35,268 bases of DNA from an uncultured Dehalococcoidaceae bacterium (GTDB lineage Bacteria > Chloroflexota > Dehalococcoidia > Dehalococcoidales > RBG-16-60-22): contig CAZOMF010000003.1 of the NCBI GenBank assembly GCA_964580635.1, forward strand, positions 1 to 35,268, given 5' to 3'. Below are positions 1 through 35,268 of this stretch, one piece after another (the first letter of the stretch is position 1; every line of letters begins with the position of its first letter). Both the position numbers and the translations under genes were made by a program. The notes beneath the pieces are model-generated. The model was not told the DNA's origin and ran no database searches. It worked only from the letters and a program-made list of their open reading frames with translations.

Positions 1-64
1 CCCCAGAAGCGGTCCGGGGCGTGAAGCTTGGTGGTGCCGTGCCGCACCAGGAGCAGTCTGGCCA
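1..64 (-). CDS. histidine phosphatase (phosphoglycerate mutase-like) family protein; N-terminal 21 codons only, gene runs off the left edge
   Basis: The reverse complement of 64..1 reads MARLLLVRHGTTKLHAPDRFWG. LVRHG-T is the RHG catalytic signature of the histidine phosphatase superfamily. The ATG at 64-62 directly abuts the stop (67-65) of the upstream gene. Confidence 0.5.
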
Positions 65-1246
65 TCAGGATTCCGTTCCTTCCATCTCGTCGTCCCCGGC
101 GCCGGCGCGCCGTTTCAGCCGCAGCATGGGGTAGCTGCTGGTGACGCGCCGCAGCTTTTCCAGGGCTTCCTTCAAGCCGGCGTCGAGGCTTTTGTCCTCG
201 ATGAGGGCCTTGAGCCGCCCCTCGTCGAGCTTGCTCACCGCGTCCCACAGCCCCTCCCGTTCGAGGAGGGCCTTGACCTCTCCCTCGTCGAAACCGGTGC
301 GTTCCATGAGCCGGTAGGTCAGCTCGTGACCGGCCCCGTAGATCCGCTTGAGGTCTTCCGCCTCACAGTATTCTACAATCGCCCGGCGGGTACGTTCAAG
401 CTCGTCCTGGAGCGCCTTGATTTCGCTTTGGAGCTCCGCATAGCGCTCCACCGCGGCGGCGGCGTCGAGGGCGCCCGGGTCAGGCAGCGGGGCCTGTTCG
501 TTCTCCTTCGGCAGCTCGAGCACCACTTTATGCCGGTTGTAGGGGCAGTAGGCCGGGAAATCGCAGGGGCAGTAACGGTTCTCCCTGGCCGGGAACTCCT
601 GCCGCGTGATGCGGTCCGCTACGTCGAGGATGAGCTCCCGTGTTTCTTGCAGCACCTCCGGGCTCCTGCCCGGCGCGGAGCAGGGGGTATTGGAGCGCAG
701 GTGGTAGAGGGTCAGCTTCTCGACCGGCAACCGCCACAGCTGCTCGGCGGCGAGCTGGTAGATGGTAAGCTGGAGGTCATTCTCCACGTACTCCGCCGTG
801 AAGAGGTCGCGGTTCGTTTTGTAGTCGATGACGGAGAGCCCACCGCCGTCGAGCTTCGCCACGTGGTCGATATACCCCCGCACCTTGACGCCCTGCACGT
901 CGAGCATGAACAACTTCTCCACTGCGACCGGCATCCGGAAGTCAGGCGCGTGGGTGTTCCAGAAGGTGGTCAGGATTTCCTCGCCGTAGGCTTTGTAGCT
1001 GGCTTCGTCCTCCGGCGTCTCGTAGCCTTCGGAGATCCAGTTGTCGCGGTAGAACACGAGCAGTTTTTCGAGTGAGGGTGGCGGGGGCGTCTTGACACGG
1101 TAGAAGTGCTCCACGCATGCGTGGATGCAGGTGCCGAAGCTGAAGTACCCCTTCTCCGGTTGCGGCAGGTGGTCGATATAGAGCAGCTTGTAGCGCAGCG
1201 GGCATTCCCGGTAGGTGGAGATCTGCGTGTAGCTGAGCGGTCTGAT
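65..1246 (-). CDS. PD-(D/E)XK nuclease, Cas4/AddB-like with four-Cys cluster, plus a charged coiled-coil-like C-terminal extension
   Basis: The nuclease core is GYIDHVAKL...LSVIDYKT (D...D/ExK). The Cys pattern is one N-terminal C (RECPLRY) plus a C-terminal CPCDFPAYC, i.e. C...CxxCx5C. The track starts this ORF at GTG 1114. The same frame stays open up to the GYD stop and encodes the conserved N-terminal motif LSYTQISTYRECPLRYKLLYI. The only SD-preceded start there is ATC 1246-1244, so the start coordinate is uncertain (see finding). Confidence 0.75.
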   Translation of the reverse strand: MRPLSYTQISTYRECPLRYKLLYIDHLPQPEKGYFSFGTCIHACVEHFYRVKTPPPPSLEKLLVFYRDNWISEGYETPEDEASYKAYGEEILTTFWNTHAPDFRMPVAVEKLFMLDVQGVKVRGYIDHVAKLDGGGLSVIDYKTNRDLFTAEYVENDLQLTIYQLAAEQLWRLPVEKLTLYHLRSNTPCSAPGRSPEVLQETRELILDVADRITRQEFPARENRYCPCDFPAYCPYNRHKVVLELPKENEQAPLPDPGALDAAAAVERYAELQSEIKALQDELERTRRAIVEYCEAEDLKRIYGAGHELTYRLMERTGFDEGEVKALLEREGLWDAVSKLDEGRLKALIEDKSLDAGLKEALEKLRRVTSSYPMLRLKRRAGAGDDEMEGTES

Positions 1247-1273
1247 GGGCGGGCCTCCGGTGCGCCGGCAAGT

Positions 1274-1558
1274 CTACTCCACGGCGTCGATGAAATCGTC
1301 GAGGGTCATGGCGGAGATCGTGTTGGTGGTGAGGGTGCCGCGCGAGCCGAGCTCGATAGCCACCTTGGCGATGGTCTCGGCGTCGGGCGCTTCGAGGACG
1401 TTGATGAAGTCGTACTGGCCCAGCGCGACATACTGCGCCACGATGCTGACGCCCATCGCCTCGACCTCCTTGTTGACCTCCTTGATGCGCCGCGGGTTGG
1501 CCTTGACGGTCTTGCGCCCCTCGTCGGTCAAAGTGGACATCATGATGTACAGCGGCAT
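1274..1558 (-). CDS. GYD domain-containing protein
   Basis: MPLYIMMSTLTDEGRKTVKANPRRIKEVNKEVEAMGVSIVAQYVALGQYDFINVLEAPD has the typical GYD-family length and the GQYDF motif. GGAGG/GGGAGG lies a few nt upstream of the internal ATG at 1558. The track start at 1594 adds 12 implausible residues. Confidence 0.8.
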   Translation of the reverse strand: MPLYIMMSTLTDEGRKTVKANPRRIKEVNKEVEAMGVSIVAQYVALGQYDFINVLEAPDAETIAKVAIELGSRGTLTTNTISAMTLDDFIDAVE

Positions 1559-1670
1559 ACGGTTCCTCCCGCCTCCGGCGCGGTATACCGGCATTATAGG
1601 AGGAACGTCCCGGTTTGTCCATAACGCCCCGGATTTTCCGGGAAAATAATATACCCCCAGGGGGTAGGCA

Positions 1671-1699
1671 TTGTTATCGACCGGATAACCCGGTACAAT
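1671..1699 (+). promoter_or_regulatory. candidate sigma70-type promoter upstream of ccdA (TTGTTA-N17-TACAAT)
   Basis: The hexamers are TTGTTA at 1671-1676 and TACAAT at 1694-1699, with a 17-nt spacer. The -10 sits only about 12 nt from the ATG at 1711, so the transcript would be nearly leaderless. That makes the call weak. Confidence 0.25.
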
Positions 1700-1710
1700 G
1701 GAAGGAGTTT

Positions 1711-2403
1711 ATGAACGACTCTGTATCGTTGCTGGTGGCTTTCGGCGGGGGACTGGTCTCCTTCGTATCCCCGTGCGTCTTGCCGATGGTGCCCGTCTAC
1801 CTGGCCAGCCTCTACGGCCCGGAGCTGTTCGAGCGCCGCGGTTTCCGTCCGGCGGTGCTCTTCCATGCCTTGAGCTTCGTCATCGGCTTCGCCATCGTAT
1901 TCGTGCTGCTCGGCGCCATCGCCGGGCTGACAGGGTATTCCATCATCCCCAACTACCATACGTTATCGAAAATCGCGGGCTGGGTGCTCATCGCCTTCGG
2001 GGCGTTTATCGTCGCCTCCTACTGGGTGCCCTGGCTCAACTACGAGCGGCACCTCCACACCGGCGCGGGCCGTACTACCGGCTACCTGCGCTCCGTCATC
2101 ATCGGGGCGGTGTTCTCGGTGAGCTGGACGGCCTGCGTCGGGCCTATCCTCGGCAGCATCCTCGCCATCGCGACCGTCCAGGCGACGGCCTGGAGAGGGG
2201 CCTTGCTGCTGGCGGTCTATTCGCTGGGGCTCGGACTGCCGTTCCTCATCATCGGCGCCGCTTTCGACTGGCTCTTGCCCCTGCTGAAACGCGTCAACCG
2301 CTATGCCGGCGTTATCCGTCTGGCGAGCGGGGCGCTCCTCCTCATCATCGGCGTACTCGTCCTCACCGGCCGGCTGACGTTTTTACAATCGCTGGCCGGG
2401 TAG
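1711..2403 (+). CDS. ccdA: cytochrome c biogenesis / thiol-disulfide electron transporter CcdA (DsbD-family membrane protein)
   Basis: It is polytopic and hydrophobic. Two conserved Cys-containing segments are present: FVSPCVLPMVPVYL and SWTACVGPILGSIL. GGAAGGAG lies 4 nt upstream of the ATG at 1711. The track ORF start at 1615 is upstream of that SD. Confidence 0.85.
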   Translation: MNDSVSLLVAFGGGLVSFVSPCVLPMVPVYLASLYGPELFERRGFRPAVLFHALSFVIGFAIVFVLLGAIAGLTGYSIIPNYHTLSKIAGWVLIAFGAFIVASYWVPWLNYERHLHTGAGRTTGYLRSVIIGAVFSVSWTACVGPILGSILAIATVQATAWRGALLLAVYSLGLGLPFLIIGAAFDWLLPLLKRVNRYAGVIRLASGALLLIIGVLVLTGRLTFLQSLAG

Positions 2404-2425
2404 TACAATAAAAATAGGAGATACC

Positions 2426-3016
2426 ATGAAGCTGCCGAAAACGATATTCCTGCTGGCCGTGCTCGCGCTGATGCTGGCGCCGGCACTGGCCGCCTGCGCG
2501 CCGAACAATACCATCATCGTGGGTGGAAACCCCGGCGCCACACCCTCCGCGACCGCGACGGCCGTCAACAGCGCACCGCTGCCGGCCCCCGGCCGCACCG
2601 CCCCGGCCATTTCACTGACCTCCCTCCAGGGCCAAACGGTAAAACTGTCCGACTTCCTCGGCAAGCCGGTGCTCGTCAACTTCTTCGCCACCTGGTGCGG
2701 CCCCTGCCGCTCCGAGATGGGCTATCTCCAGTCCGTCGACCAGAACCCCGAGTTCCAACAGGCCGGCTTCACGCTCATCGAGGTGAATATTCAGGAGGAC
2801 GCCGGCACCGTGCAGAAATTTCTCCAGGATAATGGACTGGACTTCAGTTCCCTGCTGCTTGATACCGACGCCGTCGCCGCACAAGCCTACAACGTCAACG
2901 GCATCCCGGCCAGCTTCTTCATCGACAGGAATGGTATAATACAGAAGGTGAAGATAGGCGCCTACGCCGACCAGACCGCGCTGGAGCGGGACGTACAGGC
3001 CCTCATCAACCGGTAA
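2426..3016 (+). CDS. TlpA/ResA-family thioredoxin-like thiol-disulfide oxidoreductase, lipoprotein
   Basis: The signal peptide carries the lipobox LAACAP. The thioredoxin active site is FFATWCGPCRSE. It sits immediately downstream of ccdA, preceded by a GGAGA SD. Confidence 0.85.
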   Translation: MKLPKTIFLLAVLALMLAPALAACAPNNTIIVGGNPGATPSATATAVNSAPLPAPGRTAPAISLTSLQGQTVKLSDFLGKPVLVNFFATWCGPCRSEMGYLQSVDQNPEFQQAGFTLIEVNIQEDAGTVQKFLQDNGLDFSSLLLDTDAVAAQAYNVNGIPASFFIDRNGIIQKVKIGAYADQTALERDVQALINR

Positions 3017-3024
3017 GGGGGAAC

Positions 3025-3342
3025 ATGGACGATAACGATATCCTCAACGAGGCCTACGCCATCGCGCAGTGCAAGGACTGCGCCTGGTACAAGGCCTGTG
3101 TCATCCCGATGCGCTTCACCGCCGAGGACATCCGGCGGCAGATGGAGCAGCAGATGCCGGGTACGGCCGTTCCGCCGAACATGGACCTCGGCATGGAGAA
3201 CCTGCTCTCCAGCATGGCCACCGCGGCCCAGAACTCGCTGCTGGAGGGCTGCCCGGTGTTCATCACCCGTCTCCGCAGCAGCCAGAAGCTCGCCCAGCGC
3301 ATCAAGGAGCTCATGCAGCACTGGGGCGAGGACGAAGAGTAG
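3025..3342 (+). CDS. hypothetical small four-Cys protein, co-oriented with ccdA-tlpA
   Basis: It is 105 aa, with CKDCAWYKAC (Cx2Cx5C) plus a fourth Cys (EGCPVF). The ATG lies 8 nt after the tlpA stop, with GGGGGA upstream. I recognise no family. Confidence 0.55.
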   Translation: MDDNDILNEAYAIAQCKDCAWYKACVIPMRFTAEDIRRQMEQQMPGTAVPPNMDLGMENLLSSMATAAQNSLLEGCPVFITRLRSSQKLAQRIKELMQHWGEDEE

Positions 3343-3345
3343 ACC

Positions 3346-4116
3346 TTACTCTTCCGATAGTTTCAGCGCTTCCCGCTCCTCATCGGTCAGGGAAGCGGTA
3401 AATTCCCTGACCTTCCGCCGTCCCGCCTCCGTGGCGGTCACTTTGCCGTCCGTCACCGTCACGTAGCCCACTAGTTCCAGCTCCCCGACGAGTATCGCGT
3501 TTATCTTCCGCCCCAGGTAGGGGTAGATACCTTCGATCTCTTCCTGGCTGAACAGCCCGGGCACGTCGTCTATCGGCGTGCTGGGGTGTTTCGCCACCCC
3601 CGCCAGGATGGTCATGGCGCGGCGGAAGTAGGGGAGGGCGTCGCCGCGGTCGGCCAGGTCGTACGCCTCCACTTCGAGCTGCGCCAGCGTGTGCTGGTCG
3701 CCGCAGGTGACGGTGATGGTCCGTTTCTCCGTCCCGGCGCCGATGAAGTAGCGGCCCTGCGGCGGGTTATCGAAGAGCGTCTCGTCCGGGGCGTAGACGT
3801 AGTCCTCGTCTTCCCGCTCCAGGGTGGGGCGGAAGCCGACCCCGTCGTACTTCTTATAGGCCGGGTCGAATTTGCTGAGCGGTGAGTGCCAGAAAGGAAA
3901 GTAAGAGCCGGCCGCCTCGCCTTCCTTGTGGCGCCCGCCGGAAGCAAATATCTCGTTGAACGCCTTGGCCAGGTTCGGCATGATGGAGGGGCACACCCGC
4001 CCGGCGATGGTCTCGCCGTCGTAGGTGATGACGTCCCCCACCTTGTAGCGGAAGTGGCAGGGATAGCGCTCCTCGTCTTTGAGGAACCCGATGACCGTTG
4101 CTTTTACCTTGAACAT
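3346..4116 (-). CDS. hypothetical protein with N-terminal TIGR04076-like domain
   Basis: It is 256 aa with normal amino-acid composition. The N-terminus MFKVKATVIGF...YPCHFRYKVGDVITYDG...GRVCPSIMPNL...GG resembles the small Cys-containing TIGR04076 family pattern. That assignment is from memory and is not verified. Confidence 0.55.
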   Translation of the reverse strand: MFKVKATVIGFLKDEERYPCHFRYKVGDVITYDGETIAGRVCPSIMPNLAKAFNEIFASGGRHKEGEAAGSYFPFWHSPLSKFDPAYKKYDGVGFRPTLEREDEDYVYAPDETLFDNPPQGRYFIGAGTEKRTITVTCGDQHTLAQLEVEAYDLADRGDALPYFRRAMTILAGVAKHPSTPIDDVPGLFSQEEIEGIYPYLGRKINAILVGELELVGYVTVTDGKVTATEAGRRKVREFTASLTDEEREALKLSEE

Positions 4117-4135
4117 GGTACGACTCCTCTGTGCT

Positions 4136-4789
4136 TCAGTCCGCGTAGCGGTTCGCCAGCTCCGCCAGGCGGCGGTAGGCCGCCCCCGGGTCGTCCTGGC
4201 GGAAGATGGCCGAGCCGATGTAGATGACGTCCGCCCCGGCCGGGACGATGGTAGGAATGGTGTCCCCGCTTACGCCGCCGTCCACGCCTATCTCCAGGCG
4301 CGGGTATTGCTTCCGGAACGCCTTGACTTTGTCCATGACCTCGGGGAGGAACTTCGCGCCGTAGTAGCCGGGATGGACGGACATGAAGAGCACGCCGTCG
4401 AGGATATTCGTGAACGGCGCAATGGCCTCGACGGGCGTCTCCGGGTTGACGGCCAGCCCGGCCTCCAGGCCGAGCGCGTGGATTTTCTCGATGATGACCT
4501 CCGGCGAGGCGGTCGCCTCGAAGTGAAAGACGATCCGCCTGGCCCCGGCGTCCTTGTAGTCCTGCAGGTACTGCTCCGGGTGGACGACCATCAGATGGAC
4601 CTCCCAGCCGATGCGCGGGTGGAGGGAAACGATGTCCGCACAGGTGACGGACGAGGACGGCACGAACTGTCCGTCCATGATATCGAACTGGACGAAGTCC
4701 GTGAACCGCTCCGCCTGGGCCACCAGTCTCCCCAGGATGATCGGGTCATCCGTAAGTACCGCCGGCACGGTGCGGACCGTCCTGCTCAC
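4136..4789 (-). CDS. rpe: ribulose-phosphate 3-epimerase family protein
   Basis: Motifs seen are FDIMDGQFVP, EVHLMV, FMSVHPGYYGAKF and IGVDGGV, which are characteristic of Rpe TIM-barrel enzymes. Confidence 0.8.
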   Translation of the reverse strand: MSRTVRTVPAVLTDDPIILGRLVAQAERFTDFVQFDIMDGQFVPSSSVTCADIVSLHPRIGWEVHLMVVHPEQYLQDYKDAGARRIVFHFEATASPEVIIEKIHALGLEAGLAVNPETPVEAIAPFTNILDGVLFMSVHPGYYGAKFLPEVMDKVKAFRKQYPRLEIGVDGGVSGDTIPTIVPAGADVIYIGSAIFRQDDPGAAYRRLAELANRYAD

Positions 4790-4885
4790 GCTGCCTCCTG
4801 GAATACGTACGATGTGCCGGGAGACCGGTCACGCCTCATTGTAGGGACGCGTTTTTCCGTATGTCAAGCCGTAACGAAAGTCATC

Positions 4886-4914
4886 TTGACAGTCGGCCCG
4901 TAATGCCCTAGCCT
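4886..4914 (+). promoter_or_regulatory. candidate promoter for the 4946 lipoprotein gene (TTGACA-N17-TAGCCT)
   Basis: There is a perfect -35 TTGACA at 4886-4891, a 17-nt spacer and a weak -10 TAGCCT at 4909-4914. It lies about 30 nt upstream of the ATG at 4946. Confidence 0.3.
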
Positions 4915-4945
4915 TTTAGTAGAGAGTGCGAAGGGACGCGAAGCC

Positions 4946-5938
4946 ATGAAACAGCCGCCGACTCGCAGGAAGAAAGCTTGGTTGGCGCTGGCGGGCCTGC
5001 TACTCGTCGCGCTGCTGCTCCCGCTGGCCGGCTGCGACCTGCCGGTGCCTTCGCCCCCGACCTCCGGCCCGCTCGCCGTGGCCGAAACCCTCGTGCCGGA
5101 CATTCACCTCGATGTCTACACCTACATCGAACAGCCGCAGCCCACGGTGCTGCCGCTCGAGATCCTCCAGGCGCCCGCCGACCTCTCCGTCGTTTCCCTG
5201 GCCATGTGGGGCGTGACGACGGATACCGCCTTCGCCTGGGGCGGCGCTTTAACCATGACAAGCCCGGATGAGGCGGCCCGGACCATCGCCGATGTCCCCT
5301 CCGACGCCCACATCTGGACGAAGCAGGACGGCGCCGTCGTCTACTTCGTGGACGAAGACGGTACCACCGCTGCGGCGAACATGAAATCGGCTATCTCCGG
5401 TGGAAATCTCGTCAAGTATAACTTCCGACCCGGCATCGACGCCCTTTCCTTCTACCCGGACGGCGGCTCCACGCTGGCCCTTGCCGCGGCGGCGGCCGAA
5501 CCGGGCGATGCGCTCGTCAAGCTCATCACTGCCCAGGCCACGGAGGAGACGAAGTCCCTCGTCTCCACCCTCACCAAGTCTTCCGGTATCAAGGTCGTGA
5601 CCGCCGGCCTCTACGCGGCCGCGCCCATCGATATCCGCTCCGTTGCCCAGCACCCGACGCTCCAGTCCATCATCGATCTCAACGCCGGGGTGCTGGTATC
5701 CATCAAGTCCGACTGGCCCGGCTTCATCGTTGGAATGCTGGCCGGCAACGCCATCAGCGGGGCCGGGTACGAGAAAGGCACGCTCGGTGACATAGAGGTC
5801 TACCGGGGCTCCATCGATGCTGGTGGGGGAGCGCGTGTGCAGGTGGTCATCCGGGTCAGCGGCAACCGTATCTTCGCGGCGATATCCGGTCAGCAATCGT
5901 ATGCGGAGGCACTCATTGCGGGAATACATACGCGGTAG
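4946..5938 (+). CDS. hypothetical lipoprotein
   Basis: The N-terminus MKQPPTRRKKAWLALAGLLLVALLLPLAGCDL is a signal peptide with lipobox. The rest is Ala/Gly/Thr-rich and soluble-looking. I recognise no family. Confidence 0.65.
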   Translation: MKQPPTRRKKAWLALAGLLLVALLLPLAGCDLPVPSPPTSGPLAVAETLVPDIHLDVYTYIEQPQPTVLPLEILQAPADLSVVSLAMWGVTTDTAFAWGGALTMTSPDEAARTIADVPSDAHIWTKQDGAVVYFVDEDGTTAAANMKSAISGGNLVKYNFRPGIDALSFYPDGGSTLALAAAAAEPGDALVKLITAQATEETKSLVSTLTKSSGIKVVTAGLYAAAPIDIRSVAQHPTLQSIIDLNAGVLVSIKSDWPGFIVGMLAGNAISGAGYEKGTLGDIEVYRGSIDAGGGARVQVVIRVSGNRIFAAISGQQSYAEALIAGIHTR

Positions 5939-5972
5939 TCCCCGGCGTCCGGCGGCTTCAGGTTCTCCGGCT

Positions 5973-6010
5973 CGCGGCGCGCTCCTTCCGAGGGGCGCGC
6001 CGCGTTTTTT
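5973..6010 (+). terminator. rho-independent terminator after the lipoprotein gene
   Basis: A perfect 10-bp GC stem pairs cgcggcgcgc (5973-5982) with gcgcgccgcg (5995-6004). It is followed by TTTTTT at 6005-6010. Confidence 0.75.
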
Positions 6011-6148
6011 CTCCCGGTGTCATTCTTTACGGAAAATTAAGCGTTTCTTTACGGTTTTTTTACAGTCTTTATCCCGGTTTTTACACCCGTGTGCCACAAT
6101 AATGAGAGTGGCCCGGAATCTGGACCGGGCCACGATGGGGAACAACAA

Positions 6149-6448
6149 GTGAAGGTAGCTATAAGTTTCGTAGCGGGTGTCATTCTTTGCGCCCTCATGC
6201 TCATCGGTGTGAGGACGCTGCTCCCGACGCAGGCCGAAACCTCCATCGACACGGCGTCTGACAACACCACCAACTCCTTCCTCAACATGCTGCCGAACAT
6301 CGAGAAGATCTACCGTGATTCCCTGCTCATGCCATTCCAGAAGGCGGCGTCCAAGATCTACGACAAGGACATCGCCGAGTACTACCAGCAGCTCCTCGAC
6401 GCGACCGGCCTCTCCGAACCCATCGATCAGCCCGCCAACCAGCCATAA
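6149..6448 (+). CDS. hypothetical small membrane-anchored protein
   Basis: An in-frame GTG at 6149 gives VKVAISFVAGVILCALMLIGV (one TM) followed by a polar tail. The track start at 6089 adds a Gly/Pro/Ser-rich non-protein-like extension. No homology is recognised. Confidence 0.4.
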   Translation: MKVAISFVAGVILCALMLIGVRTLLPTQAETSIDTASDNTTNSFLNMLPNIEKIYRDSLLMPFQKAASKIYDKDIAEYYQQLLDATGLSEPIDQPANQP

Positions 6449-6810
6449 AGAAGCGGGAGTGCCCTTTCGAGCGCCCCCGCTGTATGGTCCCTTACCTTGT
6501 TCCGGCTCACCGTGGTGGGATACCACCCTGCCGCGCCTTTCACTTTCTGTACTCAGCGCCGGTCTTTGCGTGTACGAGCCGGATCGGGCTTCCTCGAGCC
6601 CTGCCGCAAGGCAGGGCTGTATGAATCGACTTGCCAGACTCCAAAAAGCCCATGTAATCTCACCTCGTACCTCCCATGGAAGATTCAGGCTGTACCATGA
6701 GCTTCCGGTTTCATGCTACCTCCCGGTTTTTGAGCCTGTCAAGACGTGACCAGCTAGACCGGGAGGCTTGTTACGGAAATTTAACAAAATTGCGGCTTAA
6801 GATACCGTGG

Positions 6811-6844
6811 AAAAAAGGAGGCGGCCCGCCAGAGGCGGGCCGCC
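6811..6844 (-). terminator. rho-independent terminator of the SDR gene
   Basis: A perfect 11-bp stem pairs ggcggcccgcc (6820-6830) with ggcgggccgcc (6834-6844) around a 3-nt loop. On the minus strand it is followed by UCCUUUUUU (plus-strand aaaaaagga at 6811-6819). Confidence 0.8.
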
Positions 6845-6868
6845 CCGTTGATGCCGGGCTTCTGAGGT

Positions 6869-7633
6869 CTACATGACCGAGGCGCCGGAGACGTGCAGCA
6901 CCTGGCCGGAGATGTCGACGGCGGTCACATCCGAGGCAAAGAACAACGTCGCGTTGGCGATATCGCTCGGCGCGGTTGCCCGTCCCAGCGGGATCTCCTT
7001 GATGAGCCGGTCGACGACTGCCTGCTTGTCGTCCGCCTTGATGAAATTGGTCGGGGAGGGCCCGGGGGCCACGCAGTTAACGCGGATATGGTTCCCGGCC
7101 TCCACGAACGCCAGCTGCTTGGTGAAGACATCGATGGCGGCCTTGGCCTGCGCGTACACGCCGACGCCGTGACTGTACATGTGGCTGCTGCCGGAGCCGA
7201 TGTTGACGATGGCGCCGCCGCCCTGCTGCCGCATCTGGGGGACGACCGCCGCCGCCATTAGCATGGGATTGAAGAGGTTGAGGGCGATCTCCTTCTCCCA
7301 GATTTCCGGCTTCTGCTGCTCGATGGGCCCGCCGCCCATGATGCCGCCGGCCACGTTGCAGAGGATATCGATGCGTCCGTACTCCTCGATGACCTGCTTG
7401 ACCATGGCATCGACGTCGTCCTTCTTGGTCGCGTCCGCCTTGATGGCCACGGCCTTGACACCCATTTTCTTGAGCGTATCGGCGGTGAGCTTGACGTCGT
7501 CCAGGTTGATGTCCGTGACGGCGATGCTGGAGCACCCTTCCCGCGCCAGCGTGATGGCGATTTCCTTCCCGAAGCCGATCTGGCTGCCGGCGCCGGTCAC
7601 GAGGGCCACTTTACCTTTAAATCCCAGATCCAT
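6869..7633 (-). CDS. SDR-family oxidoreductase (FabG-like)
   Basis: VALVTGAGSQIGFG is the TGxxxGxG motif. NVAG, the catalytic YAQAKAA (YxxxK) and PGPSPT are also present. An AGGAGG SD lies upstream of the ATG at 7633. Confidence 0.85.
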   Translation of the reverse strand: MDLGFKGKVALVTGAGSQIGFGKEIAITLAREGCSSIAVTDINLDDVKLTADTLKKMGVKAVAIKADATKKDDVDAMVKQVIEEYGRIDILCNVAGGIMGGGPIEQQKPEIWEKEIALNLFNPMLMAAAVVPQMRQQGGGAIVNIGSGSSHMYSHGVGVYAQAKAAIDVFTKQLAFVEAGNHIRVNCVAPGPSPTNFIKADDKQAVVDRLIKEIPLGRATAPSDIANATLFFASDVTAVDISGQVLHVSGASVM

Positions 7634-7668
7634 GGGTACCTCCTGTTTTCACGTCGAAATTCCGCACC

Positions 7669-7698
7669 ATTATATAACAAACACCCGGCGGAGTGGAA
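7669..7698 (-). promoter_or_regulatory. candidate promoter of the SDR gene (-10 TATAAT)
   Basis: The minus strand reads ...TTCCACTCCGCCGGGTGTTTGTTATATAATGG. There is a perfect TATAAT (plus coordinates 7674-7669) about 35 nt upstream of the ATG. The -35 is weak (TTCCAC). Confidence 0.35.
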
Positions 7699-7756
7699 AC
7701 GGAACACAGGAGATAGTGAGGAGCCGCAGACAAATTTCCGGTGGTCAGAAAATACG

Positions 7757-7788
7757 AAAAAAGGGAGCAGCGCCGTATCGCTGCTCCC
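7757..7788 (-). terminator. rho-independent terminator closing the peptide-maturation operon
   Basis: A perfect 10-bp stem pairs gggagcagcg (7763-7772) with cgctgctccc (7779-7788). On the minus strand it is followed by UUUUUU (plus-strand aaaaaa at 7757-7762). It lies about 155 nt downstream of the small ORF stop. Confidence 0.75.
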
Positions 7789-7942
7789 TTTCCCAGGAAA
7801 GGGATGGCTCTGGTCCATTGTCGAGCGGAACGGCAGCCCCCGGAACGATGAGGCTGACACCTCATCATCTTTGGAGCATCGATGTAATCGATCCCTCGTC
7901 GCGAGAAATGAGGTCGGAAAGGGTGCCTTCCGTTACGGCGGT

Positions 7943-8092
7943 CTACGGACAGCAGATGCCAAAATTGGGCTGGTTCTGGGCGACGGGGCCTGAGACGCCG
8001 CCGTCGATCGAGCTGCCGCCCTGGCAGGCGAGGAGTGTCACGTCGATGACTTCGATTTCCATGGCGGGCTTCACATACGAGTCCTTCATCAT
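7943..8092 (-). CDS. candidate RiPP precursor peptide, 49 aa (48 from the second ATG): MMKDSYVKPAMEIEVIDVTLLACQGGSSIDGGVSGPVAQNQPNFGICCP
   Basis: I hand-translated this from the minus strand; it is below the length cut-off of the ORF track. AAGGAGG (plus coordinates 8098-8104) lies 4 and 7 nt upstream of the tandem ATGs at 8092 and 8089. The first ATG overlaps the rSAM stop as TGATG. The ORF ends at TAG (7945-7943). It has a charged leader-like N-terminal half, a Gly/Ser/Pro-rich C-terminal half and three Cys (C23, C47, C48). Confidence 0.65.
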   Translation of the reverse strand: MMKDSYVKPAMEIEVIDVTLLACQGGSSIDGGVSGPVAQNQPNFGICCP

Positions 8093-9120
8093 CACACCTC
8101 CTTTCTTTGCGTTATATAGCTGTACTTGAGGTGGGCGTTTCGGCAGGCAGTGGGGGCCGGACTCGTCACGGATCCGGTCTCACTGTAGGCTACCCCCATA
8201 CAGCGGTGGCAGAATGCGGCTATGGCGCATGCTTTACACTCGGTCATGTCGTCCTCGGTGACCGAACGCAGCTGTTCCAGTTCCTTGCAGGGATGTGTTT
8301 TCCATAGTTCTTGGAAACCGGTTTCCAGCAGGTTCCCTATCCGCATCGGCATGAGCAGGCAGGGGAACACATCCCCGTTCGGGGCGACCGAGCAGATGCC
8401 TTTACCGGCTTTGCAGGGGCCGACTTTCGCGGCCGCTTGACTTTCCTCGATCCATTGCTGTCCCATCCCCTTGCAGAGCTGCTGCGAGGCGGCTTCGTGA
8501 CCGAAGGGTTCCATCGAACCGCTCTTGCCGGGCACGAACTCGGACGAAAGATGGACGTTGACGCCCAGTTTCGTGCCGAGCGCCTTGATGTCCGGTATCT
8601 CGTGGACGTTGCTGTCCATTACGTTCCCTTGCAGGCCCACCGTGACCTCGTGATGTTTCAGTAGCCGGATCGCCTCCATGAGCCGGTCGAAGGAGCCGGG
8701 CACCCCGGTGATGGCGTCATGGGTCTGACTGCACGCTCCGTGCAGGCTCAGTCCGACCTGGACCGGCTCCAGCAGCGCCAGTTCGTAGGCAGTCGTCGGC
8801 GTGAGAAGCGTCCCGTTCGTCAGGATCGTCAGCAGGAAACCGCGGTTCCTGGCGTACCAGGCGATGTCCATGAAGTCCTCCCGGACGAGCACCTCGCCGC
8901 CGGTGAACATCAGGTACATGGTGCCCGCGTCCGCCAGCTGGTCCAGGACGACGGTACACTCTTTGAGTGTCATTTCACGCGGAGAGCGGGTATCCACGTA
9001 GCAGTGGGTGCACCTCAGGTTGCAGCGGTGCGTCAGCTCGATGGACACCTGGAACGGGACCAGATGGTCCGCCGCCCGTTTCATAACTCCGTGCAGTTTC
9101 GGTCGCAGGATGGTACCCAT
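8092..9120 (-). CDS. radical SAM / SPASM-domain peptide-modifying enzyme
   Basis: ELTHRCNLRCTHCY is the CxxxCxxC motif. The C-terminal SPASM-type Cys motifs are CKAGKGICSVAPNGDVFPC and CKACAIAAFCHRC. The start is placed at ATG 9120 (MGTILRPK), which has AGGAG 7 nt upstream. The track start at 9147 would overlap the PqqD gene. Confidence 0.85.
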   Translation of the reverse strand: MGTILRPKLHGVMKRAADHLVPFQVSIELTHRCNLRCTHCYVDTRSPREMTLKECTVVLDQLADAGTMYLMFTGGEVLVREDFMDIAWYARNRGFLLTILTNGTLLTPTTAYELALLEPVQVGLSLHGACSQTHDAITGVPGSFDRLMEAIRLLKHHEVTVGLQGNVMDSNVHEIPDIKALGTKLGVNVHLSSEFVPGKSGSMEPFGHEAASQQLCKGMGQQWIEESQAAAKVGPCKAGKGICSVAPNGDVFPCLLMPMRIGNLLETGFQELWKTHPCKELEQLRSVTEDDMTECKACAIAAFCHRCMGVAYSETGSVTSPAPTACRNAHLKYSYITQRKEV

Positions 9121-9130
9121 GACAGTGCTC

Positions 9131-9424
9131 CTAGGCTCCCTTGACACTGAGCAGCCCGCCGTCCAGCAGCTGCTGGCAGAAGTCCAGCGAGTCCCGCTCG
9201 GCCACGTCCGGCTCGGTGTTGAAGGTATCGGACAGCTTGGATGCGACGTTCGATATGTCGTTGCGGCCGTCCAGCAGGCACCAGATGGCGCTCGCGGTCT
9301 TGTTCAGGACGCGGATGGTGCCGTTATCGCGGTCGGCAATGACGACCTCTCCCGCGATGTTACGCCAGATGACGTCCTCACTCTGGCGGGGGACCATTTC
9401 CAGGCAAACGGATTCATTGGGCAT
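9131..9424 (-). CDS. PqqD-family protein (RiPP recognition element-like)
   Basis: It is 97 aa. The pattern ...VIWRNIAGEVVIADRDNGTIRVLNKTASAIWCLLDGRNDISNVASKL...DSLDFCQQLLDGGLL matches the PqqD/RRE winged-helix family. It overlaps the upstream kinase gene by 11 nt. Confidence 0.8.
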   Translation of the reverse strand: MPNESVCLEMVPRQSEDVIWRNIAGEVVIADRDNGTIRVLNKTASAIWCLLDGRNDISNVASKLSDTFNTEPDVAERDSLDFCQQLLDGGLLSVKGA

Positions 9425-10256
9425 GTTCGATTACCTCCCAGAAAGTAGTGTCAGGTTTAAATCCCAGCGTGTAGCACGGAACGGCCTGGGCCAGACGGGC
9501 GCTTATCTCGGCGCGTTCCTGGAATGTTTTCCGGTCCGATTGCTCGAAGAGCGGCGCCAGGTCGAAGAACTGGCACAGCAACTGCGGGTAGGCTTTCGTT
9601 GTGGAGAGCGGCGTGAGACGCACCTCCGGAGCGTGCTCCAGGAAGAAGATGGCGGCGAGATCGCCCTTTCGCGCGGATGTTCGGGGTACTTCCCCTGTGA
9701 GGGGAGAGCCGGTGATCTGGAACCGGCCGCCGCGGGTGCTGAGCAGCACCGCTTCATCATTCAGCACAGTCCGGTGGCCGGCCAGCTTGGCGACCGTGCT
9801 CTTGCCGGAACCGGAAACCCCGGTGAACAGGTAGAAACGCTCGCCGGATACCACCCCGCACCCGTGTACGATGTGATACTTCACCGCCGCCTGCCGGTAT
9901 TTCTTCAGGACGCCGGCGTACACTCCCCGCAGCAGGTAGCTCATCAGTCGGTAGTCCGCATCCCGGTGGAACAAGGCCTTCTGTGTCCTGACGGCGAGCG
10001 CCCGCCTGTCCCAGTCCAGGCGGCAGTCTATCAGGTCGGGAACGGTATAGTACCTGCTTCCGTTCTGGTGCGCGCGGCTGGCCCTGAGGATTCGCCGTGC
10101 CTGGGCGGGCGTCAGGTTGGAATCCAGCGTGAACGATAGATCGAAGTCCGGTTCCCGGTCGGTCAGGAAAGGCCGGTACGTCTCGGCCATGTCGGTCATG
10201 AACCCGGCATCGTTGGACGAGAATCGCAATGAGGTGTCACCGAGTCTGATGTTCAT
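9414..10256 (-). CDS. HprK-related P-loop kinase-like protein
   Basis: Starting from the internal ATG at 10256 gives MNIRLGDTSLRF..., 280 aa. The Walker A motif is FTGVSGSGKSTVAKLAG, in a context like the C-terminal domain of HPr kinase/phosphorylase relatives. The ATG overlaps the upstream stop as ATGA. The 173-aa N-terminal extension in the track ORF is Arg/Pro/Gly-rich and lies inside the peptidase gene. Confidence 0.7.
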   Translation of the reverse strand: MNIRLGDTSLRFSSNDAGFMTDMAETYRPFLTDREPDFDLSFTLDSNLTPAQARRILRASRAHQNGSRYYTVPDLIDCRLDWDRRALAVRTQKALFHRDADYRLMSYLLRGVYAGVLKKYRQAAVKYHIVHGCGVVSGERFYLFTGVSGSGKSTVAKLAGHRTVLNDEAVLLSTRGGRFQITGSPLTGEVPRTSARKGDLAAIFFLEHAPEVRLTPLSTTKAYPQLLCQFFDLAPLFEQSDRKTFQERAEISARLAQAVPCYTLGFKPDTTFWEVIEHAQ

Positions 10257-10891
10257 TGGGCCGGCTCTCCTGCAGCAGCTGGTTTTTCGGAGATTTGTTC
10301 GCTTCGTGAAAAAAGACGCAAGGCGGCTGCTGTGACCGGGGTGAGCAGCCGGTTGCATACGTCGTTTCGGTCGGGTGAAGGCGAGGGATAGCGGCCGTTC
10401 CGGACATAGCGCCGCCAGGCTGTGGCGAGTCTCAGTGAGAAAAGCGAGATAGACGCGAAGACCAGCAGGCTGAGCTTGCCGGTCCAGTGGTCGGTATCGA
10501 TCGTGCCGTGCGTGCCGCGGATGCGCTGGACCGTTCCGATGACGCAGGCGTCTTCGATATAGCTGCCGTCGGGGTTGGCGTCTCCCTTTTCCAGGTAGTA
10601 CAGACGGCCGTCCCTTTGTTTCCTGCCGATGACCCGGTGGATGACCCAGGTGCCCTGTTTCCGGAACACCGCGATGTCTCCCCACGCCACGCTCGCAGCA
10701 CCCGCCGTGCGGATGAGTACCATGTCTCCCTTGCAGAGTACCGGACGCATACTGTCCGATCCTACCCGGCACCATAACGTGGCGTGCCGCTGCAGGACTT
10801 CTTCCCAGAAATCATAGGGTACGCATTTCGGGGTGCCGGCGACCGGCATCTCTGTTTTCGGCTGTCGTTGCTGCATATTGGTATCGCACAC
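10253..10891 (-). CDS. S24/S26-family serine peptidase (SipW/Sec11-like motif order) with C-terminal TM segment
   Basis: The motif order is GSDSMRPVL...GDMVLI...GDIAVF...WVIHRVIG...EKGDAN, i.e. Ser motif, GD boxes and the HR motif as in S26B-type signal peptidases. A hydrophobic segment LSLLVFASISLFSL lies near the C-terminus. The start codon is uncertain (GTG 10891, ATG 10876 or ATG 10849), and none has a clear SD. Confidence 0.65.
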   Translation of the reverse strand: MCDTNMQQRQPKTEMPVAGTPKCVPYDFWEEVLQRHATLWCRVGSDSMRPVLCKGDMVLIRTAGAASVAWGDIAVFRKQGTWVIHRVIGRKQRDGRLYYLEKGDANPDGSYIEDACVIGTVQRIRGTHGTIDTDHWTGKLSLLVFASISLFSLRLATAWRRYVRNGRYPSPSPDRNDVCNRLLTPVTAAALRLFSRSEQISEKPAAAGEPAQ

Positions 10892-11153
10892 GTACAGGAT
10901 GAAGAGATATAGTTCTAAAACATTGTTCTATTTTAAGGGGTTTTCCGTAATTTAATGGTTTGCGTCCAGTAAAAAAATGGTTTCAATTATAAGAAAAAGG
11001 AGAGAATCCCGGCAAAAAATGATGGTCAATCCGGGAAATACCGAAAAATGCTCGCCGTCCGATAGTACGGGGGTTAGGGCCGGCGACGGGGAAGGTCAGA
11101 GTCAGGTAAGAAGGGCGTTCAGGCGCTGGTGGTACTGGTGCTGCCCAAAGGAA

Positions 11154-11180
11154 GAGGGCGGGTACCAGGTACCCGCCCTC
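11154..11180 (-). terminator. GC-rich hairpin terminator downstream of the 1276-aa gene
   Basis: gagggcgggtacc (11154-11166) pairs with ggtacccgccctc (11168-11180) as a 13-bp stem. On the minus strand it is followed by UUCCUUUGGG, a modest U tract. It lies 47 nt after the stop at 11227. Confidence 0.5.
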
Positions 11181-11226
11181 TGGAAGTCGGTGAGGTATGA
11201 CTCCCCCGCGGGGAATCACCCGGTTG

Positions 11227-14200
11227 TTACTGGGGGATGTTGAACAGCAGGTAGAGCGTCCCTCCCGCGTCTTCGTAGCTGATGTTCCAGGTGGTGCCCA
11301 GCGAGGGATCAGCGGGATGGCCCAGGTCTATCTGGAGGTAGAACGTATCGTTGCTCCAGACCGCCGCACCTGCGGGAATGTCAGGGAACGATACGTCGCC
11401 GTCGAGGATAGTGTTGTTGGGCGGCCAGCTGCTGAGGCTCATGTGGACGTTATAGATTTTCTCCGCCCCCAGGTTGCGCAGCCGTACCTTGAGCGCTTCG
11501 GAGAAGATCTTGGTCCGCCGGTTGTAGTTATAGGAGACCATCTTGTACTGGACCGGTACGACCAGCGCATCCGTGGCGGCGGTTACCTCGTAGTCGCAGC
11601 CGCTGAAGGTCAGGTCCACCGTGCCGGCATCGCGGAAGTGGAAGGTATAGGTGCCCGGCAGCAGCTCCATCGTCGGCTGATCGAACCATTGCGCATCTCC
11701 AGTGGGACCGCCATAGGAGATCTGCCCGTCGTAGTTGAGCGTCACGGTGGTCGTCTGCCAGGTCACCGTGAAGTCGCTGTCCGGGACATCCACGCTGATC
11801 TTGGCTTCCGCGGTGCCCTGATATTGCATCTCGAAGGAGTACGTCCCCGCGAATACCTCGCCGGTCGTTTCGCCCGGAGCGGAGCTGCCGGTCAGCGTGC
11901 CCGGATTGGCCGGGAACCATTGGGTCGTGTAGGTGGCGCCGTTGCCCCAGCGCGCGTGACCGCCGTCGAGCGGCGTGGCGTCGCACGTTTCCAGCCGCAG
12001 CGTCAGCAGGTTGGTCTGGTAGTTGAAGAAGGAGTCCAGCGAGACGTCCTGCGTCACCACCTTGGTCGTGGAGTTGTAGCGCATCTCGTAGGACATGGTG
12101 GGGTTGCTGGCCGGACGGACGTCGATTGTTTTGCCCGGGTAGCTGGCATCGAAACCTGTCGGCTGCGGCACGAACCACGTTGTGTAGGTGGCGCCGTAGC
12201 CGCCGCGGCCCTGCCCGCCGTCGAGCGGCGCGCCCAGGTGGTCGGTGAGGACCAGGACGGCCACGTTGAGCGTCGTCTGGACCGGCTCGATGGTCACGTT
12301 CGCCCGTCCGCCGTGACGGAAGTCGAACAGATAGGTGCCCGGCAGCAGTTCCTTGGTCGGCTGGAACGTCGGCGTCGAGTTGAACCAGGTGCTATCGCCG
12401 GTGGCACCGCCGTAGGAGATACTGTCGGAATAGTTGAAGGTGACCGTGCTGGTCTGCCAGGTGAGCGTGGTATTGGCGTTGGGAATATTGACGCTGACCT
12501 TGGCTTCTGAAGTGGCTGCGTACTGCATCTGGAAGGAGTACGTGCCAGGGAAGATCTCGGCGGTCGTCTCGCCGGGCGCCGTGGCGCCGGTGAGCGTCCC
12601 CGGATTGTCCGGCCACCATCGGGTCGTGTAGGTGGCGCCGTTGCCCCAACGCGGCTTGCCGCTATCGAGCGGCGTGCCGGTATGCGTTTCCAGCCGCAGC
12701 GTCAAGGCGATGGTCTGGAAGTTGAAGACTGGATTGACCGCGATGTCCTGTGTCAGGTGCGGGCTGTTGGTGTGGTTCCAGACGGCCCAGACCTCGAGGT
12801 CGCCTGTGCTGGAGGAGAAGGGGGCGTAGAGGTGGCCTGAGGCATCCGTGTACCCCATGTCATGGGTGGAGCCCAACGTGTACTTGACGAGGGCATTCTC
12901 GAGGGGGCTGCCCATGCTGTCGGTGACATAGACATCGACCACCACGGCCCACGGATCGTAGTCGACGTAGTCGCTGACTGCGTTACCCGCGCCGAGCGGG
13001 TTCGTCGTCGCCTGGTAGGGACCGCTGGAAGCGCCCCACCAGTTGTTGAGGGCGTTGACCGTGAACAGTGAGGTCGTGTTATTGATACCGTAGCTCGTAT
13101 TGCTCTCGATCTCACTCAAGTTGATGGCCACTGAGTAGGAGCTGTTGCTGGCAACACCGGCGTCGTCCTGGATGTAGACGCCCTGGTCGTTCCCCGTGAT
13201 GGTCTCGCCGGTCAATGCGACGCTGATGTCGCCGTCTCCCTGGGTGTAGATCTCGTAGCCGTAGAGTCCGTTGTTCTGGAGCATGTTGTTACCGCCGCTG
13301 ACGCTGACCGACGAGCCGTATTCCTTGTCCTCGTCGGTAATGAGCGCGCCGCCGGTGGTGTTGTTGTGGAAGTTGTTGCCGTTCAACGAAAGGACGATGT
13401 CCACGTCGCCGGAGTAGCCGTCGTACTCGTTGCCGGCGTAGAGGCCCCATTGGCAGTCGTAGATTTCGTTGCCGGAGATACCGACGGCTTTGGTCACGTG
13501 AGGGAACGAGCCGAAGAGCGGTCCGGTGAAGTCGTTCTCTACGTAGATGCCGGCGGAGTTGCTGCCGTCGGAGGCGGCCGGCGTGTTGTAGCCGTGGATG
13601 ACGTTCCCGGTGATAGTGCCGTTGGACTGGGAACCCATTTCTATGGCGTACCCGAAGTCCGCGAACGTCTTGTAGAACGTGTTGCCGGTGATGGTCGCGT
13701 TCACGTAGTCATGGGTCAGGAGGGCAACCCGTCCCGCGTCGATGAAGGTGTTGCCAGAGACCGTCACCGCCGCCCGGGACGCGTCGGTGTAACCGGGCGC
13801 CCGGAAATACGTGCCGATCTCGCTGTAGAAGCCGCTCGCGTCGGGAGCGGAGATGTTCTCGATGACGTTGCCAGACAGACTGCCGGTGCTGTCATAGTAC
13901 AGCACGCCGTAGTTGTTGCCCGCGATGAGCTGGAAGTCCATCGTCATGCCGGTGAGGGTCACGCCGGTGGAATTGACCACCCTGATGGCTACCTGGCGGG
14001 TGGGTGAAGAGCCGATGTTCCAGTTCTGTGTGGTCGAGGGCTGGTAGATGACCGTCGCCGGGTTGTCCCCCACGATGGTCAGGCCGGCGTGTCCGTCGAT
14101 GTTCAATGTCTCGTCGTAGGTGCCGGCGCCCACGTGGATGGTATCGGGCGAGCCGGTCATGTCGATGGCGTCCTGGATACTCATGCCGTTCATGACGTAG

Positions 14201-15057
14201 TAGGTGTCCCCGGCGAGGTTATAGATGAGAACGTCGGAGTAGGTCGCGGGGGCGGCGAGGAGACCCTGCGCGAACGTCTGGGCGTCGGCCAGTGTCGTCC
14301 GGTAGAACCACTGCATGTAGTTGTCGGGGGAACGGAAGGCGTAGACAACGTAGCCGAACTGTGCCGGAACGGTGATGTTGGTGAGGTCGTAGTACGTCGG
14401 GGGGTCTTTCTCCAGCAGCAGCGGGATCGATTCGGCGGCGTTGAAGGTACCGCTGAAGACTACCGTATCGGTGCTGGCGCCGGCCGTCTGAACGCTCACG
14501 CCACCCCAGGCATTGCCGCTGGTGGTAACATTGGTCACGCCGACGTTGGTGGAATCCAGGATCTGCACGCCGAAGCCGCTGACCGTGTTATCGACCTCGA
14601 TATTACTGAGGCTGGCCGTGCTGACGGTGTTGAGGTCGATGCCGGTCTTGCCGGAGTTTACCACCTTGATGTTGTCCAGCGTGATGTTGCTGACGTGGGT
14701 GATCTTGAAGCCATAGCTGGAGCCTGATGGGCTGGTCCCGATCAGGGTAAGCCCGGTGATAGTCGTGCCGTCCCCGAAGTTCTGGATGGCATAGCCGGTC
14801 GAGGCGCTCGCGTTCACAGTTGTCGCGTCGATGCCCGCGCCTTGGATGGTAAGTGACTTGCCCTGGAGGTTCAGAGTCTCCGGATACGTTCCGGCTGGCA
14901 CTGTGATCGTGTCACCGCTGTTAGCGGCGTTGATGGCGTCCTGAATGGTCGTTGATACATTGATTGTGCTAGCAGCCGCTACCGGCGCTGCCGGTAGCAC
15001 GAGGGCGCACAATATGAGCAGAATGCTGAAAATAAAACCTGTCGTTTTCTTTTTCAA
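11227..15057 (-). CDS. large secreted right-handed parallel beta-helix repeat protein with C-terminal tandem beta-sandwich-like modules
   Basis: I place the start at TTG 15057, which has AAGGAG 7 nt upstream. This gives MKKKTTGFIFSILLILCALVLPAAPVAAAS, a classic signal peptide. The N-terminal half has repeated G-x-N / I-x-G-N / NNT turns typical of pectin-lyase-fold (PbH1/NosD-like) repeats. The C-terminal half contains duplicated modules of about 146-150 aa. The track start at GTG 15162 adds 35 residues ahead of the signal peptide. Confidence 0.75.
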   Translation of the reverse strand: MKKKTTGFIFSILLILCALVLPAAPVAAASTINVSTTIQDAINAANSGDTITVPAGTYPETLNLQGKSLTIQGAGIDATTVNASASTGYAIQNFGDGTTITGLTLIGTSPSGSSYGFKITHVSNITLDNIKVVNSGKTGIDLNTVSTASLSNIEVDNTVSGFGVQILDSTNVGVTNVTTSGNAWGGVSVQTAGASTDTVVFSGTFNAAESIPLLLEKDPPTYYDLTNITVPAQFGYVVYAFRSPDNYMQWFYRTTLADAQTFAQGLLAAPATYSDVLIYNLAGDTYYVMNGMSIQDAIDMTGSPDTIHVGAGTYDETLNIDGHAGLTIVGDNPATVIYQPSTTQNWNIGSSPTRQVAIRVVNSTGVTLTGMTMDFQLIAGNNYGVLYYDSTGSLSGNVIENISAPDASGFYSEIGTYFRAPGYTDASRAAVTVSGNTFIDAGRVALLTHDYVNATITGNTFYKTFADFGYAIEMGSQSNGTITGNVIHGYNTPAASDGSNSAGIYVENDFTGPLFGSFPHVTKAVGISGNEIYDCQWGLYAGNEYDGYSGDVDIVLSLNGNNFHNNTTGGALITDEDKEYGSSVSVSGGNNMLQNNGLYGYEIYTQGDGDISVALTGETITGNDQGVYIQDDAGVASNSSYSVAINLSEIESNTSYGINNTTSLFTVNALNNWWGASSGPYQATTNPLGAGNAVSDYVDYDPWAVVVDVYVTDSMGSPLENALVKYTLGSTHDMGYTDASGHLYAPFSSSTGDLEVWAVWNHTNSPHLTQDIAVNPVFNFQTIALTLRLETHTGTPLDSGKPRWGNGATYTTRWWPDNPGTLTGATAPGETTAEIFPGTYSFQMQYAATSEAKVSVNIPNANTTLTWQTSTVTFNYSDSISYGGATGDSTWFNSTPTFQPTKELLPGTYLFDFRHGGRANVTIEPVQTTLNVAVLVLTDHLGAPLDGGQGRGGYGATYTTWFVPQPTGFDASYPGKTIDVRPASNPTMSYEMRYNSTTKVVTQDVSLDSFFNYQTNLLTLRLETCDATPLDGGHARWGNGATYTTQWFPANPGTLTGSSAPGETTGEVFAGTYSFEMQYQGTAEAKISVDVPDSDFTVTWQTTTVTLNYDGQISYGGPTGDAQWFDQPTMELLPGTYTFHFRDAGTVDLTFSGCDYEVTAATDALVVPVQYKMVSYNYNRRTKIFSEALKVRLRNLGAEKIYNVHMSLSSWPPNNTILDGDVSFPDIPAGAAVWSNDTFYLQIDLGHPADPSLGTTWNISYEDAGGTLYLLFNIPQ
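11596..12033 (-). repeat. intragenic tandem module, copy 2 (146 codons)
   Basis: This copy reads SFFNYQTNLLTLRLETCDATPLDGGHARWGNGATYTTQWFPANPGTLTGSSAPGETT...TFSGC. It aligns with copy 1 at an offset of 699 nt. For example, 11901-12000 and 12600-12699 are about 80% identical at nucleotide level by eye. Confidence 0.8.
12283..12732 (-). repeat. intragenic tandem module, copy 1 (150 codons)
   Basis: This copy reads PVFNFQTIALTLRLETHTGTPLDSGKPRWGNGATYTTRWWPDNPGTLTGATAPGETT...NVTIEP. Roughly two thirds of residues are identical to copy 2. The 83-codon spacer (12034-12282) looks like a third, more diverged partial copy (LVLTDHLGAPLDGGQGRGGYGATYTTWF). Confidence 0.8.
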
Positions 15058-15371
15058 CGCATGGCTCCTTTCTTCATAGTGTTTGCTCGGGATTTGAAGT
15101 GTTTTTTCGTCGCGTGTCGTCGAGGGACATGATAGAGAATGTTCTGTCGTCTGTTGTTTCACCTCCTCCTAAAAGCAGCTGTAGTTTCAAGCCTTATCAC
15201 TGTCGGGCAGCAACTTTCAGTTCTCCCGGTACGGACATGAATGAGAGTGTCAGGTCGGATATCTTTCTACGAGCATTGGCTTTTTTCTTCGGTATTTTTG
15301 TTTATAAACAGGTACAGTTTTCACACGATTGCTGACAAAACATGCAGTTTCCCACATTTTTCTACATCGTG

Positions 15372-15400
15372 AGTCTAGGTTTCGAGGTTTTCACTGTCAA
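15372..15400 (-). promoter_or_regulatory. candidate sigma70-type promoter for the 1276-aa gene (TTGACA-N17-TAGACT)
   Basis: The minus strand reads TTGACAGTGAAAACCTCGAAACCTAGACT. The -35 lies at plus coordinates 15400-15395 and the -10 at 15377-15372. It sits in an AT-rich 600-bp spacer and implies a leader of about 200-300 nt. Confidence 0.4.
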
Positions 15401-15763
15401 TGAAAAAAAAGGGAAATTTACAGGAATGTAAACAAAAATGTATTGGAATTGTTAGCCTTCAATAAGGGGGGTCTGCGGGGATTCGGGGGGTACGGTCCCG
15501 GCTTTATTACAGGGACAGGGACCGAGACTGCTGGTATTGTAACTGTGAGGAATTACACGCGGTGCCGCGACTCTGTTTTATCTCGGCAGAGCCGGACAAT
15601 CGTCATCACAGCGGTAGAAAATGCTGATTTCAGTGATAATAGCTTTATGGTCGCCGGAAACCCCGGAAAAATCGCGGCGTTCGTGGACTGACTTGACCAT
15701 ACCGCCGGAGCACCTGTCGATGTCTTCGGAGAGATGTACCTTCTTATATAGGAAGCGTTTGCT

Positions 15764-18193
15764 CTAGCTCCCGGGAAGGCGCATCTTAAGAAGCTCCGCC
15801 AGCGCCGAAATACGCTCCAGCCAGTCGCGGGCCTCGGCGTTGCCGGCGTCGGCTGCCTCGCGCCGCCCGCGGTATTCCCGCTGCATCAGATCGTAGAAGA
15901 TGTTCTGGACCTTCCGCAGTTCCACCTTAAACGGCAGCCGCTCTATCTCGTTGGCGTCGGCCAGGAGGTCGTCGAGTCGGTCCGTCCGGTCGGGCTCCGC
16001 CACCGCGAGCCAGATGAGCCGTTCCAGCGCTTCCCCGGTCAGGTAGGAAAGTCCCTCGTCGTCCAGCTTGACCTGCCAGGTCGCCGCCTCCTCCAGCAGG
16101 CCGGCCAGCCGGGCCACATCGAGCGGTATCTCCTGGAGGGTCCGGCGCAGGCTGATGTCCAGCACGAACTCGGCCGCCGTGCGGAACCCGGCCGGGATGG
16201 GATGGCCGAGCTCGACGAGGTAACGCATCGGCGGGTGATAGGTATCGTATATCTGCCGGAAGGCGGTCTCGATGTCGGCCAGGTTTCCTTCGAGGATACG
16301 CTCCAGCACCGCCCGCTGTTCGTCGCGGAACAGGTCACGGATGGAATAGAGCCCACCGCCGAAGTGCTTGTCCAGCCGCCGGAGCGTTTCCGGGACGTCC
16401 TCCGTGGTGAAGGCGGCCGTGAGGTCTTCCGCGATTGCCCGGTAGGCGGCCTCGTCCGTCGCTTTCCGTATACCGGCGTTGATGTTGTGGTCGCCGAGGT
16501 GCAGCACGCCGAAGTCGAACGTGTCCGATTCCAGCGTGATGACCGAGGTCACGCATACCTTCCCGGCCGCCAGGCACCGCTTGCCGGAGGTGAGGAAGAA
16601 CTCGTTCTCCAGGTCGATGCGGTAGCAGTAGACGTGGCGCTGCTCGCCGGGACGCTCGCAGATGGCGTTGATGGCGAAGTGGGCGGCGGTCCGCGGCAGG
16701 TCGATCATAGCCGGTCGCACGAACTGTGCCCAGACGCTGCGGCCGTCGCCGTAGCGGTCCACGTTGCTCCGGGCGGCGGCCAGTCGTTCGAGGAAGGGCG
16801 CCTCGAGGTCGGTGCGGCCGAGGTCACCGGCGAGCTGGAGTGCCCGTCCGGCGTACTGGAGCACCTGGACGGTCTCCATGCCCGCCAGGTCGTCGAAGAA
16901 CCACCCGCAGCTCGTGTACATCAGCATGGTATGGCGCTGGAGTTCCAGCAGCTTGAGGATGGTAATAGTGGCTGCCTCGTTCGTTTCGGTGGCGGCATGG
17001 CGCGCCATGAAGTCCCGGATGACCGCCTCGGAGCGGTCGAGGACGATATCGATGTAGTCGTCCCGGGCGGCCCACGGGTCTTTGAGGTACCACCTGGCGA
17101 ATGACTCGTAGACCTCATCGAGCGTATCCCGCAGCCAGTCGAACGCGGCGCGCAGCGGCGCCCGCCAGCTTTGGTTCCAGGCGGGGTTGCGTCCCGCGTT
17201 GCAACCACAGTCGCTCCGCCAGCGCTCGATGCCGTGCGGGCAGCTCCACGAGGTGTTCTCGCGGATTTCCACCTCGTATTCGGGCGGGTGCCGGGACAGG
17301 TATTCGGCGTAGTTGGTGACGGTCGCCGTTTTCGTTTTCCCGAGGTAGTCGAGCGCGGCGGCGAGGGCCATGTCCGCGAAGCGGTGGTGGTGACCGAAGG
17401 TCTCGCCGTCGGTGGCCAGACTAACGATCTCGTCGTCAGCGGCCTTGGGGCTGAAACCCCCCAGCAGACGCCTGGCCAGCTTCTCGCCGTTATCGAGGAG
17501 GTCCTCGAAGGCCACCGCCTGGGAGATGGGGTGGTCGTAGAAAAAGACGGCGATGGACCTCCCTTCGGACAGTTGTATCAGGTAGGGTCGGCGCGTATCG
17601 AGCTCGCCTTCAGGCTCCTGCCACGCCCCTTCGCCGAGCGGCCGGAACCGGCTGGCCTGCTGCGGCCCGAGGATGGTGAACCGGATGCCGTTTTCCGCCA
17701 TGATGTCGAGCGTTTCCAAATCGACCGCCGCCTCCGGCAGCCACATTCCCTCCGGCTCGCGCCCGTAGCGGTGACGGAAGTCATGGATACCCCAGACCAC
17801 CTGGGTGACCTTGTCGCGCCGGTTGGCCAGCGGCATGACCATGTGGTTGTACGGCTGGGCCATGGCCGCACCGTGACCGCCGTGGGCCTCGCGGCTGAGA
17901 GCGTCCGCGTCCATAACGGCGTCATAGACACTGGGTCGGGCGTCTTCGAGCCACTTCAGCAGCGTGGGCCCCATGTCGAAGCTGATGTCCCGGTAGTTGT
18001 TGGTTATGGCGGTGATGTAGCCCTCTGCATCGAGGAGTCGGGCTGCCGCGTTGGGCGCGTAGCACTCGTCGGCGATACGCTCGTTCCAGTCGTGGTAGGG
18101 CGCCGCCGAGTCCTGGAGCTGGATGGCCTCGAGCCACGGGTTTTCCCGGGGCGGCTGGTAAAAATGTCCGTGGATGCAGACGGCCCGTTCCAT
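15764..18193 (-). CDS. glycoside hydrolase family 57 protein with DUF3536-type C-terminal region
   Basis: Starting from ATG 18193 gives MERAVCIHGHFYQPPRENPW..., the canonical GH57 N-terminus. GGAAGGAAAGG lies upstream. The start is 1 nt after the glgB stop. The 93-aa extension in the track ORF overlaps glgB and is Arg/Pro/Ser-rich. Confidence 0.85.
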   Translation of the reverse strand: MERAVCIHGHFYQPPRENPWLEAIQLQDSAAPYHDWNERIADECYAPNAAARLLDAEGYITAITNNYRDISFDMGPTLLKWLEDARPSVYDAVMDADALSREAHGGHGAAMAQPYNHMVMPLANRRDKVTQVVWGIHDFRHRYGREPEGMWLPEAAVDLETLDIMAENGIRFTILGPQQASRFRPLGEGAWQEPEGELDTRRPYLIQLSEGRSIAVFFYDHPISQAVAFEDLLDNGEKLARRLLGGFSPKAADDEIVSLATDGETFGHHHRFADMALAAALDYLGKTKTATVTNYAEYLSRHPPEYEVEIRENTSWSCPHGIERWRSDCGCNAGRNPAWNQSWRAPLRAAFDWLRDTLDEVYESFARWYLKDPWAARDDYIDIVLDRSEAVIRDFMARHAATETNEAATITILKLLELQRHTMLMYTSCGWFFDDLAGMETVQVLQYAGRALQLAGDLGRTDLEAPFLERLAAARSNVDRYGDGRSVWAQFVRPAMIDLPRTAAHFAINAICERPGEQRHVYCYRIDLENEFFLTSGKRCLAAGKVCVTSVITLESDTFDFGVLHLGDHNINAGIRKATDEAAYRAIAEDLTAAFTTEDVPETLRRLDKHFGGGLYSIRDLFRDEQRAVLERILEGNLADIETAFRQIYDTYHPPMRYLVELGHPIPAGFRTAAEFVLDISLRRTLQEIPLDVARLAGLLEEAATWQVKLDDEGLSYLTGEALERLIWLAVAEPDRTDRLDDLLADANEIERLPFKVELRKVQNIFYDLMQREYRGRREAADAGNAEARDWLERISALAELLKMRLPGS

Positions 18194-18194
18194 G

Positions 18195-20123
18195 TTACCT
18201 TTCCTTCCGATCATTGGTGGTGCTGAGCGGCTGGCGGCGGTGGTGGAAGCAGACCATGGCCAGCGAAGGCAGCGTGATCTCAATGGCATACGGCTGCCCC
18301 TGGGCGTTTCCCCGGCGGGCCCGCCGCGCCCGCGGGTTGGTACGGTCGGCGCCGCCCCAAGAGCTGTCGTCGCTGTTGGCGACCTCTTTCCAGTAGCCGC
18401 TTTCCGGCACGCCGACGGTATAGCGCTCGTACGTGTAGTCCGAGAAGTTACAGACGACGAGCAGCAGGTCATCCTCCTCCCCGCCGAGGCGCAGGTAGCT
18501 GACGATGCTGTGCATGGCGTCCCGGAGGTCCACCCACTGGAAACCCTCCGGACCGCAGTCCCGCGCGTGCAGCGCCGGCAGCTCTCGGTAGAGACGGTTG
18601 AGGCGGGTCAGCCAGCCGGTCACCTGCTGGTGCCGGTCGTACTTGGTGAGGTCCCACTCCAGGGTACCGTCGTGCTGCCATTCGTGCCACTGGGCGAACT
18701 CCCCGCCCATGAAGAGGAGCTTCTTGCCGGGCTGGGTGAACATGTAGCCGTAGAGGAGCCGGAGGTTGGCGAACTTGTGCCAGTCGTCGCCCGGCATACG
18801 ACCGAGCAGCGAGCTTTTCTCGTGGACAACCTCGTCGTGGGAAAGGGGCAGTACGAAGTTCTCGTGGAAGGCGTACACCATACGGAAGGTGAGGTCGTCT
18901 TGGTGGTAGCGGCGGTAGACGGGGTCGAGCGACAGGTACTCTAGTGTGTCGTGCATCCAGCCGAGGTCCCACTTTAGCCCGAAGCCGAGCCCGCCGGATT
19001 CGACCGGCCGCGAGACCATCGGCCACGCCGACGATTCCTCGGCGTAGGTCTGCACGTCCGGGAAGGCGGCGTAGACCTCGGTATTGAGGCGCCGAAGAAA
19101 GTCGATCGCCTCCAGGTTCTCGCGCCCGCCGTTCTTGTTGGGGAGCCACTCGCCCGGCCGCCGGGAGTAGTCGAGGTACAGCATGGAGGCGACGCCGTCC
19201 ACGCGGAGACCGTCGGCGTGGTAGATATCTAGCCAGAAGAGGGCGCTGGCGATGAGGAAGTCCTGCACCTCCGGGCGGCCGTAGTCGAAGATGCAGCTCG
19301 TCCAGTCCGGGTGGAAGCCACGGCGTGGGTCGGGGTGCTCGTAGAGGTGCGTGCCGTCGAACAGTGCGAGGCCGTGGGGATCGTTGGGGAAGTGGGAGGG
19401 CACCCAGTCCAAAATAACGCCGAGCCCCGCCTGGTGGAGATGGTCCACCAGGTACATGAAGTCCTGTGGCGTTCCCTGACGGCTCGTCGGCGCGAAGTAG
19501 CCGGTCACCTGGTAGCCCCACGAGCCGTAGAAGGGGTGCTCCATGACCGGGGTGAACTCCACGTGGGTGAAGCCGAGCTTCTTGACATAATCAGCCAGTG
19601 GCGCCGCCAGCTCGCGGTAATTGAGCGATCGCCCGCCCTCCGCGGGTACACGTCGCCAGGAGCCGGGATGTACCTCGTAGATGGAGATAGGCGCGTCGAG
19701 GCGGTTCCGCTCACGGCGTGCCGCCATCCAGTCACGGTCACCCCAGGCGTAGTCGAGGTCCCAGATGATGGAAGCCTTGTTTGGCGCGACATCGTGATAG
19801 AAGCCGCAGGGGTCCGCCTTGTCCGTGCCGTCGCCGCCTTTATGCGGCACGACGTGGTATTTATAGCGCTGCCCTTTGACGGCGGATGGGACCGTCCTTT
19901 CCCAGATACCGCCGAGGCGCCGTTGTAGGGGATGGGCCTCGCTATCCCAGTTGTTGAATTCCCCGATGACCGAGACGGCGCGAGCTTTGGGGGCCCGGAC
20001 GACAAAACGAGTGCCTCCCGTGACCGGGTGGGCGCCCAGCCGGTGGTAGAGCCGGCCCGGAGCGCGGGAGCTGACGGGTTTTCCCGCGGGTTGCATCATG
20101 CGTCCTGTACGGGATTGTACCAT
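18195..20123 (-). CDS. glgB: 1,4-alpha-glucan branching enzyme
   Basis: GH13 conserved regions are present: ILDWVPSHF, GLRVDGVASMLY, YAEESSAWP and VLPLSHDEVVH. The N-terminal CBM48-like segment is FVVRAPKARAVSVIGEFNNWD. The exact start is uncertain (20123 or a nearby in-frame ATG). Confidence 0.9.
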   Translation of the reverse strand: MVQSRTGRMMQPAGKPVSSRAPGRLYHRLGAHPVTGGTRFVVRAPKARAVSVIGEFNNWDSEAHPLQRRLGGIWERTVPSAVKGQRYKYHVVPHKGGDGTDKADPCGFYHDVAPNKASIIWDLDYAWGDRDWMAARRERNRLDAPISIYEVHPGSWRRVPAEGGRSLNYRELAAPLADYVKKLGFTHVEFTPVMEHPFYGSWGYQVTGYFAPTSRQGTPQDFMYLVDHLHQAGLGVILDWVPSHFPNDPHGLALFDGTHLYEHPDPRRGFHPDWTSCIFDYGRPEVQDFLIASALFWLDIYHADGLRVDGVASMLYLDYSRRPGEWLPNKNGGRENLEAIDFLRRLNTEVYAAFPDVQTYAEESSAWPMVSRPVESGGLGFGLKWDLGWMHDTLEYLSLDPVYRRYHQDDLTFRMVYAFHENFVLPLSHDEVVHEKSSLLGRMPGDDWHKFANLRLLYGYMFTQPGKKLLFMGGEFAQWHEWQHDGTLEWDLTKYDRHQQVTGWLTRLNRLYRELPALHARDCGPEGFQWVDLRDAMHSIVSYLRLGGEEDDLLLVVCNFSDYTYERYTVGVPESGYWKEVANSDDSSWGGADRTNPRARRARRGNAQGQPYAIEITLPSLAMVCFHHRRQPLSTTNDRKER

Positions 20124-20177
20124 GTCCCGCGCCGCGATTGAAGCCGGAGGCGCGATACCCGCCTCGTGATCGCCGCA

Positions 20178-20221
20178 GCAATAAAACGTAGAGCCGGACC
20201 GGTAGGCCGCGGCCCGGCTCT
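20178..20221 (-). terminator. GC-rich hairpin plus U-rich tail downstream of the 20265 small ORF
   Basis: gagccgg...ccggctc (20191-20220) forms an imperfect GC hairpin. On the minus strand it is followed by ACGUUUUAUUGC. Confidence 0.45.
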
Positions 20222-20264
20222 TATCCTCTGTCGGTACAGGGTTTTTTCAGTGTCGATGTACCGG

Positions 20265-20462
20265 CTATGAGGTCATCTCAGCGGTTCGGTTTTCGCTATG
20301 CTCGCTCTCCTCCAGGACATCTTCAGGTGAGCGCTCTTCCACATCAGCATTCTTCGTTGCGGTGTGGTCCGCGTTTGCGGCATGGTGGGGATGCCCGTTC
20401 GCCGCATCTCGGTAGACCTTGCACCCGCAGTGCGGACAGTAGACTAAAACTCGGTTCGCCAT
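20265..20462 (-). CDS. hypothetical small zinc-ribbon-like protein
   Basis: Starting from ATG 20462 gives MANRVLVYCPHCGCKVYRD..., followed by a His- and acid-rich tail. There is only one CxxC pair, so the product call is weak. Confidence 0.35.
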   Translation of the reverse strand: MANRVLVYCPHCGCKVYRDAANGHPHHAANADHTATKNADVEERSPEDVLEESEHSENRTAEMTS

Positions 20463-20559
20463 CTGACCACTATACCGGGCGATGGTAAAAATTTCAGATG
20501 ACCCTTGGTTGGAAAACGGATATATCACCCAACGAGCAGCGAAACTCTGGTCATTTTTC

Positions 20560-20614
20560 AGACGTAAAAAAATAAAACCCCCTGTTATCGCTGAATTAGC
20601 TTCAAAACAGGGGG
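20560..20614 (-). terminator. rho-independent terminator after the tRNA pair
   Basis: ccccctgtt (20578-20586) pairs with aacaggggg (20606-20614). On the minus strand it is followed by UUUUAUUUUUUU (plus-strand aaaaaaataaaa at 20566-20577). Confidence 0.75.
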
Positions 20615-20626
20615 CTTTAGTGGTCT

Positions 20627-20702
20627 TGGTAGCGCATACGGGATTCGAACCCGTGATCTCCGCCTTGAGAGGGCGGCGTCCTAACCGCTAGACGAATGCG
20701 CC
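20627..20702 (-). tRNA. tRNA-Glu(CUC): tRNA-Glu (anticodon CUC), CCA encoded
   Basis: The 76-nt cloverleaf was folded by hand. The acceptor is GGCGCAT/ATGCGCT (G1-U72 wobble), the D stem GTCT/GGAC, the anticodon stem CCGCC/GGCGG with loop CTCTCAA, and the T arm ACGGG-TTCGAAT-CCCGT. Confidence 0.9.
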
Positions 20703-20710
20703 GTATCTAC

Positions 20711-20784
20711 TGGCTGGGGAGAGAGGATTCGAACCTCTGCATACGGATCCAGAGTCCGCTGTCCTACCACTAGACGACTCCCCA
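20711..20784 (-). tRNA. tRNA-Gln(CUG): tRNA-Gln (anticodon CUG), CCA encoded
   Basis: It is 74 nt. The acceptor is TGGGGAG/CTCCCCA, the anticodon stem GCGGA/TCCGT with loop CTCTGGA, and the T arm AGAGG-TTCGAAT-CCTCT. Confidence 0.9.
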
Positions 20785-20889
20785 ACGGACACGTAAATTA
20801 TACCATGACCCGTAGTAGGTGACAACGGGGTTTAGGCCGCGGTTGACAGCCTCCCCGTTCCCCCGTTATCGTAGGAGCGGAAGGCAGCT

Positions 20890-21585
20890 ATGACCGATAC
20901 GTCCCCGCTGGAAAAAGCCCTCGGCGTTTCCTTCACGGAGCCGGCCCCGCTACGGCAGGCCCTCGTCCACAGCTCTTACTGCAACGAGAACCCCGCCGCC
21001 GGTCTCGGCCACAACGAGCGGCTCGAGTTTCTGGGGGATGCGGTGCTGGATATGATCGTTGCCGAGAAGCTCTATCTGGACTACCCGGACCTCGCCGAGG
21101 GCGCCATGACCAAGCGCCGTGCCTCGCTCGTCCGCCGTGAGACGCTTGCCCGCGTGGCCCGTACGATTCATCTCGGAGATTTCCTGTGCCTCGGCAAAGG
21201 TGAGGAGACCACCGGGGGGCGGGACAAGGTCCCCAACCTGGCCGGCGCCCTGGAGGCGGTCATCGCCGCCGTGTATCTCGATCGGGGCATGGAGACCGCC
21301 CGGGACATGGTGCTGCGGCTGCTCGCCGCGGAATGGGACCGGTCGGCTAACGTGGGACGGGACTATAAGAGCCGTCTCCAGGAGGTGACGCTGGCCCGCT
21401 TCAAGGCCGTGCCGGACTATCGACTCACCGGGGAGAGCGGCCCTGCCCACGATAAGCGCTTCACTGTCGAGGTTGTCATCAACGGCGAGACCATGGGCGA
21501 GGCCGCCGGTAAAAAGAAGCAGACCGCCGAGAACGAGGCTGCCCGCCAGGCCCTCGACCGCCTCGGTGCGGGCTTTACGGATTGA
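20890..21585 (+). CDS. rnc: ribonuclease III
   Basis: The RNase III signature NERLEFLGDAVLD is present, with a C-terminal dsRBD (KSRLQE...GPAHDKRFTV...GKKKQTAENEAARQAL). Confidence 0.92.
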   Translation: MTDTSPLEKALGVSFTEPAPLRQALVHSSYCNENPAAGLGHNERLEFLGDAVLDMIVAEKLYLDYPDLAEGAMTKRRASLVRRETLARVARTIHLGDFLCLGKGEETTGGRDKVPNLAGALEAVIAAVYLDRGMETARDMVLRLLAAEWDRSANVGRDYKSRLQEVTLARFKAVPDYRLTGESGPAHDKRFTVEVVINGETMGEAAGKKKQTAENEAARQALDRLGAGFTD

Positions 21586-21622
21586 CCTCTATTTGCTAAA
21601 CTGCTCACAGTAACGATACCCC

Positions 21623-21784
21623 ATGAAAGAGGGTTTTATGGGAAGCCGCGATAAGGAAAAACGAGAAGCAAAAAAACCCAGGAAAGACGCCAGGAAACCC
21701 TCCCAGGTGAGCATCGTCCCGCCCGCACCCCCGGTCGAGGTCGTCAAGAAGATCAGGAAGCACCGGGAGGAGGCGGAGGACTAA
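21623..21784 (+). CDS. hypothetical small Lys/Arg-rich protein (53 aa)
   Basis: I hand-translated MKEGFMGSRDKEKREAKKPRKDARKPSQVSIVPPAPPVEVVKKIRKHREEAED. It fills the rnc-acyP gap. No SD or homology is recognised. The opposing track ORF 21605..21982 is less protein-like. Confidence 0.3.
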   Translation: MKEGFMGSRDKEKREAKKPRKDARKPSQVSIVPPAPPVEVVKKIRKHREEAED

Positions 21785-21892
21785 CCTTCCCGGAGTGTCA
21801 TCTCCTTGGGAGTCCCGATGCATTCGGGACGACCGAAGGATCTCGGGCGGGGTTACCTCTTTAGGCAAAGCTGGTAGAAAGGGAACCGTCAC

Positions 21893-22174
21893 ATGACCGA
21901 CCTTGTCTCGCTGCGGGCCGTCGTCCGCGGGAGAGTGCAGGGCGTTTTCTTTCGGGGTTCCGTCCAGGCCCGGGCGGACCATCTGGACGTAACCGGCTAC
22001 GTGCGTAACTGTCCGGACGGTACGGTGGAGGTCTGGGCGGAGGGAGAGCGATACCAGCTCGAGAAGCTTTCGGAGTACCTCTACGTCGGCCCGCCCGGCG
22101 CCCGGGTGGATAACGTGGAGGTGGCGTGGGGCGCCGCCACCGGCAGCTACGTTGGCTTCGACGTCCGCGTTTGA
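21893..22174 (+). CDS. acyP: acylphosphatase
   Basis: It is 93 aa, with VRGRVQGVFFRGSVQ and GYVRNCPDGTVEV, the classic acylphosphatase signatures. Confidence 0.9.
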   Translation: MTDLVSLRAVVRGRVQGVFFRGSVQARADHLDVTGYVRNCPDGTVEVWAEGERYQLEKLSEYLYVGPPGARVDNVEVAWGAATGSYVGFDVRV

Positions 22175-22178
22175 GAGG

Positions 22179-22916
22179 CTACAGGCTTTCCAGCTCGGCC
22201 TTGGCGGCCCGGATGAGGTCGAGGTAGCTCGCCTTGAGACCGAGCGCGTCGGCCACTTCCCGGTCCACCTCGTACGGCTCGCCGATGAACACCTTCTCGT
22301 AGCTCTCCACGGTCCCCTCGCAGGGCTCTTCCTTGACGGCGAATTTCTGTCGCGCCTCCACGATCCCCAGGTCGAACGGCAGCGTGAAGTAGAGGTCCGC
22401 CAGCACCTTGTCGATGCCCAGGTCGTAGAGCATGTCCAGCCCGCTCGCCTCGCCTTCGCCCTGGTACTTGATCAGCGGCAGCAGCGAGAGCAGGTTGTTG
22501 ATGGTAAAATCACCGGTCCCGTCATGCGTCTTAAGCGGTGAGACGGTGATGAGGTAATCGCTGGAAAGGATGACGTTCGGCACCCAAAAGGTAGGCATGA
22601 CGAAGGGCTTGGGCAGCGGGTTGTCCACTTCCACGAAGGTGCAGTCCTTCACGTCGAGCGTGAGCACTCGCGGGAAGTCGTAGCCGAGCGCTTCATAAAT
22701 AGGGCGCGTCGGCGAGCCGCCCGGCGTGCCTTCCAGCAGCAGGATATCGGCATCACTCACCCGCCGGATGCTGGAGATGATACCGGCCAGCATTTCGGCG
22801 CTCGTCGTCACCGGGTAGGGTATCGGGTGGCCCGCGGTGGGTTTGATGAGCACACGCCGCGCTCGTGATACTACGGACGGTACTTTGAAAACGAAGTCTG
22901 AGGCTTCTAAAATCAA
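22179..22916 (-). CDS. DUF362 domain-containing protein
   Basis: Starting from TTG 22916 gives (M)ILEASDFVFKVPSVVSRARRVLIKPT..., a DUF362-like N-terminus (VLIKPN/T motif). GGAGGA lies 5 nt upstream. The start overlaps the mobB stop as TTGA. The 124-aa extension in the track ORF lies inside mobB and is Arg/Gly/Pro-rich. Confidence 0.65.
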   Translation of the reverse strand: MILEASDFVFKVPSVVSRARRVLIKPTAGHPIPYPVTTSAEMLAGIISSIRRVSDADILLLEGTPGGSPTRPIYEALGYDFPRVLTLDVKDCTFVEVDNPLPKPFVMPTFWVPNVILSSDYLITVSPLKTHDGTGDFTINNLLSLLPLIKYQGEGEASGLDMLYDLGIDKVLADLYFTLPFDLGIVEARQKFAVKEEPCEGTVESYEKVFIGEPYEVDREVADALGLKASYLDLIRAAKAELESL

Positions 22917-23560
22917 GGTTTCCTCCTCAGCGAAAGATGCAGGCTGTCGAGGCGTCCGTCGCCGTCGGGTCGGGGCACCATGGCCAGCATGGTGCGTCGC
23001 AGGACATCCTGTTGTGAAGGGGAAAGCGCCAGAGGTTTGCCGTTTACGATGAGCTCGAGCCCCTCGTCGTCGGCGTTGTGGACGTTGGCTTCGATGAGGT
23101 CCGCGATGGCCCCGATGTCGTCCCGCCCGAACTGCGGCACGCTCACGTCGAGCGGCGTGTCGGTAACGACGGCGATGAGCTGCGCCGGGTCGGTCAGCAG
23201 CTCCGCGCCCTGGGCGCCGGCATGGACCTCTATCTTGGGGTAGGGACTGCTCTTGAAGCCCTCGGTGAGGATGAAGTCGTAGTCCCACAGGATGGTATCG
23301 GAAAGCTCGCGTGGGTCGAAGTAGTGGTCCACCCTCCGGTAGACCGCCAGGTGGTCGAGCGAGTTGATGGCGGAGAAGGCGCTCCCAGCCCTTGTATACC
23401 GCCAGGTGTCTTTCCTGGCGGTGTCAAGGTCGTTGCCGTGGTGGCTGTGCTTGGCGATGGCTACCTTGTAACCGCGGCTGCTGAGCTCACCGATGAGCCG
23501 CTCCAGAAGGGTCGTCTTCCCGGAGCCGGATTTCCCAACGATAGATAGTATCTTACGCAT
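22913..23560 (-). CDS. mobB: molybdopterin-guanine dinucleotide biosynthesis adaptor MobB, with C-terminal extension
   Basis: MRKILSIVGKSGSGKTTLLERLIGELSSRGYKVAIAKHSHHG gives the Walker A motif and the MobB KH-HH motif. At 215 aa it is about 40-50 aa longer than typical MobB. Confidence 0.85.
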   Translation of the reverse strand: MRKILSIVGKSGSGKTTLLERLIGELSSRGYKVAIAKHSHHGNDLDTARKDTWRYTRAGSAFSAINSLDHLAVYRRVDHYFDPRELSDTILWDYDFILTEGFKSSPYPKIEVHAGAQGAELLTDPAQLIAVVTDTPLDVSVPQFGRDDIGAIADLIEANVHNADDEGLELIVNGKPLALSPSQQDVLRRTMLAMVPRPDGDGRLDSLHLSLRRKP

Positions 23561-23601
23561 TTAAACGATTATAATAGTCGGGCGTTTCCCGCAACCTGTC
23601 C

Positions 23602-24864
23602 CTATAGATTGAAGGATTCGTTCCAGTCTAGCATGAGGGCCTTGACGGTCTCGCCCTTGCTCATTTGCAGGTTCTCTTCCGGTATCAGTACCAGCCCGTT
23701 GGCCAGGGCCATCGAGGCCAGGATGCCGGACCCCTGCGGCCCGGTCAGGCGGGCGTAGTACGTCCCGTCGCGCCGTGTGATGACGGCGCGGTCGTAGACG
23801 CGGCGGCCGGCGTTGTTCCTGACGTTCTCTTCCAGCACGGCGTCCACGGTGGGCTTGGCGACGTTCGTCTTGCCCATCATCTTGAGGAGGGCTGGGCGCA
23901 CGAAGAGCTCGAAGCTCACCATGCAGCTCACCGCGTTGCCCGGCAGCCCGAGGTGCGGGATGGACCGTCCGTCCGTCCCCTTGATCTTCCCGAAGGCGAG
24001 CGGCTTGCCCGGCTTTACCCGGACCTTCCAGAAGACCATCTCGCCGTCCCGGTCGAGGATGTCCTTGACCATGTCGTAATCACCCATGGAGACGCCGCCG
24101 GTCGTGATGAGGAGGTCGGCGTCGCGGGCCTGTTCCAGCTTCTCGACGATGGACGCCTCGTTGTCCTGGGCGATGCCGAGCACCTTGGCGAAGCAGCCGG
24201 TGCGCTGCACCAGCGAGGCGATGCTGTAGAGGTTGCTATCGTAGATCTTGCCCTCGGGCAGCGGCTGCCCCAGCTCGACGAGCTCGTCGCCGGTGGAGAG
24301 GATGGCCACCACCGGACGGCGGATAACCTTGACCTCCGCCCGCCCGACCGAAGCGAGCATCCCGATCTCCGAGGGCCGGATGGTCGTACCGGCCTTGAGC
24401 ACCGTTTCGCCTTTGGCCACGCTCTCGCCGGTCCGGCGGACGTTGTCGCCGTCCTTGGCCGGCTGGAGGATGCCTACCTGCGCGCCGGGAGCGCCCTTGT
24501 CCTCGCCCCGCATCTCGTCCGTGTCCTCGAAAGGCACCACGGCGTCCGCGCCGGCCGGGACCGGCGCGCCGGTCATGATGCGGATGGCGGTGCCGGGGGT
24601 GACCGTTTTACGAGAGACCGCGCCCGCCATGACGGTATCGATAACGTCCAGGCGCTTGGGGCTCACGCCGGACGCCCCGAGCGTGTCCCGGTAGCGGACG
24701 GCGTAGCCGTCCATGGCGGAGTTGTCGAGCGGCGGCACGTTGACCATGGACACGATGTCCTCGGCGAGCACCTGTCCCTGCGCTTCCAGCAGCGGGACGG
24801 TCTCGGTCTCGAGCGGCGCGACTTCGTCAAGTATCTTGGCGAGCGCTTCTTCCACGGTAAGCAT
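23602..24864 (-). CDS. moeA: molybdopterin molybdenumtransferase MoeA
   Basis: MLTVEEALAKILD..., PPLDNSAMDGYAV, ITTGGVSMGDYD and LPGNAVS show the typical MoeA/gephyrin E-domain layout. Confidence 0.92.
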   Translation of the reverse strand: MLTVEEALAKILDEVAPLETETVPLLEAQGQVLAEDIVSMVNVPPLDNSAMDGYAVRYRDTLGASGVSPKRLDVIDTVMAGAVSRKTVTPGTAIRIMTGAPVPAGADAVVPFEDTDEMRGEDKGAPGAQVGILQPAKDGDNVRRTGESVAKGETVLKAGTTIRPSEIGMLASVGRAEVKVIRRPVVAILSTGDELVELGQPLPEGKIYDSNLYSIASLVQRTGCFAKVLGIAQDNEASIVEKLEQARDADLLITTGGVSMGDYDMVKDILDRDGEMVFWKVRVKPGKPLAFGKIKGTDGRSIPHLGLPGNAVSCMVSFELFVRPALLKMMGKTNVAKPTVDAVLEENVRNNAGRRVYDRAVITRRDGTYYARLTGPQGSGILASMALANGLVLIPEENLQMSKGETVKALMLDWNESFNL

Positions 24865-24870
24865 GTCTGG

Positions 24871-25536
24871 TCAGTTTCCTCCGGCTATCTCTTTGGCCCG
24901 TTCCAGGTCTTCCGGCGTGTTGACGTTAAAAAAACTGAGATGCCGCGGGTCGAGTTTTTCGACTTCCGCCGCATCTACAAACCGTACCTTCAGATAGGGG
25001 AAGAGCTCGATGATCGCTCTCTGATGCCGGGCGAACAGTGACTCGATGGCGGGGATACAGTTGCGGGAATACACGGCATGGAGCGGCTCGTACAGGTCGT
25101 CGTAGTGGGGCAGTACGAAATCATATCCTTCCGATACCTCGATCAAATAGCGCAGCAGCGTTTCGTTCAGGAACGGCATGTCCGCGGCGAGGACGAGATT
25201 GTAGCGGGTATCGGAGGTGACGAGACCGGTGTAAATCCCCCCCAGGGAACCCTGGCCGGGGATTATATCGGAGACGACGGTGACGTCGGGTTGGTCCGCT
25301 AGCTCGCTGAATTTCCTCTCATTCGCGGTTACTACGATTATCCTTTTACTCAGGGGTTTGACGCGGGATACAACCTGCTCCAGCAGGCTGGTCGGGCCCA
25401 GTTTTTCGACAATCTTGTCGCGCCCGAGGCGGACGCTTTTTCCGCCCGCGAGGATGATGGTGTTAACTTCCAAAACGTCGGCCTTGAAGACACGCGACCA
25501 TGTCCCTCTATATCTAATACTAACACAGGTGGTCAA
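24871..25536 (-). CDS. mobA: molybdenum cofactor guanylyltransferase MobA
   Basis: TIILAGGKSVRLGRDK is the N-terminal LAGG motif, and VLAADMPF is also present. The conserved motif begins about 25 aa after the track start, so an internal TTG at 25473 (MEVNTIILAGG) is a plausible alternative start. Confidence 0.85.
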   Translation of the reverse strand: MTTCVSIRYRGTWSRVFKADVLEVNTIILAGGKSVRLGRDKIVEKLGPTSLLEQVVSRVKPLSKRIIVVTANERKFSELADQPDVTVVSDIIPGQGSLGGIYTGLVTSDTRYNLVLAADMPFLNETLLRYLIEVSEGYDFVLPHYDDLYEPLHAVYSRNCIPAIESLFARHQRAIIELFPYLKVRFVDAAEVEKLDPRHLSFFNVNTPEDLERAKEIAGGN

Positions 25537-25627
25537 TATTCTCTAGGGGGCGGGCACTGAAAATCAAAAAAAATCTGTTGTGATACATTGCCGGGAACTA
25601 CCGGTTAGGGACGGGGTAAAATGCCCC

Positions 25628-26284
25628 TTATTTAAGGCGCGGTGCGCGCCAGTCATTGTTGTCCACAACGAGGTCGGCGTTCTTGGCCGGCGGATAGTCC
25701 GCCAGATAGTACCACGCTGCGGGGAGGTAGCGCGTGGCGTACTTGCGGTAGACCGGTTCCGGGTCCCGCTTCCCGGCCCGCCGCAGGCACTCCGCCTCGC
25801 TGATGTTGAGAAAGATGACATAATCCAGGTGCGGTCGGACCGATTCCAGGAGCAGGAACACGCCTTCCAGAATGACGATGGTGTTGGGTGTGATGGTTAA
25901 CTCGCGCGTACCGGCGGCATCCGTCTGCCAGTCGACGGTCGTCAGCCATACCGTGAACGTCTGCCCTTCCCGGGCAGGGCGGAGCACCTCGTTAACGAGC
26001 CGGGTGAAATCGAAGACCCGGCCTTCCTTCACCCGCTGGTAGTGGTCCTCGTCCCGGTTCGCTCCGGCGTGACGCAACGCCGCCGGCCGGTGGAAATCAT
26101 CGAGGTGGACGGTCATTGCCTGTTGACCGCGTTTTTGGAGGAACTCTTCAAGCCCCGTCGCGAACCGCGTCTTCCCGGAGCAATCGATGCCCGTCACCCC
26201 GACGATGAAGGCCCGCTCCGGTATTTTCCGCCGCCGGACCTCCCCCTCGATCCGCTCGCAAACACCGGTTCGTGCCTCGGTCAT
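25628..26284 (-). CDS. uridine kinase / phosphoribulokinase-family P-loop nucleoside kinase-like protein
   Basis: Starting from ATG 26284 gives MTEARTGV.... The P-loop is IVGVTGIDCSGKT, and ILEGVFLL also occurs. The ATG overlaps the methyltransferase stop as ATGA. The 88-aa extension in the track ORF is Arg/Gly-rich. Confidence 0.65.
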   Translation of the reverse strand: MTEARTGVCERIEGEVRRRKIPERAFIVGVTGIDCSGKTRFATGLEEFLQKRGQQAMTVHLDDFHRPAALRHAGANRDEDHYQRVKEGRVFDFTRLVNEVLRPAREGQTFTVWLTTVDWQTDAAGTRELTITPNTIVILEGVFLLLESVRPHLDYVIFLNISEAECLRRAGKRDPEPVYRKYATRYLPAAWYYLADYPPAKNADLVVDNNDWRAPRLK

Positions 26285-26907
26285 GCCTGCACGCAGATGT
26301 ACCGCAGGATATGCTTGTGCGGGCCCTCCTCGCCGTGGTCCTCCTCGTCCTCGGCCAGTCCGGTGGCCAGCACCCGCACGCCGGGAAAATGGTCCCGGAG
26401 GTCGTGCCCGGTGAAGTAGTGCACCGGCCGGCCCGGTTTGCTCTCGAACGTCCCCGGCTCGACCTCCGCTCCCTTCCCGAAGCTCGCTTCCCGCTCGGAG
26501 AAGACCGTGAAGTAGAGCAGTCCGCCCGGCCTGACGCGCTCCCGGCACTGCCGGAGGAAGGTCAGGCGGTCGTCGTGAAGGAAGAGGTGGAGGATGTTGA
26601 AACCGTAGACGGCGTCGTAGGTTCCGCCCAGGAAGGACAGGTCGAGCGCGGATGCTTGGTAGAATTGGGATGCCGGGTCGAACTCCTGCGCCATCTCGCA
26701 GGCCACGCCGGAAACCTCCACGCCGGTGACGTCCATCTCCTCAGCGGAGAAGAGCCGGGTGTTCCGGCCGTAGCCCGCCCCCGGCACGAGGACGCTCCTC
26801 ACGCCGTGGCGGCTGAACAGCTCGAGGGCCTGCTCGGCCGTGCGGCTGGGAGCGTCGCCCCAGATCCGCCCCTCGGACCTGAAGCGCGCGTCCCAGTACT
26901 CGTTCAC
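26281..26907 (-). CDS. class I SAM-dependent methyltransferase
   Basis: Motif I is VLVPGAGYGRN. There is a post-I acidic residue and a motif II-like DAVYGFNILH. Confidence 0.8.
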   Translation of the reverse strand: MNEYWDARFRSEGRIWGDAPSRTAEQALELFSRHGVRSVLVPGAGYGRNTRLFSAEEMDVTGVEVSGVACEMAQEFDPASQFYQASALDLSFLGGTYDAVYGFNILHLFLHDDRLTFLRQCRERVRPGGLLYFTVFSEREASFGKGAEVEPGTFESKPGRPVHYFTGHDLRDHFPGVRVLATGLAEDEEDHGEEGPHKHILRYICVQA

Positions 26908-26920
26908 GTGGCGCCTCCCT

Positions 26921-27562
26921 CTACAGCGAGGGCTTGAGGACCATGATCTGCGGACCGGCCGGCAGAGTGGGCACGGTGAATTCCACCTCGCTGCCGTCCA
27001 CCATGGTTACGTTGTCCTTCGTTTTCAGGAACTCGTCCACCGGTGCGATGGGCAGCTCGCTCTTGTCCGTCTTGTAGTGCATCGGGATGATGACCCGGGC
27101 GCGGACCTGCTCGGCTACTTCCGTGGCCGCCGCGGCGTCGATGGTAAAGAACCCGCCTACCGGCACCAGCAGGACGTGCACCTTGTGGATCTCGGTCACC
27201 TGGTTGTCCGTCAGGAAGTGCCCCAGGTCACCCAGGTGCACGATGCGTACCCCGTTCACCACCATGCACATCACTGTGTTTGTGCCGCGCTCGCCGCCGC
27301 CCTTATCGTCGTGGGCCGTCGGCACCGCCTTGAAGGTGATGCCCTTGACCGTCCCGGATTCCCGGACGATCTGCGGGTCGCCCTTGATGCCACCGGTATT
27401 GTTGTGGTCGAAGTGGTCGTGGCTCACCGTCACGATGTCCGCTGCCTCATCGATGGGCGCGTACTTGAATTCCTTCCCGGCCGTGTAGGGGTCGGTGATT
27501 ATCCTCGTGCCGTCGTCGGCGGTGATGAGGAACGACGAGTGGGCCAGGTATTTGATCTTCAT
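26921..27562 (-). CDS. MBL-fold metal-dependent hydrolase (UPF0173-like)
   Basis: MKIKYLAHSSFLI..., VSHDHFDHNN (HxHxDH) and HLGDLGH are present. Confidence 0.85.
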   Translation of the reverse strand: MKIKYLAHSSFLITADDGTRIITDPYTAGKEFKYAPIDEAADIVTVSHDHFDHNNTGGIKGDPQIVRESGTVKGITFKAVPTAHDDKGGGERGTNTVMCMVVNGVRIVHLGDLGHFLTDNQVTEIHKVHVLLVPVGGFFTIDAAAATEVAEQVRARVIIPMHYKTDKSELPIAPVDEFLKTKDNVTMVDGSEVEFTVPTLPAGPQIMVLKPSL

Positions 27563-27592
27563 GCAGGGTGCCTCCTCGTGGAAAGTGTCACC

Positions 27593-29083
27593 CTATTTTG
27601 CCATAGTCTGGAGCAGTTTTACCAGCGTCCGCACCGGTACGCCCGTCGCCCCTTTCACCAGGCGGCCCTTTTCTTTATCGGTGCTGCTCGTCCCGGCAAT
27701 GTCCAGGTGCACCCACGGCTTCCGCCCCACGAAGTTCTCCAGGAATTTGGCCGCCGTGATGGCGCCCGCGTAACGGTCTCCCGTGTTCTTGACGTCGGCA
27801 ATTTTGCTCTTCATCACTTCACCGTACTCCGGGTACATCGGCATCTCCCAGGTGTACTCGCCGACCGCCTTGCTCGCCGAGAGCACGCTGTTGACGAAGG
27901 CCTGGTTGTTGCTGAACGCCCCGGTGGTGATCATCCCCAGCGCCACCTGGCAGGCGCCCGTCAGTGTGGCTACGTCCACGATCCTCCGGGCATTGAGCTT
28001 GACGGCGTAGCTGAGCGCGTCAGCCAGGATGAGCCGGCCCTCGGCGTCCGTATTGAGGATTTCCATCGTCTTGCCGTTCATGGCGGTGATGATATCGCCC
28101 GGTTTCAGGGCGCTGCCGCTCGGCAGGTTCTCGGTGGCCGGGGCCAGCGCGGTGACGTTGACGGCCAGCTTGAGCCGCGCCGCGGCGATGACCGTCGCCA
28201 GCACGCTGGCCGCGCCGGCCATGTCGCCCTTCATGTCGTCCATGTTGGCGGACGGCTTCAGGGAGATGCCCCCGGCGTCGAAGGTGATACCCTTGCCGAC
28301 CAAGGCGAGGTCGATGGCGTCCGAGCTCCGCCCCTTGTAGCTCAGGATGATGAACTTCGGCGGCTGGGCGCTCCCCTGTGAGACACCGATGAGCCCGCCC
28401 ATGCCGAGCTCGGCTATCTTGTCCCGGTCGAGTACCTCGACGGTCAGGCCGTTGCTCTGCGCGCGTACGACCGCCTGCTCGGCCAGCCGGGTAGGCGTCA
28501 TGTGATTGCCCGGCTCGTTGACGAGGTCCCGAGCCCAGTTGACCGCCTCGGCCACGACGAGCGCCTTGTCGATGGCGTCCGTCATCTTACGGCGGTTCTT
28601 GCCGAGCAGCAGCACCTGCTTTATCTCCCCGAAGTCCGGCGATGGCTTGGTGATATACTCTCGAAAGGTGTAAAGTCCGAGCGCTATTCCCTCGGTGATC
28701 GCCTGCGTCGCTTCGATCACCGTGGTTTCCTTGATATCGGTCGGTATGGAGATTGTCGGGCGGGAAATGCCCCTCCCGCGCAGCGTCCGCAGCGCCGTGG
28801 CGAAGGCGTCTCCCGCCTTGTCCGCGGTGACGTTCCGGTGCTTCCCGAGACCGACGACGACGACCCGCTCCGCCGGAATGCGCCCCAGGGTGTAAACGAC
28901 CGTCGCTTCCCCGGACTTGCCCTTGATGTCGCCGTCCTTGACGAGTTGGGTGATGGCCCCGTCCAGCGCGCCGTCGAGGACGGCCGCCTCGGCGGTGAGG
29001 TCGGTGTTGCCCTCGTAGTGGCTGACGAGGAGGGCTTCCGTCTTGAAACGGTTGAGTTTTCCGGTGGCGGCTTTGATTTGCAT
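27593..29083 (-). CDS. pepA: leucyl aminopeptidase (M17)
   Basis: The M17 signature NTDAEGRLILADAL is present, with VGKGITFDAGG and GAMAG-like MKGDMAGAA. The start is placed at ATG 29083 (MQIKAATG), which has AAGGAG 6 nt upstream. The track start at 29191 adds 36 residues upstream of that SD. Confidence 0.9.
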   Translation of the reverse strand: MQIKAATGKLNRFKTEALLVSHYEGNTDLTAEAAVLDGALDGAITQLVKDGDIKGKSGEATVVYTLGRIPAERVVVVGLGKHRNVTADKAGDAFATALRTLRGRGISRPTISIPTDIKETTVIEATQAITEGIALGLYTFREYITKPSPDFGEIKQVLLLGKNRRKMTDAIDKALVVAEAVNWARDLVNEPGNHMTPTRLAEQAVVRAQSNGLTVEVLDRDKIAELGMGGLIGVSQGSAQPPKFIILSYKGRSSDAIDLALVGKGITFDAGGISLKPSANMDDMKGDMAGAASVLATVIAAARLKLAVNVTALAPATENLPSGSALKPGDIITAMNGKTMEILNTDAEGRLILADALSYAVKLNARRIVDVATLTGACQVALGMITTGAFSNNQAFVNSVLSASKAVGEYTWEMPMYPEYGEVMKSKIADVKNTGDRYAGAITAAKFLENFVGRKPWVHLDIAGTSSTDKEKGRLVKGATGVPVRTLVKLLQTMAK

Positions 29084-29346
29084 AACTACTCCTTTTTCGT
29101 CCGGACGGCCCGATTTAAAATCGTATCGCCGGGCTGCCATCTGGCGAATATGATTGCCGGACAGGTTGCGACCTTCTGATTCCGGCTCCACTGATTATAT
29201 TCGAAAATTCTGGATATTTCTAGACCGGATATGAAAAAATCAGCTTTGCGGGCGTAAATGACGGATGAAAATTTTATGTTTTTCAGGAAATATTTCAGAA
29301 TAACATCATATATGATGTTATTTCTGGATTTTTAATGAATGACGGT

Positions 29347-30204
29347 TCAGTCGCCGGTATAGTAGGAGATGCCGAGCGTCCCGGTGCCGGTCGCGTACCC
29401 CATCAGCGGGGAGAATTCCGTCACCCACAGGTCCGGCGCATTGAACTCCGCGGCAATGCGTCGGCGCAGCGCTTCGGCGTCGTCCGGGGCGTAGGCGTGG
29501 GCGACCGCGACGTGGACCGGTCCGTCCCCGGCTTCCGTCCGGAGCTGGCGCAGGATGCGCTCGATGCCCTTCTGCTTGGACCGTACGATACCGAGGAACT
29601 TCACGCTCTGTCGCACCGTCAGCAGCGGTTTGATGTTGAGTGCCGCCCCTATCTGCGAGGCTATCTTCGGGATGCGGCCGGTGCGGTACACGTGCTTGAG
29701 CGTATCGAGGAACATGATGAGCCTCACTCGCTCCCGCAGGTCTCGCGCCGCCGCCATCACCTCCTCGAACGGTTTTCCCGCCGCCGCGGCCCGCGCCGCC
29801 GCCAGCGCCACCATCCCTTCCGAGGAGGTCGCCTGCCAGGAGTCTATCACCTCCACCCTCGTGCCCGGCAGCTCCGTAGCGGCTAGCTCACGGGCCAGCA
29901 GCGCCGCCTCGTACATCATGCTCAGCTTCGTCGAGATGGTGACGCAGAGTACGTTCGGGGCATGCCCGGCCGCGCTGCGGAAGGCTTCCAGGAACTCCTC
30001 CGGCGAGGCCGCCGAGGTCTTGAAAGAGTCCGGGTCCTGCAGGAAGAGCTGGTACGCGTCGGTCGGTGTGATGTCCACCCAGTCCCGCCACAGCTTGCCG
30101 CCGGCCAGGAAATTCACGGGGACGATGGTGATGCCGTACTGCTCGACGAGGTCACGGGGCAGGCAACCGACGCTGTCGGTGACGATGGCCGCGGTCGGGT
30201 CGAT
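29347..30204 (-). CDS. DegV-family fatty-acid-binding protein
   Basis: The DegV fold is recognisable across the track ORF. The same frame is open upstream of the track GTG (30117) and encodes the hallmark DegV N-terminus AIVTDSVGCLPRDLVEQYGITIVPV. The only SD-preceded start in that frame is ATC 30204-30202, with AGGAGG at 30216-30211 (see finding). The resulting 285 aa matches the usual DegV length. Confidence 0.8.
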   Translation of the reverse strand: MDPTAAIVTDSVGCLPRDLVEQYGITIVPVNFLAGGKLWRDWVDITPTDAYQLFLQDPDSFKTSAASPEEFLEAFRSAAGHAPNVLCVTISTKLSMMYEAALLARELAATELPGTRVEVIDSWQATSSEGMVALAAARAAAAGKPFEEVMAAARDLRERVRLIMFLDTLKHVYRTGRIPKIASQIGAALNIKPLLTVRQSVKFLGIVRSKQKGIERILRQLRTEAGDGPVHVAVAHAYAPDDAEALRRRIAAEFNAPDLWVTEFSPLMGYATGTGTLGISYYTGD

Positions 30205-30226
30205 GACGGGCCTCCTGTTCGCCGGT

Positions 30227-31174
30227 TCAGATATCGCGGCGTGACTTCATGAAGTTCGGGTCTTTCCACAGCGACCGGCCGCCGCGGCGTATGATCCGGT
30301 CCGTAAGCGGTGGTACCAGGAAGATGCCCCACATGACCAGCATGAGCCCGATGAACACCGTCGTCCGCACGCCGCCGGCGGAGTAGTACCCGACCAGCGA
30401 GAGCGTGCCGAGACCGGACGTGACGAGCAGCGCCACCCGCAGCCCGCGCTGCCGGATGCGCACGAACGCCCCGATGGTCAGCGCCAGCATCAGGAAGCTC
30501 GCCCCTATCCACGGGGCCAGCAGGTTCACCCGCTCCACCGTCTGTGGGGTCAGGTGGAAGTCCGGCATCACGGCCATGAGCCACCCCGCGATGACCGGCA
30601 GCTGCACCAGCGAGAGCGAGACGAGTATCCAGTCCCGCCGGGTCGTCTCGACCACCACCCGGAACAGCCACCATAGCGCCAGCGAGAAGTAGACCACGAT
30701 GCCGATGAGCGACCACATTCTCGGCAGGTAGAGCAGCAGTATTCCTGCCGCCACCACCGGTACCAGCATGTAGCCGAACCAGGTAAACGCCCAGCGCGGC
30801 CGGCCGTGCATCCAGCCGTAGGTGGCCGTCGCCAGCGTCAGCAGCAGCACCACGGACATCCAGCCCGCGTGCTGGTACCAGCTGAGTGCGAAAACGAGCG
30901 CGAAGATGAAGTGGGGCAGTGAGGCGAGCAGCACCTGCCGCCAGGTACCCTGGCTGTGGGCCTCGTAGATCTGTTTGGCGATGAGCGTGGGACCGCCCAT
31001 CTGCCCGAGACAGGTCCGTACCGCCTCCTCTTCCGAGAGGCCGGCGCTTTCGAGCTCATCCAGCGTGTCCGCGATGTGCGCCTCGAGCTCGCTCATTACC
31101 CCGGGCTCGGTGTCCCGCTCGAGCCTGGCCCGCTGGCGTATCGTTTCCAGGTACTGCGTCAGTTCCGACGTCAT
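30227..31174 (-). CDS. PadR-associated polytopic membrane protein (permease-prefix / DUF1700-like N-terminus)
   Basis: The N-terminal soluble helix is MTSELTQYLETIRQR...ELEAHIADTLDELESAGLSEEEAV...LG.P..IAKQ, typical of sensors encoded next to PadR regulators. About 6-7 TM segments follow. Confidence 0.6.
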   Translation of the reverse strand: MTSELTQYLETIRQRARLERDTEPGVMSELEAHIADTLDELESAGLSEEEAVRTCLGQMGGPTLIAKQIYEAHSQGTWRQVLLASLPHFIFALVFALSWYQHAGWMSVVLLLTLATATYGWMHGRPRWAFTWFGYMLVPVVAAGILLLYLPRMWSLIGIVVYFSLALWWLFRVVVETTRRDWILVSLSLVQLPVIAGWLMAVMPDFHLTPQTVERVNLLAPWIGASFLMLALTIGAFVRIRQRGLRVALLVTSGLGTLSLVGYYSAGGVRTTVFIGLMLVMWGIFLVPPLTDRIIRRGGRSLWKDPNFMKSRRDI

Positions 31175-31193
31175 TGCCCTGTCTCCGTCGGGC

Positions 31194-31538
31194 TCAGGCG
31201 GGGCCCGGCTGGAGGATCATTTTTACCGCGGTGAGGAAGTCCGCCCATTGCATCCGCTCCTGTGCGAGCTTTTTCACGCCCTTCTGGGTCAGGTGGTAGT
31301 ACCGCCGCTGCCGTCCGTTCGGCAGCCGCTCCCATGACCCGGCGATGAGCCCGGAGGTCTCCAGGCGATGGAGGGCCGGGTAGAGCGTACCTTCCTTGAA
31401 GCGGAAATAGCCCTGGCTGCGGGAATCCAGTTCCTTGACGATCTGGTAGCCGTACATCGGCTGTCGCTCCAGGAGGCAGAGGAGCAGGCTGTTGGAACTG
31501 CCTTTGAGGAGCTCGTGTTTCGGCGCCATGACGCTCAC
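31194..31538 (-). CDS. PadR-family transcriptional regulator
   Basis: LLLCLLERQPMYGYQIVKELDSRSQGYFRFKEGTLYPALHRLETSGLI is the canonical PadR winged-helix segment. Confidence 0.9.
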   Translation of the reverse strand: MSVMAPKHELLKGSSNSLLLCLLERQPMYGYQIVKELDSRSQGYFRFKEGTLYPALHRLETSGLIAGSWERLPNGRQRRYYHLTQKGVKKLAQERMQWADFLTAVKMILQPGPA

Positions 31539-31624
31539 CTCCTGCCGGTCTCTACCTCGAAGGTTGAGGCCTGACCCAATACTAGCAATAAACCCCTCTC
31601 ATTGCAAGGGTGCCCGGTCTCAAC

Positions 31625-31653
31625 TTGAGTCGTTAAAACCGACATGTTATAGT
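31625..31653 (+). promoter_or_regulatory. candidate promoter for tRNA-Leu (TTGAGT-N17-TATAGT)
   Basis: The -35 TTGAGT lies at 31625-31630 and the -10 TATAGT at 31648-31653, with a 17-nt spacer. The tRNA 5' end is at 31667. Confidence 0.4.
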
Positions 31654-31666
31654 ACGGTCGAACCGG

Positions 31667-31751
31667 GGGGAAGTGCCGGAACTGGCAGACGGGCCAGACT
31701 TAGGATCTGGTGCAGCGATGCGTGGGGGTTCGAGTCCCCCCTTCCCCACCA
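31667..31751 (+). tRNA. tRNA-Leu(UAG): tRNA-Leu (anticodon UAG), long variable arm, CCA encoded
   Basis: It is 85 nt. The acceptor is GGGGAAG/CTTCCCC, the anticodon stem CCAGA/TCTGG with loop CTTAGGA, the variable arm TGCAGCGATGCGT, and the T arm GGGGG-TTCGAGT-CCCCC. Confidence 0.9.
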
Positions 31752-31819
31752 GAGTTTTAATTTCCTATGCCGGTCTCTAATAGTGGGTATATTAAATATA
31801 ACGATACGGAGGCTAAAAA

Positions 31820-32242
31820 ATGGCTGAAACGAAATACGGGAAGCATGTCATCAGAGATGCATTTAAAAAACACCATCAGCTGGAGTGTGTCTCGGCACAC
31901 GGCGATGAGATTGATGCCGACTGCATTATTACGCACCAGGTTATCTATAAGCCGGAACTAATGTTGAAAGAATCCCATTTCCACGACGACTTTCAACAAC
32001 TACTTTGTTTTCTCGGCACCAACCCGATGGACTGCCGGGATTTCGGCGGGGCGGAAATAGAGATATGCCTGGGTGAGGAACAAGAAAAGCATATCATCAA
32101 TTCTCCCACCATCGTTTCTCTTAAAAAAGGGTTGCCCCACGGACCACTGAATTTTAAAAGTATCCCCAGGCCGATTATCTTTCTGGAAATAATGCTGACA
32201 CGTCGATATCACGTGACGCAGCTGAAAGATAAAGATAAGTAG
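31820..32242 (+). CDS. hypothetical cupin-like protein, paralog 1
   Basis: It is 140 aa and starts MAETKYGKHVI. The SHFHDD...E.EICLGEE..H......V..KKGLPHGPL pattern resembles a cupin barrel. GGAGG lies 9 nt upstream. Confidence 0.6.
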   Translation: MAETKYGKHVIRDAFKKHHQLECVSAHGDEIDADCIITHQVIYKPELMLKESHFHDDFQQLLCFLGTNPMDCRDFGGAEIEICLGEEQEKHIINSPTIVSLKKGLPHGPLNFKSIPRPIIFLEIMLTRRYHVTQLKDKDK

Positions 32243-32336
32243 GCCTTTTAGTGACACGGGATTAACGAAACGTACCGGTCTGCTGCCAACGCAATGCGAT
32301 ATCGGGCGATTTTTATATCAAGGAGGACAGGGGCAA

Positions 32337-32771
32337 ATGACTGAAACGAAATATGGCAAATATATCATAACGGAACCGAAGTTACCCCAAACACCGTCTC
32401 CGCCAGCAACGGGAGAGCGCAGCGGACAGATTGTAATACTCTCGGATGGAGAGGTTATCGAGGGGGCTTTTTATCTGAACTGCGCCCTGATATGGAAAGC
32501 CTCGGAGAGGGGCAGCCCGGGTGGTAGCCACACCCATGACTGGGACGAGTACATCGGCTTTGTCGGCAGCGACCCCGCCGACCCGCACGCTTTAAACGGG
32601 GAGGTCGAGATATACCTGGGAGATGAAAAGCATGTCCTTACCCGGAGCTGTGCTGTCTTCATTCCGAAAGGGCTTTTACACTGCCCCATCATCTTCAGGA
32701 AGGTTGATAAGCCCATTTTCTATTTCAGCACTGGCCCTAAACACGTCTACGATAAAGAGCAGAAATCATAA
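32337..32771 (+). CDS. hypothetical cupin-like protein, paralog 2
   Basis: It is 144 aa and starts MTETKYGKYII. The SHTHDWDE...EVEIYLGDEKH......VFIPKGLLHCPI region aligns with paralog 1. AAGGAGG lies upstream. Confidence 0.6.
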   Translation: MTETKYGKYIITEPKLPQTPSPPATGERSGQIVILSDGEVIEGAFYLNCALIWKASERGSPGGSHTHDWDEYIGFVGSDPADPHALNGEVEIYLGDEKHVLTRSCAVFIPKGLLHCPIIFRKVDKPIFYFSTGPKHVYDKEQKS

Positions 32772-32819
32772 TGCCTAAATAATGATCATTTACACTGAAT
32801 AAACTGCATAGAGGAGGTA

Positions 32820-33287
32820 ATGCTAATGGAACTTACTTATGACAATATCCTTCGTTGGATGAAAGGATACTTTAAGGTTTACAGTACTTACGGACAAGAC
32901 TCCGAAACAGCGGATCGAATGAATGATTACTTTGCTCCGGATTTGAGATTCATACCGTACATTGCCGCGATAGGTGGACCGGAAGGTGGCTTCTTCAGCC
33001 GCAATGAGTTCATGCACACCGCGAAATCACACTCCTCGTGGTATGAAAAACTAACACCAGAGGATATCACCGTTGATGAAAGACGAAAGATGGCCGCTGT
33101 ACGGTTCGGGATGGAGGTTATAAACAGAAAGACAGGAGAGGTGGTGGTCAAAAAAAGTGCTATGGCTCATTACGAGTTGGTACTTGATGAGAATAACTCT
33201 ATTAAGATTAAAACGATTCGGTTCTTTTGGGAGGTTTTGCCGCCTGGAGTACCGGAGTTCTATGATTTGTTCGAGGACGATGCGTAG
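32820..33287 (+). CDS. hypothetical NTF2/SnoaL-like protein
   Basis: It is 155 aa with a GAGGAGG SD upstream. Size and alternating-strand pattern are compatible with an NTF2-like fold. No motif is firmly recognised. Confidence 0.5.
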   Translation: MLMELTYDNILRWMKGYFKVYSTYGQDSETADRMNDYFAPDLRFIPYIAAIGGPEGGFFSRNEFMHTAKSHSSWYEKLTPEDITVDERRKMAAVRFGMEVINRKTGEVVVKKSAMAHYELVLDENNSIKIKTIRFFWEVLPPGVPEFYDLFEDDA

Positions 33288-33332
33288 ACAACAGGGGTAT
33301 TTTACCCGGTATATCGGGAGATATCGGCAGGC

Positions 33333-34037
33333 TTACAGCCCCAGATAAGCTTTTCTGATGTGTTCGCTATCAAGGAGTTGCTCACAGGTACCATCCAGCG
33401 TTATCCGGCCGTTCTCCAGAACGCAGGCGCGGTCGGCGGTTTCCAGAGTATGTTTCACGTTTTGCTCGACAAGCAGGATGGTAATACCCTGGTCGCGTAA
33501 GGTTTTTAATATCTGAAAGACATCCAATACCAGTTTTGGCGCCAGGCCGTTCGACGGCTCATCGATTATGCACATTTTAGGTCGGGACATCAGTCCCCGG
33601 CCCATGGCTAACATCTGTTGCTCACCGCCGCTGAGTGTCCTGGCAAGCTGTTTCGCTCTCTCTTTCAGTATAGGAAAAATTTCGTAGACCCATTTAAGTG
33701 TTTCTGCTTTCTGTGCCCAGGCGCGCTTGGGGTAGGCTCCCATCTCGAGGTTCTCGCGGACTGACATTTCCGTAAAAAGTTTCCTTCCCTCCGGGATATG
33801 AGAAAGGCCGAGTTCGACTATATTATTCGGGGACAAACAATCTATTCGCTGACCGAGGAATGAAACCGTGCCTGATGACGCACGCATTAGACCGGATATA
33901 ATGTGGAGTAAGGTAGATTTACCCGCTCCGTTGGCTCCGATGAGTGCCATTATCTCGGCTTCATTGACAGTGAAAGAGATATCCCATAATGCCTGGATAT
34001 TACCGTAAAAGGCATTGATATTATTCACTTCCAGCAT
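33333..34037 (-). CDS. livF: branched-chain amino acid ABC transporter ATP-binding protein LivF-type
   Basis: The Walker A motif is GANGAGKST, the signature is LSGGEQQMLAMGRGL and the Walker B motif is MCIIDEPSNGLAP. Confidence 0.88.
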   Translation of the reverse strand: MLEVNNINAFYGNIQALWDISFTVNEAEIMALIGANGAGKSTLLHIISGLMRASSGTVSFLGQRIDCLSPNNIVELGLSHIPEGRKLFTEMSVRENLEMGAYPKRAWAQKAETLKWVYEIFPILKERAKQLARTLSGGEQQMLAMGRGLMSRPKMCIIDEPSNGLAPKLVLDVFQILKTLRDQGITILLVEQNVKHTLETADRACVLENGRITLDGTCEQLLDSEHIRKAYLGL

Positions 34038-34041
34038 GGTT

Positions 34042-34773
34042 TTATTCTCCTAGGTAGACTTCGATAACCTTTTCACTGTGGGTAATTTCCTGCGGAGTGC
34101 CTTCGGCAATCTTCTTACCGTGATGAAGCACGATTATACGGTCACATACGCTCATGATGGCTTTCATAACATGCTCAATCATGACAATGGTGATTCCCTT
34201 AGTTCTGATACTGGAAATCAGTTGCATTTCCTCGGCGACCTCGGTCTGGTTGAGTCCGGCCATTAACTCATCGAGAAGGAGCAGTTCGGGTTTGGTTGCC
34301 AGGGCTCGGGCTACCTCCAGCCGCTTCTGGTTAGCCAGGGTAAGGTCTCTGGCCGGTGTGTTGGCTACCTGTGACAAGCCCACATACTCCAGCAGCTCTA
34401 GAGATTCCCGGGTAGCATTGGCAGAGGAAACATGTGTCGACTTACCGAAGAATGCCCCGACGCGTACGTTCTCTACAACCGGGAGGTTGGCGAATATTTT
34501 AACCATCTGAAATGTTCTGGCTATGCCCATGCGGCAGATCTGATACGGCTTCTTACCGGTAATGTTTTTATCCTTAAAGCGTATTATCCCTGGTTTCGGG
34601 GTATATGTTGCCGATATCAGATTGAATAGCGTTGTCTTTCCAGCACCGTTGGGACCGATCAGACCAACAACTTCTCCCTGGTCAACATGGAAATCGACAT
34701 TGTCGACGGCTGCCAGACCCCCGAAGTATTTAGATACGCCCTCACCTTCAAGTATTCGCACGTCTTCCTCCAA
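34042..34773 (-). CDS. livG: branched-chain amino acid ABC transporter ATP-binding protein LivG-type
   Basis: VSKYFGGLAAVDNV, the Walker A motif GPNGAGKTT, the LivG-specific ARTFQ motif and the Walker B motif LLLLDELMAGL are present. Confidence 0.88.
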   Translation of the reverse strand: MEEDVRILEGEGVSKYFGGLAAVDNVDFHVDQGEVVGLIGPNGAGKTTLFNLISATYTPKPGIIRFKDKNITGKKPYQICRMGIARTFQMVKIFANLPVVENVRVGAFFGKSTHVSSANATRESLELLEYVGLSQVANTPARDLTLANQKRLEVARALATKPELLLLDELMAGLNQTEVAEEMQLISSIRTKGITIVMIEHVMKAIMSVCDRIIVLHHGKKIAEGTPQEITHSEKVIEVYLGE

Positions 34774-35268
34774 AGAATCGGTTCCACATATTCTGTACCA
34801 GTCCTACCACGCCGTTGGGCATGTATAATATAGCAGCTACTAATACTATACCAAAAAGGAGCGTGTTTATCTCCTGGAGTTCGTTGGGGAGCCAGGTTCT
34901 CAGGTACTCTCTCAAGAGGGTAAAGAAGGCCGCGCCTATTATCGGACCATAAAGCTGGCCTATGCCGCCGAAGATAGCCATTAAAACCGGCAGAAATGAA
35001 ATAAACGGGTCGAAGGCGGTACCCGGGTCAATATATCTTAATTTTGTCGCCCAGATTGCCCCGGCCGCCCCCATGAAAAAGGCGCTGATGGCAAAGGTGA
35101 TAACCTTTACCATAGTCACGTTAATGCCGGTGTGAGCCGCGGCTTCCTCGTTTTCGCCGATACTCTGCAGGGCTAAACCAAATTTAGAGCGTTTGAGAAG
35201 GTAGGCGGTAATCATTAACACCACAAAAATGATGAGCAGGACGTAAAAAATAATACCGTAATCTATGA
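34748..35268 (-). CDS. livM: branched-chain amino acid ABC transporter permease (LivM-type), C-terminal part; gene runs off the right edge
   Basis: It is hydrophobic, with KRSKFGLALQSIGENEEAAAHTGINV, the conserved LivM cytoplasmic-loop motif. The frame stays open to the window edge upstream of the track start. Confidence 0.8.
   Translation of the reverse strand, partial: IDYGIIFYVLLIIFVVLMITAYLLKRSKFGLALQSIGENEEAAAHTGINVTMVKVITFAISAFFMGAAGAIWATKLRYIDPGTAFDPFISFLPVLMAIFGGIGQLYGPIIGAAFFTLLREYLRTWLPNELQEINTLLFGIVLVAAILYMPNGVVGLVQNMWNRFFGGRRANT

What the first reader, a model, noticed from the sequence alone, without database searches (positions are those of the whole stretch)
7943..10891. Overlapped five-gene peptide-maturation operon with a hybrid, apparently undescribed architecture (S24/S26 peptidase - HprK-like kinase - PqqD/RRE - rSAM/SPASM - small Cys peptide)
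All five minus-strand ORFs are packed with coupled junctions:
- peptidase/kinase overlap as ATGA at 10256-10253
- kinase/PqqD overlap by 11 nt
- the rSAM ATG at 9120 follows the PqqD stop by 10 nt
- the small ORF overlaps the rSAM stop as TGATG

The unit is bracketed by an AT-rich spacer and a hairpin terminator upstream (10892-11180) and a strong terminator downstream (7757-7788).

A stand-alone PqqD-like RRE plus an HPr-kinase-like enzyme is a pairing known from some lasso-peptide clusters. Here there is no lasso cyclase (Asn-synthetase-like) and no transglutaminase-like leader protease. Instead there is a SPASM-domain radical SAM enzyme, as in sactipeptide, ranthipeptide or mycofactocin-type systems, together with an S24/S26 serine peptidase. 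I do not recognise this combination as any named RiPP class. It predicts a peptide that is radical-SAM crosslinked, possibly phosphorylated, and cleaved by a Ser-protease.
Basis: partly seen in the sequence, partly recalled or inferred. Interest (0 to 1): 0.88.

Follow-up and report, generated by a model that had tools for sequence, protein, structure and literature searches.

The report
Uncharacterised radical-SAM peptide-maturation operon, recurrent
This is a real, tightly packed five-gene bacterial operon that matures a small cysteine-containing peptide; the same gene set and peptide family recur in many environmental genomes, but no paper found here studies them, so it is a good lead to a new modified peptide rather than a known system.

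Summary
On the minus strand of 7943-10891 lie five coupled genes: a SipW-type S26 signal-peptidase-like protease, a ScmC-family HprK/PEPCK-fold P-loop protein, a stand-alone PqqD RRE, a radical SAM/SPASM enzyme and a 48-49-aa peptide. A promoter-like site in an AT-rich spacer lies upstream, and a 16-bp-stem terminator downstream.

The set is not a one-off. The same genes in the same order occur in at least 7 other loci, with G+C from 43 to 58%. The small ORF belongs to a family of about 50 unnamed peptides. These have an invariant YxKP leader and an almost invariant C-terminal core, P[IV][AP]QL[QE]PFFGLC(PP)C. The window carries the rarer ...FGICCP form. Codon changes show purifying selection on the peptide.

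"Undescribed" needs one qualification. The ScmC + PqqD + rSAM/SPASM triad has a bioinformatically named but uncharacterised relative, the SynChlorMet cassette (NCBIfam TIGR04248-51; Pfam ScmC). This operon falls far below all of its cut-offs, has one rSAM instead of two, adds a peptidase and has an identifiable precursor. I found no paper on the peptide family or the architecture.

The chemistry is inferred, not shown: a Cys crosslink, phosphorylation and leader cleavage. Verdict: a new variant of the RRE-dependent radical-SAM RiPP kind. Interest 0.62.

The parts
10986..11015 (-). Promoter-like site (TTGCCG-18 nt-TATAAT) in the AT-rich spacer upstream of the operon
   Evidence: It is the only sigma-70-like match in 7500-11400, with 10 of 12 positions. 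The spacer 10892-11060 is 36.7% G+C. This is a consensus match only and is not proof of function.
10253..10876 (-). SipW/ER-type (S26B) signal-peptidase-like serine protease, the putative leader peptidase. The longest ORF reaches GTG 10891.
   Evidence: Family scores: Pfam Peptidase_S24 at 30.7 bits; NCBIfam TIGR02228 signal peptidase I at 64.3 bits, above the 51.85 cut-off. Conserved motifs are S-x-S-M-x-P, H-R and KGDAN across 7 cassette homologues. There is no N-terminal membrane anchor: the maximum 19-residue hydropathy in the N-terminus is 0.15, against 2.34 for the LepB-type enzyme of L015. One hydrophobic C-terminal segment scores 1.79. The gene occupies the same position in L005, L010, L013, L014, L016 and L022.
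9414..10256 (-). ScmC-family protein with an HprK/PEPCK-fold P-loop, a putative ATP-dependent peptide kinase
   Evidence: It carries precomputed Pfam PF27840 ScmC. NCBIfam ScmC scores 27.2 bits (E 2e-6) and HprK_rel_A 18.6 bits, both far below their cut-offs. The AF2 model has pLDDT 94.2. Foldseek matches PEPCK at E 4e-8 and HprK/P at E 1e-6 to 3e-5. Invariant residues are H131, the G146-x-S-G-x-G-K-x-T154 P-loop and D167. Start ATG 10256 is supported by homologue N-termini.
9131..9424 (-). Stand-alone PqqD-type RiPP recognition element (RRE)
   Evidence: Pfam PqqD scores 52.1 bits over the whole profile. Weak NCBIfam hits go to ScmD (33 bits), lasso PqqD (30 bits) and PQQ PqqD (29 bits). It sits in the same position between ScmC and the rSAM in L005, L009, L010, L013-L018 and L021/22.
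8092..9120 (-). Radical SAM/SPASM peptide maturase with no fused RRE
   Evidence: Pfam Radical_SAM scores 79.2 bits and SPASM 40.2 bits. Across 31 orthologues the invariant cysteines are C33-x3-C37-x2-C40 plus C236, C254, C295, C298, C304, C307 and C326, with C243 nearly invariant. No NCBIfam family reaches its cut-off; the best is AhbD at 150 of 500 bits. The AF2 model has pLDDT 90.9. The nearest folds are SkfB, BlsE, SuiB, PqqE and anSME.
7943..8092 (-). Precursor peptide (M)MKDSYVKPAMEIEVIDVTLLACQGGSSIDGGVSGPVAQNQPNFGICCP. Leader about residues 1-22, variable linker, conserved C-terminal core.
   Evidence: An SD (AAGGAGG) lies inside the rSAM 3' end, and this SD-plus-start arrangement is conserved in 6 other loci. 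It is one of about 50 distinct homologous peptides. In 52 peptides Y0, P+3 and E+8 of the leader and both Cys are invariant or nearly so. Third-codon-position differences dominate, 372 against 144 and 147, with many synonymous changes. There is no Pfam or NCBIfam model.
7757..7794 (-). Intrinsic terminator closing the operon
   Evidence: A 16-pair stem (8 G-C pairs) with a 6-nt loop, followed by a T-run. It lies 149 nt after the peptide stop.
11153..11181 (-). Hairpin terminator of the upstream 1311-aa beta-helix gene, which insulates the operon from it
   Evidence: A 13-pair G+C-rich stem followed by UCUUCCUUU. Folding of 11130-11226 gives -46.4 kcal/mol, z = -3.6 against shuffles. Rfam hits here are below threshold.

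Best explanation
This is a self-contained biosynthetic operon for a ribosomally made, post-translationally modified peptide (RiPP). It belongs to an uncharacterised but recurrent family.

Shown:
- The operon is a transcription unit of five translationally coupled genes.
- Its last gene encodes a 48-49-aa precursor from a conserved peptide family. The family has an MK-E-x-Y-E-K-P-x-[MI]-x-[TS]-E-x-[IV]-[ED] leader, a variable linker and a P[IV][AP]QL[QE]PFFGLC(PP)C core.
- The four proteins are a stand-alone PqqD RRE, an rSAM/SPASM enzyme with all cysteines for three Fe-S clusters, an HprK/PEPCK-fold P-loop protein of the ScmC family with its catalytic-type residues intact, and a SipW-type Ser/His signal-peptidase homologue that lacks the usual N-terminal membrane anchor.

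Inferred mechanism:
1. The PqqD protein binds the YxKP leader, as lasso-type RREs bind YxxP leaders, and presents the peptide to its partners.
2. The rSAM/SPASM enzyme installs a radical-mediated crosslink in the core. The most likely one is a thioether from one of the two invariant Cys to a nearby residue.
3. The ScmC protein uses ATP to phosphorylate a hydroxyl of the peptide. A Ser, Thr or Tyr sits in the linker just after the leader in nearly all family members.
4. The anchorless S26-type protease removes the leader at a small-x-Gly site such as C-Q-G|G or A-A-G|S.

The mature product would be a short, roughly 15-25-residue, Cys-containing modified peptide. Its core is unusually conserved, which points to a fixed physiological target or role rather than an arms-race antibiotic.
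For: - Operon anatomy and couplings.
- Domains. ScmC fold and conserved H/P-loop/D residues. rSAM cysteines and fold.
- Synteny, peptidase-ScmC-PqqD-rSAM-peptide in the same order: L005, L010 (decayed copy), L013, L014, L015, L016 and L021/L022. Partial sets on cut contigs: L009, L011, L017/18.
- A search that started from the peptide alone landed next to the same enzymes.
- Peptide family, conservation and coding signature.
- The same YxKP leader appears next to ScmC+PqqD in other contexts (L001, L008, L004, L006). This ties the leader to that protein pair.
- HprK homologues phosphorylate precursor peptides in lasso clusters (PMC8498205, read).
- The cassette peptidases lack the N-terminal anchor of true signal peptidases.
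Against: - No step of the chemistry has been observed.
- The family has no positionally invariant Ser or Thr in the core. Unlike the lasso kinase substrates and the L001/L008/L004/L006 peptides, the window family does not end in Ser, so the phospho-acceptor is unknown.
- L019 has the peptide, peptidase and rSAM but neither ScmC nor PqqD; it carries a second rSAM instead. L017/18 and L009 lack the peptidase next door. The kinase, RRE and peptidase are therefore not all obligatory.
- In L015 a membrane-anchored LepB-type S26 enzyme takes the peptidase position.
- The rSAM's best NCBIfam hits are heme-pathway enzymes (AhbD, NirJ), though far below their cut-offs.
Confidence: 0.75

Rival explanations
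1. The machinery is the same, but the product is a peptide-derived redox cofactor or metal-binding molecule used inside or at the surface of the producer (the PQQ/mycofactocin logic). It would not be a secreted bioactive peptide.
For: - The C-terminal core is almost invariant across about 50 peptides from genomes of 43-62% G+C. PqqA and MftA cores behave this way; antibiotic RiPP cores usually do not (general knowledge).
- The core ends in a CxxC (CPPC) or CC motif, typical of redox or metal sites.
- The window operon has no exporter or immunity gene.
- MftC and PqqE are among the rSAM's hits, and PqqE is among its nearest folds.
Against: - No partner oxidoreductases or the further tailoring genes seen in pqq/mft operons are present.
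- A dedicated leader peptidase of the signal-peptidase type, and ABC transporters next to L014, fit export.
- MftC (128 of 265 bits) and PqqE (89 of 381 bits) are far below their cut-offs.
Confidence: 0.25
2. The ScmC protein is not a peptide kinase. It would be an ATP-dependent accessory or scaffold protein, or it phosphorylates something other than the precursor.
For: - The core has no invariant Ser, Thr or Tyr, and the window family has no C-terminal Ser.
- Similarity to HprK is at fold and P-loop level only (TM about 0.3-0.5, 13-17% identity).
- The best structural matches are PEP carboxykinases, which phosphorylate a small molecule.
- L019 makes do without it.
Against: - The residues invariant in the family, H131, the P-loop Lys and D167, look like the catalytic set of HprK/P. 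That equivalence is recalled from memory; no residue-level alignment to HprK/P was made.
- The gene is translationally coupled between the peptidase and the RRE.
- Related ScmC/PqqD loci have peptides ending in Ser, the known target of lasso HprK-like kinases.
- A Ser, Thr or Tyr follows the leader in nearly all peptides.
Confidence: 0.25
3. The S26-type peptidase does not remove the leader. It would process neighbouring large secreted proteins (the SipW-TasA logic), so the RiPP cassette proper has four genes.
For: - Large secreted repeat proteins lie next to the cassette in the window (1311-aa beta-helix protein), L001, L013, L017 and L019.
- The protein passes NCBI's signal peptidase I model.
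- L017/18 and L009 lack the peptidase.
Against: - The stop/start overlap with ScmC (ATGA) and the fixed first position in at least 7 loci.
- It lacks the N-terminal anchor needed to face the periplasm.
- In L019 it sits between two rSAM genes.
- In the window a terminator hairpin separates it from the beta-helix gene.
- The flanking large proteins are not homologous to each other.
Confidence: 0.12
4. This is not a RiPP system. The rSAM would be an AhbD/NirJ-like cofactor enzyme, and the small ORF would be a chance ORF.
For: The top NCBIfam hits are AhbD (150 bits) and NirJ2 (139 bits). JGI annotates one homologue as 'AdoMet-dependent heme synthase'.
Against: - All of these hits are 3-4-fold below their cut-offs.
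- No ahb or nir genes are nearby.
- The small ORF is conserved in about 50 versions under purifying selection and with a conserved SD.
- A PqqD RRE is adjacent.
Confidence: 0.03
5. This is a degenerate or split lasso-peptide cluster.
For: The PqqD hits lasso RRE models weakly (30 bits). An HprK-like protein and a YxxP-type leader are lasso-associated features. NTP_transf_5 genes lie near L001, L008, L014 and L015.
Against: - No Asn-synthetase-like cyclase and no transglutaminase-like B2 protease occur in the operon or its flanks, in the window or in any of the syntenic loci.
- An rSAM/SPASM gene is always present instead.
Confidence: 0.03

Closest known systems
SynChlorMet (SCM) cassette of TIGRFAMs/NCBIfam: ScmC (TIGR04249), ScmD PqqD-like (TIGR04248), ScmE and ScmF rSAM/SPASM (TIGR04250/1); Pfam PF27840 ScmC
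   Same: It uses the same three protein families together: a ScmC-family P-loop protein, a stand-alone PqqD and an rSAM/SPASM enzyme. The window proteins hit these models specifically (ScmC E 2e-6, ScmD E 4e-8, ScmE E 7e-35), and the kinase-like protein carries Pfam ScmC. Both are uncharacterised experimentally (no papers found).
   Different: - Scores are far below the equivalog cut-offs: 27 of 125, 33 of 100 and 121 of 400 bits.
- It has one rSAM rather than two.
- It adds an S26-type peptidase.
- A clear precursor peptide is present. For SCM, as I recall the TIGRFAMs description (from memory, not checked here), no precursor was identified.
Lasso-peptide clusters with HPr-kinase homologues (paeninodin, pseudomycoidin)
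   Same: Both have a stand-alone PqqD RRE, a YxxP-type leader motif, and an HprK-like kinase acting on the precursor. A nucleotidyltransferase (NTP_transf_5) gene occurs nearby in several related loci (PMC8498205).
   Different: - There is no lasso cyclase and no B2 protease.
- The modifying enzyme is an rSAM/SPASM.
- The window family's peptides do not end in the Ser that lasso kinases target.
Sactipeptide / ranthipeptide maturation systems (rSAM/SPASM thioether synthases such as SkfB, CteB, PapB)
   Same: Both have an rSAM/SPASM enzyme with two auxiliary clusters, RRE-dependent recognition and a Cys-containing core. SkfB is the best sequence and fold match in the PDB.
   Different: - The RRE is a separate protein.
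- The core has only two Cys, in a fixed ...FFGLC(PP)C context.
- It adds a kinase-like protein and a signal-peptidase-like leader protease in place of the usual C39/S8/M16-type proteases.
- The crosslink is unproven.
Mycofactocin and PQQ pathways (MftA/B/C, PqqA/D/E)
   Same: Both have a small precursor with a highly conserved C-terminal core, a PqqD-type chaperone and an rSAM/SPASM enzyme.
   Different: - MftC and PqqE cut-offs are not met.
- No downstream cofactor-tailoring genes are present.
- The kinase-like and S26-type genes are not part of those pathways.
SipW-type (ER/archaeal-type, S26B) signal peptidases, e.g. B. subtilis SipW in the tapA-sipW-tasA operon (from memory)
   Same: It passes NCBIfam TIGR02228 and has the Ser and His motifs and the GDAN box. 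Like SipW, it is encoded in an operon with its presumed substrate.
   Different: It has no N-terminal transmembrane anchor. The presumed substrate is a cytoplasmic RiPP precursor without a Sec signal peptide.

Membership tests
SynChlorMet (SCM) cassette | ScmC equivalog (TIGR04249, cut-off 125 bits) | tested here: not met
   27.2 bits, E 2.2e-6, over the C-terminal P-loop half. It is a member of the broader Pfam ScmC family PF27840 by precomputed annotation.
SynChlorMet (SCM) cassette | ScmD PqqD-like equivalog (TIGR04248, cut-off 100 bits) | tested here: not met
   33.3 bits.
SynChlorMet (SCM) cassette | Two rSAM/SPASM proteins, ScmE and ScmF (cut-off 400 bits each) | tested here: not met
   The operon holds a single rSAM gene. 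It scores 120.6 bits on ScmE and 68.2 bits on ScmF.
RRE-dependent radical SAM/SPASM RiPP systems (sacti-/ranthipeptide-like) | Radical SAM CxxxCxxC cluster motif | tested here: met
   C33-x3-C37-x2-C40 is invariant in 31 orthologues. PF04055 scores 79.2 bits.
RRE-dependent radical SAM/SPASM RiPP systems (sacti-/ranthipeptide-like) | SPASM domain with cysteines for two auxiliary clusters | tested here: met
   PF13186 scores 40.2 bits. C236, C254, C295, C298, C304, C307 and C326 are invariant, and C243 is at least 90% conserved.
RRE-dependent radical SAM/SPASM RiPP systems (sacti-/ranthipeptide-like) | RRE (PqqD-like), fused or adjacent | tested here: met
   A stand-alone PqqD at 52.1 bits lies immediately upstream. 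The rSAM domain begins at about residue 25, so the enzyme has no fused RRE.
RRE-dependent radical SAM/SPASM RiPP systems (sacti-/ranthipeptide-like) | Adjacent conserved precursor peptide with Cys in the core | tested here: met
   The 48-49-aa ORF is coupled to the rSAM stop. In 52 family members both Cys are invariant.
RRE-dependent radical SAM/SPASM RiPP systems (sacti-/ranthipeptide-like) | Thioether (S-C-alpha, -beta or -gamma) crosslink in the product | not testable with these tools
   This needs MS/MS or NMR of the modified peptide.
Lasso peptide biosynthetic cluster | Asn-synthetase-like lasso cyclase (C protein) | tested here: not met
   No such domain occurs in the five operon genes or in the flanking ORFs scanned, nor in the syntenic loci.
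Lasso peptide biosynthetic cluster | Transglutaminase-like leader protease (B2) | tested here: not met
   It is absent. The only protease is of S24/S26 type.
Lasso peptide biosynthetic cluster | PqqD-type RRE (B1) and a YxxP leader motif | tested here: met
   PqqD is present, and NCBIfam lasso_PqqD_Bac scores 29.8 bits, below its cut-off of 80. The leader has YVKP, and Y and P are invariant in the family.
Signal peptidase I, archaeal/ER (SipW) type, S26B | Score above the TIGR02228 cut-off, with Ser and His catalytic motifs | tested here: met
   64.3 bits against a 51.85 cut-off. S-D-S-M-R-P, V-I-H-R-V and K-G-D-A-N are conserved in homologues.
Signal peptidase I, archaeal/ER (SipW) type, S26B | N-terminal transmembrane anchor that places the active site outside the membrane | tested here: not met
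   The maximum 19-residue Kyte-Doolittle mean in the N-terminus is 0.15 (0.1-0.8 in the cassette homologues), against 2.34 in the LepB-type enzyme of L015.
HPr kinase/phosphorylase-like P-loop superfamily | PEPCK/HprK-type fold with a Walker A loop and conserved His and Asp | tested here: met
   Foldseek matches PEPCK at E 4e-8 and HprK/P at E 1e-6 to 3e-5. H131, GxSGxGK[ST]T and D167 are invariant. Of 100 relatives, 85 hit ScmC, 68 HprK_rel_B and 62 HprK_rel_A, and 5 hit bona fide HPr(Ser) kinase.
HPr kinase/phosphorylase-like P-loop superfamily | Protein or peptide Ser kinase activity | not testable with these tools
   This needs an ATP-dependent assay with the precursor.
Heme/d1 rSAM enzymes (AhbD, NirJ); mycofactocin MftC; PqqE | Score above the family cut-off | tested here: not met
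   AhbD 150 of 500 bits, NirJ2 139 of 500, MftC 128.5 of 265, PqqE 88.7 of 381.

The most novel reading that the evidence does not exclude
The cassette makes a chemically new class of RiPP. The product would be a short peptide built on the near-invariant PFFGLC(PP)C core. It would carry a radical-SAM crosslink of a type not yet described, or a known thioether combined with phosphorylation by an HprK-like kinase. An anchorless signal-peptidase homologue recruited as leader peptidase would release it. It would serve a conserved physiological role, such as a redox or metal-binding cofactor or a signal, rather than acting as an antibiotic. More broadly, the trio of YxKP leader, PqqD and ScmC would be a portable recognition-and-phosphorylation module shared by lasso, rSAM and C25-peptidase peptide pathways.
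Probability: 0.35. Interest if true: 0.8.

Novelty: new variant of a known kind. Interest (0 to 1): 0.62.

Why it matters
- It defines a concrete, testable RiPP family: about 50 precursors with a sharply conserved core, plus a compact four-enzyme toolkit. I found no paper, Pfam model or NCBIfam model for the precursor.
- It gives the large, uncharacterised ScmC/HprK-related protein family a candidate substrate. That family has about 12,000 representative sequences at E <= 1e-10.
- It may supply a precursor type for the long-orphan SynChlorMet-like cassettes.
- It suggests that a signal-peptidase fold has been recruited as a cytoplasmic leader peptidase.
- If the chemistry proves new, it adds an enzyme set for peptide engineering. 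If it is a plain thioether, it is one more ranthi- or sactipeptide subfamily.

Tried and rejected
- **Genome scan.** It returned only 3 distant loci (L006-L008), so I have no organism names for close relatives.
- **Metagenome scan.** A 3-peptide alignment worked but gave only 4 loci.
- **Literature.** The following searches gave nothing relevant:
  - 'SynChlorMet'.
  - 'ScmC' plus 'radical SAM'.
  - HPr kinase + radical SAM + PqqD + RiPP.
  - radical SAM + SPASM + HPr kinase.
  - the peptide motif strings.
  - RRE-Finder + HPr.
  - SPASM + signal peptidase + PqqD, which returned only ruminococcin C.
  - The TIGR/Pfam accession search, which was swamped by 'scMe...' software names.
  - Haft & Basu 2011 (PMC3133131) is not held, so the SCM description rests on NCBIfam model names and my memory.
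- **Taxonomy.** Cluster look-ups returned no names for the close rSAM homologues P0024, P0023, P0040 and P0030 or for the window's housekeeping proteins. I can only say the window is bacterial, from RNase III with dsRBD, GlgB, PepA and MoeA.
- **PDB sequence search.** The kinase-like protein gave only marginal P-loop hits. The fold search was needed.
- **PADLOC.** Only generic viperin-type rSAM similarity appeared, so this is not a known defence system.
- **Rfam.** The operon and its leader gave only sub-threshold hits on the upstream terminator hairpins, so there is no riboswitch.
- **L017 upstream ORF.** The 122-aa ORF upstream of ScmC in L017 is not a peptidase homologue.

Full report
**1. 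What is in the sequence**

Listing ORFs over 7000-12000 shows five co-directional minus-strand ORFs:

| Coordinates | Length | Gene |
|---|---|---|
| 10253-10891 | 212 aa | peptidase |
| 9414-10256 | 280 aa from the ATG at 10256 | kinase-like (ScmC family) |
| 9131-9424 | 97 aa | PqqD |
| 8092-9120 | 342 aa from the ATG at 9120 | rSAM/SPASM |
| 7943-8095 | 50 aa | small peptide |

- ATGA lies at 10256-10253.
- An 11-nt overlap, atgcccaatga, joins the kinase-like gene and PqqD.
- A 10-nt gap with an AGGAG lies before the rSAM ATG.
- TGATG joins the rSAM and the peptide, preceded by AAGGAGG.

The boundaries also hold.
- A 16-pair terminator with a T-run lies at 7794-7757.
- The 169 nt upstream of the first gene are 36.7% G+C against 60.9% for the window. 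They contain the only sigma-70-like site of the region, TTGCCG-18-TATAAT at 11015-10986.
- A 13-pair hairpin at 11181-11153 ends the preceding 1311-aa gene.

There are two small corrections. Homologous peptidases begin 'MQ...', so ATG 10876 is the likelier start. The peptide family begins MK[ED]xY, so ATG 8089 or 8092 is likelier than GTG 8095.

**2. What the proteins are**

*Peptidase.* It matches Pfam Peptidase_S24 (30.7 bits) and passes NCBIfam signal peptidase I of the archaeal/ER (SipW) type, at 64.3 bits against a 51.85 cut-off. The S-x-S-M-x-P, H-R and KGDAN boxes are conserved in cassette homologues. Unlike true signal peptidases it has no N-terminal hydrophobic anchor: hydropathy is 0.15, against 2.34 for a LepB-type enzyme. 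It has only one C-terminal hydrophobic stretch.

*Kinase-like protein.* It has only marginal P-loop hits in the local Pfam copy and in PDB sequences.
- It carries the newer Pfam family PF27840 'ScmC' in precomputed annotation.
- It hits NCBIfam ScmC (27 bits, E 2e-6) and HprK-related kinase A (19 bits), far below their cut-offs.
- An AlphaFold model built on 16 homologues is confident, with pLDDT 94.2. It matches ATP-dependent PEP carboxykinases (E 4e-8) and HPr kinase/phosphorylases (E 1e-6 to 3e-5).
- H131, the GxSGxGK[ST]T loop and D167 are invariant in close and distant relatives.

"HprK-like" is therefore correct at fold and active-site level.

*PqqD.* It matches the whole Pfam profile at 52 bits.

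*rSAM.* It has Radical_SAM plus SPASM domains.
- C33/C37/C40 and seven further cysteines are invariant in 31 orthologues, and an eighth (C243) is nearly invariant.
- It has no fused RRE, since the rSAM domain begins at about residue 25.
- It reaches no NCBIfam cut-off. The best hit is AhbD at 150 of 500 bits, with ScmE at 121 of 400 and MftC at 128 of 265.
- Its model (pLDDT 90.9) is closest to SkfB, BlsE, SuiB, PqqE and anSME. SkfB is also the best PDB sequence hit.

**3. Does the set recur?**

Close homologues of the kinase-like protein are rare: 16 clusters in 5.8 billion proteins by the word-index search. The rSAM has about 30 clusters at 50-56% identity.

| Locus | Gene content |
|---|---|
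| L005 | full five-gene set, same order |
| L010 | full set, decayed: frameshifted kinase, internally deleted rSAM, transposase alongside |
| L013 | full five-gene set, same order |
| L014 | full five-gene set, same order |
| L015 | full set, but the peptidase is a LepB-type S26 enzyme |
| L016 | full five-gene set, same order |
| L021/L022 | full five-gene set, same order |
| L009 | ScmC-PqqD-rSAM, contig cut |
| L011 | ScmC-rSAM, contig cut |
| L012 | PqqD-rSAM-ScmC, contig cut |

These loci range from 43 to 58% G+C, so the carriers are diverse.

A search that started only from the peptide landed on two kinds of locus. L017/L018 carry ScmC-PqqD-rSAM-peptide with no peptidase. L019 carries rSAM2-peptidase-rSAM-peptide with no ScmC and no PqqD. 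The rSAM and the peptide are therefore the constant core. The peptidase, ScmC and PqqD are usual but not universal.

**4. The peptide**

A profile of seven peptides retrieved 51 clusters. All are 40-81 aa, unnamed and without Pfam domains. None matches any NCBIfam model.

In 52 peptides:
- The leader is M-K-E-[PT]-Y(52/52)-E-K-P(51/52)-x-[MI]-x-[TS]-E(51/52)-x-[IV]-[ED]-[ILV]-G.
- A variable linker of 3-20 residues follows. It nearly always contains Ser, Thr or Tyr, often before Pro.
- The C-terminal core is P(48)-[IV]-[PA]-Q(37)-L(43)-[QE]-P(50)-F(42)-F(48)-G(47)-L(49)-C(52)-(PP)-C(52), with 0-3 more residues in most.
- 44 peptides have CPPC, 7 have CC and 1 has CPQC.

The window peptide (...GPVAQNQPNFGICCP) is a divergent member of the CC minority.

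Across ten loci, differences at third codon positions outnumber those at first and second positions. The counts are 372 against 144 and 147 in the leader, and 275 against 186 and 126 in the core. There are 164 and 140 synonymous codon differences respectively. The SD inside the rSAM 3' end is conserved. The ORF is therefore a real gene under purifying selection.

**5. The wider module**

The ScmC profile finds 25,252 representative proteins at E <= 1e-3, 12,275 at <= 1e-10 and 1,152 at <= 1e-30. Of 100 top members, 85 hit ScmC, 68 hit HprK-related kinase B and 62 hit HprK-related kinase A, all below their cut-offs. This is a large, essentially unstudied family.

More distant ScmC+PqqD loci carry small ORFs with the same YxKP leader but other cores.
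- L001/2/3 and L008 (Thermomonas MAG) have ...YVKP...FETxALACGK...C...S next to an rSAM/SPASM and an NTP_transf_5 gene.
- L004 has ...YEPP...CKTPGS.
- L006 (Chloroflexia MAG) has ...YNKP...WGSDGS next to two C25 peptidases and no rSAM.

All four of these peptide types end in Ser. That is the residue HprK homologues phosphorylate in lasso precursors, where a nucleotidyltransferase can then glycosylate the phosphate (PMC8498205). This ties the YxKP leader to the PqqD/ScmC pair and supports a kinase role for ScmC in general.

The window's family does not end in Ser, so its acceptor is open.

**6. Mechanism**

Shown: gene content, coupling, conservation, folds and cofactor-binding residues.

Inferred:
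1. PqqD binds the YxKP leader.
2. The rSAM/SPASM enzyme crosslinks the core. The most likely link is a thioether from an invariant Cys, given that the closest relatives are thioether or crosslink synthases.
3. ScmC phosphorylates a hydroxyl, possibly the Ser, Thr or Tyr that follows the leader.
4. The anchorless S26-type protease removes the leader. A small-x-Gly motif precedes the linker in most peptides (A-A-G, A-N-G, C-Q-G, S-Q-G, V-A-G, T-A-G), which fits the -3/-1 rule of signal peptidases (general knowledge).

The extreme conservation of the core, its CxxC/CC ending and the lack of an exporter in the window operon lead me to give 0.25 to a cofactor, metallophore or signal role rather than an antibiotic.

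**7. Comparison with known systems**

- *SynChlorMet cassette (NCBIfam TIGR04248-51).* This is the closest named entity. It uses the same three protein families, but every equivalog cut-off is missed by a wide margin. It has two rSAMs and, as far as I recall, no known precursor.
- *Lasso clusters with HprK-like kinases.* They share the RRE, the leader motif and the kinase, but not the cyclase or protease.
- *Sacti- and ranthipeptide systems.* They share the rSAM/SPASM logic.
- *PQQ and mycofactocin.* They share the chaperone + rSAM + conserved-core logic.

It is not a member of any of these by the tests listed. None of my searches of 8.3 million full texts returned the cassette, the peptide motif or the combination. 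That library omits most subscription-journal papers, so absence there is not proof.

**8. Verdict**

The finding is real, and its reading as a RiPP operon of unnamed architecture is supported. It is a new variant of a well-known kind: RRE-dependent rSAM/SPASM peptide maturation.

It adds three things:
- a newly delineated precursor family;
- a candidate substrate for the ScmC/HprK-related proteins;
- a signal-peptidase homologue apparently recruited as leader peptidase.

Many uncharacterised rSAM-RiPP families exist, so a specialist would find it attractive rather than astonishing. Interest 0.62. There is a 0.35 chance that it turns out to be a chemically new RiPP class, which would deserve 0.8.

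Noticed in passing
L006:7878-15945 (Chloroflexia MAG CAVYQO010000009.1): A ScmC-like gene is followed by a 63-aa ORF with a YNKP leader motif that ends in ...GSDGS. A PqqD gene and two large C25 (gingipain-type) peptidases follow, and there is no rSAM. This suggests that YxKP leader + PqqD + ScmC is a portable module combined with different modifying enzymes.
   Followed up: partly
L019:3222-6126 (metagenome contig Ga0082335_1000451): This variant of the cassette has the same peptide family (…QLQPWFHLCPQCG), the S24-type peptidase and the orthologous rSAM, but no ScmC and no PqqD. A second rSAM (32% identical, no SPASM detected) lies upstream. A two-component system and a DUF11-type secreted protein lie downstream.
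   Followed up: partly
L010:1-3308 (GCA_016935765.1, JAFGQG010000141.1): A decaying copy of the five-gene cassette lies next to an rve-family transposase. The kinase-like gene is frameshifted and the rSAM has lost its middle, yet the peptide ORF (…SPFFGLCCGD, the closest relative of the window peptide) is intact.
   Followed up: partly
L013:9035-9280; also proteins P0192, P0193, P0164: Some precursor genes are tandem fusions. L013, P0192 and P0193 have two leader copies in one ORF, and the first copy has lost the Tyr and the core. P0164 has one leader followed by two core-like repeats (…DFGLCPPC… and …TFGLCSS).
   Followed up: no
L014:8996-9127: The precursor ORF in this locus has ATA where all other loci have the ATG start (…GGGGGTGATAACATAAAAGAACCATACGAAAAACCC). 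This is either a rare start codon or a recent inactivating mutation.
   Followed up: no
window 11227-15162 (minus strand); L001:8237-10606; L013:9604-11958; L017:6669-8099; L019:6225-8006: Large secreted repeat proteins, not homologous to one another, lie beside the cassette in five loci. They are beta-helix, CBM96/Disaggr, SdrD_B, Ice-binding/DUF7507 and DUF11 proteins. Response regulators or histidine kinases flank L013, L016 and L019. This may be chance, or a hint of a cell-surface or signalling role.
   Followed up: no
window 31500-35268: G+C drops from about 62% to about 48% for the last 3.8 kb of the window. This stretch encodes two branched-chain-amino-acid-type ABC ATPases (33333-34037 and 34042-34773). 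It may be a horizontally acquired segment or an assembly join.
   Followed up: no
L001:11630-12832, L008:9795-11135, L014:3912-5150, L015:9524-10672: NTP_transf_5-type genes accompany four ScmC/PqqD/rSAM loci; the L008 one is assumed from position only and was not scanned. The same nucleotidyltransferase family occurs in lasso clusters with HprK-like kinases. The window has none within the ORFs scanned.
   Followed up: partly
window 11141-11221 (minus strand): Sub-threshold Rfam hits fall on the two hairpins after the beta-helix gene: suhB/mmgR at 26.5 bits against a gathering score of 41, and sX14 at 22.8 against 80. They most likely reflect terminator-like structure only.
   Followed up: yes

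Follow-up and report, generated by a model that had tools for sequence, protein, structure and literature searches.

The closest characterised system to the locus described here is the LPP family (linear polyphosphorylated peptides; Popov et al., Nat Commun 2026, PMC13381572), a RiPP family whose genes are LppA/K/B/S/D/N and which has been reported as restricted to Bacillota (PMC13381572). In LPP biosynthesis a RiPP recognition element (RRE) binds the YxxP leader, the [Y/W]xxP motif being bound by lasso and LPP RREs alike, and the full leader consensus is YxxPxVLxHQxIxFETxxS (PMC13381572). An HprK-like kinase polyphosphorylates Ser3 of the core, a signal peptidase I (SpI)-like peptidase (LppS, with residues S29, H68 and D93) requires the RRE for leader cleavage, and an export pump belongs to the core genes (PMC13381572). 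Phosphorylated lasso peptides of the paeninodin/pseudomycoidin type have an accessory HPr-kinase homologue and a nucleotidyltransferase (PMC8498205). The SynChlorMet cassette, represented in NCBIfam by the equivalog HMMs TIGR04248-04251, combines a ScmC-type protein and a PqqD homologue with two paralogous radical SAM (rSAM)/SPASM genes (ScmE, ScmF). Our literature search found no account of SynChlorMet, or of radical SAM together with ScmC, with HPr kinase plus PqqD, or with YxxPxL.

We analysed a stretch of 35,268 nucleotides from an uncultured Dehalococcoidaceae bacterium (the window), in which a first-pass annotation had called a short open reading frame (ORF) at the end of an rSAM gene a likely precursor peptide. 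Judged from its sequence and that of its relatives, this ORF is a conserved protein-coding gene that is translationally coupled to the rSAM gene, and it very probably encodes the precursor of a five-gene RiPP operon.

A five-gene operon

The operon encodes, in order, a SpI-like peptidase, a ScmC/HprK-like P-loop protein, a PqqD-type RRE, an rSAM/SPASM enzyme and the peptide, with the following features:

10986..11015, minus strand, sigma-70-like promoter match 5' of the peptidase gene, 10 of 12 consensus positions; a shuffled region also gives one
10253..10891, minus strand, archaeal/ER-type signal peptidase I (SipW/Sec11-like), predicted leader peptidase; coordinates are those of the longest ORF
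9414..10256, minus strand, ScmC-family, HprK-like P-loop protein, 280 aa; sub-threshold NCBIfam matches to ScmC (E=6.8e-7) and HprK_rel_A (E=0.0037)
9131..9424, minus strand, discrete PqqD-type RRE, 97 aa; Pfam PqqD (PF05402) E=8.5e-14
8092..9120, minus strand, radical SAM/SPASM maturase, 342 aa from ATG 9120; longest ORF from GTG 9147
7943..8092, minus strand, candidate precursor peptide gene, 49 codons from ATG 8092, TAG stop at 7945..7943
7757..7794, minus strand, intrinsic-terminator-like hairpin, 16-bp stem then a T run, about 150 nt past the peptide stop

The promoter-like site and the terminator-like hairpin flank exactly the five operon genes, one such promoter match being what shuffles of the region also yield, and the hairpin sequence probably marks the operon end. 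Among strain variants its stem was kept while its loop was inverted. The genes neighbouring the operon are of housekeeping type (SDR, glycoside hydrolase, peroxiredoxin-like protein).

The short ORF belongs to a conserved peptide family

The minus-strand ORF 8092..7943 encodes MMKDSYVKPAMEIEVIDVTLLACQGGSSIDGGVSGPVAQNQPNFGICCP*, in which residues 23, 47 and 48 are Cys, as the first-pass annotation had described. The Shine-Dalgarno sequence and the overlap with the rSAM stop that it had pointed out were likewise found: the rSAM stop TGA (8094..8092) and the first ATG of the peptide have base 8092 in common (TGATG), and the GGAGG lies 4 nt from this ATG and 7 nt from a second ATG at 8089. The second ATG is the more likely start on sequence grounds, giving a peptide of 48 aa, because the family profile alignment begins at the second Met (MKDSY...). 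The ORF had also been described as unannotated. Its product is indeed nameless, yet the identical 49-aa protein had already been called by gene callers on 14 metagenome contigs, each time without a name. Within and ahead of the ORF the following elements were located:

8103..8095, minus strand, Shine-Dalgarno AAGGAGGTG, within the final rSAM codons
8060..8077, minus strand, leader motif Y6-V-K-P9-A-M11, predicted RRE-binding element
8024..8035, minus strand, predicted leader/core junction L20-L-A-C23, aligned to the family L-V-A-(G/S) block
7946..7990, minus strand, conserved core motif G35-P-V-A-Q-N-Q-P-N-F-G-I-C47-C48-P49, read from a table of positions counted from the terminal Cys

By length alone the ORF is not significant, because the window (61% GC) contains 840 stop-to-stop ORFs reaching 20 aa or more; with hundreds of spurious ORFs of similar size, a chance, untranslated frame at the end of the rSAM gene in GC-rich DNA had to be considered. 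A single-sequence, word-indexed search with the window peptide matched nothing beyond the same peptide, and the family was detected only after peptides had been gathered from syntenic loci and used in profile searches. These yielded 39 peptide clusters from 5.8e9 proteins and, in an exhaustive search of 1.84e9 representatives, 82 matches, every one of 30-84 aa. The 114 distinct members collected share 22-52% amino-acid identity, with Y, P, E and C invariant. When an HMM built from 34 relatives, excluding the window peptide, was run against the 840 window ORFs, the peptide ORF was recovered at E=1.7e-15 and the next-best ORF at 0.67. Position, overlap and Shine-Dalgarno sequence were moreover kept in loci whose rSAMs are just 44-56% identical to that of the window. 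A chance frame is thus effectively refuted, and the gene is judged real because it is conserved across relatives, not because of its size. Four contigs at 98-99% identity carried no substitutions within the peptide ORF, so these near-identical strains yield no dN/dS or selection signal.

The family consensus is MKExYEKPxMxTExIEIGxLVAGS...GP(I/V)xQLQPFFGLC-C/PPC-x. Its leader follows the pattern K-E/D-x-Y-x-K-P-x-M-x-x-E-x-I-D/E, in which the Tyr, the Pro and the next Glu are invariant in family alignments; the YxxPxL-like motif noted in the first-pass annotation recurs as Y-x-x-P-x-[LMIV] in 113 of the 114 members. A hydrophobic-hydrophobic-Ala-(Gly/small) junction is conserved. The leader is followed by a variable Gly/Ser-rich linker and by a strongly conserved core, GP(I/V)xQxQPxFG(L/I)C, which continues with C or PPC and usually one residue more. 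Tabulated over 91 members, the core reads G-12, P-11, I/V-10, Q-8, L-7, Q/E-6, P-5, F-4, F-3, G-2, L/I-1 and C0. The emphasis that had been placed on the C-terminal Cys was well founded, the first terminal Cys being invariant in an alignment of 31 members and the end being CC or CxxC in 90 of 113 (58 CC, 32 CxxC).

Other proposed landmarks did not survive the alignment. Both Cys23, which had been suggested as a functional residue, and the SIDGG stretch, which had been likened to the IDG of mycofactocin precursors, lie within the variable linker and lack conservation, and the likeness to mycofactocin is therefore ascribed to chance. The GG pair offered as a cleavage site is not conserved either, and the protease of the operon is of the signal-peptidase-I type, not a double-Gly C39 enzyme.

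The window peptide had no match in NCBIfam or Pfam, and NCBIfam scans of nine relatives and sister-class peptides (see below) likewise yielded none, even at E up to 10. Searches of NCBIfam, Pfam and the literature found no curated model or published description of the family.

Gene order is maintained in related loci

We compared seven distinct related loci, whose rSAM enzymes span the identity range given above. In all seven a peptide of the same kind lies directly 3' of the rSAM gene, alongside genes for SpI, ScmC and PqqD, which is the homology check that had been proposed for the ORF; the leader motif and the terminal Cys are kept and Cys23 is not. In six of the seven the rSAM stop and the peptide start are joined by an ATGA, GTGA or TGATG overlap or separated by a gap of a few nucleotides, and in L088 the leader motif begins about 20 nt past the rSAM stop. 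An AAAGG(A/G)GGTG Shine-Dalgarno sequence precedes the peptide start by 6-7 nt in five of the seven (L081, L083, L084, L086 and L087), and those of L088 and L089 deviate from it. The place of the peptide as last gene, overlapping the stop of its modifying enzyme, had been called unusual, but it is the norm throughout the family, the peptide being found directly 3' of an orthologous rSAM gene in every locus opened. Only one rSAM gene is present, in the window as in L081-L089.

An ABC-2 exporter and an NTP_transf_5 nucleotidyltransferase adjoin the operon in the relatives L083, L087 and L089. In the window, tblastn found no NTP_transf_5 anywhere and no exporter adjoins the operon, the sole ABC ATPase matches being about 23 kb away. 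The family loci found here were attributed to Dehalococcoidales MAGs.

The operon enzymes and the maturation they predict

The peptidase scored above the cut-off of NCBIfam TIGR02228 (64.3 bits, cut-off 51.85) and matched Pfam Peptidase_S24 at E=2.7e-7. Its SxSMxP Ser, HR His and KGD Asp are conserved, with a Ser-to-His spacing of 38 in 8 of 8 orthologues. Translation probably begins at Met6 or Met15; gene callers shorten the protein so that the catalytic Ser is lost. In the ScmC-like protein the Walker A motif GxxGxGK(S/T) and an N-D-E motif are invariant, and a near-identical orthologue on L090, as well as the orthologues in related loci, bear the precomputed match PF27840:ScmC. Its likeness to HprK is weak and sub-threshold (NCBIfam ScmC, HprK_rel_A and HprK_rel_B, E=1e-3 to 1e-7); a PDB profile search gave P-loop matches only, and a single-sequence AF2 model had a pLDDT of 33, too low for use.

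The rSAM enzyme matched Pfam Radical_SAM (E=5.5e-22) and SPASM (E=4.3e-10), and its AF2 model (pLDDT 92) found SkfB as the foremost structural match, with BlsE, SuiB, anSME, PqqE and the rSAM epimerase EpeE also listed. The StsB and AlbA HMMs align to it over its full length. It scored under every curated NCBIfam cut-off, the top matches being heme and mycofactocin maturases. The sequence carries CxxxCxxC and eight conserved SPASM Cys, which, judged by the anSME and CteB structures, we take to mean that both auxiliary clusters are fully ligated. With all eight conserved, a mechanism of the CteB type, where a substrate Cys serves as cluster ligand, finds no support. As in sactipeptide and ranthipeptide systems (SkfB, AlbA, CteB, PapB-type), a rSAM/SPASM fold is combined with an RRE and a Cys-containing core; here, however, the RRE is encoded on its own instead of forming an N-terminal domain, the Cys are confined to the very C-terminal end (CC/CPPC) rather than spread along the core, and other accessory genes (SpI peptidase, ScmC) are present.

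Most likely, as far as these sequences indicate, the rSAM enzyme, the RRE chaperone, the kinase-like protein and the signal-peptidase-like protease together turn the peptide into a modified product. By analogy with lasso and LPP systems, the YxxP leader would first add a beta-strand to the discrete PqqD RRE on binding it. The RRE would then present the core to the rSAM/SPASM enzyme, which may modify the conserved C-terminal Cys motif; our best guess for this chemistry is that thioether crosslinks, one or two in number, are formed from Cys to core residues lying upstream. The ScmC/HprK-like protein would use ATP, possibly phosphorylating a Ser just past the junction, as LppK does at core Ser3. 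Finally the SipW-like signal peptidase I may cut the leader at or near L20-L-A-C23 with the RRE presenting the peptide, in the manner of LppS/LppB.

Comparison with described RiPP systems

The first-pass annotation had likened the neighbouring PqqD protein to lasso RREs, and its whole length does align with TbiB1, a lasso RRE (PDB 5v1u; E=0.002). The YxxPx[LMIV] leader, the discrete TbiB1-like RRE and an HprK-like protein are features of paeninodin-type clusters, where a [Y/W]xxP leader is paired with a discrete B1/PqqD RRE (a binding that is predicted here), so that a lasso peptide precursor had to be weighed. A lasso cyclase and a B2 transglutaminase-type cysteine protease are absent from the operon, the scanned neighbours and the genes of the related loci examined. 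The Thr that had been read as lasso-like, Thr19, corresponds to Gly or a different residue in relatives, so that there is no lasso-type Thr at position -2, and by inspection the family alignments show no conserved Asp/Glu acceptor at core position 7-9. Both the leader protease, a Ser/His/Asp signal peptidase, and the primary modifying enzyme, an rSAM, differ from those of paeninodin/pseudomycoidin-type clusters. We regard a lasso peptide as having next to no likelihood.

The resemblance to LPP is more extensive. A signal peptidase I of the archaeal type as the (here predicted) leader peptidase (the window protein lying above the TIGR02228 cut-off), a PqqD-type RRE encoded on its own, a P-loop protein that is putatively HprK-like in the window (with weak, sub-threshold matches there) and a YxxP leader, for which the common part is only YxxPx[M/V/I], are found in both, as are an NTP_transf_5 transferase and an exporter when the relatives of the window locus are considered. 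The peptide might accordingly be an LPP-type linear phosphorylated peptide, in which phosphorylation by the ScmC/HprK-like protein defines the class and the change made by the rSAM is only secondary and forms no crosslink, for instance an epimerisation or an oxidation of Cys. The shared gene core and the EpeE match are consistent with this, and so is a Ser 15-24 residues past the leader Tyr in 83 of 113 members, the LPP phospho-Ser being 18 past the Tyr. That Ser is nevertheless missing near the junction in about a quarter of the family (30 of 113, the AGQYG subclass among them), which makes a universal role as Ser kinase doubtful, and conservation peaks at the C-terminal FFGLCC motif rather than at the junction. 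The rSAM enzyme is always there and translationally coupled to the peptide, whereas it is absent from LPP clusters and the term goes unmentioned in the LPP paper (PMC13381572). The leaders also diverge: beyond YxxPx(V) the family reads xTExI(E/D)IGxLVAGS and the remainder of the LPP motif (HQxIxFET) is absent. The cores of LPPs are long, that of the characterised example having 45 aa, and LPP precursors have highly variable C termini, in contrast to the short core with its conserved FFGLCC/CPPC end. The LPP transporter is MsbA-like and that of the relatives of the window is ABC-2; the window operon itself has neither transferase nor exporter. On balance an LPP-type product seems unlikely.

With SynChlorMet the window has in common a ScmC-type protein, a PqqD homologue and a PqqE-like rSAM/SPASM enzyme; ScmC and ScmD are the best NCBIfam matches of their window proteins and ScmE is among the rSAM matches. 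A single rSAM gene is present, however, where the cassette has two, and all scores fall far below cut-off (ScmC 28.9 vs 125, ScmD 33.3 vs 100, ScmE 120.4 vs 400, ScmF 67.9 vs 400). A contig scan on the generic rSAM pattern RCNLxCxHCY, in which the matches listed were at about 30% identity, brought up two sister classes of precursor with the same YxKPxL leader: GCK...C...C...GS in Omnitrophota, Nitrospirota, Acidobacteriota and others, and EQAILSACS in multi-rSAM cassettes of Nitrospiraceae. The proteins of the Nitrospiraceae cassettes are likewise under all Scm cut-offs, and the idea that the loci are canonical SynChlorMet was therefore dropped.

Mycofactocin and PQQ raise a different possibility, namely that the peptide gives rise to a cofactor, or to a metal/redox ligand, kept inside the cell and not to a secreted product; the rSAM and PqqD pair would then process a nearly invariant core whose CC/CPPC end acts as a thiol, redox or metal site. 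Hypervariable cores are the rule in antimicrobial RiPPs, and the core of this family is unusually conserved for a RiPP (91 members). A small precursor with a conserved C-terminal core, a discrete PqqD-like chaperone and an rSAM/SPASM enzyme are shared with mycofactocin, the best NCBIfam matches of the rSAM include the mycofactocin maturase (128 bits) and PqqE, no exporter accompanies the window operon, and its neighbours are of the housekeeping type noted above. Neither cut-off is reached, however (MftC 128.4 vs 265; PqqE 88.6 vs 381, with PqqD at 28.9 vs 46), and MftD, MftE and MftF-type, PqqB/C-type and partner oxidoreductase genes are all absent. The window peptide ends in FGICCP, unlike the IDGxCGVY terminus of MftA, and has no PqqA-like motif (Glu/Tyr). 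The ABC-2 exporter next to the operon in several relatives also speaks against an internal product, and a signal-peptidase-type leader protease has its precedent in LPP, whose core set comes with an export pump. The window locus is neither a mycofactocin nor a PQQ system, and we consider a cofactor or ligand precursor improbable, to the same degree as an LPP-type product.

A more far-reaching reading, which we advance tentatively and at somewhat less than an even chance, is that the peptide family defines an undescribed RiPP class, in which the rSAM/SPASM enzyme would install a new modification on the almost invariant C-terminal PFFG(L/I)C-C/PPC motif and the leader would be handled by the SpI/RRE/HprK-like module, for which the LPP family of Bacillota has been the sole known source.

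Discussion

The peptide supplies the missing substrate for a recurrent, uncharacterised gene set consisting of a ScmC-like protein, PqqD, an rSAM/SPASM enzyme and a SipW-like peptidase, and with the substrate identified the rSAM chemistry becomes directly testable. Two annotation gaps came to light, a family without a Pfam or NCBIfam model and peptidase calls that are too short, and both can be fixed. The SpI-type protease/RRE/HprK-like module is extended past Bacillota and tied to radical-SAM chemistry, neither of which is mentioned in the published LPP work (PMC13381572). If the family does define such a class, this leader/RRE/peptidase module would be a widespread, phylum-spanning platform for rSAM RiPPs. 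For the family itself, a 13-residue core so unusually conserved, with its CC/CPPC end, points to a target or physiological role that is conserved as well, and less to a bacteriocin of the typical hypervariable kind.

A conserved coding frame at the 3' end of the rSAM gene

The window minus strand reads ATG ATG AAG ... TGT TGT CCG TAG from 8092 to 7943 and translates to MMKDSYVKPAMEIEVIDVTLLACQGGSSIDGGVSGPVAQNQPNFGICCP; every sequence-level statement made about this ORF (7943-8092) in the first-pass annotation was correct when checked against the sequence. The frame belongs to an operon with the following features.

Features of the window operon around the peptide frame
11015..10986, minus: promoter-like site (consensus match)
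10891..10253, minus: signal peptidase I, longest ORF; NCBIfam TIGR02228 (archaeal/ER-type), 64.3 against a cut-off of 51.85 bits
10256..9414, minus: ScmC-family protein; weak matches to ScmC, HprK_rel_A and HprK_rel_B
9424..9131, minus: PqqD; PF05402, E=8.5e-14
9120..8092, minus: rSAM/SPASM enzyme; CxxxCxxC and eight conserved SPASM Cys
8103..8095, minus: Shine-Dalgarno AAGGAGGTG, within the final codons of the upstream rSAM gene
7794..7757, minus: terminator-like hairpin with 16-bp stem, 3' of the peptide gene

The final base of the rSAM stop TGA (8094..8092) also opens the first peptide ATG, and GGAGG lies 4 nt from this ATG and 7 nt from the second (8089). Stop-to-stop frames of 20 codons or more number 840 in the window (61% GC), which makes size alone weak evidence for an ORF like this. 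A word-indexed search with the window peptide alone matched only itself, and the family was therefore traced via synteny. As a control, an HMM of 34 family members, from which the window sequence was left out, was run on the 840 frames; it matched only the frame at 8179..7946 on the minus strand (E=1.7e-15; next best 0.67), with an alignment beginning at the second Met. The likely start is ATG 8089, giving 48 aa. The exact 49-aa product is gene-called on 14 metagenome contigs. Four aligned strain contigs, 98-99% identical in DNA, carry no substitutions in the ORF and are therefore uninformative on selection. By sequence comparison, the window ORF is a real, conserved protein-coding gene.

The frame recurs in syntenic loci

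Homologues of the upstream rSAM were 56% identical or less, and eight taken with their contigs represented seven distinct loci (L081/82, L083, L084/85, L086, L087, L088 and L089). All seven (rSAM 44-56% identical) share a neighbourhood of Peptidase_S24-type gene, ScmC (PF27840), PqqD and rSAM/SPASM. The search for the peptide downstream of homologous rSAM genes succeeded in 7/7 loci, each with a small frame immediately 3' of the rSAM; the encoded products can all be aligned to the window peptide (for example MKETYEKPKMATETIEIDLLAAGSARLAIDQLDPYFLLCPPCGVDNR, VKQTYEKPEMVTETVELGALVAGSPAGPVAQDNPFFQLCPPCPG and MLKERYVKPEVTSEVLEPGALGTSGSPAGGGDVSFPVQIFFPSFGFCCK). Peptide start and rSAM stop overlap in L081, L083, L084, L086 and L087, as ATGA, GTGA or, in L083, ATAA, and the same loci have AAAGG(A/G)GGTG 6-7 nt 5' of the peptide start; the leader motif is offset from the rSAM stop by ~6 nt in L089 and ~20 nt in L088.

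Several loci showed variations on this arrangement. The L083 frame (6996-7124), absent from gene calls, has ATA where relatives have ATG/GTG, overlapping the rSAM TAA stop; this codon is a non-canonical start or else a mutated one. In L086 (3093-4168) the precursor gene stands in three tandem copies, whose cores end differently (CPPCNGDG, PCDDCEPL and PCIPCD). A ~100-nt duplicate of the rSAM 3' end, Shine-Dalgarno included, lies in front of both copy 2 and copy 3, and tandem duplication has evidently amplified the cassette. Two leader copies are fused in one ORF in L081 (7035-7280, protein P0123) and in proteins P0122, P0165, P0151, P0153 and P0206, in the pattern MKEPCEKPKM...KEGSS-MKEPYEEPEM...CPPCSG, where the first copy has Cys in place of Tyr. 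The Cys core is missing from P0151, P0153 and P0206, which may have degenerated.

Leader and core of the peptide family

A profile of ten syntenic peptides (A2) searched against 5.8 billion proteins returned 39 clusters, all 42-84 aa and every one unnamed or "hypothetical". When a 31-member profile (A3) was run exhaustively with HMMER over 1.84 billion representatives, 82 matched at E<=1e-3, all 30-84 aa. The distinct family sequences number 114. NCBIfam models matched none of the family members scanned, and Pfam models did not match the window peptide.

The family leader reads (M)K-E/D-x-Y-x-K-P-x-[MIV]-x-[TSI]-E-x-[IVL]-[ED]-[IVLP]-G/A-x-L, with Y, P and Glu invariant in the family alignments, and the YxxPxL-like motif noted at first pass recurs as [YFWC]xxPx[LMIV] in 113/114 members. 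The junction is hydrophobic-hydrophobic-Ala/Gly followed by G/S/N/Q (typically LVA-GSP, TVA-GQYG or LGT-SGSP; LLAC-QGGSS in the window peptide) and leads into a variable Gly/Ser/Pro-rich linker and the C-terminal core.

Core positions relative to the first terminal Cys (position 0), n=91 members
-12: G, 34/91
-11: P, 67/91
-10: I/V, 65/91
-8: Q, 36/91
-7: L, 47/91
-6: Q/E, 53/91
-5: P, 68/91
-4: F, 42/91
-3: F, 62/91
-2: G, 69/91
-1: L/I, 69/91
0: C, 91/91

The first terminal Cys is followed by C in 58 members and by xxC, mostly PPC, in 32; exactly one residue lies beyond the last Cys in 57/90 CC/CxxC members. The window core, GPVAQNQPNFGICCP, conforms to this pattern, with unusual Asn at -7 and -4. 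At the level of sequence, the CC/CPPC core is unusually conserved. Other proposed features did not hold up across the family: the GG pair suggested as a cleavage site, Cys23, the lasso-like Thr (Thr19) and the mycofactocin-like SIDGG all fall in non-conserved columns.

Operon proteins and boundaries

The peptidase SxSMxP Ser, HR His and KGD are conserved, with a Ser-to-His spacing of 38 in 8/8 orthologues. The gene call in the near-identical strain contig L090 (165 aa) begins at Met48, one residue past Ser47 in SDSM, the predicted catalytic Ser, and would truncate the enzyme with loss of that residue; since the N-terminal region is conserved in orthologues, the true start lies farther upstream. 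In the ScmC-family protein GxxGxGK(S/T) and N-D-E are invariant. The PqqD alignment to the lasso RRE TbiB1 (E=0.002) spans the whole protein and includes an ERDxxDF segment common to both. The rSAM/SPASM enzyme scored under every NCBIfam cut-off; its AF2 model (pLDDT 92) gave SkfB, BlsE, SuiB, anSME and PqqE as best Foldseek matches.

Related loci often also encode a pair of ABC-2 exporter proteins and a nucleotidyltransferase (PF14907); neither adjoins the window operon. Between precursor and ABC-2 exporter, L083 (7294-7812) and L087 (3294-3800) encode a conserved ~170-aa protein, absent from the window, with a C-terminal sigma-70 region-4/LuxR-like HTH (weak matches), which may be a pathway regulator. 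The terminator loop is approximately reverse-complemented between strain contigs L090/L091 and window/L093 (CGATACGGCG vs CGACGTATCG) on identical 16-bp stems, which resembles an inversion polymorphism of the hairpin loop. The gene immediately 5' of the operon, on the same strand (11227-15162, minus), encodes a 1311-aa protein. A hydrophobic stretch falls in its predicted N-terminal region; the protein also has right-handed beta-helix repeats of NosD-like type and a pair of long internal repeats (...LTLRLET..PLD.G..RWGNGATYTT.W...), and resembles a large secreted or surface protein. The window tRNA genes, adjacent tRNA-Glu(CTC) and tRNA-Gln(CTG) and a tRNA-Leu(TAG) (20627-20784, minus; 31667-31751, plus), are unrelated to the peptide.

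Relation to known systems and sister precursor classes

By their defining features, four known systems do not fit the window locus. It has neither the cyclase nor the B2 peptidase of lasso peptides, and a Thr at -2 is not conserved. The peptide does not end in the GVY of mycofactocin, and MftC scores 128 vs 265. PqqE and PqqD scores stay under the PQQ cut-offs. Against the canonical SynChlorMet (Scm) cassette, Scm HMMs all score far under cut-offs, and there is one rSAM rather than two. In the part of the literature covered, the only relevant match to this gene combination was the paper on linear polyphosphorylated peptides (LPPs; PMC13381572). This nearest experimental precedent comprises the SpI-like LppS, the RRE LppB, the HprK-like LppK, the NTP transferase LppN and an exporter; LppB binds the YxxP leader of precursors with YxxPxVLxHQxIxFETxxS, LppK polyphosphorylates core Ser3, and LppS cleaves only substrate presented by LppB, preferring phosphorylated precursor (PMC13381572). 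LPPs are described there as Bacillota-restricted, with no mention of radical SAM enzymes (PMC13381572). The window locus has in common with LPP the SpI-like peptidase, the RRE, the YxxP motif and, by weak sequence matches, a putative HprK-like protein, but differs by its rSAM, short conserved Cys core, remaining leader and taxon. Scm-like or LPP-like rSAM RiPP system is the most fitting label.

More distant rSAMs (~30% identical) occur in Omnitrophota, Nitrospirota, Acidobacteriota, Verrucomicrobiota, Planctomycetota, deltaproteobacterial MAGs and others. Directly 3' of them lies a sister class, K(K/R)xYxKPxLxxVxLxxEEaVLaxGCK...C...C...GS, which contains three Cys and ends in an invariant Ser; ScmC, SpI-like peptidase, NTP_transf_5 and ABC-2 genes accompany it in many loci, and six of its peptides scanned matched no NCBIfam model. 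The terminal Ser recalls paeninodin-type lasso peptides, whose C-terminal Ser is phosphorylated by HPr-kinase homologues and which are decorated by these and nucleotidyltransferases (PMC8498205). A third class, (M)xEKKPYsPPeLFRVeLNqEQAILSACS..., comes after the second rSAM and before the kinase-like gene in Nitrospiraceae cassettes that combine three rSAM/SPASM genes with an HprK_rel_B-like protein, NTP_transf_5 and SpI-like peptidase; the cassette proteins all score under NCBIfam Scm cut-offs.

Sister precursors on contigs with more distant rSAMs
GCK...C...C...GS class: L003 2800-2979, L004 7004-7231, L010 7042-7218, L016 7009-7194, L022 7026-7202, L032 7019-7195, others
EQAILSACS class: L031 4814-5008, L036 7059-7304, L046 6975-7223, L047 6966-7274, L077 3561-3758

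Because sister precursor classes occur with rSAMs across phyla, several classes of rSAM RiPP appear to share the module of YxKPxL leader, RRE and SipW-like peptidase.

Proposed maturation and role

Family conservation, synteny and enzyme assignments support the precursor-peptide interpretation in its essentials. The peptide would be an rSAM/SPASM- and RRE-dependent RiPP precursor with LPP-type leader processing. By analogy with LPP, the YVKPAM leader would dock onto the PqqD RRE, and the rSAM/SPASM enzyme would modify the conserved C-terminal motif, most probably by Cys-derived thioether crosslinking. Three things favour this chemistry: a Cys that never varies, full-length StsB/AlbA HMM alignments and a top structural match of sactisynthase type. 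ScmC would use ATP, perhaps phosphorylating a junction-proximal Ser, which is found in 83/113 members, most often 20 residues past the leader Tyr. The SipW-like peptidase would take the leader off near LLA(C), and export is presumed. Caution comes from the conservation of all eight SPASM Cys, which we take to be an anSME-like, fully ligated pattern, and from the quarter of members without the junction Ser.

Antimicrobial RiPP cores are usually far less conserved than the core of this family. Because its conservation goes far beyond that norm, a cofactor-like or other physiological role for the peptide stays a live alternative.
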